Positions 1 through 64,000 of a DNA stretch of 64,000 nucleotides are shown here, piece after piece. Source of the stretch: Marsupella aquatica. Taxonomy: Eukaryota > Plantae > Marchantiophyta. The stretch covers positions 23,024,015-23,088,014 of the forward strand of contig OZ316893.1 of NCBI GenBank assembly GCA_973895155.1, given 5' to 3'. The notes beneath the pieces were generated by a model, which saw nothing but the letters and a program-made list of their open reading frames with translations, did no database searches and was not told the origin of the DNA. The first letter of the stretch is position 1. Each line of letters starts with the position of its first letter. The position numbers and the translations under genes were made by a program.

Positions 1-689
1 CTACGATTTGAGCTAAAGGTTGTGACGCCTCGCGCACCACAAAGCTCACACCGTCGGGAAAACGATCTCAGTTCCCCCCAAAAAGAACCGTCAAAGAAAA
101 CCGTCGAACACGAATCACAAAAAATCCAGAACGACGGAAACGTCAATTCCTCCGCACCACGAACTCCGTTCAGAGATTTCTTTGCACCGTCGGAAAGCCC
201 TTGCCCCGATCTATCCGTTGAGCCCAACACCTCCAAGTTCCATGCGATAGATCTCCGTGAAATCCACCAACTCTAACCGCTGGAAAAACCGTCACCAACA
301 CGTCACGAAAATTTTGATCACCTCAACGTCACCTCCCAGGCTTGCTCTGATACCAATTGTTGAACTAAGACGTCATTCGCAACGACCATACAACCATGAC
401 TCATTCCATGCACACGTAGTCGACACAATCTCTACGTGGTTCACCTCTTCTCCAAGGCTACGTCCACACGAACACTCAAGCTTTACTTCAAGAGTACACG
501 AACACACATGCTCTCTCTCTTCCTCCTGTTGTTCTGTTACAATGAGTAAGCACCACCCACCAGCGGCTTACACTAGCCCTGGTATATACAAGGTCACACA
601 CGACTAATCTAACCTCAGCTAAGATCCTAACTGTGGTTAGCCTAAGTGCCGTAACCTATGAGTCACAAGACTAAGAGCAATCCTTAACA
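1..689 (-). mobile_element. 5' end of a Ty1/copia LTR retrotransposon (5' LTR 358-689, PBS 344-355, leader running off the window start)
   Basis: GCTCTGATACCA at 344-355 is the reverse complement of the tRNA-iMet PBS TGGTATCAGAGC. The adjacent 332-bp segment has TG...CA ends. On the minus strand it reads TGTTAAGGATTGCTCTTAGTCTTGTGACTC and contains GGACGTAGCC...GGTGAACCACGTA, like the LTR at 46397. The leader resembles about 46755-47060. Confidence 0.9.
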
Positions 690-1525
690 TTTATGTATTA
701 AAATTATTAATAATTTTAATTTTAATAAAAATTGTATGGTGTTTTTGGGTGATCATGTTAGGGCTCCATGATGCAATAGCCATTGTCGCCCATCTTGAAT
801 CTCCATGTTCTCACCTTCATCCTCCTCAATAATAACCAAAATGAATATTTTTGCAACAATGACAAACACCATTAAACAATGACAATTTTATGCTACATCT
901 TTTCTGTGGCGCAAAGAAAATGAGTTGCCTGCATTTTTTGTGTTTTCCCGACAGCTTTGTCTCACCTCGAGTTTTTTCTCATCTCAACATGTTTTCTTCA
1001 TCTCAACATCTTTTGTGCATGCAAAGACATTTTTTGTGTTCTTTATTTCACCACGTCGACATCTTTTCCTCAACATCTTTTGTGCATGCAAATACATTTT
1101 TTGTGTTCTTTATTTCACCACGTCGACATCTTTCCCTCAACATCTTTTGTGCATGCAAAGACATTTTTTGTGTTCTTTATTTCACCACGTCGACATCTTT
1201 TCCTCAACATCTTTTGTGCATGCAAATACATTTTTTGTGTTCTTTATTTCACCACGTCGACATCTTTCCCTCAACATCTTTTGTGCATGCAAAGACATTT
1301 TTTGTGTTCTTTATTTCACCACGTCGACATCTTTCCCTCAACATCTTTTCTCTTCTTGACATGTTTTTTTATCTCATTCTCATCTTTTTTCTCCTCAACA
1401 ATTTTTTTCACTTTGATTTTTTTTATCCACCTAAAGATCCTTTTCTCTCATTGACAACTTTTTTCAAACCAACATTTTTTCTTCTCCTGGACCAATCTTT
1501 CAACGCAAATTTTCTCTTTAACAGA
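690..1525 (+). mobile_element. Truncated member of the repeat-rich Helitron-like family also found at 16600-17193 and 21709-23140
   Basis: Same AT-rich block followed by degenerate (T)CAACATCTTTT repeats of about 20 bp. No CTAG terminus found, so the assignment rests on similarity only. Confidence 0.5.
1003..1350. repeat. Minisatellite: five near-perfect 67-bp units plus a partial unit
   Basis: Units start at 1003, 1070, 1137, 1204 and 1271 (TCAACATCTTTTGTGCATGCAAA[G/T]ACATTTTTTGTGTTC...GTCGACATCTTT[T/C]CC). Confidence 0.95.
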
Positions 1526-3819
1526 TGATAAAAGCAGTTGACCGTGACACGACAGAATCCAGGTACGTTGTGTGCGCTTGCAAGGAGAAAGTTTCTGTAA
1601 ATAATGTCGGAGGAGGAGAGTTTACATCCCCAAATCGACATCGAAAGTAGCCTTATTGTCCTGAACTGGACCCACACTAATTGATCGAGGCAGGCTACAG
1701 GTGGATTCAAAGGACTGCATGACATCGAGTAGTTTCCATGATAACGGCGTAGTTCGGGTTTCGTTACCAAGCATTCTATCAGCATAAAATACAGTAACTA
1801 AAGTCTTGATTGACACTGATACCCGTACCTTAGATCTAAACGTTGAGGAGCATGAAAATTCATTGTTAAATTACTTGACTTCTTGGAAGACAATAACTTT
1901 GAAACAGGCTAATAATAGGGCAGGAAATAAGACACAGAGTATGAGCACCCATACCATGGTGATTACACAAAGATCGGCCAGTCGAGAATTGTTCTGATTC
2001 ATTTATTCAGCCTGTCTTTAGAAACCACACTCCAGCCCGCAAAGTCTGAACCCATCTTAGAAACCAAGTTCACGTAAATCTTATTCTGGCATAGGAAGAG
2101 ATTCAGCGAAAGCTAGCACTAATCTAGGTAGGAAATGATAGAGGAGAATGCTCAAAGTTAGTAGCGTGATAAAATGGGAGGGGGCAATTCCTAAAGTTCC
2201 AACTCCAGAAAACCTAGAGGAAAATCTCCCAAACACTGGTGTTGGCTTCTTTGAGGCCCAGAGCCAAGCATCTTTCGGCATCTTTCTGCGCTCCGTCTGT
2301 GTCCCAAGTAAGAACTTGATATAGCCCCGGTGCTTCAACCATTCATCACCGCTAATTTCCAAGGCTGCTGTTAAGTTTTCCCATGCTCCATGGAGTTCGC
2401 CTGCCATTCGCTTCAGTATTCCCCGTTCTTGCAAGTAGAAAACCCTGTCATAATAGCTACACACCCTGGCGTCGAAATCGTCCCACATTGCAAGGGCTCC
2501 GACAAATTTCTTCTCCTCTACCTTCCCATGACACTAAAAGATTGTCCACCCATTTTTTCCTTCCCTTCAGTCTGAACTCCAAAAACGCTACGGGCGATGC
2601 TCCCAAACAATCTGGCCCATCCATCACAGGATCCATTGCCATGGATCTTTCTGCATCCTTTCGCGCTCCACTGTCATCCCCCATCAAGTATTTGACATAA
2701 CCCCGATTCTTGAGCAACTCATAATTGTCGTCGTGGTCTATTTCAATGGCTGCATTCAAGTCTTCCAAAGCTCCATCGAGATCGCCTGCCATTCGCTTCA
2801 ATAACCCCCTTTCTTGCAAGAAGGAAATATTATGATGATAGCCACCAACCCTGGCGTCGAAATAGTCCCAAATTGCAAGCGCTCCCCGCAATTCCTTCTC
2901 CTTTACCTTCTCGATCACTTTCTCATGTGAGTATCTCCAAAGATCTTGCTCCAATCCTTCACTTCCCTTCAGTCTGAATTCCAAAAATGCTACAGACAAT
3001 CTTCCCGAACAACTATGCCAATCCACCACAGGATCCATTGCCATGCATCTTTCTGCATCCTCTCGCGCTCCTCTGTCATTTCCTCAAGTATTTGACGTAA
3101 CCCCGATGCTTGAGCACCTCATAGTTGTCGTCGTCTATTTCGAAGGCTGTTGTCAGGTCTTCCAGAGCTCCATGGAGGTCGCCTGCCATTTGCTTCAGTA
3201 TTCCCCTTTCTTGCAAGAAAAAAACCCTATGATGATATCCACCCACGCTGCTGTCGAAATCGTCCCAAATTGCAAGGGCTCCCAGAAATTCCTTCTCCTT
3301 TACCTTCTCCATCACTTTCTCATGTGAGAACCTCCAAAGATTTTCCTCAAATGGTCCACTTCCCTTCAGTCTGAATTCCATAAATGCTACGGACAATCCT
3401 CCCAAACAATCTGGCCAATCCACCACAGGATCCATTGCCATGCATCTTTCTGCATCCTTTCGCGCTCCACTGGCATCCCCCATCAAGTATTTAACGTAAC
3501 CCCGATGCTTGAGCAGCTCATAATAGTCGTCGTTTATTTCCAAGGCTGCTGTCAGGTCTTCCAGAGCTCCATGGAGATCGCCTGCCATTCGCTTCAATAT
3601 TCCCCTTTCTTGCAAGAAATAATCTCGACGATATTGGGAATACACCTCGGCATCAAAATCACGCCAGATTGCCAATGTCCCCTGGAAGTCTGAAATCCTC
3701 ACCTTGTCTATCATTTCACAATGTACTGACCACAATTTTCTCGAGTGCTCATTGCGTTCTGTTTCTCCTGCCAGCCTAAAATTCATATATGTTATTGTTT
3801 CTTTCCGGAAACCCGAGGC

Positions 3820-6800
3820 CAAAGGCACAAGCAGGTGGGAAGGGAAGGATTTGTGCTCCTTTCTTACGGGAGTCATTTTCTTTGGGCACAAGGCCCTATG
3901 AGCATTGAAGAGGGGGAGAGGGGGAGCGAGCACTCCTTTCCCTTGGGAGTTTTTAATTAGGCTCAAGGCCCTATGCTGCAGCTTGGAGAAGGGGTGAGAG
4001 GGGAGTTTTAATGCTCCCTCCTTTCGGGAGCACTTAAGTGGTTTCAAGGGCATGAGGCCCTATAAATGTACGAGCTAGCCAGGAGGGCTTGGGTGCATTT
4101 AAGGAGGGTACGAGGAAGTATTTAAAGGGTCAATGCGCGACCCTATGCGCGGGAGGGCAAGGCACGGAAAAGTTTTTTTTAAAGAATTTTTTTTGAGGTC
4201 GGTAGGGACGAACGCTCGTCCCTAGTCTTAATTTTATTTTTCTTTGTTCTTTTCTTTTTCTCTCTGCGATTACTCTTACTTCCCAGGTGGACAGGTGTTG
4301 GCTCCACATTTCTTCTGCTGTAAAATTTGACTGTACTTTGATTCCCTCCGAAAGATACTTTTCCAGAGAGCTGAATTTTGGCCAAAATTTCCAAATTTGG
4401 CGGTTGTCGAGGCAGAATTTTTTTGCACTGCTTTGCAAGGGGATACTCAAGGGAGTTGAGCACGGGCCTGTGAAATCGATTTGCATTTAACTATTGCGAA
4501 ATGTTTTTGGGACCTAAGATACCCGACGGGGGTCAAAACGGCCATTTTGACCCCCCTCCGGTCCGGGTTGAATAAGTTTTTGCTGGAGAAGTTTTTTGCC
4601 AAATCATTTTCAGATCTTGGTAGTGTACCTTGCAGGCTACGCGGCAGTGCATTCCATTTCCACTTTCACCAACTTTCATTTTTTGGTGACTTTTTGGGTG
4701 GAGGTATTTCGGTTGTGTTTCCTGTGTGTTTGTGGCAGCATCAATGACTTCAAGAAAGCTTGCGGCGCCAAAGTTTGAGGTGGAGAAGTTTGACGGGAAG
4801 GTCAGCTTTAGCCTTTGGACTCGAAAGGTGACCAATGTGTTGATCCAGCAGGGTCTTGAGAAGACCCTCACTGGAGTGAAACCCTCGAATCTAACAGATG
4901 AGGAGTGGGAGGACATGTCGGTGCAGGCGTGTAGCACAATTGAGTTGTTCTTGGCAAACAACATTCTCAAGAACGTGTTGGGGATGGATCGGAATGCCAA
5001 GAAAATCTGGGATATGCTTACTCAGCTATACCAGAGTACTTCGTTGACTACTCGCATTTATCACTTGGAGCGGCTGTTCAGGTTGAAGTTGAAGGATGGT
5101 GGCAACATGCGTGATCACCTCAGTCTCTTTGATGAGATTGTGCACGAGGTGGCCACGGCGGGAGACAAGTTGACCGATGAGTATCTTGCGATACATTTGT
5201 TGATGTCGCTTCCTCAGAGCTATTCAACGTTGGTGACAGTCATCACACATGATAAGTCTACGTTGAAGCTGGATGAGGTAAAGGCTACCATTCTTGCAGA
5301 ATGGGGCAAGCGACAACTTTCTGGCCGTGACAATGAGTCTGCTGCCTTAGTGGTTAGAGGCAGATCGACGGAGCGTACTACGGATCAGTCTAGATCTAAA
5401 TCACATAGTAGATCTAAATCTAAGTCCCGTAGTAAGAAAGTGTAGTGTTGGCATTGCCATGAGAAGGGCCACACCAAGTGGAATTGTCCTTCTCTGTCGA
5501 AGCAGAAGCGTCCTGCTTCCAATGGTGCGTCCTCATCGTCGGCTGGTATTGTGATTGCTGATAATGAGGATGCTGCTGAAGTGCTATGTATTGGTGCTGT
5601 GAATTCTGTGTATGATAATAAATGGATGTTGGATTCGGGTTCCTCTTATCACGTGTGTCCAACGCAATCGTATTTCTCCACTTACCAACCTTGTACCGGT
5701 ACTGTGGAAATCGGAAATGGAGTCCGATGTGCGATTGTTGGCATGGGGACTATCAAATTCCGGATGTTTGATGGTGTTGTGCGAGCACTGACGGGAGTCA
5801 GACACATACCAGACATCTCTAAGAATTTGATTTCTCTTGGTGCTTTGGAAGCTGGTGGATCTCATTTCACTGCACGTGATGGTGCGCTCTTTGTCGTCAA
5901 AGATGATGTATCTTTGATTAAGGCGCTACGGCAGAATAATTTGTACATCTTGGAAGGAGATGTCATTGCTCCTAGAGTGGAGCATGTGGATTCTGTGGTG
6001 GAACGTTCGGATGCAGCGGCAACATCTGCTGTAGAGTCATCTACGGCTGCTTCAATTGAAGCACCCTCAACATCTGGTCGCACACAAGCCATAGATTTGT
6101 GGCATGCACGGTTGGGGCACCTGAGTGGTAAAGGATTGGCAGCCTTGGCCAACAGAGATTTGTTGCAAGGCACTCAATCTGGTAAACTCTCTTTCTATGA
6201 AGATTGCATCTTCGGCAAGCAGAGGAGAGTGAGTTTCAGTTCTAGTTCATACCATTCTCATGAAATTCTTGAGTATGTACATTCGGATGTTTGGGGTCCA
6301 GCGCCGGAGCCGTCGTTGGGTGGAGCCAGATATTTTGTGACGTTTGTAGATGATTACTCTCGAATGTGTTGGTTGTACTACATGAAGGAGAAGTCTCAAG
6401 TCTTTGAGATTTTCAAGGAGTGGAAAGCCATGGTAGAACTACAAACTGGGAAGGAGTTGAAGTGTGTTCGGTCCGATAACGGTGGCGAGTATAAGTCCAA
6501 TGAGTTTGATCAATTTGGTCGGGACCTTGGCCTCAAGCGTCATTACGCTGTATCGGAGACCCCGCAGCAGAATGGAGTTGCAGAACGGTTGAATCGGACA
6601 TTACTGGAGAAAGCACGCAGCATGCTATGTAAGTCCAAGTTGCCCAACAACTTTTGGGCTGAAGCTATCAACCAAGCTGCATACGTCTACAATCTGTCAC
6701 CGCATAGTAGTAAGTTGATGCAGACTCCATTTGAGTTGTGGTATAAGAGACCTGCTGATTACTCTAGACTCCGAGTTTTTGGTTGTGCTGCCTATGTTCA

Positions 6801-9126
6801 CATTGAGCAGACACATAGGTCTAAGTTGGATCCCAAGTCTAAGAAATGTATTTTTCTAGGCTTTAGTCCTGGGCAGAAGGGCTATAAATTGTGGGATCCT
6901 GTTGATTGCAAGGCAGTTGTGAGCAGAAATGTTGTTTTTGACGAAGAATGGTTGTCAAGACCCCGGGATATTCAGGAGGAACAGGTGGAGGAACCCACTA
7001 CGGTGGAGCTTGGTGGTGATGAGGAAACTGTTGGTCCCTCTGGTAGAGGTGCAGTTCCTCAACCAAGGCGCTCCACCAGGGCCAATTTTGGCCAACCCCC
7101 TGATAGATTTGGTTTTGCAGATCCTCGTGTTCAAGTTGTTGAACATGAAGATGATCCCGGTGTTGTTTTGCTTACTGAAGATGGAGACCCCTCTAGCTAT
7201 GAAGACACTATGGCCTCTCCAGAGAAGGATAAGTGGATGGAGGCAATGTTGAAGGAGATGAATTCTTTGAAGAAGAATTCAACTTGGCGCTTAACTGACA
7301 TGCCTCGCGGGAAGACACTGGTTCCGTGTAGATGGTTGTACAAGAAGAAGCAGGATGGCACTTACAAGGCACGCCTTGTGGCCAAAGGATACACCCAAAA
7401 GGAGGGCTTGGACTACACAGAGATTTTCTCACCAGTTGTCAAACTCGCCACTATCCGTGTTTTACTTGCGATTGTGGCATTCTATGATCTTGAGTTAGAT
7501 CAGATGGATGTAATTACTGTTTTCCTGCATGGATTGCTTGATGTGGAGATTTATATGACTCAGCCTCCAGGTTTTATTCACGAGAAGACCAGACACTTGG
7601 TGTGTAAGCTCTTGCGCTCGTTATACGGATTGAAGCAGAGTCCCAGACAGTGGAATAAGCGTTTTGATTCCTTCATGTTATCTCAGGGGTTCACACGAAG
7701 TGAACATGATTGTTGTATTTACATGAAGGAGGTGGAGAATTACTCACGCTTTGGTTACATTGTGTTGGCATTGTACGTGGATGACATGCTTATCCTGGCT
7801 GAGAATAAGTCTGATGTTGCCCATCTGAAAGCAATGCTGAGTAAGGAGTTTTCAATGAAGGACTTGGGTCAGGCCAAGAAGACACTAGGGATGGAGATTC
7901 ATCGTGACAGGGAGCAAAGGCAATTATGGTTGTCTCAGAGGCAGTATTTGGAGAAGGTACTTGCCAAGTATGGAATGGAGAATGCAAAACCAGTTGGTAC
8001 TCCATTGGCTTCTCACTTTAAACTCTCAAAGAATGATTGCCCTTCTAGTGAGAGTGATAGATTGGCGATGAAACATGTTCCCTATGATAGTGTTGTGGGT
8101 AGTTTGATGTATGCGATGACATGCACTAGACCTGACATTGCCCATGCTGTTAGCATTTTGAGCAGATTTATGGCAAATCCTGGTAAGCTTCACTGGGAAG
8201 CAGTGAAGTGGGTTTTGCGGTATCTGAAAGGTACCTTAGATTGTGGGATCTTATTTGACGGTAAAGCAGACTCTACATTAGAGTTGGAAGGTTTTTTAGA
8301 TTCAGATTATGCTGGTCACTTGGATAACAGGAAGTCTACTACAGGCTATGTGTTTATGCTAGGTGGAGGTTGTATCAGCTGGAAGTCGGCAACTCAATCT
8401 TGTGTTGCGTTGTCTACTACTGAGGCTGAGTACATGGCTGCATGTGAGGCAACCAAGGAGCTGATCTAGCTACGGAGATTGGTGAGTGATCTGGGTCTTT
8501 CACCTGAAAGACCGGTGCTGCTGTGCGACAGTCAAAGTGCTTTGCATCTGGCTAAGAACCCTGTGTTCCATGCCAGGACAAAGCACATTGATATTCGTTA
8601 TCACTTCATCCGTGAGGTGATTGAGACGAAGCAGATGTTTCTGGAGAAGGTGGCTTCAGAGGAGAATGCGGCAGACATGCTTACCAAAGTTCTACCTACC
8701 AGTAGCTTTAGTCATTGTGTGGATATTATTAATGTTAGGGCCAAACCAGTGACTATGTAAATTTATATGTTACTTAGTTACATATTGTATATCACCTGAC
8801 TCATTGTGTGAACTTGAGTCAAGGTGGAGATTGTTAGGAATTGACTCTAGTTCCCGACATAGTTAGCTTGGCCTTACTAGGGTTAATTTTAACCCTAGAT
8901 TACATTAGGATAAGATCCGCTTAGTTTAGGTCCACTCATCTTGGCCCCCTTGGGGGGTATAGGCTGGAGGGAGAGCACTCTCTCCCTCATTCTTCACATG
9001 TACTCTCATTTGCTATGGAGCCTTCAGGAGTTTCTCCACTCGGGGTGTCTCGTCAGTGTAGCGTCTGATTGAGTGTCTCTCATGTTTCCGCATTGCTGTC
9101 TAGTCCGGAGCCGACGGTTTTTTACA
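3820..9126 (+). mobile_element. 5'-truncated Ty1/copia retrotransposon (gag-pol 4744-8760 with two nonsense codons; 3' LTR 8832-9126)
   Basis: Gag KFEVEKFDG, CWHC zinc knuckle, protease LDSG, integrase HSDVWG/VRSDNGGEY, RT KARLVAKGY/YVDDML, RNase [10 protein letters not shown], in INT-RT-RH order. TAG at 5443-5445 and 8467-8469 in a single frame. PPT AAGGTGGAGA precedes TGTTAGG...TTACA. No 5' LTR or PBS found. Confidence 0.95.
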
Positions 9127-10624
9127 CTCACCTGATTCGCCAACTCCTCATCGTTTTGTAGTAGCTTTAAGGCCATTCTCCTTTCCCATACTCTGCACCT
9201 TCCACTGCTACTCGGCTCAGAAGCTATTCTTCGTCCCAGACTTAGAAGTTGGTCATGTATCTCAATATTCTTATTGTCCTCCACATGAATAACAAGAGAC
9301 CTGTCCACCAAGGTTTGCCATTGTATGGTCTCATACTGCGTCTCATAAGCTTTCCTCCAAGCTGCTTTTGCGTCGCGCAAACACCAAGAACGCCCTTGAA
9401 AGAAAGTTGTGGCATCTAGGAACATTTGCTGCTCCGTCCCTTCAAGTCCGTCGTAGCTCACTCTCAACTTTGCCCACAATCTCTTGTCAAGATCTCGAAT
9501 ATTGTCAGCCCTTATCACAGCTTGCAAAGTTTGCTGCCAAAACTTGCGATCCTGTTCGAATTTGAGGTGCTTTCCAAGAACTACAAGAGTAAGGGGCAGC
9601 CCAGAACACTTCTCCACTATAGCCACCATATCACGTTTCAAGTTTGCGGGTAAATTTGCGGGCTGTGGGAAAGAATGGCTTAGGAACAGCTTTTCTGAAT
9701 CTTTTTGGTTCAAAAATGGGACTCTAAAAATATCAACATCGTCCACGCGCTTGAGAATGTCCCAATCACGAGATGTAACAATGAACCGACTTTGTGGAGA
9801 GGGACCATCAACGAGGTGTGACAAGACGGTTATTTCAAGATCATCACTGATATTATCCAAAACAAGTAGCAGTTGCTTGTCGTTCAAAGCAGACCGGTTC
9901 TCTTTGTCTTCAACCTTCCTTCCAAGGCGGTGCATATGTTTCCACACTACCTTCTTTACCTCCTCAATGCCCCCTCCTTCCACCTTGAGATCAGGGACAA
10001 AACAACTGTACTCGTATGCGGGACTTAGTTCATTGAATACCGCCCGTGCGAGAGTGGTTTTCCCAAGCCCACCCATGCCCACCAAGCCCAGCGTTGGAAA
10101 TTTCTGAAGCCTCCTTTTAACCTCCTGTACGAGAACGTCCATATTGACCATGTGCTTTGGCAGAAATTCCCGATTTTGACGAATAGCTTGCCTTTCAACC
10201 ACGGCTCTTTCTTCCTAGATTTGCAACAAGAGCAGGTTAGAAAAACAGCAATCCTAAAGTTTTGATATGAATTTTGACCTTTCATTTGAGAAGACAGGAC
10301 ACAGGATGTCACTGGAAAACAAGGACATGCTGTTGTTGCATGAAATGACTCGTTAGTTAAAGTAACGCCCTTTGCTGAAGTTTGTTTCTGGGCAACCTTT
10401 GAATTGTCGCAAACGCTGCTGAGGAGTGTTGTGAGGGCGTTGAACCTTCTGGAGGTTTTTGTCTCTGGTCTGCAAACGGAGAAATGGTCCGCGCTACTAT
10501 CAAGATTAAAATTCACCCCATCTCTGGCAGAGGCTTCTGGTACTACAACAATACCTCGGAATATGCCCTGCGTGACCACAGAAACGATGTCAAATTGACA
10601 CGAAAAGGCAAATTGGACATCGCT

Positions 10625-10764
10625 TTTTTTTTCTTTTTTCTTTTTTTCTTTTTTAAATAAAGGAGAAATTTATGAAACCACACAGAAAGGGACTAGTGAG
10701 ACACAATATTAGTGTCTCTATTCAAGTGAGCTACCACAAAATCAAAATCATGTCTCTATGAGTT
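10625..10764 (-). mobile_element. Short poly(A)-tailed retroposed insertion (SINE or truncated LINE) in an intron of NLR copy A
   Basis: T-rich run 10624-10654 plus about 110 bp, flanked by the direct repeat AAATTGGACAT[C/T]GCT (10610 and 10765). The paralog has a single copy of this target at about 31677. Confidence 0.7.
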
Positions 10765-10972
10765 AAATTGGACATTGCTTTAGCTTTACCACTGGTGACT
10801 TTAATAATACTTCAATAGTTCAGAGACTCAAGGTACAGGCATTTATGTCAACTGAGCTACCACAAAATCATGCTCCTATGAGCTAAATTGGACATGGCTT
10901 TAGCTTTACCACTGGTGAGTTTAATAATACTTCAATAGTTCAGAGACTCAAGGTACAGGCATTTATGTCAAC
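10727..10972. repeat. Tandem duplication of about 125 bp in the same intron
   Basis: TGAGCTACCACAAAATCA...ATTTATGTCAAC at 10727-10852 and 10853-10972. Confidence 0.9.
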
Positions 10973-13900
10973 TACGGTAGATGTCTTGTTCCCATATATT
11001 CATAAAGAAACAAACTCTACGAGGTAGATGAATATGCTTAGAAAAGATGATGAAGTTTGTGCTTGAACGAGACTTCCTAGTTTAAGCTCATCCAGAAACC
11101 ACAAGTGCCGAATGTGCATTTGACCCGTCAAACGACTGGCCAAATTCATGACAAAGCTTTCTACTATGTGAACCGACTAAAATAAAGATAGATTATGAGA
11201 TCATCTACAAGGATAGCAGCTGTACCGTTTTCACAGGGAGCATTTCCCCCAATCCTTCGATTTTCCACTTTGGGTAACACGTGCACAGATTTTGGAAGTA
11301 GGAATTCAGCCGGCTCGTGTCTTTGCTTAAAGTGGTGAAGTAATCAAACAAAGGGCGGCTCAAGGCACTTCTTGCTCTTCCTATATCAGAACTGCCGTGA
11401 TGAGGGGTACTATAATAAAATACCCCTCTCAAGCTATCAAGGAAATTCTTTTTCTTGGCCGGATTCATGCTGGACTCGAACGTGTCGTGTGCATGATGAC
11501 ACAGGTCCTTGATGACCAAACCCCCAAAAGAGTGGCCCACCAAGACCACTGGGCAGTGAGGCGTCTGACCAATGTTTGCCTGCATCAGGTCACTGATCAA
11601 GTTTTCGCTAATTATATGCATGTCAAAGTTTTCGGCAGTTCAGGACGGCGTGTAAAAATAGTCAAAGCTTTCTCTGACGTTGACGGTTCCAGCAGTTCAG
11701 GACGGCGTGTAAAAATAGTCAATCCATAGACGAGAGTGACAAGAGACCGTATGGAAGATCACCTGATGAGCTTGCAGATTCCATTGTTGCACCCTTCTGC
11801 GGCGTCGATTAGCCACAACGGGTCGGAGCAAGAAAAAGCCAAGTAGACAGCACAAGATCACAATAGACAATTGGCCTACTTCGTCAGTCGCCACTAGAAT
11901 CGGAGCAAATCTCGCCGAGATTACGGAAACCCAATTGATCGCCTCCATGGCGAGCCTCAGAAGATCGAAAGACTTTATCTTGTGGCCCTCACGCGATGGG
12001 CCCTTGCAGACCAAATTATGCACTTAGCCCCAGAGTGAGTCAACTGGTCAGATCCATCCTCGTCGTGAGGCCAGACCACCAATAATCATTCAAGAAGCAT
12101 TGAAATTCCCTGAAGGCTGGACAGTTTCCATTATAAAGTCTAGCGTCAATTGCTGATCAGGTACCTTCATAATGTTCAGCTAGTGATCTCCTATATTTGT
12201 TGCACCGTAAAAATCGTCTCAGACTTATCACCATGTAGATAGACGCGGATTAGCCAACTCGATTGAATGAGGGAAAGCACATAGTTGTGCCTTGCTCGTC
12301 CTAGAACCTTTTCTCTCGCAACTACACTGAGGACGTAAGCAGGCATATCAGAAATTGGAAGATAAAGCTACCGTAGTTCGTCTTGAGCGCAGCGCAGTGA
12401 AAAATATATGAAAACAAAAGTCAGTAGGAGACTTCAGGCAACCGTAGAACCATCATCCGTGCTGCGCACGTACTCATAACTGGTGAGCAACCAAGCCATT
12501 GTTGTGGCCACAACTGACTCTAGCTAGCCAATTTACGAAGGACTGAACTCTCCTCAGCAGAGTTAGAGGACATCCACGGCGACCTGACGGCAAAACAGAT
12601 AGAATGAATCGAAGCGGAGGGTTGGCAGTGCAATCCACTTCCAAAGTCAAAGTACAACAGAATCTGCAAGCTTGTGATGGAATTGTGTCTGTCTCTATCA
12701 ACGTGATTGAGTGCCAAGTAATAAAGACTTATTTCCCGTCCTTGTGCCTACGCTTTCCGAAAACTTTGAGAGTAACTGGAACGATACCAGTCCGATTCAG
12801 GAACCATGTGACGTTCGCCTGCCAACACACATCAACGCATCTGTACAGAGAGGACATACACTACAGCTAGAGCTCACAGAAACAACACAATTGTCTGTAC
12901 TGAACCAGAGCAAAGAGAACGGTGGAAGTACCTTTCTGGCTGGAAAGTAACAATGGCGGTAGTGGATAGATTCAATCTGGGGAGCCTCAATCTCGACCAT
13001 CTCGAGGTCCATTGACTGAGCAATTGGCGATAACTTGTACTAGATGTTCAATTGTGAAGCACTCAGAAACTCGGCCCTGAATGGTCACTCCCTCGTCGAA
13101 ATTCACCAAAGCGTGTCCAGCAGAATCTGCGCCAAGAAGTCCAGATAGAAGGAATTGAGGTTTCTTTTGTCTGACTCTCGTGAGTCAAAAATTGTCAAAT
13201 GTGTACAGTTTTTTAAAGTTGGTTTCACAAATATATGTTTATAAATTCTTTGGATAGATGTACCTTAGTGTGATGTTTTTTGTCATTTAGTAAAACTTTG
13301 GACTTGAGATTCTCGTGTGTGTTTTTTTTTCACTATTAAATATTGTCTTACACATCCAAAATGGACAGGGTAGATTAGAATGTATTCATTAGAGTACAAT
13401 ACAAATGGTCATGTTACTTACAATCATGATTGCACATACCATGGGAATGACCAAAGGGTTCATAGGCATGCCCATGTCATGTAAGATTGTCATAGCATGT
13501 GAGACTTATATCCATGCTTACACTCTAGAGATATGCTTGCATATAGGTATTTTGTAGCGTTAAGATGAAGGGATAAAGCTGGGCAAAATAAACCTAAAAT
13601 ATTCTATGGTGAAATCTTATATTGTATTGAACATTTTTTCTTTGAAAGAAAATTTCATTATTTTGGTAACCCCAACACAACCTGGTCCATCATAGCCTTA
13701 ATTTCCATTTGAACCCATGAACAAACATTTAGTTAATTTTTTGTATACTAAAAATGTATATAATATATGCTACACATGACATGACTGTTCTCAACCACAT
13801 TTGGTTAAGCTTTCATGAAATATGATCAATTATACTAACTATGTTTAATAACAACTATGGTTGGGAGGTCAAGCTTCCACTATGATAATTAATAAATATA

Positions 13901-14344
13901 TTTAATAATAACTATGATTTCAGAACATTTCAGAATTGAAACATTATATAATAAGTCAAAGAATATAGACCATATCAGCCACAGAATAATGAGATTTCCT
14001 ACCCTCTTTGTTAAATAAGTATCAAAGTAAATAAGTATCAAAGTGTCTATTTTCTTTTGTGTCGGGAAAGCATTTTCAAAGTAAGGTTCAGGGAAAAATC
14101 TGGGCAAAATTTTGACTAGAAAAAATGGTAGGGGGTCAAACGCTTTTCAAAAATCAGTAGTATATCTTGTTGAGCTGAACAAAGTGAAGTCAGTAGTGTG
14201 ACCATTTGTGTACAGTATGTATTTGGAAAAAAAGGGTATGTTTATACAAAATGTGTACAAAGTCTGGCAAATTAGCCAGCAGGCCTGTATGTGCTTGTAG
14301 TCCGTGCCCACTTGAATAGGGAGGATGGAAGGGTACGGGGGTCT

Positions 14345-14463
14345 CGGTAACTGCACATCAAAATATGACATATATTATGTACGACACCCCTGCATACAGT
14401 GATAATACTAGTTTTTTCCTTTCAATCAATGAATGCAGCCACATTTTGATGTGTGATTATCAG
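14345..14463. mobile_element. Small MITE-like element (related copy at 23591-23706)
   Basis: Imperfect terminal inverted repeats GTAACTGCACATCAAAAT / ATTTTGATGTGTGATTA. The internal sequence is shared with the second copy. Confidence 0.65.
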
Positions 14464-16599
14464 CAGGGGAAGGGTACCTAGGAGGCAGTGACTTTGTTCA
14501 GTCTTCGTGTAATCAATGAGCTTTTTGGCCACGGACAAGGTACTAACATTTTGGCCACGGACAGGTTACTAACATGAGTCCCCAAGTGTTGCTCATGAAT
14601 AGATTAGGACAATCATTGAGCCGGTCTCTAGTCCCACCACCCCCAACCATACTTGTGCCCCAAGAGTCATGGTCCAGAGTCTTCACTCTAGACAATAGGC
14701 ACTATCTCTAGTTTTCAATAACACTTTTTATTAGATAAATTTTAACTAGTCTGAATACCTGTGGGTATGCACAGGAAGGGCTTCCCATACCCAGACTCAC
14801 AAGCATATGAAGATTTTCTGTTACCAGGGAAATTATGGTGGATGCTTTGCTTGTACAGAGTAGATTGCTAGTTCATAGACTCCCATTGCAAAATATATCC
14901 TCACTCATTCTGTCCATCAAGTAAACTTTTCATTTTGGGTGTCAAACTGAGTGTCTTGAGGCAAGCATTGGCCTAGTATTGTAGAATAGACAATCAAGCC
15001 TTCCAATATGAAGACTCTAACCAAAGGGGTCATTGTAGCATGCAAAGAACCACTAAAACAGTTCCTCGCATGAGCAAAACTTTTACTCACATGACCCATA
15101 ATTTTTGTATATGCAATTGCCTCGCTAACAGTAACCTGGTTGATAACATCCATTTTGGGGACTCCTCTTTTTGCTAGCCATCTCACTAGCCATCTGGAAT
15201 AATAAAAAATACACAAAAAATAAAAAATAAAAGCAAAAGAAATTTAAACCACAAGTGTCTGCTAACAATATTCCCATTGCTAACAAATTCTTTTTTGCTC
15301 ACATTATAGAATACCTCTAACCAAAGTACTATACATTCTTCTTTCACGCCAAGTACTGCACAACATGATTGTACAAAAAATAATTCTGAAGCGTATGCTT
15401 CTTTAGGCAATCCTGTTATAAAACAAACTAATTTCCTAGGCTCCTAGTGACAGATGCATGGACACAACGTTATGATTGGGTGTAAGTGGGATGCCTCTCA
15501 CTGGAAAGGGAGACGCTAAGCAGTAATTGATCACTCCAAGCACACCAATCGGATGGCTATAAAGTACTGTACTCAATATTAAGACTATCAGTAGTAAAGT
15601 ACTTATTTTAGTGTTGTTACTTCAATTCAGCAAGAATGTTCATCTTAATTATACGGTTAAATCACCGTGGGCGGTTTACATTCTGGGTTGAGTATATTCA
15701 CCTTTCGCTTTACCCCTGAAACATGAAAAACCTGTTCGAATTGCAATCATGAAGTACAACGAAACAAATAACAACTTACTGCCAGGGCCCAGCTTGCAAG
15801 TACCGACCATCCTAAACATGATGTACTACTGGATTTCACTGTCCCCGCATCCGTGACATCACTTTTAGTCACTTTTCCTCCTCTGCAAACTTTTCCTTCT
15901 TATATCAAGAACTATAATACAAGGTTGCCTACTTTTCTCATTGTGTCCCCATATCCCCGACATCACTTTTAATCCTCTGCCAACTTTTCTTTCTTATATC
16001 AAGAACTATAATACAAGGTTGTGCCCTTTTCTACCGTGGTCTTCATTCAAATATACAGTGTCCCCAAAAAAAGATTCCAGCAAAAGAGGAAGGAATAAAT
16101 CAAAGATGAAAAAGTTTAGTGTGAATGAAAGAGGAAGAAACACTCAAAAGAGACAAAGAAAAAGGGAAATGATTATTAAATAAACTCATGCAAGCACAAG
16201 GATCAATGATGATCCCTATGCTTTCCATCAATGAGTAAGTGAGAACAAGATGTTAATAAAAAATGTTCTATTTATATTAGGCAATTTTTGTAATAATTAT
16301 CAAAAAATGTAATACACTATGGCACCAATTTATACCATGGTCGCCTTTCAAAATTCCCGGGCCATTTTGGGTGAAAATATCAAAACCAGAAAAATGGAAC
16401 CAATAAGACAAAAAAACCCAATTGGAAACTCAAGCCATCACTTGGATTGCAGTGCCGCGATGTCAGCACACGCCGCGGCGACAGCACCAAGCCATAGCAA
16501 GTCGCGACCCGCCCTGCCCAGCTCGCAGCCGCCGATGCTGGCTGGCTCCGCCCTCTGCCTCCCAGGCCCCCTTTTGCCTCCCCACTTTGCGGCCCTCCC

Positions 16600-17193
16600 C
16601 CCTTGCCCTCCTTTAAATTTATCCTTTTTAAAATATTTAAATTACAAAAACAATTTAAAAAATCATTCTCATTTTTTTGTACTTTGGTGGTGGTTGTCGC
16701 CTCTCTTTGTGTCATGACATCTCCCACTTGACAAATGTTTTTTACGCAATGAGATACAGTCTAACAAAGATATCTTTCGCACCAACATAATTTTTCAACT
16801 ACATCTTTAGCACAACGTTACCTATTACACATTGATGTCTTTCTCTAAATGATATCTTTAGTAAACTACATCTTTTGCGCAACATCTTTTGAGCAACCAC
16901 ATCTTTTACTTAACGACATTTTTTATTTAACAACACTGTAATATAATGCGACGATGTATTTATCCAACATCTTTTGTGCAACGGAGACTTGACAACATAT
17001 ATCACTCATGACTTAACAACAACTTTATACTTAACAACATCTTTTTTCTTAATGATATCTTGGGCGTTGTGATATCTTTTGTCTCAACGACATCTTTTTT
17101 CTTAACGACATCTTGGGTGACACGACATCTTTTCTCTTAACGACATCTTGGGCGTCACGACATCTTTTGTGCAATGCACGGGTATTGAGCTCG
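16600..17193 (+). mobile_element. Non-autonomous Helitron-like element, 3' end at 17193 (5' limit uncertain)
   Basis: Ends GTGCAATGCACGGGTATTGAGCTCG|T, a hairpin plus a CTAG-like terminus with one mismatch. Preceded by degenerate ACATCTT repeats. Matches the terminus at 21709. Confidence 0.7.
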
Positions 17194-17962
17194 TTCCCAA
17201 TGATGCAACGGAAGGAAGTGTGTGGAAAAATATAACTTATTATTGTAGTGGGTGCGGTGGAAGGCTACTATAGCTACAATCTGTGATACAATAGCCCCAA
17301 ACACAATTTTCATACCGTTGTCTAGTGGACTTGAGAAACTCCCAGTCACACCTACAGTGTGGCTTGACTCACGCCCCAGGAATAATTAAAAGTATGGGTG
17401 ACGATGCTCGTTCGCAAGCCGTGAGATCAAGATTGTGGAAGGTGTGCTAACAAATGACATTATTTCAAGTAATTAAGATCACTTGGAAAAGATTCACTTG
17501 ATTGGGAGTTGATTGAAAAAGCACCTTTACCATTCAAATATTTGTGGTACTTGTATTTGTAGTGGTTTCGGCCAGTGGTAAAATCTTAGTTGAAAATAGA
17601 GTTGTAAACATCGACCGTGTAGTGGACGGTCGATTGTAGTGATTTGCAAATTTGTGTAATATGCAACTCTAATTCAAGTGATCTAAGTTTTAGTGGCAAA
17701 AAAAAAAGTTGTAATCAGTGATTAAGGTAACATAGTTCTAAGTAGAGTCATAAAATGCAGATGATTCAACCCATTAAAAAAACAATGGTTGGCACCACGT
17801 ATGAGTTGTTTAGGCAAAGTAGTTGCAAGGCCTGTAGTAGTAAAACACAGGTTTTCTTCTAGTGGTAATCCTTGTCCTCCAGGTAGTCTAGTCCGCGATC
17901 AAGAACCCCACGCATGCGGACTATCTCAAGGAGCATCAGTTGAAACAGTTTGTTCATTTACC

Positions 17963-19526
17963 ATGGAGGACTACTGAGTAGTCCCTGGAACCTTATTCCA
18001 TGATCTGGTCCAGGAATTTAGCCAAACCCTGTCAGGGGAACTAGCAACATACATCAAGCAGCAGGTCGTGCAATACTTCCAACCGGCCTTCTTCATGTTA
18101 GAGCACCAACCGCGGATGAACCGCTTGGAGGATGAACTCATGGCAAAGGGAAACGAGATCTGAGATCTCCACATGACAATGGAGCGACTGGAGGAGGCAG
18201 CCACCGCGCGTTGTGATGAGTTAGTCCGCACCACAAAACAATAAGACGGACTAACCCAGGAGTTGCTCAAAGCTCAGGCTGACCTTAAGGAAATTGAGGC
18301 CATTGTGCTTCAACTTTGGTCCGAGTCCTTGGCTTGGGTTAACAGCCTGTCCAACCTCAACAACCAATTCCTTCAGGCTGCCCAGCAGGTGACCATTATC
18401 TTTGCCGAACGAGATAAATTGTTGGCACAAAATGCACCGTAACACCATTGGCAGCTCAGTCAAGAGGGGGCACAGCTCCAAACTGAGGCCGACAAAGTCG
18501 TGAACAAGGCGGAGGAGGCGATACGGGATAACAAGGCCTTGCAGGACCAAATTACGCTGCTTGTAATCCAGCGAGATAGGGCAGAAACTGCCTCTAATCA
18601 AGGCGGCTCAAGGCCTCATCCTGACAAAGGGACAGCCCTGGACCAATAGCGTAACACGCGCAAGGGGTGGTTAGTGCAGGGGACGGTCAAGCACCGCACA
18701 ATGAAGTTGAGAATAGTCACAACTTTTTGGGTTAACCTTAGCGACAGAATAGCTATCAGTAGGCGTCGATTAGCAGCACGGTAGGCAAGATTAGGACAAA
18801 GTTAGTTAGGATCTTCCAGCGTAGGATAGAGTCCATCAACGAACTAAAAATGACGGACAGTAGGCTTAGACATTGGCACCACCGTCAACGACCCTTGCCA
18901 CTGACAATCAACCAGTCAATAGGAAGGCGGTCAACCATGTCAGGAGGTAATTAGTTAGTTAGGCATTTCCCGAGGGAGGTAGCAACTCCCCCGTCCCTTT
19001 CTGCATGAAGTATTTAGGCTCCCCCTTCTGCTAGGGAAGGGGAGAGACTTACGGTTCATTTGAGTAAGCAAGAACATTATGGGCGGGGAGTCCCGGCCTG
19101 AGTAAGATCAGAGAGTACTAAGGAGTGAGAGCCAGAGTCATTGGGTTAGTGCAAGGCAGGGCCTTGTAGAGACTAGGCATGGACTGCCGTTAGACCTGCT
19201 GATTGCTTAGAAGTCGAGTCAACTGTGTAAAGTGCTTCTTCTTATCTGTGTAAACCTGGTCTTTCCCTCCGATCAAATTGCAAGCAAGTTGTGTTGTGTG
19301 CAATGTGTCTTGCATTGACAAAGGCGTCATTTTAAGGGACAAATCGGGTGCGGACTAATGGTTGGGATTGTCGGGAAGTGTATGCTGCAAATTCTGGTTG
19401 CGGCAATGGCTTGAAAGTCCCCAAGCCGGGAGTTAGTCCGAGTCACTAACTATGGGGTCCTTCCAGCGGCGGAAACCAAACATACCTATGATGTTTGTAA
19501 TGGTTGTGTAATATTATACCGGTGCA
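17963..19526 (+). mobile_element. Probable decayed LTR-retroelement 3' remnant: degenerate coiled-coil ORF, purine tract and putative LTR 18675-19526
   Basis: The + strand reads as a coiled-coil-like frame broken by stops (MNRLEDELMAKGNEI*DLHMTMERLEEAA...ELLKAQADLKEIE). It is followed by AAGGGGTGG and a segment of about 850 bp with TGCA...TGCA ends. No RT or integrase visible. Confidence 0.4.
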
Positions 19527-21708
19527 TGTATGCATATAGTCCGACTTAGACTAACCAAGGCCACCCCGGATTCGAAATTCAGCGTCGCGCATTGAACAGA
19601 ATCTGCCGTCAGGGCCACCTGTCTTGCTTAGAACGCAGCTGGTCTGGGAGGGAAGGAGCTGCGCCCAGAAGTATTCCAGATCGAAACAATAACATCAGGA
19701 AGGAATCCTGTGATGTAAAGTGACACTACAGTATTCAATGCAGAACCGAAAAGCCTAAGTTACAGTGTTTTAGCACGAACGACTCAACGAGGATAGTCGG
19801 GATGGACACTTCTCGTGGGAGCTTTGATTTTTGGTTCGAGCCCTAATCTATAGTTCGATGGCGTTCGTACAACGCGGCGAATCCAAACTGACTTCCACTT
19901 GCGAACCTAATTAATAATGTTCTACTTCCGTCCAGGAACCCGGGCGGGAACTTCATAAGGAGGAACGACAGTCAATGCATGTTTCCTGCTAGAGAGGTCA
20001 TCAGGAGATAATTTTAAAGAGCCTACAAAATCTTACTCACGAGCAGAGCGTGGGTTTAGATGGACAATAAAAATAATGTTCTTCTGCTGGACGTCCGTGC
20101 ACAGGGAATCTCCGGCGGGAGGGAGAAACTCGGGTCAACAAGGGAGAAAGCCAACCAGGTTTGTTTGGCCCCGATCTCCATCCTGCACTGCCTCACTAGG
20201 TTTGTCTGGAAGGGACAGTAGGAAGCTGGAAGGGAGGCCGGCCTTAGACGGTCATCGAAGGAAATAAATGGAGTCAAGCTTCGATTAAAGTTCCAAAGTT
20301 CCACTTGATTTGCGTTTCTCAATGATGGCCTGGACATTAATGATGTGCGTTCAGATTCTGGAGAAGTAATTTCAGGATTAGGAGAATGGTGTTCCGAATC
20401 TATCGAGGAGAGAAAATCATAGAGAGAAAATCATAGAGAGACCTTGAAAATCGTTGTGCTCGTTTGTGAACGTACAAATCTTTCCAGCTCCACGCATTGT
20501 TGTGCATAATGACTAAGAACAAATCACATTAAATCTTACAGCAACTCAGATTTGCTATAGAATTGAAGGGCGACGCACTCTACGGTTAAATAAATCACAT
20601 GTTGGAATCCATTCAAATCATCTGAGTTCCGCTAGTGAATCTCATCCCACACACGTCCATGCTTGTCCGGATCCTCTCAAGTGAAACTAATGTACAGATA
20701 TAATTCCAACATAAACCCTGTTAAATGGAAATTGACCGGAAGAAACTTCGTCTCAAAATTCATCTCAAATGACGGAGATTTCAATCTTCAATTTCCACAG
20801 AATGTAATCTGCCCTATGCTGACTTTCAGAATGGTCAGAGGAGCTTAACTAGAAGTTTCAAGTATCTTTTATGTCCAATCTGACCAATGATGCTGCCCCC
20901 ATCAATCTTGTATCCTATAAGCGCCTTGAAAAGCAAGAACATGCATGGTGACGCTGCTACTAAGATCAAGAATAAAATCCTTCCTGGATGAAATTGATCG
21001 ACAAAAACAAATCTCCAAGCTCGAAGATTCTGTCCGATGCGTCGTTGTGACGACTACTGACAACTTTTCAAACTGTGCAAAAACTAGCAGCTGGAATCAT
21101 GGAAGGACCGTATGGAGGACAGTAATATACATTCAACTATTAATCGCGAGCTGTTCATTGTAGCAAGGGACGTGACTTTAGGGTGGTGTAAGCTTTTCGA
21201 TCAGGGGCGAATCTGGACGAGGTTTCATATTCTTAGGCAGGCGTCTTTCATGTGAGCTTTCTGGGTTTGAGTCACTTTGAATAGGTGTGGTAAACCCAGT
21301 TTCTGTTGTAGAAGTCAAAGATGATGAGCTTTTAGCAATACTTGAAATGTACACAGAAGATGACTGACCAAAGAAATCATCTGGACTATGGTACATGGGA
21401 TAGCCTCTGGCAAATTCTTGAGATACTCCAAGTTCAGCCGGTCCCACCACTTCCACCATTTAATTAAATTAAAGTCAATATTGACTTCTGCTGAGTGACC
21501 CTTTTCAGCTAAAGTCCAAGTCTCACAAGCTTGGACAACACCAAATCTTGAGTAATTCAATATTTATTCCATCACTGCTCATTGATCTAATGCAATGGCT
21601 TTTCTTCATTCAAATCGCTGAAGCCGCACTGTAAAATAATAGTTCAAGTTGCGGTTGGCATTCAACAGCCTTCAAGTCTCGGCTCACGTGACACATTTTC
21701 ATAGTAAA

Positions 21709-23140
21709 CTAGCTCAATACCCGTGCGTTGCACAAAAGATATCGTGTCGCCCAAGATGACGTTAAGACAAAAAGATTTTGTGTCACCCAAGATGTCGTTA
21801 AGAAAAAATATGTTGTGTCGCCCAAGATGCCGTTAAGAAAAAAAGATGTGTTGTCGCGCAAGATGTCGTTAAGAAAGAAAATGTCGTGTCGCCCAACTGA
21901 AGATGTCATTCATGAAGAAACAAATGTTGTGCCTCCCAATGTGTCATTAATAAAGAAAAAAGATACTGTGTCACTCAAGATGTTATTACAAAAAAAAAAT
22001 GTTGTGACACCCAAGATGTACTTAAGAAAAATGATATTGTGTCACCCAAGATGTCCTTAAGACAAAGATATCGTGTCAACCAAGATATTGTTAAGAAAAA
22101 AGATGTTGTGGCACCCAATATGTCCTTAAGAAAAGGAATGCCACGTTGCCCAAGATGTCATTAAGAGAAAAGTAGCACAAAAGATGGTGTGGTGAGAAAA
22201 AGATGTTGAGGTGAAAATAGATGTTGAGGTGAGAAAAAGAAGTTGAAATGAGAAAAAGATGTCAAAGAGAGAAATGTTTAGGTGAGAAAAAGATGTTGAG
22301 GTGAACAAAGATGTTGATGAGAAAAAGAGATGTTGAGCTAAGAAAAAGAAGTAGATCAAAAACTATGTGAAGGAGAGAAAAGATGGCGATGTGAGAAAAA
22401 TATGTGAAGATGAGGAAAAGATGTCAAGGGTGAGGGAAAGATGTTGTGGTGAGATAAAAATGTGAAGGTGAGAAAAGGTCAGATGTCAAGGTGAAAACAA
22501 ATGTCAATGAGAAAAAGATATGTTGAGGTGAGACAAAGAAGTCAAGGTGAAGAAAAGATGTCGAGGAGAGAAAAAACATGGCGAGGTGAGAAAAAGACGT
22601 TGAGGAGAGAAAATATGTCGAGGGTGAGGGAAAGATGTTGTGGTGAGATAAAGATGTCAAGGTGAGAAAAGATGTCAAGTCAGGTGAGAAAATATATCGA
22701 GGAGAGAAACAAAAATCAAGGACCGAAACAATGTTGAGGGTGAGAAAAAATTGTCATGAGATAAAGATGTCAATGTGAGAAAAAATGGCAAGTTTGAGAA
22801 AAATATGTCAAGGCAAGGTACAATTGTTGTGGTGGTGTGCAACAACTCGTGCACTGCACATAGAAATCGGAGACTGAGATAATAGTCACCGCAAAATAGA
22901 GTCCAAGCACAACCAAGTGACAGAAAAAAATGTTTTTAATTTTAATTTTTTAGAGAAATTAATATCATATATATTATTTATACTCAAGTTTTTTCAAAAC
23001 TTGAAAGTTATTATCCAATTCTTTAAGTCTCAATTTTAATAATTAGTTTTAAATTAGTTTTAAATTATTATTTTTATCTTGGTTGGGTTTGGGTAGGCTA
23101 TGGGTAGCTTGGGAAGAGGTAATTGAGATTAATAGAGATA
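21709..23140 (-). mobile_element. Non-autonomous Helitron-like element with internal satellite-like repeats of about 20 bp
   Basis: The minus-strand 3' end reads GTGCAACGCACGGGTATTGAGCTAG|T, the canonical hairpin plus CTAG followed by T. Candidate 5' A|TC start near 23138. About 1.1 kb of AAGATGT-based repeats. Confidence 0.78.
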
Positions 23141-23590
23141 TGGATGGATCCTACAGTTGCAGAAAAACAAATTTTTACTTAAGACCTAGGATTGTTCCCA
23201 TTTTTTCTTGAGTTTGTAAATAATACCATATCCATTTTTAGAGGATATGGTATATCATGACTTATGATACTCTTGCATACAAGAGGGTTAGGTACCTTTT
23301 CTGTCTTTTGTTTCCACCACTAGATTCTTTTTTGTTTGAAAAGTGCATACAACAAGGTTAGTTACATTTTTTGTTTTGTGTGTCCACCAATTGATTACCG
23401 TTTGTGTGAAAAGATTTACTGTACATTTTGGTTCCCTCTATATTTAATTTGCTTTTGGTTTTATCCCTTCTCTTTATTGATTAGTTCTTTTCTTGGCACT
23501 GTATTTTTGAATGACGACCACAGCATAAAAAGACGCAACCTTGTATTATAGAAGTTAATGGAGAGATCATTGAGTAGGATTCTTTTGGTC

Positions 23591-23706
23591 CCCGGTGACT
23601 GCACATCAAAATACGAGTGTACGACATTCCTCCATAACATGATACATCTTCTTATTTTCTTGAAATCAATGAGTGCACACCATATATTTTGATGTGTGAT
23701 TACGGG
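23591..23706. mobile_element. Small MITE-like element (related copy at 14345-14463)
   Basis: Inverted ends CCGGTGACTGCACATCAAAATA / TATTTTGATGTGTGATTACGGG. Confidence 0.65.
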
Positions 23707-24074
23707 CAGGGGATTCTTTCCAGGGGCAAATTTGTGAAGCTATGCATGCACACCCTCCACAAGACGGTGGCCAACCTCCCACTAAGGACAGCCAAGCTCT
23801 ATGCCGTCTTGTCTACAAGACCCCCTGTATAGTACTGCCAAGTACTGGGCCCATCCCGACCTGACCTTCTGGCCAGGCCAATTGCCATGGCAAAGGGTTT
23901 GTGCTGGTCGGGGGCTCGGGAAACTGAACTTGAGAGAGGTTACAGCCGACCAGGTCTAAGTGCACCATTTTTAAGTGCAATACCAGATAAATTGCAGGGG
24001 AAACAGTACAGTGGACCCTATCTAAGTACACCGTGTAGTAGTGAGGCCCCTGGCCAAACCTCAATGATCACAAT

Positions 24075-24557
24075 AGGGCGTGTCAAAGCAGGCCTGTAAC
24101 TCAGTTACAAATCAGGACATAAATTGCTTTTACGCCCGGGGTCCTCACTTCTTTTCTTCCGACCCATCATGCGTGAATAAGTATAGGGTTTTTTTATTGG
24201 GTTTAGTGAAATACTTTTAAATTTTTGTTGAAGAACATTAGGGTTATTTTAGTCCAATTTTGAGAATTATAAGAATCAAAGGGTTTTTCTAAATCAAAAT
24301 TGTAAATATTTTTGGAATATTCCATTAAGTTAGGGGTAAAAAATTACTTAAACAAACTTTATTGACTTAAGTTTTAGGGTGTTTATTCCCCCAAAACTTC
24401 GCACGTGATATGGGATACCCCTTGGATTGAGGCCCCCAAGCTTTTACGGCCAAGACAATATCACTATGGGAGACCAAAATACACACCCCATAAACATTTT
24501 ACTTCCAAAAATTCACAGCTGTAAGACTCTCCTTAAGGGAGAACTTTGACACGCCCT
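24075..24557. mobile_element. MITE with perfect 14-bp TIRs and 3-bp TSD (PIF/Harbinger-like)
   Basis: AGGGCGTGTCAAAG ... CTTTGACACGCCCT, flanked by AAT on both sides; AT-rich non-coding interior. Confidence 0.8.
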
Positions 24558-25337
24558 AATAGCCTATGTGGTCACAACAACCTATCCAATATGATTTTGA
24601 TGATAGGGACTTGAGGGACAGTTCAGTGGACCTTGGCTAAGTACACAGTTTAACAGTGAGGCCAGTGGCCAGACCTAAGTGCAACCAAACAATATGATTT
24701 TGATTATGCTAAGGACAATACAGTTTCACATATGTTCTGAGGCCATTTTTTAATACAATTTCTGACAATACATTCAGGCCTCTCTCATTACATGTGAACT
24801 CAAGTTCAGCCAATAGGTGCAATACTTAGATAATTGTAAGGGAGGAACTTCTTCCTTATTTTCCAAGGATATTGAACATTTTTTTGGCAGTTTCACATGA
24901 CTGCACAAAGAGGCTCACTACTCCACAAATTAGAAAGTGCAATACCTCTATAAGACTCAATTTTCTGTTCTCCATACGAGCAAAGTTCTGGAGGTGTGAT
25001 GATGACATGTCTTGTGTGTCAAAAGGGATTCCTGCACCAAGCACCTGACCTTTTTACTTTGGTTTCCTATACTCCGAATACATGCATTACAAGGATACTA
25101 TAGTCGTACAACTGACTTATCGATTACTGCATAACTTTTCAAATTGCACTTATGGTTGATACTCTAGGACTCTTTGAAAGAATTATAAAACTATCTGTAA
25201 CCTCGGACTGCCTGTCTGAACTTCTAAAATCGTGTGAAAGTGTGTAAACTTGTGACGTCTCACCTGTGTTAGGCAAAACCAGAAATACATCTAGGTTCAA
25301 ATACATCTAGACTCGAGTTCATGAAACACATATCTTT

Positions 25338-26003
25338 CTGTATTCAATTTGTGTAGTAGCTGTGTGTCACCATTTGAATCATGATACCAAATTTCGAACT
25401 ACATACCATCCAATGAATCATTTGATTTAGAAAAGTTAGAATGCCTACAAATATAGAGAATTCTTAGTCGGAGACCTAAGATATTCACATGACAGACATG
25501 TTAATATCGTCGAAGGATCGCAATTTATGAGTTTCACAAAAGCATTTGCTTCATCTTCCAATCCTGCGAAAAACAATCAATAAATCAATCCTGTATTCGA
25601 TTTGTAGCGTACCTGTGTATCACCAGTTGAATCCTAATCCCCAAATTTCCAACTCCATAACATCCAATGAATCATCTCATTTAGAAAAGTTGGAATGCCT
25701 ACAAATATAGAGAATCTTAACTCGGAGAAGTAAGATATTTACATGACAGAGATGTTAAATATTGCTGAAGGATCACAATTTATGAGTTTCACAAAAGCAT
25801 TCGCTTCATCTTCCGATGCTGCGAAAACAATCAATATGTCAATCCTGTATTCAATTTATAAAGTACCTGTGTGTCACCATTTGAATCAGAATCACCACAT
25901 TCCGAACTACACAACATTGAATTTAGAGAATTTGTAAAGCCTACAAACAAAAAGAATTTTCATTCATTTCGGAGAAGATATTTACATGACAGATGTTGAG
26001 ATA
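25338..26003. repeat. Tandem repeat of about 254 bp, about 2.6 diverged copies, downstream of NLR copy B
   Basis: CTGTATTC(A/G)ATTT...CTGTGT(G/A)TCACCA at about 25338, 25590 and 25845; GCCTACAAA and ACATGACAGA recur in each copy. Confidence 0.85.
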
Positions 26004-26663
26004 CGACAGAAAATAGTAGTCTAGGTTTTCCTGTGCGCTTGCAACGGAGAAAGTTTCGTTCCAAATCCACATTGGGTGTTGCCTAATTGTCCTGAACTGG
26101 ACCCAGACTAATTGAGGCAGGCTACAGGTACATTTATAGGAATGCAGGATATATAGAGTACAGTTTCGGTGACAACGGAGTTGTTCAGGTTTCCTTACCA
26201 AAGCATTAGATGAGCATAAAATCCAGAGAGAATCTTCAGGACTAAAAGTAACTCTGATACCGGTACCTTCGATTGATCGGAACAGGAGCATGTAAATTAT
26301 TGTTATTTTAGTTGGTTTGTCAGAAGGGACATAAGTTTGAAGCGATAATACAACGGCAGGAAACAATATACACAGTATGAGCACCCATACCATGGTGATG
26401 ATGCAAAGACCGGCCGGTGGAGAATTGTTTTGATTCATTTATTCAAGCTGTCTTCACTTCCTAGTTTCTGCCCGCCATCACTGACCCCATCTTCGCAGCC
26501 GCTTCCCCTGTTTGAATTAATGTTCACATCTTCTTCCATGCCCAAGACACCGAGTTCACCTGAATCTCATTTTCGCAATTGAAGACATTCAGCGGAAGCT
26601 AGAGCTCTACTCTCAGTGAGACCTGATGGAGGAGAAATCTCAAAACAGAGACGAACAAAATTC

Positions 26664-29600
26664 TTAAAGTTCAAACTCCAGAAAAGCTACAGGAAACTCG
26701 ACCAAATAGTAGTAATCTTCTCTCGAATCTGCTTTTTTGAGGCCCAGAGCTAAGCATCTTTCGGCGTCCTTTTGAGCTCCATCTATGTCCCCCAGTAAGA
26801 ACTTGACATAGCCCCGGTGCTTCAAACATTCATAGTCATCAGCGCTAATTTCCAAGGCTCTTGTCAGGTCTTCCAATGCTCCTTGGAGATTGCCTGCCAT
26901 TCGCTGTAGTATTCCGCTTACTTGCAAGAAGAAAACCCTATCATTGTAGCCACACACGCTGGCGTCAAAATCGTCCCAAACTGCAAGGGCTCCCAGAAAT
27001 TCCTTCTCCTTAACTTTTTCTTTGATTTTCTTATGTGACGACGTGAAAAGGCTTTCCACCCAATGCTCCCTTTCTTCCAGTCTAAAAAATGCCAAGGGCA
27101 ATTGCACCACAGGATCCATTGCCATGCATCTTTCTGCATCCTGTCGCGCTCCACTGTCATCCCCCATCAAGTATTTGACATAACCCCGATGCTTGAGCAG
27201 ATCATATTCGTCGTCGTCTATTTCCAAGGCTGCTGTCAGGTCTTCCAAAGCTCCTTGGATATCTCCTGCCATTCGCTTCAGTATTCCCCTTTCTTTCAGG
27301 AAGAAACGACTATCATGACAGCCACACACGCTGGCATCGAATTCATCCCAAATTTTAAGGGCTCCTAGGAATTCCTTCTCCTCTACCTTATCCATGACTC
27401 TCCCATGTGACAACCTGAAAAGATTTCCCACCGAATGCTGCCTCCCCTTCAGTCTGAATTCCAAATATGCTACGGGCAATCCTCCCAAACAGTTCTGCCC
27501 ATCCACCTTAGGCTCCATCGCCATACATCTTTCTGCATCCCTTTGCGCTCCACTCTTATCCCCCATCAAGTATTTCACGTAACCCCGATGCTTAAGCAGC
27601 TCATAATTGTTGTCGTCTGTTTCCAAGGCAGCTGTCAGGTCTTCCAAGGCTCCATCGAGATCACCTGCCATTCGCTTCAATAAACCCCTTTCTTTCAAGA
27701 AGAAAACCCTATGATAATAGCCACCAACCCTGGCGTCGAAATCGTCCCAAATTGCAAGGGCTCCCAGAAATTCCTTCTCCTCTACCTTCTCCATAACTTT
27801 CTCATGTGAGGAGCTCCAAAGATGTCCCTCAACACCTTCACTTCCCTTCAGTCTGAATTCCATAAATGCTACGGACAATCCTCCCAAACAATCATACATC
27901 CCACGCTCCACAGGATCCATTGCCATGCATCTTTCTGCATCCTCTCGCGCTCCACTCTTATCCCCCATCAAGTATTTGACGTAACCCCGATGCTTGAGCA
28001 GCTTATAGTTATCGTCGTCTATTTCGAAGGCTGTTGTCAGGTCTTCCAGAGCTCCATGGAGATCGCCTACGATTCGCTTCAATATTCCCCTTTCTTGCAA
28101 GGAATAAACCCGCGAACATTGGGAATACACCGTGACATCAAAATCACACCAGATTGCCAATGCCCCCTGGAAGTCTGAAATCCTCACCTTGTCCATCATT
28201 TCACAATGTGCTGAGCACAAATTTGTCGAGTGCTCATTGCGTTCTGTTTTTCCTGCCAGCCTGAAATCCATGTATGTTACTGTTTCTTTCCCAAAACCGA
28301 AGGGGAGCCACCAAATAGGACCGTTTGCGCGATCTGTGCGAAGAAGTCTTAAGGCATTTGCACCATCATCATTTGCACGACCGAGATCCCCCAACAAGAA
28401 GTTCACGTAGCCTCGGTAACTCCAACACTCATACAGGCTGCGGTACTCACGAGATTCTGCGTCATCAGATGATACTTCCAATGCGGCAGTGAGATCTTCC
28501 AAGGCTCCCTGGAGATCTCCCATATGACATCTCATTATGCCGCTCGCTTGCAACAACAATTTATGCCACCTCGGTTTTAGCATAGCGAGGTTTGCGCAAC
28601 AAATATATTCCAGGGCTCCCTGATAGTCATGTTCCGACACCTTCTCCATCGCATTTTCGTGCATGAAGATCATGAGCGCCTCTAACAGTATGATGTTGTC
28701 CTCATGGGCCAAGGAGAAACGCTTATCTTGCACCTTAAAGATCTTCTGTGATGTGGCGAGAGGGGCCACACCAGCGTCTCCCAACCAGGCAGGTAATTCC
28801 TGGACGTATGGGAGGACAGAGAGCTCCAAAGTGTGCAAAGACTGCATACTCTTCATGAAGTCAGGAATGCTTCTTATAGAAAGCCCCCGAAGAACGAGAC
28901 TAGTAAGCGCCGTCAGTTCGGCAAGAGACTCGGGCAGCATCTTGATCGGGATAAGAGTTCTCTCTCCAATGATTTCCAAGTTAAGTAACTGGGTGAGTTC
29001 GCCGAAGGGAATGACTGAGAGGATATTCGAACGACAATTGGTCAGCTCTAGGTGCCTCAAACTGGAGAGTTTTCCGAATGAATTCACGACAGCTTCTAAT
29101 TGACATCCTTGCAACTTGAGGTCTTCTAATCCTTCTAGATGTCCAAAGGAGTCGGGGACTCGTAAGTCGCAAAAACTACGGATTTCTAGGTGCTTCAGGG
29201 CAGATAGGTGTCCAAAGGAATGGGGCAAAGCTTGCAGTTTGTTACAATCAGTGATTTCTAGGTGCTTCAAGGCAGACAGGTGTCCAAAGGAATCGGACAA
29301 GACTTGCAATTCGTGACAACGATGAATTTCTAGGTGCGTCAAGGCAGCCAGGGTTCCAAATGAAGTAGACAGGAAGTTGAGACTCGGACAAAACTTGAAC
29401 ACAAGACGATCGAGTGCGGATAGATCCCCGAAGGTGTCAGGAAGGGAACGTAATTCAAAACACCAGTGAAATTCAAGATCTTTCAACTTGGATAGAGCAC
29501 CGAACTTTTCGGGCAGAATATGAAGACGATGGCAGTACATGAATTTCAAGTACTGCAACTGCGATAATTTGCAAAACGTCTCAGGCAAACTCTTTAGATC

Positions 29601-32600
29601 GCAATCATATAACACCAAATGTTCCAACTGGGATAAATTGCCGAATTCATCCGGTACACAGTGCAAGCTTGTACTGATAAAGATTCTAAGAGCTGATAAT
29701 TGTCCAATAGATCTGGGTAGGACCTCCACACCGTGTAGTTGCAAAACTACGAGACTACCTTGAAGGACAAAGTTGAAAGTATCAAGACGCCCACTGCATT
29801 TGAGTAGGACAAGCTTACTCGGGAGTGACCTCTCTTCCTCAACTCCGTCAATGAACAGCGGGCCATCCATTTCCAGATACAGCAATTTCTTCAGTTTCTT
29901 AAGCGTATGGCTTGGAATGTGAATATCTTCACTTGAGGAAGCATCACTTGTGGAAGCATCCCAATGGTTGGACAACCGCAAGTCATGAATATCCTACAAT
30001 GTCATAATATCCTCACCATTTAGTTCAGATCTCATCAAATCAGCGCTAGTTGAGTCCAATACATACGAACGACTACTGCAAACCCAGCTAACTAATTGTC
30101 ATTCCTGAAACCCTCCCTTACTGCTTTGAGATAAAATGCTTTGCAATGTTACATATGCCTCAAACATTTGAAGCCCAAAACAAACTTGACATCTCCTCAC
30201 TACAGAATTTTATCTCATCAATCTAGAGCTCACCTGATTCGCCAACTCCTCATCGTTTTGTAGTAGCTTTAAGGCAATTCTCCGATCCCATACTCTGCAC
30301 CTTCCACTGTTACTTGGCTCAGAAGCTATTTTTCGTCCCAGACTTAGAAGTTGGTCATGGGTCTTAATACTCTCATTCTCCTCCACATGATAAACAAGAG
30401 ACCTGTCCACCAAGGTTTGCCATTGTATGGTCTCATACTGCGTCTCATAAGCTTTCCTCCAAGCTGCTTTTGCATCGCGCAAACACCAAAAATACCCTTG
30501 AAAGAAAGTTGTGGCATCTAGGAACATTTGCTGCTCCACCTCGTCGAGTCCGTCGTAGCTCACTCTCAACTTTGCCCACAATCTCTTGTCAAGATCTCGA
30601 ATATTGTCAGCATTTATCACAGCTTGCAAAGTTTGCTGCCAAAACTTGCGATCCTGTTCGAATTTGAGGTGCTTTCCAAGAACTTCAAGCGTGAGGGGCA
30701 GCCCAGAACACTTCTCCACTATAGCCACCATATCACGTTTCAAGTTTGCGGGTAGATTTGCGGGCTGTGGGAAAGCATGGCTTAGGAACAGCTTTTCTGA
30801 ATCTTTTTGGTTCAAAAATGGGACTTTAAAAATATCAACATCGTCCACGCGCTTGAGAATGTCCCCATCACGAGATGTAACAATGAACCGACTTTGTGGA
30901 GAGGGACCATCAACGAGGTGTGATAACACGGTTATATCAAGATCATCACTGATATTATCCAAAACAAGTAGCAGTTGCTTGTCATTTAAAGTAGACCAGT
31001 TCTCGTCGTCTTCAACCCCCGCTTTAACCTTCCTTCCAAGGCGGTGCATATGTTTCCACACTACCTTCTTTACCTCCTCAACAGCCCGTCCTTTCACCTC
31101 CAGATCAGGGACAAAGCAACTGTACTCGTATGCGGGACTTAGTTCATTGAATACCGCCCGTGCGAGAGTGGTTTTCCCAAGCCCACCCATGCCCACCAAG
31201 CCCAGCGTTGGAAATTTCTGAAGCCTGCTTTTAACCTCCTGTACGAGTACGTCCATATTGACCAGTTGCTTTGGCAGAAATTCCCGATTTTGACGAATAG
31301 CTTGCCTTTCAAACACGGCTCGTTCTTCCTAGATTTGCAACAAGAGCAGGTTAGAAAAACAGCAATCCTAAAGTCCTTTGATATGAATTTTGACCTTTCA
31401 GTTGAGAAGACAGGACACAGGATGTCACTGGAAAACAAGGACATGCTGTAGTTCTGGGCAACCTTTGAATTGTCGCAAACGCTGCTGAGTGTTGTGAGGG
31501 CGTTGAACCTTCGGGAGGTTTTAGTCTCTGGTCTGCACACGGAGAAATGGTCTGCGCTACTATCAAGATTAAAATTCACCCCATCTCTGGCAGAGCCTTC
31601 TGGTACTACAACAATACCTCGGAATACGCCCTGCATGGCCACAGAAACGATGTCAAATTGATGTACCAAAAAGGCAAATTGGACATCGCTTTACCACTGG
31701 TGAGTCTTCTACTCAATAACACTTTCATTAGTTCAGAGACTCAAGGTAAGGGCATTCATGTAAACTATGATATGTCTTGTACCTATATATATATTCATAA
31801 AAACACAAACTCTACATGGTAGATGAATATGCTTAGAAAAAATATTGAAGTTTGTGCTTGGACGAGACTTCCCAGTTTTAGCTCATCCAGACACCACAGT
31901 GCCCAATGTTCAATTGACCCGTCAAATGACTGGCCAAATTCATGACAAGACTTGCTACTAAGCGAACCGACTAAAAGAAAGATAGCCGATTAGGAAATCA
32001 TCTGGAAGGACAGCAGCAGTACCGTTTTCACAGGGAGCATTTCCCCCAATCCTTCGATTTTCCACTTTGGGTAACACGTGCACAAATTTTGGAAGTATGA
32101 ATTCAGCCGGCTCGTGTCTTTGCTTAGAGTGGTGAAGTAATCAAACAAAGGGCGGCTCAAGGCACTTCTTGCTCTTCCTATATCAGAACTGCCGTGATGA
32201 GGGGTACTATATTAAAATACCCCTCTCAAGCTATCAAGGAAATTCTTTTTCTTGGCCGCATTCATGCTGGACTCGAATGTGTCGTGTGCTTGATGACACA
32301 GGTCCTTGATGACCAAACCCCCAAAAGAGTGGCCCACCAAGACCACTGGGCAATGAGGCGTCTGACCAATGTTTGCCTGCATCAGATCACTGATCAAGTT
32401 TTCGCTAATTATATGCATGTCAAAGTTTTCAGCAGAACCCTTTCTCAGGCCTTCAATATAAGAGACACCTAGGATGTGAGCGTCAGGGAACTCCTCCGCG
32501 AGCCAAACCTTCGGCCAAATACAGCTTTCGTCCCCACTCATCCAGGTAGATAAGTGTGCTTCGGCGGATTCCCCAAATGGAAGCCCGTGGAAGAATAATA

Positions 32601-33066
32601 CTTGTATGGCGGGATCACCCTTAGGCTTGTGAAGCTCGTAGAGGGAGTCATTCACCTGAGATATCACGAACACAGGAAGGTAAGTATTGATTAGTGGTCA
32701 TCACTCTTCATCTGGTTTCGACAGGACGCTACAATAGAAGAGAAACTCAGACATGTGAATATCAAGTGTATGAGAAGCTTTCTCTGAAACCGACGGTTTG
32801 AGCAGTTTTGGATGGAATGTTAAACCAATCAACCAACTGAATGTCACTAAGGAGAGATGAGGGACCGTATGGATGATCACCTCACGTGCTTGGAGATTCC
32901 ATTGTTGCACCTTGCTGCGGCGTCGATTAGCTACAACGGGTCTGAGGAAGAATAAGCCAAGTAGACAGCACAAGATCACAATAGACAGTTGGGCTACTTC
33001 GTCAGTCGCCACTAGAATCGGAGCAAATCTCGCCGAAATTACGGAAACACAATTGATCGCCTCCAT
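26664..33066 (-). CDS. NLR copy B: membrane anchor + alpha/beta-hydrolase + NB-ARC + LRR + TPR super-repeats; exons 33066-32881, 32655-32023, 31630-31463, 31328-30234, 29993-26664; one in-frame TAA at 32212-32214
   Basis: All four introns have GT-AG ends and are phase 0, joining 62+211+56+365+1109 codons. Motifs: LSIVILCCLLGLFFL-RRR; VLFFHGL, WPKVWL, GHSFGG, TPHHGS, ADHFSVCRP; GMGGLGKTT, LLLVLDN, IVTSRD, GLPL, THD; 24-aa LRRs; five TPR-like units. Functional status is uncertain because of the stop. Confidence 0.88.
26667..28660 (-). repeat. Coding tandem array of about 400-bp TPR-like units (one diverged plus four conserved)
   Basis: Units 28256-27849, 27848-27450 (399 bp, 133 aa), 27449-27078 and 27077-26667. 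Core ERGILKRMAGDLxGALEDLTAALEI...YELLKHRGYVKYLMGDxSGAxxDAERC. Confidence 0.93.
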
Positions 33067-33188
33067 TGCGAGCCTCAGAAGAAAGACTTTGTCTAGTGGC
33101 CCCAACGCGATGGGCCCTTGCAGATCAAATTATGCGCTTAGCCCCAGAATGAGTCAACTGGTCAGATCCATCCTCGTCGTGAGGCCAG

Positions 33189-36100
33189 TATTAGAAAAGG
33201 TTTAATTGGTAGGCCACCGTCCAAAGTGGTAGGCCACCGTTCTTAGTTGTAGGCCACCGTCCTAAGTGGTAGGCCACCGTGCTAAATTAGTGACTTAAAT
33301 TAGACCATGAGGTGAATTATGTTATAGGCACATGTGAGAGAATGTGTAACATGAGAGAATACACAATATTCTGGTTTGACTTGACCTGGCATCCAAGGGA
33401 TGCCCTCCATGTATAAAACCCCTCACTACTCAATGACATACACACCGCATTTCCACATTCTTGGGCTCATGGATTTCTAACATGGTATCAGAGCCTTGTT
33501 ACGTTACTTCTGAATTGTGTGACTTCATATTTCTTATGAGGAGAGGAGAGTTGGTCTAGAGAGAGGATTCCCCCTCTAGAACTATTTGAATCAAATTTGA
33601 AGAAATAAGAATTGGACTCAATTCCCTACCAATTGATGAGAAAAGTTTTTCAAGCAGGTACATCGGGCAGCAAGACAGATTTTTTTGGGGGGGAGCAGTT
33701 GAGGCCAAATCTAAGCACGATTAGATGGCATTTCAGAAGGAGCAGAGTTTGTCGAATTCACGTTTTGGGAGAGAGGACGCTTGATCTCAAATTTTTTTTT
33801 TGGCATTGTGAAGAATGTGACGACGCAGATGCAACGGAAAGCATTCCGAGTAGGTCATCTGTGGTGAGTAACAATAGAAGTGTTCTATTGTGAATGCAGT
33901 GCTTCTTGCAGTGGTCAAGAAGATTTTTTGCGGTGGCAAGAAGATTATTGGATAGTGATCCAGTCAAAGGCGTTGGTCCTTTTCTATTGAGCAACGGCTC
34001 AACATGACGTCAAACATAAAGATCCCAAAGTTTGATGGCACATATTTCCAAGTGTGGAAAAGAAAACTGACTTTGAGTTTCAAAGATGAGAAGCTGATGG
34101 GAATTGTTGATGGCACTAGCCCGAAGCCAACAACAACTCCAACGTACACCCCAACAAAAGATGAATTGGAAGAGTGGGATCACAAAGATAACAAGGCACT
34201 TCGAATTCTGACACAAGGTATGGAGAATTCACAAGCACATCATATCAGTAGTGCCAAGACTGCTGCGGAAGCATGGTCAACACTTCTCAACATGTTTGAA
34301 GCAAGTGATGCCATAACCAAGATGTATCTTCATGACAAGTTGGCTACTCTCAAGATGAAGGAAGGAGAAAGCTTCATAAAGCATGTACATGCTTTAAGGG
34401 GAATTTTGGAGCAACTTAATGCAGCGGGAGCACCAGTGTTAGATGAGGATGCACGATTGGCACTCATGAGGAGCATGCCTCAAAGTTGGAGGAGGGCAAT
34501 TATTCCTCTAAGGAGGGATACAACTCTTACTCTTCCGTCCTTGATTGCATATCTATTGCAAGAGGAAACGATGCAAAAAACGGAGGACTTGGCAGGATTG
34601 ACAACAGCACTTTACATTGACTCAAGGCTAGGGTCAAAATCTACCATCTCACAAGGTAGTAATTTTGGGAAGGCTAGCACCTCCCAAAAACCATGGAAGG
34701 AGAAAGCTTCCAAGATGAAATGTCACTTTTGTAAACGGAAAGGACATTTTATTCGCGACTGCAGAGCAAGGATAGCCAAGGAGGGAAATGATGCCAAGAA
34801 GGTTCAAGCGAACTCAGTCATACATAAGTTGTATGTGGCATCAATTGGGAATTTCGATGAAGGAGATTCAAGTTGGTATGTGGACACAGCTGCAACCCAA
34901 CATATGGCGCATCATCGAGAAACTTTGTGGAATACAAAGCTTGGGATCATGCCCAAGTAGTGTATTTGGGAGATGATTCGACCTTGCAAATTGCTGGAGT
35001 GGGAAGTGTTCCCATTAAACTCCAAGATGGTTCAGTGAGGATGTGGAAAAGGTGCTTCATGTACCTTGTCTCACAAAGAATCTATTTTCAGTGAACCAAC
35101 TTGATGAAGAAGGAGGAGAGGCTATCATCAAGAAAGGTTCATGTACTTTGAAGAGTCCAAGTGGCTCTATCATTAGTACTTGCTTTACTGTTAACAAGTT
35201 ATATAAACTTGGTGTAACTGTAAGCCTCCATAGTGCAAATATTGCTATCACAACAAGTGGGGCGATGTGGCATAAAAGGCTTGGCCACATCAATGAAGCT
35301 AGAATGCAACAACTGCAAGACCACAACATGGTGGAAGGCATTGGTAAATTTGATGGAGTTTCTTTGTCTAATTGCGGAGCTTGTGCAAAGGCAAAGTCTA
35401 CAAAGTTGAAATATCCGAAGGGTGGAAGATCAAAGGCAACTGAACTTCTTGCCTTAGTTCATTCAGATATTTGTGGCCCAGTTCGCATTGCCACTCATTC
35501 AGGCTATGTCTACTTCATCACATTCATTGATGATTTCTCGAGATATTGTACCATATATCTCTTGAGGCACAAGTCAGAAGCCTTTGAGAAATTCAAAGAG
35601 TTTAAAGCTCTTGCAGAAACACAAACCGGCAAAAAGGTTAAGGTGTTGCGGTCTGACAATGGAGGAGAGTACAAGTCGACAACCTTTGACCTATTTTGCA
35701 AGGAACATGGGATTGCAAGGCAATTTACAGTTGCAGAGACTCCTCAACAAAATGGAGTAGCTGAGAGAAAGAATAGAACACTAGTGGAGGCAGTTCTATC
35801 CTTGTTGAATCATTCAGGTCTATCTCAATCCTATTGGGGGGAAGCTATTCATATAGCTAACTACCTTCAAAATCGAACACCCACAAAAGCACTAGATGCC
35901 GACAAGACACCATATGAGCTTTGGTATGGGAGAAAACCAAACTTGTCACATCTTAGGGTTTTTGGATGTAGAGCACATCTTAACATCAACAAAAACCATC
36001 GAGGGAAGCTTGACAATCATGCCGAAGATTGTATTTTTTTGGGATATCCAGAAGACTCCACATCAAGAGATGTCTATAGAGTTCAACGAACAACCGATCG

Positions 36101-38516
36101 CAAGGTGATTGTGGCAAGAGATGTTCGATTTAAAGAAGACCAGCCCGGTGGAAAAGGCCCAGTTACTTCAGAGTTGGATGATCCGGTGCTATTTGAACTT
36201 CCAATAGCACTAGCACCAACACCAACTCCGGTGGGAGCACCAGTGCTAGCACCGGCACCAGGCCCAGTGGGAGCACCAGCACTAGCACCAGTGGGAGCAC
36301 CGGCTTTAGCTCAAGTGGGAGCTAATGCACCTGATGTTAGAGAAGAGGCTACTGAAATGTCAGGCACATCTACTTCAAGAGGACCACAACCAAGTAGTCC
36401 ACTACCACGATCCAGGTCCACAGAATCATTTGCAACACATTTTGATGAATTTGAAGGTTCAATAGAAGGTGATGCCTCTACTCACGTTGAATTCTCAGAA
36501 CCTGAATTTGGAAGGGGAAAGAGGAAGAAGATACCAACGAGGAGATATGGTTTTGACTCCGATTCAGCCATTGTGGCCCTAGTGACTAAATCTGGACCAA
36601 GAATGGCGGAACCTACTTCTTTGAAGGAGGCACTTACAAGACCAGATGCAGAGCAATGGAGGAAAGCCATTAATGATGAGTTAGACTCATTGAAGAAAAA
36701 CAACACATGGACCATAGTCAAGTTTCCTCAAAATCGAAAGGCGGTGGGCTGCAAGTGGGTTTTCAAGTTGAAGTACAACCCGGATGGAAGCATTGCAAGA
36801 TACAAAGCTAGACTTGTAGCCAAAGGCTATTCTCAAGTCTATGGGGTTGATTACTTGGATACTTTTTCACCAGTAGTGAAAATCACATCTATAAGGCTCA
36901 TTCTATCCTTGGTGGCCTTTTATGACCTTGAGGCCATCCTTTTAGATGTGAAGACAGCATTCCTGAATGGTATACTCACGGAACCAATCTACATGGAGTT
37001 GCCTGAAGGATTAGAGTGGTTGGAGAAAATTCTTGACCCTGAAATGGTATGTCTCCTATTGAGGGCATTATATGGCCTCAAACAATCCTCTAGGTTATGG
37101 TATAAGAGGATTGACACTTTCTTGTTAAGCATTGGCTTTAGAAAGTGCATAGCTGACTCAAATGTGTACTATTATGAGTCAGGAGGAAACTTTGTGATAT
37201 TAGCTCTATATGTTGATGATTGCATACTTGCAAGCAATGACACCAACATATTAGCTGAAGTCAAAACGACACTCATGAAGGAATTCGAGATGAGTGACTT
37301 AGGCAATATACATAATTGCCTTGGTATGGAAATCTCCCGCAACAGAGAAGAGGGTTGGCTCAAGATGTCTCAAGAGAGATACATCTTGGACAAATTAAGC
37401 ACTTTCAACATGGAGAATTGCAAGGCAGTGCATACTCCAGTTGAGTTGGGCTTAAAGCTAAGCAAGGAGGATAGCCCACAAACTGAAGATGAAAAGTTAC
37501 AGATGGAGAGTGTACCATACCAGAATGCAGTTGGAAGCCTCATGTGGGCTATGATCTACACAAGGCCCGACTTATCCTATGCAGTTGGATCAGTGGCACA
37601 ATTCATGTCCAATCCAGGTCCAAAGCATTGGATGGTTGTGAAGCGAATTTTTCGGTACTTGAAAGGCACATCAAGTATGGGTTTGGTGTATAAAAGATCA
37701 AAATCTTTTATTCCCTTACATGGATATACTGATGCTGATTGGGGAGGAGATATTGACACAAGAAGATCAACCTCTGGTTATTGTTTCATGCTCTCAGGTG
37801 CAGTAGTGAGTTGGGCAAGCAAGAAGCAAAAATCTGTAGCCTTGTCTAGCACCGAAGCAGAGTACATGGCCTTATCAAAGGCATGCACTGAGATAGTATG
37901 GTTGAAAAGACTTCTTGGAGACTTGCATCATCAGCAAGCAAGAGCCGTCATTCATTGTGATAATCAAAGTGCTCTTAGCTTACTTGAAGCATCTCGGCTT
38001 CATGATAGGAGCAAGCACATCGATATTCAATATCACTTTAGTAGGGAACTAGTTGATAGTGGTGAAATAGAAGTAATCTATTGTCCCACCGAGGAAATGG
38101 CAGCGGACATTCTCACCAAAGGACTTCCAAAAAACAAACACATTTATTTGAGAAAAATGCTAAGGCTTTATTAGGGTTCTAATTTAGTCACTAAAGTAGG
38201 AGTATTAGAAAAGATTTAATTGGTAGGCCACCGTCCAAAGTGGTAGGCCACCGTCCTTAGTTGTAGGCCACCGTCCTAAGTGGTAGGCCACCGTCCTTAG
38301 TTGTGGGCCACCGTCCTAAATTAGTGACTTAAATTAGACCATGAGGTGAACTATGTTATAGGCACATGTGAGGGAATGTGTAGCATGAGAGAATACACAA
38401 TATTCTGGTTTGATTTGACCTAGCATCCAAGGGATGCCCTCCATGTATAAAACCCCTCACTACTCAATGACATACACATAGCATTTCCACATTCTTGGGC
38501 TCATGGATTTCTAACA
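33189..38516 (+). mobile_element. Full-length Ty1/copia retrotransposon (LTRs 33189-33482 and 38203-38516, TSD GCCAG, gag-pol 34004-38174 with two frameshifts)
   Basis: PBS TGGTATCAGAGC at 33483; PPT AAAGTAGGAG; GCCAG at 33184-33188 and 38517-38521; empty site in the paralog at 12070-12074. Motifs CHFCKRKGHFIRDC, HSDICG, LRSDNGGEY, YVDDCI, SKHIDIQYH. Frame changes near 34920 and 35040. Confidence 0.97.
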
Positions 38517-39981
38517 GCCAGACCACCAATAATCATTCAAGAAGAATTGAAATTCACTGGAAGGCTAGACAATTTCCATTAGAAAGTCTAGCGTCAATTG
38601 CTGATCAGGTACCTTCATAATGTTCAGCTAGTGATCTCCTATGTTTGTTGCACCGTAAAAATCGTTCTCAAGCTTATCACCGTGTAGATTTAGACGCGGA
38701 TTAGCAAACTCGATTAAATGAGGGAAGGCACATTGTTGTGCTTTGCTCGTCGTAGAACCTTTTCTCTCGCAACTACAGTGAGGACGCAAGCAGGCATATC
38801 AGACATTGGAAGATAGAGCTACCGTAGTTCGTCTTGAGCGCAGCGCAGTGAAAAATATATGAAAATAAAAGTCAGTAGGAGACTTCAGGCAACCGTAGAG
38901 CCATCATCCGTGCTGCGCACTCATAACTAGTGAGCAGCCAAGCCATCGTTGTGGCCACAAATGACTATAGCTAGCCGATTTACGAAGGATTGAACTCTCC
39001 TCAGCATTGCTAGAGGACATCCACGGCGACCTGACGGCAAAACAGATAGAATGAATCGAAGCGGAGGGTTGGCAGTGCAATCCACTTCCAAAGTCAAAGT
39101 ACAACAGAATCTGAAAGTTTGTATGGAATTGTGTCTGTCTCTATCAGCGTGATTGAGTGCCGAGTAGTAAAAACTTATTTCCCGTCCTTGTGCCTTCGCT
39201 TTCCGAAAACTTTGAGAGTAACTGGAACGATACCAAGCCAGTCCAATTCAGGAACCATGTGACGTTCGCCTGCCAACACACATCAACGCATCTGTACAGA
39301 GTGGACATACACTACAGCTAGAGCTCACAGAAACAACACAATTGCCTGTACTGAAATTGTACCTTTCTGGCTGAAAGTAACAATGGCGGTAGTGGATAGA
39401 TTCAATCTGGGGAGCCTGTGTCTCGGTTCTGCACCTCAATCTAGACCATCTCGAGGTCCATTGATTGAGCTATTGGCGATAACTTGTACTAGATGTTCAA
39501 TTGTGAAGCACTCAGAAACTCGGCCCTAAATGGTCACTCCCTCGACGAAATTCACCATAGCGTGTCCAGAAGAATCTGCCGTCCGGGCACCATCGGTGTG
39601 GTCGAACAGATCTGCGGAAAGGAGATTTTCAGATCGAAGGAATCGACAAAACACGTGGGATAGTTTTGCCCAAAGTGGTGAAGAGGTGTAATTTGGTGAA
39701 GTTTTGCCACTTAAAAAATTGATGTTTGGGAGTTTCCCGATGAAGTGGGGAGTCATCATCGTGCCACCGTGTTTCGAGCATATTGTGGGCTACAATGCAC
39801 TGGTTAAGAGTACTTAATACACTTTATCCTTGAAACTCAAAAGAGAAACAAAAGCCCAAATGGACAGAGAGATTGTCCCTGCCCATCCCCATGCACTGCA
39901 TAAAGCGTTAGCTCTCTCTCGCAAGGTCGCGACCCTTTGTCCTGGCCATTGTAGCATGTGTGTCGCCCAGGGCCATCGTTG

Positions 39982-40745
39982 CTTTTACACCACAAAGAAA
40001 AAGGAACTGGTACTACTCTGACTTTTACACCACAAAGACAAAGGAACTGGTACGACTTTGACTACCTTTGGGAGAAAATAGTCAGGACTACATAGTGCTC
40101 CTGAATAATGGCATGACATCTTGACGTCGAATAATGGCATGACATCTTGACGTCTCTCAGGGGAACATCATCAAGTCGTCAAATTACCAAGGAAACCTGT
40201 TTGGGAATGTAATTGAAACTGGCGGCTTGGGAATGTAATTGAAACTGGCTGCAAATGGTGAGGAGACCATTTACAGGTCACATTTCTGCGAAAAGTGTGG
40301 GAATGTAATTGAAACTGGCTGCAAATGGTGAGGAGACCGTTTACAGGTCACATTTCTGTGAAAAGTGCAGATAAGTTTATCTGAGACAATTTAAATGAGC
40401 AAGTCCATCCAAGCTTTGCCAGTCCATCTTAGCTTCATAGACAAAGTGGAGGTCCATGAGGGATTCATTTACTCAAAAGAAGGGGCAAATGGAAACCCCA
40501 AAACCCTAGATAATAAATTAATAAAGACCTACTTACCAGTCCACATCTAGCCTACTAACTAAGTGCAAGTGGAACATGGATGTATGGGGCAAGGGTCTTG
40601 TAAGGCACAGTAACTAGTACCCACTGCTAGATCATCAATAATAGATTGCTAGGGCTTGAACACACAATTAACATCACCAAAATTTGCTGACAGAAATGAG
40701 GCGCTTGAACAACAACATCACCAAAATTTGCTGACAGAAATTGGG
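39982..40745. repeat. Cluster of short tandem duplications (40, 26, 26, 70 and about 50 bp)
   Basis: Pairs at 39982/40022, 40103/40129, 40201/40227 and 40228/40298, plus AACATCACCAAAATTTGCTGACAGAAAT twice within about 40670-40741. Confidence 0.85.
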
Positions 40746-43198
40746 CGTCAAAACAGATAGTGGTGATCTTGAGTTACCCGTCCCTGTGCCTGTCAAAAGA
40801 GCCCATCAAAGTGATGATAAAAGCTCCAAAATTATCCATAGTGAGAGGGGGGTAAACTATGACGTTAGGCTTCTGTGACATATTTCTTCTCTTTTGCCTT
40901 GCAGCTTGCATAGCTGCTGCCCCTGTCTGTGATGCTGCTATCTTGATGATGTACACATAGGGTTGCTCTGAGGTCTAAGAATCTATCAAAAAATTTAGCC
41001 AGCTTGATTCGAAGTGGTCATTGTATAATTTATAAAGAATTTGAGACGGCAGACGAATAGACAGACTAGACGTCCCGCAAATTAAAGTGTCTTGTGTAAA
41101 GAATTTCAAAAGCTCGAGCTGCCCCAAACAAAATAATTGACGCTGATTAGTTCTGAAACGAGAAACGCTGTTCAGGTTGAATTTGAATCAATCGTTCTCT
41201 AGTATTGGAATGCAACATTTCAACGGAATCCCAATCGAATCATCTCCACCATTTCTAAGTCGAGATAGACAATGGGAACTATTTGGACAGGTAGTCAAAT
41301 CTCTAGGCTGTTCACATTCAAGCCGCTGCTACTTAAGTAGTGCCTTAGTCGGTGCCTCTGCCCGCCCTTCTGCATTTTGTTGAGAGAGTGATTTCTTCTC
41401 CTATGTCCGTCGCACTATTTGGTAGGGGCATGAATTTGAGTGGAACGTGGTTTGATGAGTCTAGAGCCATCTCTGTCCATACATGTCCACTGTTTGAATG
41501 CACAGTAGATCATGATGTAAGAAGCACACTTTGCTCCAATCTTACTATCCTTTCCAACCCACAATGGCTTTGTATAGAACCGTGTTTTACTCCATATTGT
41601 GTACGCCTGGGAACTCTTCCTAAGTAGAAGAATAATCATCAGTCTAGTACCTGTGTTCAGAGTCTTTACATTGGGATCTATGATCCGGGATCTGATCGAA
41701 GTAAATTTGAGGTACCTCGTTATTTTGGCTGAAATGTCTACAGCATCCTGTGTCTAGAGTCTACGCACTGGGGGGTCTGATCGGAGTAAATTGCAGTTAT
41801 TGATTTGGCTGAAATGTCTACAGCATCAGTTTTAGCGTCTCGGGATTATGATTCAAGCATTGACGGGCACTTGATGGAATTCGTCAGCCTGTGTATTTTT
41901 CTTTCCTGACAAATTTCTTGACGTTGTGGCAGCAGAGTGAATGGAGATTGGGGCAGTAAGAAGTTCATTGCATCTGACATGAAACATGACGTTTGACAGT
42001 AGGAGACCCTCACGAGGACTCAAACTGTAAGAACACATTCTCATCAGTCAAACTGACTAGCTTCAGTCATTTCAGAGCTGCCGAGATCTGGGAGCTGTGG
42101 ACGAACACAGGAGAGGGCCGAAGCGAGGACCTAACGAGGCAGCACATCAGAAACTATCTCACGGACAGCCTTCATAGTTGCGATGGCTGGAGTTAGGAGA
42201 CCCATAATACTTCTGTTAACAATGCGATCATTAGTACTGTATACATTTTTCGTTGTCACCTGCCATTACCAACAGATGGAAAGAATTCGAAGAGGTCACA
42301 TCAGATATTGGATGAGAACACTAATTCCGTTTATCGTAGCTGGGCTATGCTGGTTGTCCCGGCAGTGGGCCGCCAGAAGATAAAGCTTTCCGTGGGAGAC
42401 TAGTGAACGCAGGCCTACAAAAATAACAGTCCGACCCAGGCCAGTTGACATGAACTACAGGCTTATGTTGTGGGAGAATAGATTATAAACAGAAAGCGAG
42501 ATGATGGAACAGTTGTTAAGGACAGACAATGTTCATTTCGTCGATGACTGAGAGAGAGAAGATCAGAGACTCTGTTACATGTTTCGTAATTCTCGCGAGG
42601 GCTCCTTGTTCTGCTCTTGTCCTCCTGTCCTGCTTAGCTTTTGCTGTATGAGTGGATTCCTTCATGTCTTCTCTACTGCACTGTGAATCAACGCAATGGA
42701 ACGCGCAATGAAGGTGTAGTACATGTAGTGCTAGCCATATTCTATTGAAGACCACATAATACAAAAATTGATCCTTTTGTGCCCCTTGTGCCCCTTGTGC
42801 CCCAAATTGGTGAACTCGTTGGTGTGCTTGGAACTTCCAAAAATCCTGACTTTAGCTTGATACTCCTACCTTTTGTTTCATCGAGTAGTTGTTTCCATCC
42901 AAGCACGTTAGGACACTTTCCTGGTTCTTTTCTTCCAAAATTCTATGATATCTCAGTTGTGAGGCTCCGGAAATAGACACTTTAGTTTGAAGACTCCGTC
43001 CTGATTACTTCATCAAATAATTCTTTCAATCCAGGCGAACATCTAAGATCACTGATGTGAAAAAAGAAGTCCAAGGATAAGGTCAAACCGAGAATAAGGG
43101 AACCAAAATAAGTAATCCTGGTGCTTAAGACGAGGCGTTTGCAACCATGGTGTAAGGAAAAGACGACTCCCACCTCATGGTATTCGGTCAGTCTTCTC

Positions 43199-43237
43199 AA
43201 AACAAAACAAAACAAAACAAAACAAAACAAAACAAAG
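43199..43237. repeat. (AAAAC)n microsatellite
   Basis: About 7-8 consecutive AAAAC units. Confidence 0.95.
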
Positions 43238-44350
43238 TGAACCAGAACCCAAGGTCTGCCATCCGGATTTCAGAAAAGCACACAGATTTCTCTTGCCTGC
43301 ACAAGCTCAACTGGCAGGAGCAATGAATGTGAGGAAAGAAATAAACGTGAACAAACATCTGAACCACTTACAGTGTCTCAGACCCTGCATTTAGAATCCC
43401 CGTCGAGAACATTACACGAATGAGAGCCATTAGTGGAAGAAATAGCAGATTGAACAAGGCACGTCAAGGACCGACCTGACTCTGTCCAACATGATTCTAA
43501 GACACGGATTCAGAAGCAACAGAGGAACAACGGACAGCAAAGACATTGTCCACATGTTTGTACTGTGCCCTTGCAAAATATTTCGAATACAAATGCAGAA
43601 GTCCACAGGCAACTCACTATTTTCCCCCGGGTTTTGGCATGAAAGAAATAATTATTTGACGGAGCAGATTTGCCAAGCGTTATACACCCAAAGTCTCAAT
43701 ACCTGGCATCTTGGAGCCTTAAGAAATTACCATTGCTAACACAGAAAGGAATTAATCTGTAATCGAAGTCAAGAAACATCGCTTCCCCAACTACAAGCAT
43801 GAATGCAGGATACCACGGTCATTAATCTGACTTGAAAGGGCCACAACGTAAGATATCGCCAGTATCGTGACAGTACTTAACTTTTATGTCATACATTCAA
43901 AAGGCAGGGTATAATCAGACCAGTCCAAGGGTCTTCTTTACTCACTGTAAGGACTCAAAATGGATTATCACATTCTTAGGCCATCCCATACGATTCCTAA
44001 TCTTTGCTAATCAGTTTTCTACCTTGGACGTTCAGTGAACAACACACGATTGCATGGGGTCTGTCTAGGAAAAGAGGATCACCCGTTCGATAAAGCAATA
44101 TCTGAAGCTCCTCGAATCATGCTCGCAGGTTTTGAATGCTCCTAAGTCAACATTTACATCTAAAACAACAAGAACACCTGATCACGAATAATGAAACTGC
44201 TCACCTGCAATTGCCGTTTGCCTTTGACCTCTCCTGCATGCAGGAGTGCGTTTTCCTACTGATTGCACCTCAGACCCGCAAAATCACTTTGCCAGGGCTA
44301 TGACTACCAATATTTGGCTGAAATCTTTGATCTCTCATCCAAAAATCCAG

Positions 44351-45666
44351 TTAGCTTACTTGAGGCTTTTTGAAATCGATTTTATCTACCTTCACTTCAC
44401 CATCCACAAGTTCATAAACATAGACCACAACCCGTAAGCCGTCAATGTCCATAAGTACAAAGCTTGGGTTCACGTCATAAGTGATGCTACTGTAGGCACC
44501 AGTTGCAGACCCTGGATTGATAATAACCCCACCTTCATGCTTGTAAGCCTTAAACTGATGGGTGTGCCCTGTGATAAGAATGTCCACATCCAGTTGTCGC
44601 TGTAACATTGCCAATGAATCTAAGTCACCCCATGGAACCACCTGCACAAGTGACAAGACAAACTCCAGGTCAACATTCACCATCCCGACTGTTCTGAATA
44701 ACGTTCCCTCCTTCATTCCAGCCATGAAATCTCGATTCAACCACAATAAGACGATGTGAATCCCAGAAATTAATCTGACCCTCACAGAAATTAAGTACTA
44801 AAATTGAAGCCACAAAAATCAAAGTACTCAGAGTTAAGCAAGGGATGGGAGGTCAAACACACAAAAGGGTGCTGCCATAGGCTTTAGAAACCATTCAGTC
44901 CCTCATTCACTAGAGGCCCAGCCAAAAAGTCAGACCGGAGGTACTACAGCGCGGAGGGATCTATACAACAACATAGCCCAAACCCTAAAGCCAAAGATCA
45001 GCTGTTTAGCGGTCGTAAAAACCCTCGTACCTCAGTTCTCCTGGGAACTGCACGCCTCTGCTCTACTAATTCTAGACGTCCGGTAGCCGGCAACTCTAAG
45101 GAGAGCAGTTGAGAGATTAGGGAAAACCCACCTGGTGGCCATGGCAAATTCCGAGCTTGAAAGCACCGATGGTGAGCAATTTCGTCTCTGGGTAACGCGC
45201 ATCATCGTCATACTCTCCTCGAGTGACGTGCACATCCGCACACAGACTCTTCAAATAATCATGCACTTCCTGCACACCTCCCCTCTTTACTTGATTAGGA
45301 AAGAAAACAATTCATACCAGCGATATAAACCTCCCAGGCACGCATGTATCCATCAGCATGAACATGAGCTGCTAGAAAAGCTTCCGTCCTAACAAGTTCA
45401 AGTGGCAAATAATCCAACTGAAATGCGGAACAGCACATGAACCCCAACGCGCAGAGAAGCGCGAAACAGTCCTCTCACAGAATTCGGAGACCACAAACAA
45501 GAAAAAGGGGACCGAATCTAGGAGAGGAACGAACCTTGATGCAAAGATTGCCGGGGCTGAGAATGTGCTGAATTTTGCCGGGAACAAGCATGGACTTGAA
45601 TTTCACAGGCAAATCGGCAGCTCTGTGAGGAATGTGCATATCACCCATCGCCAGTACCAGCACCAT
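44351..45666 (-). CDS. VPS29: Retromer subunit VPS29; exons 45666-45535, 45269-45132, 44641-44351 (186 aa)
   Basis: [20 protein letters not shown]...[20 protein letters not shown]...[13 protein letters not shown]...DILITGHTH...[13 protein letters not shown] introns in phase 0 give an intact frame. Confidence 0.97.
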
Positions 45667-46188
45667 TGCGTCTGCTTCTTCTGCTGCAACCTCTCAAGTT
45701 AAACTTGTCACCACCACCCACACTAAAAACCCTAAATTCTCTTTCCAACACTCTCCCTCTCTATCGCGCGCTCGTTCTTATTTCTTCTCAGATTATCTGA
45801 TTCTGCTGGGCCGGACCTCCGAAGGTATTGAAGAGAAGAAATTGAGCCCACCACCCTGCTCCTGCATCTACATCGATCTACTGTACCTACCCAGCTGATA
45901 ATCGATCTATCTGCACTGCCAGTGGACTAGCTTTTCGTTTGCTCAAATTCAGAACCCAGAGCAGCACCACCAGGAGCTTCCGTTACACTCTGCCTCGAAT
46001 CTGTCTTTGCGATCTTTCCCCAGATTCTTCTTGGAAGAACTTCCCCAATGTCCTCCTCCTTCCACCTCTGTTTTCTGATGTGGGCTCCTCTTGTGTTTCT
46101 CTTCCTTTGCGTTGTTTGTGCAGCACTTTGCCTCCAGTTTCTTCCACTTATTAATGCCGTTTTGTAACTTTCATGGTATTAAAGGAGA

Positions 46189-49100
46189 CAGCTTTTTAAT
46201 ACACTGTCGCCCAAACTAACCCAATTTGATTTACTAACCTGAACCCCATTTTGTATATGGGTTAGTGAACCCCATTTTGTATATGGGTTAGTATTGCCTC
46301 AATAAACATAATTCAACTCTGTTACTCATTGGCAGAGGGCCTCCTATTGTCATGTGGCAAGGCACCGTTTGCTGCGGATTAACTTGTTGATCTCCCTGTT
46401 AGATATTGCTCTAGTCTTGTGACTCTTGTACTAACCACAGTTAGGCTAACTCGGGTTAGGACCTAGCTAAGGTTAGCGGTAGTGCTGTTGTGCATATAGC
46501 CAGGGCTGATGCCAGACCCTGGTGGAACTTAGGCTCATTGTTACGGAGCTAGTTGAGAGATAGGGAGAGCTTGTGCTGTGGATGCTTGGTATGGCCGGTC
46601 GGCCTAGAGTGCAGTAAAGCTCTTGTGTGTTCCCGTGGACGTAGCCTCATGTGGAGGTGAACCACGTATCTCTCTGTGTCGACTCTTGTGCGTTGGATGG
46701 TTCATGGGCTTGCCGTTGCGAATGTCATCTATGCTCAACAAGTGGTATCAGAGCATGCCTGGGAGGTGACGAGGTTTTTTCGTGACAGGTTTTTCCAGCG
46801 TTCATTGTCGGTGGCACATTCGGAGTTTCGTCGCATGAAACTCAAATGTGTGTGACTGAGCGGATAGGTTAGTGAGAGGGCTTTCTAACGGTGGTTAGAA
46901 CTCGCTGATCGGTATCCGTGGTGCGGAGGAATTGAAGTTTGCGTCGTTCAGGTTTTATTCGTGTTCGACGGGTTTTCGGGGGAGTGACAAGAGTTCGCGT
47001 TTTTTCAACGGTGTGAGTTGTGCGGTGTTCGGGAGATCACACATTATAGCTCAAGTGGAAGATTGAAGCGAGCTGGTCGTTTCGGTAGCTGGATTGCTGC
47101 CGAGTTGTTACTGAGTGCGTCGTGACGAGTGAAGGAGGCGTTCAGGTTTTTTCACAAGCTATGGAGCTTGTTCACATCTGAACCGGGTTTCTCCTCGTGA
47201 CGTCCGACTCGGTGGAAGAAACGCGAAGTGCTACAACTCAATGGTTTGATCGCGGCGAGGCGGTCGTTTTGAGCCCGGGATTGGCACTTGACACGAAGTG
47301 AAGGCGACGCGGCGGGAATTGTTTTTTAGTGCTGGAGTTGGAGACTGTGCCAGTGAAACTTCAAAACTTTTCCCGTCGGCGGCGTTCACTTTTCTTGTGA
47401 GGAACAGCGGCAATTAAAGTGAGTAATTTCCTTTTAATTTTCGGGGGAGTTTTTTTACTTTTAAGGGGGTTTTAGGGGTTAACTTGTGTGTATACACACG
47501 AGGTGTATACACACCTCGAGCATGCCCCCGTATACACCCACTGCGTACCCGATTGTTCCCCCCCTCCGCTTACCGTTAAATTAGGCGCAGCGGCGCCTGA
47601 CGCAGCGCCGGCCGGCGCTATAAGCGCGACCGAGCGCTCCCCGTCCCGCCCTCGCCCTTTGCCCTAGTCCCTCCGACTAACCCCTGCCACCGTGCGACCC
47701 CCGACTGCCGCTACCCCCGCGGCGCCCTCCCTTCCGGCTTGCGCCCTGCCGGTACCAGCCGCGAATCCGCCTCCCTCCCTCCCGCGAATTGCCTTAGTAC
47801 ATCGGGGGCCGTCTCGCCTGTATTCGCCCGGGCATACTCTGGCCACTCTCGCGAATACCTGTACCTTGCCTGGCCCGCCTCGCGTATGCGCGACGCGGAT
47901 GCGCGTTTTTGAACATATTTGTGCTTAAGGGGCGTTAGCACCCCTTTTAAGGCCATTTTCTTGTCATTTTGTTGCCGGCTCTTCTATTGGCTACCCCGGG
48001 CCCTGTGACCCTCCGTTTTAATCGCTCCAACAGGGGGAACGGCCCCCTGTGAGACCTGCTGGACTGTGCGGGAATATTCCCAAAAAATAGAGAGCTATTT
48101 TTCGGCCGTCCGACAAAGATTCCGTCCGCCGAACGGTAACTTTTTTGGTTCTTTTTCGGTGAGGACGTTGCCACTGCAGTTAGCAACGCGGCGCACCGAT
48201 CACATCGCAATTCTGACGACGGGTTATACTGGGTATTTTGGTTATTCTCCGAGGTGGTCAAAACGGGGGAGTTTCCCAAGGTTTTACCCACCCCGACCGA
48301 AATTTGAATAACTTTTCCGTCGAATTTCGATTTTGATTTCGGATTTCAGTATTGGACTCCTAGCTTCGTGGGCTACGCGGCGGTGTTGAGTTTTGAGTTT
48401 TATGAGAAGTTTCAAAAAAAGACGTTTTTTCGTGATTGTTTCATATGAGTGACTCGGAGGATACTGGAAGAATTGGCGTCGGTGGAGCTTCAGGATCGCG
48501 ACGGTCAGACGGAGAGTCTGAGGAGGAGCTGCTACCATTTGAGGAGGAACAAGTAACACCGGTACGATCACTGGTGCGGCAAGTAGTGGAGGAAGCTGTA
48601 CTACTACCAGAGTTGTCGGTAGTTGGAAAGAAGAGACAGATGGTTAGATTTGGAGGAGTGAAGTTTGAGGTGGAGAAGTACGATGGTCGTACTGATTACT
48701 TGCTGTGGGAGAAGCAAGTGAAGGGTGTTCTACGGGCCATGGGCTTAGCTCATCTGCTTTCATCGTGAGAGCAGTATAATGGAGAGGAAGAGATTTCAGT
48801 GAGGCAATGGAGACAGGAGCAGGTGATTGTTGTCAATGCAGTGATGCTATATCTCAAGCCGCACATCATCAAGCAGCTGAATGATTATGCGGATTGCGCG
48901 TCACTGTTCAAGGCTCTAAGAGAGAAGTACTACCGGGAAGATGCGTCAGACCGGCTGTACAAGAAGTCTCTCTTGATGAGCCTCAGGCTCAAGGAAGGGA
49001 GCAAGATGCAGGATCACCTGGATGAGTTTGACAGTCTAGCGGTTGATCTGTCAAACTTGGGAAAAGGAGTTGAAGATGAGGATAAGGCCTTGCTTCTGCT

Positions 49101-52100
49101 AAGCTCCTTACCGCCGTCATATCAGGGCTTGAAACAGGTGCTCTTGTATAGAGATCTGAAGTCCATTTCGTATAATGAGGTGGTGAGCTCTTTACTGTCT
49201 GATGATGCTCAGAAGAAGCTGGGTCAATCACAGACAGCATCTTCTTCTGGCACTGCGCTGAATGTGAACCGTGGGAGAGCAACACAGCGCACGAATGGAC
49301 AGAACAGGTTTAGATCTACATCACGGGGGAGATCTAAATCCAGAGGGAAATCGCAAGAGAGGAAGCCTCTTGCATGTTGGAATTGTGGCAAGCCAGGCCA
49401 CATGAAAAGGGATTGTCGAGTAAAGAACCCTACTGCATCTGCTAACGCGGCATCGAGCTCGCATGAGGTAGATTTACTCGATGATGATGACATATTGTGA
49501 TGTCAAGGTTATGCTCTCAACGTAGTGTCAAATCCAGGGAGTGATGACTGGATTCTAGATAGTGCATGTACTTTTCACATTTGCTCTAGGAGAGATTTTT
49601 TCAGTTCTTACACGGATTCCAACGGGTCAGTGTTGATGGGAAATGGAATCCCATGTCAAGTTGTTGGACTTGGATCTGTAAGATTTCAGATGTTTGACGG
49701 TGCTGTGAGAACGGTGAGGAATGTGAGATATATTTCCAGCATGATGAAAAATCTCATTTCACTTGGAGTTTTAGAAGCAAATGGCCATCAGTGGAGTTCT
49801 GCTAATGGTGTCCTTCAGGTTTCAACTGGTACTAAAGTTGTATTGAAGGGAAAGAGACATAGCAATCTATACATTTTGGAGGGCAGTGTAGTTTGTGATG
49901 AAGCCAATGTAACCTTATCTCATGAGGAGACGGCCCGAATGTGGCACTTCCGTTTGGGCCACATGAGTGAAAAAGGTTTGGTTATTCTTCAGAAGAAAAG
50001 ATTACTTTCTAATTTGCAGTCTTGTAAGTTGGAATTTTGTGAGCACTGTGTGCTTGGGAAGCAGCACAGGAAACCCTTCGGAGTTGGAACTCACACCAGC
50101 AAGGAGGTACTTGAGTATGTACATAGTGATGTGTGGGGTCCAGCCCCTACTCCCTCACATTCTGGACGGTTATACTATGTCACGTTCATAGACGATTACT
50201 CAAGGTATGTGTGGATCTACTTTCTACATAGTAAGTCTGATGTTTTTGCCACTTTTAAGGAGTGGAAAGCCCAAGTTGAGAATCAGACTGGTAACAAGGT
50301 GAGATATCTTCGATCGGATAACGGCGGTGAATACAGTTCCGGGGAATTTGGAACGTATTGTAAGGAGCAGGGGATTACCCGCCATCTCACAACAAGTTAT
50401 ACTCCTCAGTAGAATGGTGTTTCTGAGAGACTCAACCGAACACTGTTGGACCGCTCGAGGAGTATGTTGAGTCAATCATGCTTACCACATGAGTTTTGGG
50501 CTGAAGCTGTTAACACTGCAGCTTATTTGGTAAATTTTTCTCCATCCAGTTCTATTGGATTCAAGACGCCATATGAAATGAGGTACGGGCGTCCAGCAGA
50601 TTATTCACATCTGAGGATTTTTGGATGTGATGCTTATGTGCTTACACCTTCCCAGCTTCGATCCAAGCTGGAGTCCAAGTCGAAGAAGTGCATTTTCTTT
50701 GGCTATCAGAAAGGTGTGAAGGGTTATAGGTTATGGGATCCAGTAACCTGTAAACTAATTGTCAGTAGAGATGTGTCCTTTAATGAGTCCAGATCATCAA
50801 AGGAGGGGGAGAGTTCTCATGACTAATCTCCCATCCCGGAGCCGGTTGAGGGGGAGATTAGTCATGATGCAGTTCATGACAGGAGAGATGGAGAAGCTCC
50901 GGGCTTGGAGCTGGTTCCTGTGATGGAACAAGAGGAGCAAATTGTTGCTAGGGTACCTCAAATTCAACCAGCAACAGCAGCAGATCAGCCTGAGTCATCT
51001 ACTAGAAGAACTTCCAGTCGTTCTACTAGAGCTCCTACCAGGTATGGTCAATGGGCAGACTCATCTAAGCTAGATGATATTGACATTGCACCTGATGATG
51101 ATGACATGGCTTTGATCTTGGAAGAAGGAGAGCCTTCTTCGTATAGTGAGGCTTGTGCTTCAGAGCAAAAGCATGAGTGGAATGCAGCAATGCAGAGGGA
51201 GTTGCAATCTTTGAGTGACAACAAGACATGGGAGCTGGTGGAGCTTCCAAGAGGTCAGCAAGTGGTGGACAGCAAGTGGATTTACAAGTTGAAGGACAGT
51301 CCTTCAGAGGGTGGAGATAAGATCTACAAGGCAAGGCTTGTTGCCAAGGGGTTCACTCAGGAGAAAGGAGTGGACTACAATGAGGTCTTTTCACCAGTGG
51401 CTAAGTATTCCACAATTCAGATCTTGTGTCAGCTTGTTGTGTTTTTTGGTCTGGTAATGGATCAGATGGATGTTGTTACTGCTTTTCTCTATGGCAACTT
51501 GGAAGAGATGATCTTCATGAGACAGCCAGTAGGCTTTATGAAGAAGGGCCAAGAGAGCTTAGTTTGCAGATTGCTCAAGTCCTTGTATGGATTGAAGCAG
51601 TCTCCCAGACAGTGGAACAAGCGGTTTGATGATTTCATGCTTGCTCAAGGTTTTACAAGGATGGTGTATGATCCTTGTGTATATACGAAATCAGTCAAGA
51701 ATGATGTATTTGGTTTCATCATTCTGGTGATCTATGTGGATGACATGCTGATTGTGGCTAAAGATCAATCTGAGGTTGACAGTCTCAAGGCGAAACTGAG
51801 TGCTGAATTCAGGATGAAGGATCTTGGTAAGGCCAAGAGGATCTTAGGGATGGAGATTTTTAGGAACTCTGATACTGGACAGTTGTGCTTGAGTCAAGGC
51901 CAGTATGCGAGGAAAGTACTTGCACGATTCAACATGGAAAATTGTAAGCCAGTGAGTATTCCTTTAGCTTCACATTTCAAGTTATCATCGGCTTTCTCTC
52001 CTACGGATGCTGTGGAGAAAGGTTTGATGGCTAAGATTCCTTATGAGAAGGCAGTAGGCAGTCTGATGTATTTGATGACTTGTACTAGGCCTGACTTAGC

Positions 52101-53708
52101 CCTAGCGATGGGCAAGGTTAGCAGATTCATGTCAAATCCAGGGAAGGTACATTGGGAAGCTGTGAAATGGATTCTCAGGTATGTGAAGGGAACACAGGAC
52201 TATGGATTACTATTTGATAACAGATCAACTAGAACGTTAGTTGGCTATGTAGATTCTGACTATGGAGGCTGTCTGGATACAAGGAGATCTACAACTGGGT
52301 TTGTATACACTCTTGGAGGAGGATGTATCAGTTGGAAATCTACCTTGCAAAAGTGCATATCTCAATCTACTACAGAAGCAGAGTATGTTGCAGCAGCAGA
52401 AGCTACAAAGGAAGCAATTTGGTTGGATAAGTTGATCGCGGAGATGGGTTTAGAGCATGGAAAAATGACTCTAAACTGTGATAATCAGAGTGCTCTTCAC
52501 TTGGCTGCTAACCAGGTGATGGATAGCAGGGTGAAGCACATTGATATCAGGTACCATTTTATCAGGCAAGCAGTGTCTGATAAAACTTTTGAGCTAGCCA
52601 AGATTGATGGAAAGCTCAATCCCGCTGATGCCTTTACCAAAGTGATTCCTTTGGAGAGTTTCTCAAGACACCGTGCTACTTTGCAGGTTTTGCAGTTGTA
52701 GTGCAAGTAGAGTTATTTAGCAATGTGTGACTATTTGTATATGGATTACTCATTCCTGTTAGGCTACGGCTTAGTTCTAGTTAACCCTTAGTTAACCCTT
52801 GTGGTTTTTAGGGGGAGACCTGGTTTGGTGATTGTCTAGAACTTCCCGCTGAGGATTCCATATGGTAGCATTTAGTCCAGTCCCCAAGACAAGAGTCAAG
52901 GGGGAGTTTGTTAGATATTGCTCTAGTCTTGTGACTCTTGTGCTAACCACAGTTAGGCTAACTCGGGTTAGGACCTAGCTAAGGTTAGCGGTAGTGCTGT
53001 TGTGCATATAGCCAGGGCTGATGCCAGACCCTAGTGGAACTTAGGCTCATTGTTACGGAGCTAGTTGAGAGATAGGGAGAGCTTGTGCTGTGGATGCTTG
53101 GTATGGCCGGTCGGCCTAGAGTGCAGTAAAGCTCTTGTGTGTTCCCGTGGACGTAGCCTCATGTGGAGGTGAACCACGTATCTCTCTGTGTCGACTCTTG
53201 TGCGTTGGATGGTTCATGGGCTTGCCGTTGCGAATGTCGTCTATGCTCAACACTCCCCCCTCCCCACGCTCTGTTGCAAGGCGAAAAAACTTCAAAAACT
53301 ATTGTTTTCCTGAGAAAAATAGATTTTGGCTGCACTAGTTGTCCTAGAACTTTTGGCCGGCAACATGGGGAAGGTGGGGATCAACAGCGGGTTAAGCCCC
53401 ACAGCCAATGGTGCCTCACCACGTGGTAGCTGGAAGCCGTACACCAGTAAGTACAAAGGTTGAGTTACATCTACCAAGGCAATACTAACCCATTTACATT
53501 GTAATTTGGTGTAATAGTTGATAATTCTTTGTTCTAATAAAGTGGAGGGTTCAGCTCCAGCCAATTTGTTCATAAATGAATGGAAACATCGACTAATCCA
53601 TATTTCCGCAATTTGAACCTTGAGAGGGGTCAGGTTAGTAAATAATTTTGTTTGGGGGACACCTTAGTAAAATCCTTTAGTTTGGGGGACAGATTAGTAA
53701 AAAAGCTG
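46189..53708. mobile_element. Non-autonomous TIR element of about 660 bp (Mutator-like) interrupted by a nested copia
   Basis: Left end CAGCTTTTT...CTGTCGCCCAAACTAA...ATTTACTAACCTGAACCCC is the inverted counterpart of GGGGTCAGGTTAGTAAAT...TTAGTTTGGGGGACAG...AAAAAGCTG. Flanks TTAAAGGAGA / TTAATGGAGA match at 9 of 10 bases. Confidence 0.72.
46397..53252 (+). mobile_element. Full-length Ty1/copia retrotransposon (344-bp LTRs 46397-46740 and 52909-53252, TSD CTCCC, leader about 1.7 kb, gag-pol 48445-52701 with four in-frame stops)
   Basis: TG...CA LTRs differing at 3 positions by my count; PBS TGGTATCAGAGC at 46743; PPT AAGGGGGAG. Motifs [47 protein letters not shown]. All ORF pieces lie in one frame. 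Confidence 0.98.
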
Positions 53709-54370
53709 TTAATGGAGAAAAGGCAAAGTCAAGATTTGGATCAGTGACTAAGAAAATTCTACTCTAATTGTACTCTTATTAATGCCCATTGCAATTTTGC
53801 CCTTTGTAATTATCAGGGCATTAATGGAGAAAAGGCAGAGTCAAGATTTGCATCAATCAGCTCATTATGAAAATTATACTATAATCTTACTGAGCTTACT
53901 GAAAAAAATGTTTCTTAGGGCTTAATGTGCATTAAGGTCATATTACCAGAGCATTACGGACAATAATTGCTCCTCAAAATTCAAGCCCAAGGTCTCATTT
54001 TGGGGCATTATGGACCACAAAGTTATGCAACTCAGGAGATTAATATGTATTTATCAAATAATAACCGTCCTGATCCTTGTCACTGTTAGTAGGGTCTTGA
54101 AGTCGGGGGACGTTTCAATTCATCCAACTCTTGCCCATGTCACCTTTTTTTTGCTTCTCCTTGTGCACAGACCAATGGACATATGGCACTACATAATAAA
54201 TTGGCTATTTTGTATCAAGTGCAGCACAGCATTGAGGAACTAGGAGAACATTTTCTTAACTACTAGCAAAAGGTCAAAGGCGTCAAAAAGATGCAAGAGC
54301 CCAAAAATGAGAAAAGCCCAACAGGGGAAAAACCTGTAAGTTGTAAGCTATTACCTACTATGGTCCTAAG

Positions 54371-54715
54371 TGTTGGCAAAACCGTCACAAAACAACCATG
54401 AGCACAACCAGCAAGCATGCACATAACCTACACCAAGATACATGATTCCCCTTTGTCAAGGCTACATCCACGGGAACACACAAGAGTTTTACTAAGCTTT
54501 GGTCACACAAAGCCTCCTTGAACAAGCTCTCCTCCTACCACCTAGCTAGCTCACTCAACAATGAGCATGAGTCTCCAAGAAGACCCGCAAGAAGAGCTCT
54601 CCCTGGCCCCTCTATATGCTACATGCAAGAGTCACGGCTAATCACCATTGACACCCTCATGGCAGTTTAGCCTAAATAACAAGATGTTAACCCAAGATTA
54701 GAGTTAACCCTAACA
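54371..54715 (-). mobile_element. Solo LTR of the same copia lineage as 46397 and 358-689
   Basis: TGTT...AACA, 345 bp, with flanks CTAAG / CTGAG (4 of 5 match). Contains the reverse complement of CTCTTGTGTGTTCCCGTGGA(C/T)GTAGCC. Confidence 0.8.
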
Positions 54716-55499
54716 CTGAGGGCCATTAGAGAGCCATCAAACCTAGTAGGCTGAAGCTACAATTTCTGGTAGGGACCAAAGTAAGTAATACTCTCTAATA
54801 TGTCAGGAGATGTCCAAAGTGAAAGCCCTAGCCTGGACAGGCAGCCCTCGGGGCTTTAGCATAAATCCCTTTCAAGAAAAGCATAATGTGTACTTTCCCT
54901 TTGTAGGATTGTGTGTTGTGTATTATTTTCCATCATCTTGTATGTAGTACTCTATGTAGCATTGTCATCCCATGAGTGAGTCTTGGCAATTTATAACCCC
55001 TGATTGAGAATGGCTAGCGTTTCCTGCTTTTATCTCTTGCAAACCATCACCCTATTGTTCAAGCTTAATAAAGCAATGTCACTTGTGCCTATCCAGGATA
55101 TAAAGCCTGTGGATACTAATTCCCGTTCAACCATACCATGTTTCCAATTTTGTACTTTGCAAAAGTTCACCTTTTGCTTCAAGATTATTCCACTGCCGCT
55201 CCTGCTTTCTTGGGATAGAAACACCCCTGGGGAGAAGAGAATTTGAGGCATGTAGCTTGACCCTAGATAGACCCACCCCTCCTTGCCGTCACTCCCCTCT
55301 AAGTTGTCCTTGCTTTAACTCTCACCCACCCTACCCTTATTGTCAACCACTCTGCCTCCCTCACCCTATGTGAACTGTCAACGCTTTGCGGGGTTGCACC
55401 TCAACCATTATCATGCCTTCTCCCTTCCATCCACTCAACCCGCCCACCCAAACTTTTTTTGTTTTGTGCCTGAATGTGGTTCCTACCTTGCCATACTCT

Positions 55500-56420
55500 T
55501 GCCTTCTTTTACCAATTGCCCAACTATTGCCTTTTCTTTCTGTCTAGTTTGTCCGTTTCTTCCATCTTCATTGTCGTCCTCATCTTTAATTGTCTTTATC
55601 CTCTTATTCTTTGTCCTTATTCTGTCCTTCTTTATCATCTTCTTCTGGTATGTTATGAGTTTCTTCCATATCCTTCTACCCTCAAGTTGCCACATCCTTC
55701 TACCTTCAAGCCGCCCCTCTCGCCATATCCTTCAAGCCTTGACTGCCATATTCTTCAAGCTTCAATCAGACATTTAGTTTGGGCCTCGAGTGGCCTCTGA
55801 GCAGCCTATACCAATGCGTTTCCTCTTCCCACCATACATGTTATCAATTTCAGCTCATGTACCATGTGTGTTTCCATGTCTTGTGCACTATTCTGCCTGG
55901 CGGCCTAGTCTCAACCACTAAACTTGAAACTGCTATTAAATCTTGATGAGAAGCAGCACAACTCTATTCTATCTGCCATCTATTGGCTCATGTTTCCATG
56001 TCATTGAGCTCACTTCATAGCCCAGAAGCTCTACCAGTCTCTCCATCTCTCGATAACGATCCGACAAAAAACCACCAGTCTACTTCATCTCAAAGGATAT
56101 GGCTGCTTGAGGCGTAAGGTGGCTCAAACCACAAAGGTGATGACAGCACCCGGCTCATAGGATATGGCCGCTTGAGGCGTAAGGTGGCTCAAAGCACAAA
56201 GGTGATGACAGCACTCGGCTCAACAATGGCCGGGGATATGGCAGCTCCAAACTTGAAGGATATAGGTGTTCAAAAGCTTGAAGAATGTGGCCACTCCGGC
56301 GTTAAGAAACTCTTGAGACACAGAAGATAACGCAGAAGAAAGGGATGAAGTTTAAGAAGAAGATGAACACAAGAGAAAGATAAGGATGAAACACAGAAAA
56401 AGGTGATAGGGACTAACTAA
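55500..56420. repeat. Degenerate inverted-repeat (foldback-like) remnant with an internal 66-bp tandem pair
   Basis: Pyrimidine-rich left arm versus purine-rich right arm. GCCATATTCTTCAAGCTT (about 55745) pairs with AAGCTTGAAGAATGTGGC (about 56274). GGATATGGC...CGGCTCA occurs at 56094 and 56160. Confidence 0.5.
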
Positions 56421-57860
56421 AACGCAAGTTTAACAATTTTTTATATATTCCACATAGACTCTCTGTGTACTTCAAAATTTCCATTTATAATCTTCTAAGA
56501 CCTGTATAATGTCATCAATTTGTTTTGCAATTGTATGATGTATCCTATTGGCTTTTACATGACATGCTTCTTTAAACTTTAGTGGTATCATCTTCATCAT
56601 CTTATTTGGATAGTAGTTGAAACTAAAATTAGTGAGGAGACTTTCGTTATGTCAAGTCCTATTGGTCAAAACGTTCTTTTTGCCATCTTGGTTGTTTAGA
56701 TTACATGATTTTTGGAATTTCAATGTAGCCAAGTATGGTGATGTCACTTTATCATCAGCAGTACCATAAAACTAATCTGACATCCACATTTCACGCTAAT
56801 TTGCTAATTTTAAGCTGCTTATCAATTCGAACAACCTTCTGTCTTCGGTAGACTTTTCAGGATCTCAACTATACCCCTAACCTGACACAACAAGTGTGGA
56901 TAGCATAGGGAGTGCCTTTTCGAATGTAGCATCTACTTGTTGCATATATATGTGGGTGATGCCATTTTGAAGATCGCATTTACTCATGAGAAGTTTATGC
57001 ATTAGACATGTAGAGTTTTGAGCTGTGCTGGAGACCCTGGACCATTTGCTGTTGGCCCAGTCCAGACACATTCTAAGCCGGCAGTAAGCTCTCTACTCCA
57101 AAGATTTAAATGACACATAAATCCCCCAGTTCAACATGGGGCACCCACCCACATTTTTCAGATGACTCCTTGCTGAAATTCAATACTTAACTTCCAAGAA
57201 TAAATTACAGCTATGGGATAAAGTTTTCGGTCAGATCATGTCCCCTGCTGAATTCCAGGAGGGGCGAAGAGAAATGAGTAGGGAGGTGCCACCGAACAGA
57301 TCCAGCGAGAAAACGAAGTTAATTGGCTCTCATCACGGACGTTTGGACCGAACTCTTGAGAATATGTTGTGTCTTGTGTGTTCCAATTCTGTGCTGGATA
57401 GAAACCATGATTGGCCTTGTATTGATACTGCTGCAAGCTCAGCTTTTGCAGTTAGAGCGTGTTGTGTGCACTTCGGGTCTCATTGTCATAAACTTCAATT
57501 ACAGTCACCCAATTTTCGTCACCTGTTCGTGGAAGAAGGTGAGCTTATTGAAGATGGATCCTGATTTTTCTCTAGTACACTTGTAAATATTCTCTAATGA
57601 TGCATTACAGACAATTCGTATTGAGAGTGACGAGTCAAAAAATTCAGTCAGTAGAATAAAATCGATCAGGACGTTCATGAACCAGTCAAGTATCAACAAC
57701 CAGGCCCTTGACTCCAACAGAAACTTCTGATGAAAGCATACATCCAACAAACCAATAACAGCAATGAAGAGCACAAACGAGATTCAAACATTACAGACCC
57801 AACAACATTGTGGTATAGCCTACGATTGATTGGTTATAAAACACTTTTCAACTGAGCAAA

Positions 57861-60691
57861 TCACTTTGTTGTGATACCTGATGCAGAAACGACCACTGGT
57901 GCCTGGCCCTGCTTCAGCTTCGAAGCGGCTTTGAGGCGCTTTTTCTTTTTACCAAAATCGACCATTTCTTCATTACCCACGTAATCTTCGTCTCCATCAA
58001 CCTGAGGGCTCATCCTTGCCCCAACATCTACAGCTAAGCCTAACCGTGCATGACTCTTTCCTTTACTGTTGTTTCCAACTCTGCCAGTCACTGTCATGAC
58101 AGGTCTCTTACCACTGTTGCCCACAGAACCAGCAGCGCTGCTGGGCTCTGCACTCAAATTTCTAAGGTGTGATCGATCACCATTGCTGTACAGATCACTA
58201 CTTGAATCAGATGTTACCTTTCCCGATGAGCTATTCTGTAAATTCATTTCTTGCTCAGCTCCATTACCCCCAATCGCACTATAATTCTCTTTGCTTAAAT
58301 CCCTTTCTTCATTTTTTTCGGGTTCACTGAAATTCATAACGGGGGGGCTACCAGCGAGAACTTGCCCCAAGTTCTTCTGCCTCTTCTTTTCTCCTCCTCT
58401 TCGAATTGTAACGTGACCTTGACAAACAACCTGCTTAGTTCCCTTTTTGGAGGCCATGTCACAAGAAGTTGGGACCCTGCCACTCACAAAAGAATTGAAC
58501 TGCGCTACCGCAACCTCCACCGTCATTCCTGAAGCAACGCCACCAGGAGCGGCTTCTGCCAGACTAGCAACGGATGCTGCGCATGAAGCTCGAACGGGGG
58601 ATACTTGCAGCGGAACAGGAACCAGCCCAGAGGAAGCACTCGTCTGTATTATATTCAGTTTGCTTTTCCAAACTCCAGAACTCTTCTTGGATCGTGCCTT
58701 CCCAGGTCGAGGAACCCCATAAGACAAATCCTGCAATGAAATGTGGCATCTACATCAGTAAAGAAATCCTCCGCCTCAGAAGTCTTGGACGCCCATTCAG
58801 ATGGAGGATGAGGTTTTGCCACACAGAAAGTGCCGTGAACCAAACCAACTGACCTCTTTCCAGTTACTTAGTGATATGCAGAGACTTGGAAATGCCCAGC
58901 TTGAACTCTAGCACGATGGACCTGAAAGCAAGTAGAAAAAACGCATGTCATCATGACTTTCACAGGCAAATCCCAGAAACATGTCTTCCACTGGACTCCT
59001 CACCCTCAAAATGGCCCACACAACTACCTTGAGGAAGAAACAGAACTGTGAACGGACCCCAATAAAAAAACGGTTGAAAGTGGTGAGCTCAAAATAACAA
59101 AAATTAACTATAAGGCCATCTGGACAGTTCTTACGTCTTACGAGCAATGACGGTCCACAAGACTTCACCTTTTCATCATCGTCGTGACTTTCTTCAGATT
59201 CACCATCATTTGCATCTGCAGGCTCCCTTTGCCTGTCCCTTTGAATGTCCTCCAGGGTTCTATTTGGTGTTCGACTAGGAGTTCGACCGGCAGTAGGTGT
59301 TCCAGACCCCGTCGCGGCATAAGATGGGATAGGACTGCTTCGAGCACGACGCTGTTGACTCGTACTCATGTTCCTACTAGCTTTGATGCGAGCCTTCCTT
59401 CCCTGAGTTTGTCGACAGAGAAATGGTTTGCAAAACCATCATGTTATCAGTACTATACGTCTGAGCAATTTCAAAATGCAAGGACCAAATCATCCTGACG
59501 AATGAAAAGGTACGAAGTGAGCAAAGCCTCCCAAAACGAGGGGTGAGTATATCACAACAGTTGATGACAAACGAAATTCATCCACTGTCGATCACAGAAT
59601 GCTTCTCAAGAGGTCAGTAAACTCAGCGGACTAACTGACGATTGGTTAAAGAAAATTGTGTTTTGACTACGAGGGATGACTGAAAGATCAGAAGTTGTAA
59701 GTGAGAAGGCTGCTGAATCTCTCCAAGTACGACACCAACCGTACAGAATCAGTCCCAGGGGTTGACAAAGTCAAACACGAAGAATTCCTCAAATAGCCAC
59801 TCGGACACCATTCCATGGGCCAAGCGCGACAATCGCCTAACTCATGAGCATGATTGATTCCGCTCGACAATTCACACATGCACCAGCCAAAGGATGTGAA
59901 AGAATTAATGAGGAACGGAATGTAATGTTCAATAGGACACGGCAAGGCCACAGGACCAACCAATGCAGAGTCCGAGAAGAGTAAGTGCAAGGAGCGAAGT
60001 GAATACCTTTCCCATGCACTTTTCCAGGTGAGGTGCAAAACGGCCAGCGACGATTGGACGGCCACAATTCATACACTCGAACATCTCATTGGCAATGGTG
60101 GGATGAGTTTGCCCAAACACATCAATGGTGTGCTTATTTCCAATCTCCGTTCCGGTGGCACCGGAATCTCCCACGACCGCCCTGGCATGGGCAGCCAGGC
60201 GCACTTCCTCCTCTTCCTCGACATTGAGCTTGTAGTCAAAGCCCAGGCGAGCAGCTCTGTGCGCCTCTGTTGCTATATCTACGATCAAGGACTCGATGAG
60301 GTCTGTAAAGACCAATGACGCTTGCTACAACACAACAACAAGAATTGAATGAGACTTACAAACAGAACGATGCCCGCAAATTTCATCAGATTCATGAATG
60401 GCACATTACTGAATGGCACATTAATGCATGCAAAACTGATGAAAAGCATAAGCAAAGTAAGGCCTGTCGTTTATCAGATTGTCGTTTATCAGATTCATAT
60501 ACAAAGGAAGGCTTCCACGCTCTCAAAAACGCATCACCAGATTCACAAGCAAAGGAATGGCTGCAAAATCCATTAAGAAGACTTTGTTCTGAGAGACCCA
60601 TAAGCAGTTTCGCCTAAAAAAGGCACTACATTTCCCCGGGATCAATTCATTTATTTACCTGTTGTGAAACCTTCATACGGTCATCGGCCAT
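57861..60691 (-). CDS. SGF11: SAGA deubiquitination-module subunit SGF11/ATXN7L3-like; predicted exons 60691-60659, 60324-60007, 59402-59169, 58730-57861 (3' structure uncertain)
   Basis: DLIESLIVDIATEAHRAARLG helix, DVFGQTHP, and the Sgf11 zinc finger FECMNCGRPIVAGRFAPHLEKCMGK|GRKAR. Phase-0 GT-AG junctions. The last exon may instead splice at 57878 to exons near 57560 and 57430. Confidence 0.88.
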
Positions 60692-63066
60692 AACTCCACA
60701 GGAAAAGCTCGTTTAATCCTTCGATCTTCATTCACGACAGAGCAACGAAAAGCGAGTTTCGAATCAAACATGGGTGCCCTTGTCATGCATGAGGAAGGTG
60801 GTGGTGGCGGTAGACACAGAAACACTCCAGTAGTGGCGGCAAGGCACTCGCCAGGACTCGTAGCCACGGATGATAAAACCCTCCGCAGACGAAGATTCGA
60901 AAGTCCTCCAGGTGACATGAAAGTTGGCTGGCTGCACTGGTTGTCTTGTAACGATGCTCTAGACCAGAATCTGAGGTGAAACAGCAGTAGCAGCAATAGC
61001 TTCACTAGGACTGTTGAACAGCAGGCTACCAATTCTCACGGCTCCGTCACAAAGTCCTCACGGAAGGAACGACATTTGCGAAGCCTTCCAATTGGAAATC
61101 CACGACGAGAGCGGCAGGGCTGAGCTAACCAGGGAGGAATCTGAATCTAGGAGATCAATCTCAATCTAAATGGCGGCTCGGTGTTCCTCTCCGGATCCAC
61201 TTCCATGAGCGTGAAACCTCTAAGAATTGGGGGAAAAAAACCGCCATGTCCTGCCCGCTACGCTACAGTACAGCGCACAATAGTTACGCCCGTTCAGTAT
61301 TTTAGAGCAACCAACAATGTCAACTACAACACTCTTCCCCAACCATTAAAGTCCGAGAAAAGAGGAGCACGAAGAGCCATCGCTCAGACTTCCGACCGGT
61401 GACGTCGAGTCTACATTGGGAAACAAATAGAACTACTACGTCATAGCAGCAATAACCAACGAAGGCATCGCCGTAACACCGATGGATGGGTCGGAATCTC
61501 AGCTTCTATACACACAGGCCTCCTCCACTCGAGTAGCAACAACAGAACACAAAAAGGATCAGCTCTCCGTGACCAAATTCTCAGCAGAAGGGGCAATACA
61601 AATCGCTAGAAATGGTTCAAATTTTAATCAGAACAACAACTCCCACGATTGCAAATTGCCCAAGCAGGCGCTGAGCCAGTGGGCAGATCGTCTGTGCTGT
61701 TGGTAGAGGGAAGAACTAAGTAACTGACGATGGTGAGGATCGCAAAGGGAGGGAAAAATTAAAACCCTCTCCCGGACTTGAAACCCGGCGCCAGAGTCAA
61801 TAAATATGTAACATCACAGATTCACAACCCCGAAAAAATCACCGGGGACTGGATCATGACTGGATCACTCTAAAATGAGCGGAATCGCTCCAAAAAGAGT
61901 TCTCCAATGTGATGCGCAAGGATTAGGTCATGACATAGAAAACTCCAGATTTCTAAAAGAACGAGAAGAGAGAGAGACAGAGAGACGACGAGAAGCCATT
62001 CAAACGGTTTCCACGAAGACCCAGAACTCCACAAACACCATCTGAACGCATCAACGTGCCGAATGCGAGGATTGCGAGATAGCTCTAGAGCTGAAGCGGC
62101 AAATTGGAGCGATCGAGTCGATCCAACGGGAAGGAAAAGCTGATTAGGGTGCTGAACGGGGTCATCGAGAGGGTCGATCTCGGTCACCACAGCACCGATT
62201 GCATCCAAAATTGGGATCAAAATGACCAGCGCAAGACGCCGATTCCGGATCCGCTCGAGAATTCCAACGAGAAAAACCGATTTTCAAGTGGGCGATCTCT
62301 AGAATGTGGTCCAGTGCGCTCTCGCGGAGCCAGAGCCATCATCCCCTCCGGCACCATCCCCCAAACCGGCCGGGCCAGAAACGCGCGGGGCTGCGGCTCA
62401 CGCTCCCCGGCCGTCCGATCGCCCCCGGTTTCACACGTGTCAGACATCTAACCCTGCCGGCAACCCTCAAGGCGTTCTCGTTGCCAGCGGTGGGGTTCTA
62501 TGGCTGGGGCCCTCCCGGTGATCTGTTTATTTATTTATTTGTTTGCTTTATTTATTTGTTTACTTATTTATTGATTTATTGTAGATTGAAATAGCTTGAG
62601 TTTTGGGTCGTTTAATGTAAATAGAGGTGCGAACATTCAAGCCCACTAAGCCATTTTCAGAGACTCGCCCTGCCCCCAATCCTGGTTTTCCATTCTCGCC
62701 CCCATTGTAAATTATGCTCCTAGAGGCATGGTCTAGAGACTTCGCTCTAGGCCCTGAAAAGTAAAGTTTGGTTGTAGGAATTTAGTTAGATTGAATGATG
62801 GATTGGAAGAAAGAGTGAGCAGCTGGGATGGGATCTCAATCCAAACCTTTGAATTCAAATGGGATTGATCACAAAATGCTCTGGATATGAAACTGATGCA
62901 GTTTTTACTCTAAATCCACCATTCTAGTCAGAATAAATGTTTCCATAATCCTATTTTGAGCATTGAAATAGTAGTGAAGCATACATTTGAATTGATGCCA
63001 ACAAGGATTTTAACCAAAACCTAATATGATTGGCACACACATCACCACACACAACTGCGTGTTAAA

Positions 63067-63127
63067 TCTAAGTCAAGTTAATACGAATCTAAGTCAAGTT
63101 AATACACTATCTAAGTCAAGTTAATAC
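63067..63127. repeat. Three copies of a unit of about 21 bp
   Basis: ATCTAAGTCAAGTTAATAC occurs three times. Confidence 0.85.
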
Positions 63128-64000
63128 ACTCTATACACCAGAACATAATCCAATATACTATATTTATGATTTACAAATCAAGTGATCAGAATGACATGTA
63201 TCTTGGTTTATTTTCTGGTTGTATGGCTAATGTAGATCACTCATCCACAGCTGACGTTGCCGCATTCTGGAAGGGATCAACAGATGCCCTACAGTGTCAT
63301 TTTCACCTCATTCAACATCAATGCTGCCTGTATTGTCAGTCAACCCGTGAATGTGGGATGGGTGGGGCTCCATACCGGGTATGAACCCTGTATACATGTG
63401 AGTTCCCTAACTATTCCACAACCTAGGCCAGTACCGTGCTGGAAATGGCGTGATGGGTGGAGATGCTCTTAGTCACAATCAATGTTTATAGGATTCTAAA
63501 GCTTATGAACTGTTAGTCACATACTTTGACAAAGAGTTCATAAGCTTAAGAATCCTTTTGGAGCAAACAAGTTTAGATGGAAATCTGATCCAAGCTTATA
63601 GCTCTTGTATTGTATTTTGTATATTAAGTATTGGATGATTGAGGTGTAGGGCATACTTTAGCTTCTCGTGCATCAAGCAAAGGTTTATGGGCTTTGATTG
63701 GACTATTCAAAATGATATCTGTGCTTATAGTGATTCCTGAGCTTGGGCTGTTCGCTCCCATACTAATCATTGGCATCTCATGCAATCATTACTTCAATAA
63801 TTACTACAACTACCACAAACACATGTGACCATCCAAAGCAGTTAGGCACAGACCTATATTACATGCAGGAGCTTAAACTGGTGTAGAACTGTCTGGCCGA
63901 GGGTTGAACTTAAGACCTACTGGTCACAAGTGACCCCTAGCCACCTGAGTTGAAAAATGCACACCGTTTCACTATTGGCGCCTCAGTCATAGAAAATGTA

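What the first reader, a model, noticed from the sequence alone, without database searches (positions are those of the whole stretch)
26664..33066. Five-module NLR: membrane anchor - lipase-like hydrolase - NB-ARC - LRR - TPR super-repeat array
Seen: five phase-0 exons join into about 1800 codons. They encode a hydrophobic segment followed by RRR, an alpha/beta-hydrolase with a GHSFGG nucleophile elbow and a candidate catalytic His (ADHFSVCRP), a complete NB-ARC, a run of 24-aa LRRs, and about 660 aa of TPR-like repeats. Known: hydrolase-NB-LRR genes occur in liverworts and other non-flowering plants; plant TNP proteins and many fungal NLRs use TPRs instead of LRRs; this motif order matches the SERAC1/PGAP1/SesB-like hydrolases. 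Inference: having both LRR and a long TPR array, together with a membrane anchor, suggests a dual-sensor receptor whose output is a membrane-proximal lipid hydrolase. I do not recall this combination being characterised.
Basis: partly seen in the sequence, partly recalled or inferred. Interest (0 to 1): 0.85.

Follow-up and report, generated by a model that had tools for sequence, protein, structure and literature searches.

The report
Liverwort enzyme-NLR with swappable TPR tail
This gene, likely from a leafy liverwort, belongs to a known class of plant immune receptors with an enzyme head, but it adds five repeats of a predicted protein-binding module after its sensor part, a layout also found in one other liverwort and not found in the papers searched; this copy carries a premature stop and is likely broken.

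Summary
Observation confirmed. Five GT-AG, phase-0 exons give 1803 codons: hydrophobic segment, alpha/beta-hydrolase, NB-ARC, LRR, then five ~133-aa modules of three TPRs each. One in-frame TAA sits at codon 210. A Copia element lies 122 bp upstream of the ATG. A far more decayed paralogue lies 21 kb away.

The gene is a hydrolase-NLR (HNL, Xue 2012) with the class's intron pattern. The layout is not unique: an open Calypogeia fissa protein (CAM6121861.1) is colinear across all four junctions, and two more C. fissa HNLs carry LRR plus TPR. None of 23 Marchantia or Riccia hydrolase hits has the module.

New here: the same module ends liverwort NB-ARC-ARM-TPR proteins. It sits on two HNL lineages that an AU test refuses to join, which points to a swapped cassette. 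Its predicted groove residues are conserved rather than variable, which argues against a second diversifying sensor. The hydrophobic N-terminus is optional (3 of 57 relatives). Splicing, enzyme activity and substrate are untested.

Eight literature searches found no description of this layout; two key supplements were unreadable. The scan noted a Sphagnum HNL before, not this form. Verdict: new variant of a known kind, likely a recent pseudogene.

The parts
32881..33066 (-). Exon 1 (aa 1-62): N-terminal segment with hydrophobic stretch aa 27-45 (32988-32932) followed by RRR; predicted signal-anchor
   Evidence: 23 of 53 aligned residues identical to the C. fissa P0002 N-terminus; same open exon and donor in paralogue B
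32023..32655 (-). Exon 2 (aa 63-273): alpha/beta-hydrolase core; HG oxyanion motif, Ser172 (32328-32326) in GHSFGG, candidate acid Glu267 (32043-32041)
   Evidence: (70% to P0002; 39-43% to Marchantia HNLs, some named 'protein SERAC1')
32212..32214 (-). In-frame TAA at codon 210, between Ser172 and the acid and His residues; the only lesion in 5409 coding bases
   Evidence: paralogue B has a Tyr codon here; 57 of 57 relatives have F or Y
31463..31630 (-). Exon 3 (aa 274-329): end of hydrolase with His301 (31549-31547) in ADHFSVCRP
   Evidence: His in 56 of 58 rows
30234..31328 (-). Exon 4 (aa 330-694): NB-ARC with P-loop GMGGLGKTT, Walker B LLVLDN (usually DD), GLPL and THD, plus winged helix
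   Evidence: (PF00931 E 2e-26, WHD_ROQ1)
28671..29993 (-). Exon 5, first part (aa 695-1135): 24-aa LRRs and an LRR-to-TPR junction motif (aa ~1085-1125) found only in TPR carriers
   Evidence: LRR_14 E 1e-26; 72-bp repeat family D20
26664..28670 (-). Exon 5, second part (aa 1136-1803): five modules (28670-28257, 28256-27849, 27848-27450, 27449-27078, 27077-26667), each three TPR hairpins plus an LGxxxVxYLxFxL-like tail (shortened in module 4); stop at 26666-26664
33189..38516 (+). Copia-type LTR retroelement inserted 122 bp upstream of the ATG; 5-bp target-site duplication GCCAG (33184-33188 and 38517-38521); LTRs differ at 10 of 294 sites
   Evidence: the flank beyond 38517 matches paralogue B's upstream DNA at 90%
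2200..11948 (-). Paralogue B, decayed: about 340 bp lost across the intron 1 acceptor and the start of exon 2; LRR and module 1 replaced by a second Copia-type insertion (about 3850-9130); stop and frameshifts in the TPR array. Lower end approximate.
   Evidence: NB-ARC 90% identical in protein to gene A

Best explanation
This is a hydrolase-NB-ARC-LRR (HNL) receptor gene, likely from a leafy liverwort, with five tandem three-TPR modules after the LRR; it has one premature stop and an upstream retroelement and is likely a recent pseudogene. An intact version would likely work as an enzyme-output NLR. Ligand binding at the LRR would release the NB-ARC switch, and oligomerisation would cluster serine-hydrolase heads (Ser172-Glu267-His301), in this subgroup probably tethered to a membrane, to cleave an ester and trigger cell death. 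The TPR modules likely form an add-on post-LRR domain that binds one conserved partner (a guarded host protein, a partner NLR, or the module's own tail) rather than acting as a second variable pathogen sensor. The cassette of late LRRs plus modules was likely swapped between HNL lineages and then amplified in tandem (2 to 5 copies). Shown here: exon structure, domains, conservation, module sharing and tree conflict. Inferred: splicing, anchoring, catalysis, oligomerisation, the partner, and loss of function of this copy.
For: Colinear open homologue P0002 (CAM6121861.1): 43/68/62/57/48% identity over N-terminus, hydrolase, NB-ARC, LRR and TPR, with all four junctions falling in aligned sequence. 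HNL introns as in Xue 2012 section 8. Triad candidates conserved (Ser 54, Glu 55, His 56 of 58 rows); in the AF2 model of the 66%-identical P0032 they lie at a strand-helix elbow, at the end of the second-last strand and after the last strand; alpha/beta-hydrolase fold Z 15-17. The partial NB-ARC's top matches are TNL resistosomes RPP1, ROQ1 and WRR4A. Two Marchantia hydrolase domains gave HR-like death in N. benthamiana (Chia 2024 passages). AF2 gives six helices per module at pLDDT mostly 70-90, and Foldseek hits are TPR solenoids. The module also ends NB-ARC-ARM proteins of Calypogeia, Riccia and Marchantia. First modules of all LRR-linked proteins form one branch (98), whereas their NB-ARCs are rejected as one clade (p-AU 5e-11), and P0004's best matches switch groups inside the LRR. 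Groove positions TPR2 Q5 33/37, E6 31/37, R12 29/37 and TPR3 K5 33/37, H6 30/37 are conserved. Recent loss: 8.2 nonsense changes would be expected had the gene been neutral since the split from B, and 1 is seen (P 0.003).
Against: The stop could be an assembly error or a rare allele. One lesion where 3.7 are expected since the retroelement inserted (P 0.12) leaves room for function after the insertion. The hydropathy of the matching P0002 segment is borderline (1.83), and P0004 and P0005 have none. Triad geometry could not be measured, and Glu284 (52 of 58) is an alternative acid. AF2 does not place the tail or the linkers (pLDDT below 50) and pTM is 0.32, so no tail-in-groove contact is seen. 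Conserved groove residues may reflect folding or recent common ancestry. The tree conflict could also be an ancestral cassette lost many times, and LRR similarity can arise from shared repeat consensus. All full-length support comes from one species' automated gene models.
Confidence: 0.6

Rival explanations
1. One reading: the LRR and the TPR array each recognise variable pathogen molecules, and the TPR array diversifies like the TPR repeats of fungal sesB-NB-ARC-TPR receptors.
For: Module number varies from 2 to 5 among relatives. Fungal NLR TPRs show repeat-number polymorphism and positive selection (Dyrka 2014 passages). The first TPR of each module and the linkers are variable.
Against: TPR2 and TPR3 groove positions are conserved across both receptor classes. 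dN/dS between window modules is 0.21-0.54 in 9 of 10 pairs, with 1 pair saturated. Modules are 35-71% identical, not homogenised.
Confidence: 0.2
2. The hydrolase is not the catalytic output but a lipase-like scaffold or decoy (EDS1-like role), and the receptor signals through partners that dock on the TPR modules.
For: The review passage lists binding or EDS1-like roles as open (PMC10952240). The same hydrolase is fused to U-box, B-lectin, DnaJ and FG-GAP domains in relatives. 4 of 58 rows have Cys in place of the serine.
Against: All three triad candidates and the HG motif are kept in over 90% of 58 rows. Isolated Marchantia hydrolase domains cause cell death, although catalytic mutants were not reported in the passages read.
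Confidence: 0.12
3. The gene is functional in nature: the TAA is an assembly error or minor allele, and the LTR supplies or leaves intact a promoter.
For: It is the single lesion in 5409 bases, all splice sites are intact, and gene A's NB-ARC branch is shorter than B's (0.027 against 0.067).
Against: The stop is in the assembly. A 5.3-kb element separates the ATG from the upstream DNA shared with B. Walker B carries an unusual Asn. The neighbour copy is dead, as is common in such clusters.
Confidence: 0.3
4. The five-part protein is an annotation artefact: separate genes or pseudo-exons joined by eye.
For: The C. fissa annotation splits many relatives into pieces (P0001, P0003, P0089, P0093, P0213), and its models may be ab initio.
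Against: LRR and TPR lie in one 1109-codon open frame. Three full-length C. fissa proteins have hydrolase, NB-ARC, LRR and module. Three of the four introns are the published HNL introns.
Confidence: 0.04

Closest known systems
Hydrolase-NBS-LRR class (HNL, Xue et al. 2012 PMC3352924; Hyd-NLR, Chia et al. 2024 PMC11218826)
   Same: Alpha/beta-hydrolase, NB-ARC and LRR in that order; phase-0 introns inside and after the hydrolase and an intron after the NB-ARC; NB-ARC groups with Marchantia, Riccia and Calypogeia HNLs.
   Different: Extra first exon with a hydrophobic segment; five three-TPR modules after the LRR (0 of 23 Marchantia/Riccia hydrolase hits have the module); this copy has a stop.
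Calypogeia fissa proteins CAM6121861.1 (P0002), CAM6103613.1 (P0004) and P0005, unnamed database models
   Same: Hydrolase, NB-ARC, LRR, junction motif and modules; P0002 also shares the N-terminal segment.
   Different: Three modules in P0002 and two in P0004 and P0005, against five here; P0004 and P0005 lack the hydrophobic N-terminus and have an NB-ARC from another HNL lineage.
Liverwort NB-ARC-ARM-TPR proteins (P0014, P0015, P0021, P0047, P0049; probably related to 'CC-NB-ARM' in PMC12512272 and to 'NHAT' in PMC12513842, whose definition I could not read)
   Same: They end in the same TPR pair plus LGxxxVxYLxYxL-like tail; P0047 and P0049 also start with the same hydrolase.
   Different: ARM repeats instead of LRR, a distant NB-ARC clade (support 99), and one module only.
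Plant TIR-NB-ARC-TPR (TNP; Johanndrees et al. PMC9806590)
   Same: NB-ARC with C-terminal TPRs.
   Different: TIR head and no LRR. That paper calls TNP the only TPR-containing NLR-like class in plants, a statement that does not cover this layout.
Fungal sesB-like/NB-ARC/TPR NLRs (Dyrka et al. 2014 PMC4986451)
   Same: SERAC1-like hydrolase head, NB-ARC, TPR array of variable length.
   Different: No LRR in fungal NLRs; their TPRs are reported as hypervariable, whereas these have conserved groove positions.
Post-LRR C-JID domain of TNLs (RPP1, ROQ1)
   Same: An extra domain after the LRR on a TNL-related NB-ARC.
   Different: C-JID is a single beta-sandwich; here the post-LRR part is a repeated helical module.

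Membership tests
HNL / Hyd-NLR | N-terminal alpha/beta-hydrolase domain | tested here: met
   70% identity to P0002 and 39-43% to Marchantia HNLs; fold of the 66%-identical P0032 matches hydrolases at Z 15-17, rmsd about 3-4 A over about 210 residues
HNL / Hyd-NLR | Central NB-ARC that groups with HNLs | tested here: met
   PF00931 E 2e-26; lies among Calypogeia, Marchantia and Riccia HNLs
HNL / Hyd-NLR | LRR domain after the NB-ARC | tested here: met
   LRR_14 E 1e-26, LRR_8 E 4e-16
HNL / Hyd-NLR | Phase-0 intron inside the hydrolase, phase-0 intron between hydrolase and NBS, intron after NBS | tested here: met
   Introns 2, 3 and 4 against Xue 2012 section 8; exact codon positions were not compared with Marchantia genes because the figure was not seen
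HNL / Hyd-NLR | Uninterrupted reading frame in this copy | tested here: not met
   TAA at codon 210; this lowers 'functional member', not 'gene of this family'
HNL / Hyd-NLR | Hydrolase-dependent cell death | not testable with these tools
   needs expression in planta
SERAC1/PGAP1/SesB-like serine hydrolase | GxSxG nucleophile elbow with acid and His at canonical strand positions | tested here: met
   Conservation and DSSP of the P0032 model; canonical positions are recalled; distances could not be measured
SERAC1/PGAP1/SesB-like serine hydrolase | Curated DUF676/PGAP1 profile match | tested here: inconclusive
   Window exon 2 has no hit at E 0.001; P0004 and P0005 pass DUF676 and P0035 passes PGAP1
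SERAC1/PGAP1/SesB-like serine hydrolase | Lipid substrate | not testable with these tools
   Fold matches tie among lipases, esterases and dehalogenases
TNP (TIR-NB-ARC-TPR) | N-terminal TIR domain | tested here: not met
   Exons 1 and 2 give no TIR hit; the N-terminal domain is a hydrolase
TNP (TIR-NB-ARC-TPR) | TPRs in place of LRRs | tested here: not met
   Both are present
Liverwort NB-ARC-ARM-TPR | Armadillo/HEAT repeats after the NB-ARC | tested here: not met
   No Arm or HEAT hit among 21 families for exon 5
Liverwort NB-ARC-ARM-TPR | C-terminal TPR module with conserved tail | tested here: met
   The module profile hits 10 such proteins at E 1e-25 to 1e-31 (Z=1000), 9 of them through to the tail
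NLR with integrated decoy domain | Extra domain resembling a host protein targeted by pathogens | tested here: inconclusive
   Hits that cover the whole module were liverwort NLR-type proteins or short unnamed fragments; no stand-alone host protein was identified, but generic TPR proteins filled 140 of 150 rows
Membrane-anchored protein | Transmembrane signal-anchor | tested here: inconclusive
   Hydropathy only (2.51, followed by RRR); no topology predictor was available

The most novel reading that the evidence does not exclude
Leafy liverworts have an undescribed NLR subclass in which a portable three-TPR module, shared with ARM-type NB-ARC proteins, is swapped between receptor lineages and amplified in tandem. 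The module docks one conserved partner and so links a membrane-tethered lipid-hydrolase resistosome to a common liverwort immune hub, with module number tuning the response.
Probability: 0.25. Interest if true: 0.75.

Novelty: new variant of a known kind. Interest (0 to 1): 0.5.

Why it matters
HNLs are the dominant NLR class reported for liverworts, and their enzyme output and ligands are still open. A module with conserved groove residues, shared by two unrelated NB-ARC classes, gives one concrete bait for finding a common partner. The open C. fissa protein CAM6121861.1 gives a ready construct for catalytic-mutant, anchor-deletion and module-deletion tests. The layout also qualifies the published statement that TNP is the only TPR-bearing NLR-like class in plants. 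The window's own copy is probably a dead gene, so it matters as a pointer to the subfamily.

Tried and rejected
RNA check: no RNA holder listed. The four listed runs behaved as DNA: introns were covered and no joint matched an intron. They may include the source sample, so they are not independent. Laying them on the stop did not settle it: the difference table lists nothing at 32212, short contigs centred there carry one unlisted difference, and paralogue B differs from A at just that base, so an allele cannot be told from a paralogue.

No whole genome is held, so family size could not be counted. The careful NB-ARC tree did not finish; one search is the quick tree on 48 of 68 rows, with 20 left out for short or no NB-ARC match. 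The profile search of 1.84 billion representatives was crowded by generic TPR proteins: only 10 of 150 rows look like true module carriers, 9 of them reaching the tail, so the distribution outside liverworts is poorly tested. No TPR solved structure matched the tail. A PDB sequence search with a related hydrolase (P0038) gave only a weak hydrolase hit at E 0.46. PGAP1 was not among the 50 listed fold matches, which excludes nothing. The protein atlas did not answer.

The Hsp70/90 carboxylate-clamp idea was considered and dropped: the recalled K/N/N/K/R positions read H/M/E/E/H in the modules (numbering recalled). Tail-in-groove binding could not be seen in the model. No complex prediction was sent, because no partner is named. 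The supplements of Dong 2025 (Note 4, Fig. 18) and Chia 2024 could not be read and may list this layout.
Full report
Observation. The minus strand holds five exons (33066-32881, 32655-32023, 31630-31463, 31328-30234, 29993-26664) with GT-AG, phase-0 introns of 225, 392, 134 and 240 bp. They give 1803 codons with one internal TAA at codon 210. Exon 5 is a single 1109-codon open frame. Pfam finds NB-ARC in exon 4 (E 2e-26) and both LRR (1e-26) and TPR families (down to 2e-20) in exon 5. The hydrolase exon matches only weakly.

Is the joined model real? No RNA test was possible (see Tried and rejected). Independent support comes from homology. A search with the TPR region gave 31 proteins, the top five all from Calypogeia fissa. 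P0002 (CAM6121861.1) aligns along the whole model, with 43, 68, 62, 57 and 48% identity over N-terminus, hydrolase, NB-ARC, LRR and TPR, and the four exon junctions fall in aligned sequence. Introns 2-4 match the three conserved HNL intron locations described by Xue et al. 2012 (section 8 read whole; other passages). The window's organism is not given; from these relatives it is likely a leafy liverwort (inference).

The hydrolase. A search with exon 2 read through with X returned 55 proteins: 28 from C. fissa, 23 from Marchantia or Riccia, 1 from Sphagnum and 3 unnamed. In an alignment of 58 rows (these 55, P0004, P0005 and the model), Ser172 is kept in 54, Glu267 in 55, His301 in 56 and Glu284 in 52. 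The stop codon's column is F or Y in all 57 relatives. An AF2 model of P0032 (66% identical, mean pLDDT 83) puts the Ser at a strand-helix elbow, the Glu at the end of the second-last strand and the His after the last strand. That is the canonical triad layout as I recall it. Fold searches give alpha/beta-hydrolases at Z 15-17, with lipases, esterases and dehalogenases tied, and TNL resistosomes for the partial NB-ARC. A serine hydrolase is therefore well supported; a lipid substrate is inference from the SERAC1/sesB kinship (Dyrka 2014 passages; database names).

The N-terminal segment. Its best 19-residue hydropathy is 2.51 and RRR follows it. Among 57 relatives only P0002 (1.83), P0048 (2.41) and P0057 (2.96) reach 1.8, many N-termini are too short to hold a helix, and P0004 and P0005 have none. 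Paralogue B keeps the exon open with the same donor. It is a plausible, optional anchor.

The TPR array. It consists of five modules of 124-138 aa, 35-71% identical. AF2 on an 18-row alignment gives six helices per module at pLDDT mostly 70-90. Linkers and tails fall below 50 and pTM is 0.32, so the arrangement of modules is unresolved. Sequence and fold matches are TPR proteins. A profile of the modules finds 3 copies in P0002, 2 each in P0003, P0004 and P0005, and 4 plus a fragment in P0001. It finds one copy at the end of ten NB-ARC-ARM-type proteins from Calypogeia, Riccia and Marchantia, two of which (P0047, P0049) also carry the hydrolase. Of the 55 hydrolase hits, 3 carry the module (P0002, P0047, P0049), and none of the 23 Marchantia or Riccia hits does. 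Bacterial-type TPR hits match only the generic TPR pair, not the tail. Further C. fissa fragments join LRR and module (P0089, P0093, P0213, P0233). A 40-residue junction motif built from carriers was found in 6 of 60 proteins tested, all carriers and five of them in the training set.

History. In a quick tree of 38 modules, the first modules of all LRR-linked proteins form one branch (SH-aLRT 98), and the ARM-class modules form another (100). The NB-ARCs of the carriers do not group: the window gene goes with P0002 and P0003 (88-93), while P0004 and P0005 sit in another starred lineage. An AU test on 26 of the 48 rows rejects one clade (p 5e-11, LG+G4). I chose those rows after seeing the first tree, dropping near-copies, long branches and the ARM class; the group itself was named by the trait beforehand. 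Sliding BLAST of P0004 switches from its NB-ARC sisters to the window gene's wider group at about aa 800-870, inside the LRR. A swap of the late LRR plus module cassette is the simplest reading; an old cassette lost repeatedly is not excluded. The direction of exchange with the ARM class was not determined.

Sensor or dock? Across 37 module rows from both classes, positions that face the TPR groove (numbering recalled) are conserved: TPR2 Q5 33, E6 31, R12 29; TPR3 K5 33, H6 30. The first TPR and the linkers vary. dN/dS between window modules is 0.21-0.54 in 9 of 10 pairs. This fits one conserved partner better than the hypervariable TPRs of fungal NLRs, though it does not show binding.

Is this copy alive? 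It has the stop, an Asn at the second Walker B position (37 of 38 parsed relatives have Asp), and a Copia element at 33189-38516 with a GCCAG target-site duplication 122 bp before the ATG. Paralogue B, 21 kb away, has a Tyr codon at the stop position but is otherwise wrecked. With dS 0.076 between A and B, neutrality since the split predicts 8.2 nonsense changes against 1 seen (P 0.003). Neutrality since the insertion (LTRs differ at 10 of 294 sites) predicts 3.7 (P 0.12). These are rough figures that assume equal rates. The gene was under constraint until recently; I put about 70% on a recent pseudogene and 30% on an error or a minor allele.

Mechanism. Following the established NLR scheme, an intact receptor would rest in an ADP-bound state, be released by ligand binding at the LRR, oligomerise like its TNL relatives and bring hydrolase heads together, at a membrane where the anchor is present, to produce a death signal. 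Two Marchantia hydrolase domains caused HR-like death and ion leakage in N. benthamiana (Chia 2024 passages). The TPR modules would act as a post-LRR docking domain. All of these steps are inferred.

Literature. Searches were. I read passages of PMC10952240, bioRxiv 2022.10.19.512840, PMC7145615, PMC11218826 (no 'TPR' in the main text), PMC3352924, PMC12513842, PMC12512272, PMC9825502, PMC4986451 and PMC9806590. None of these passages describes hydrolase-NB-ARC-LRR-TPR, and PMC9806590 calls TNP the only TPR-containing NLR-like class in plants. Dong 2025 names a class 'NHAT' and ten subclasses defined in a supplement I could not read, and the Chia 2024 data sets were also unreadable. Either may already list this layout. 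The scan's own notes held no look-alike by sequence and one Sphagnum HNL by words.

Verdict. The layout is real and conserved, and it is a new variant of a known class. The shared, swappable module is the part worth following up. This copy is probably dead. Interest 0.5.

Noticed in passing
window 46397-53252 (+): Third Copia-type element with LTRs 99% identical (46397-46740 and 52909-53252), so a young insertion; its gag-pol frame has several stops.
   Followed up: partly
window 44351-44797 (-): Last exon of a metallophosphoesterase-fold gene (PF12850); I recognise it from memory as retromer subunit VPS29.
   Followed up: partly
window 863-1528 and 21734-22813: Short tandem arrays (67-bp units; 19/35-bp units) of low-complexity DNA.
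   Followed up: no
window 33189 and 38203: Both LTRs of the upstream element begin TA rather than the usual TG and hold a 20-bp internal repeat whose copy number differs between them.
   Followed up: no
P0038, P0039, P0043, P0044, P0048, P0053, P0073: The same hydrolase is fused, without NB-ARC, to U-box, DnaJ, B-lectin or FG-GAP domains in C. fissa and in unnamed assemblies, suggesting a mobile effector domain.
   Followed up: no
P0047, P0049: C. fissa hydrolase-NB-ARC-ARM-TPR chimeras: an HNL-type head on an ARM-class NB-ARC.
   Followed up: partly
P0035, P0070: Riccia sorocarpa models in which a hydrolase domain lies internally, after an earlier NB-ARC; they may be tandem genes merged by annotation.
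   Followed up: no
window 25338-25993: An approximately 250-bp tandem duplication (81% identity) downstream of the gene.
   Followed up: no
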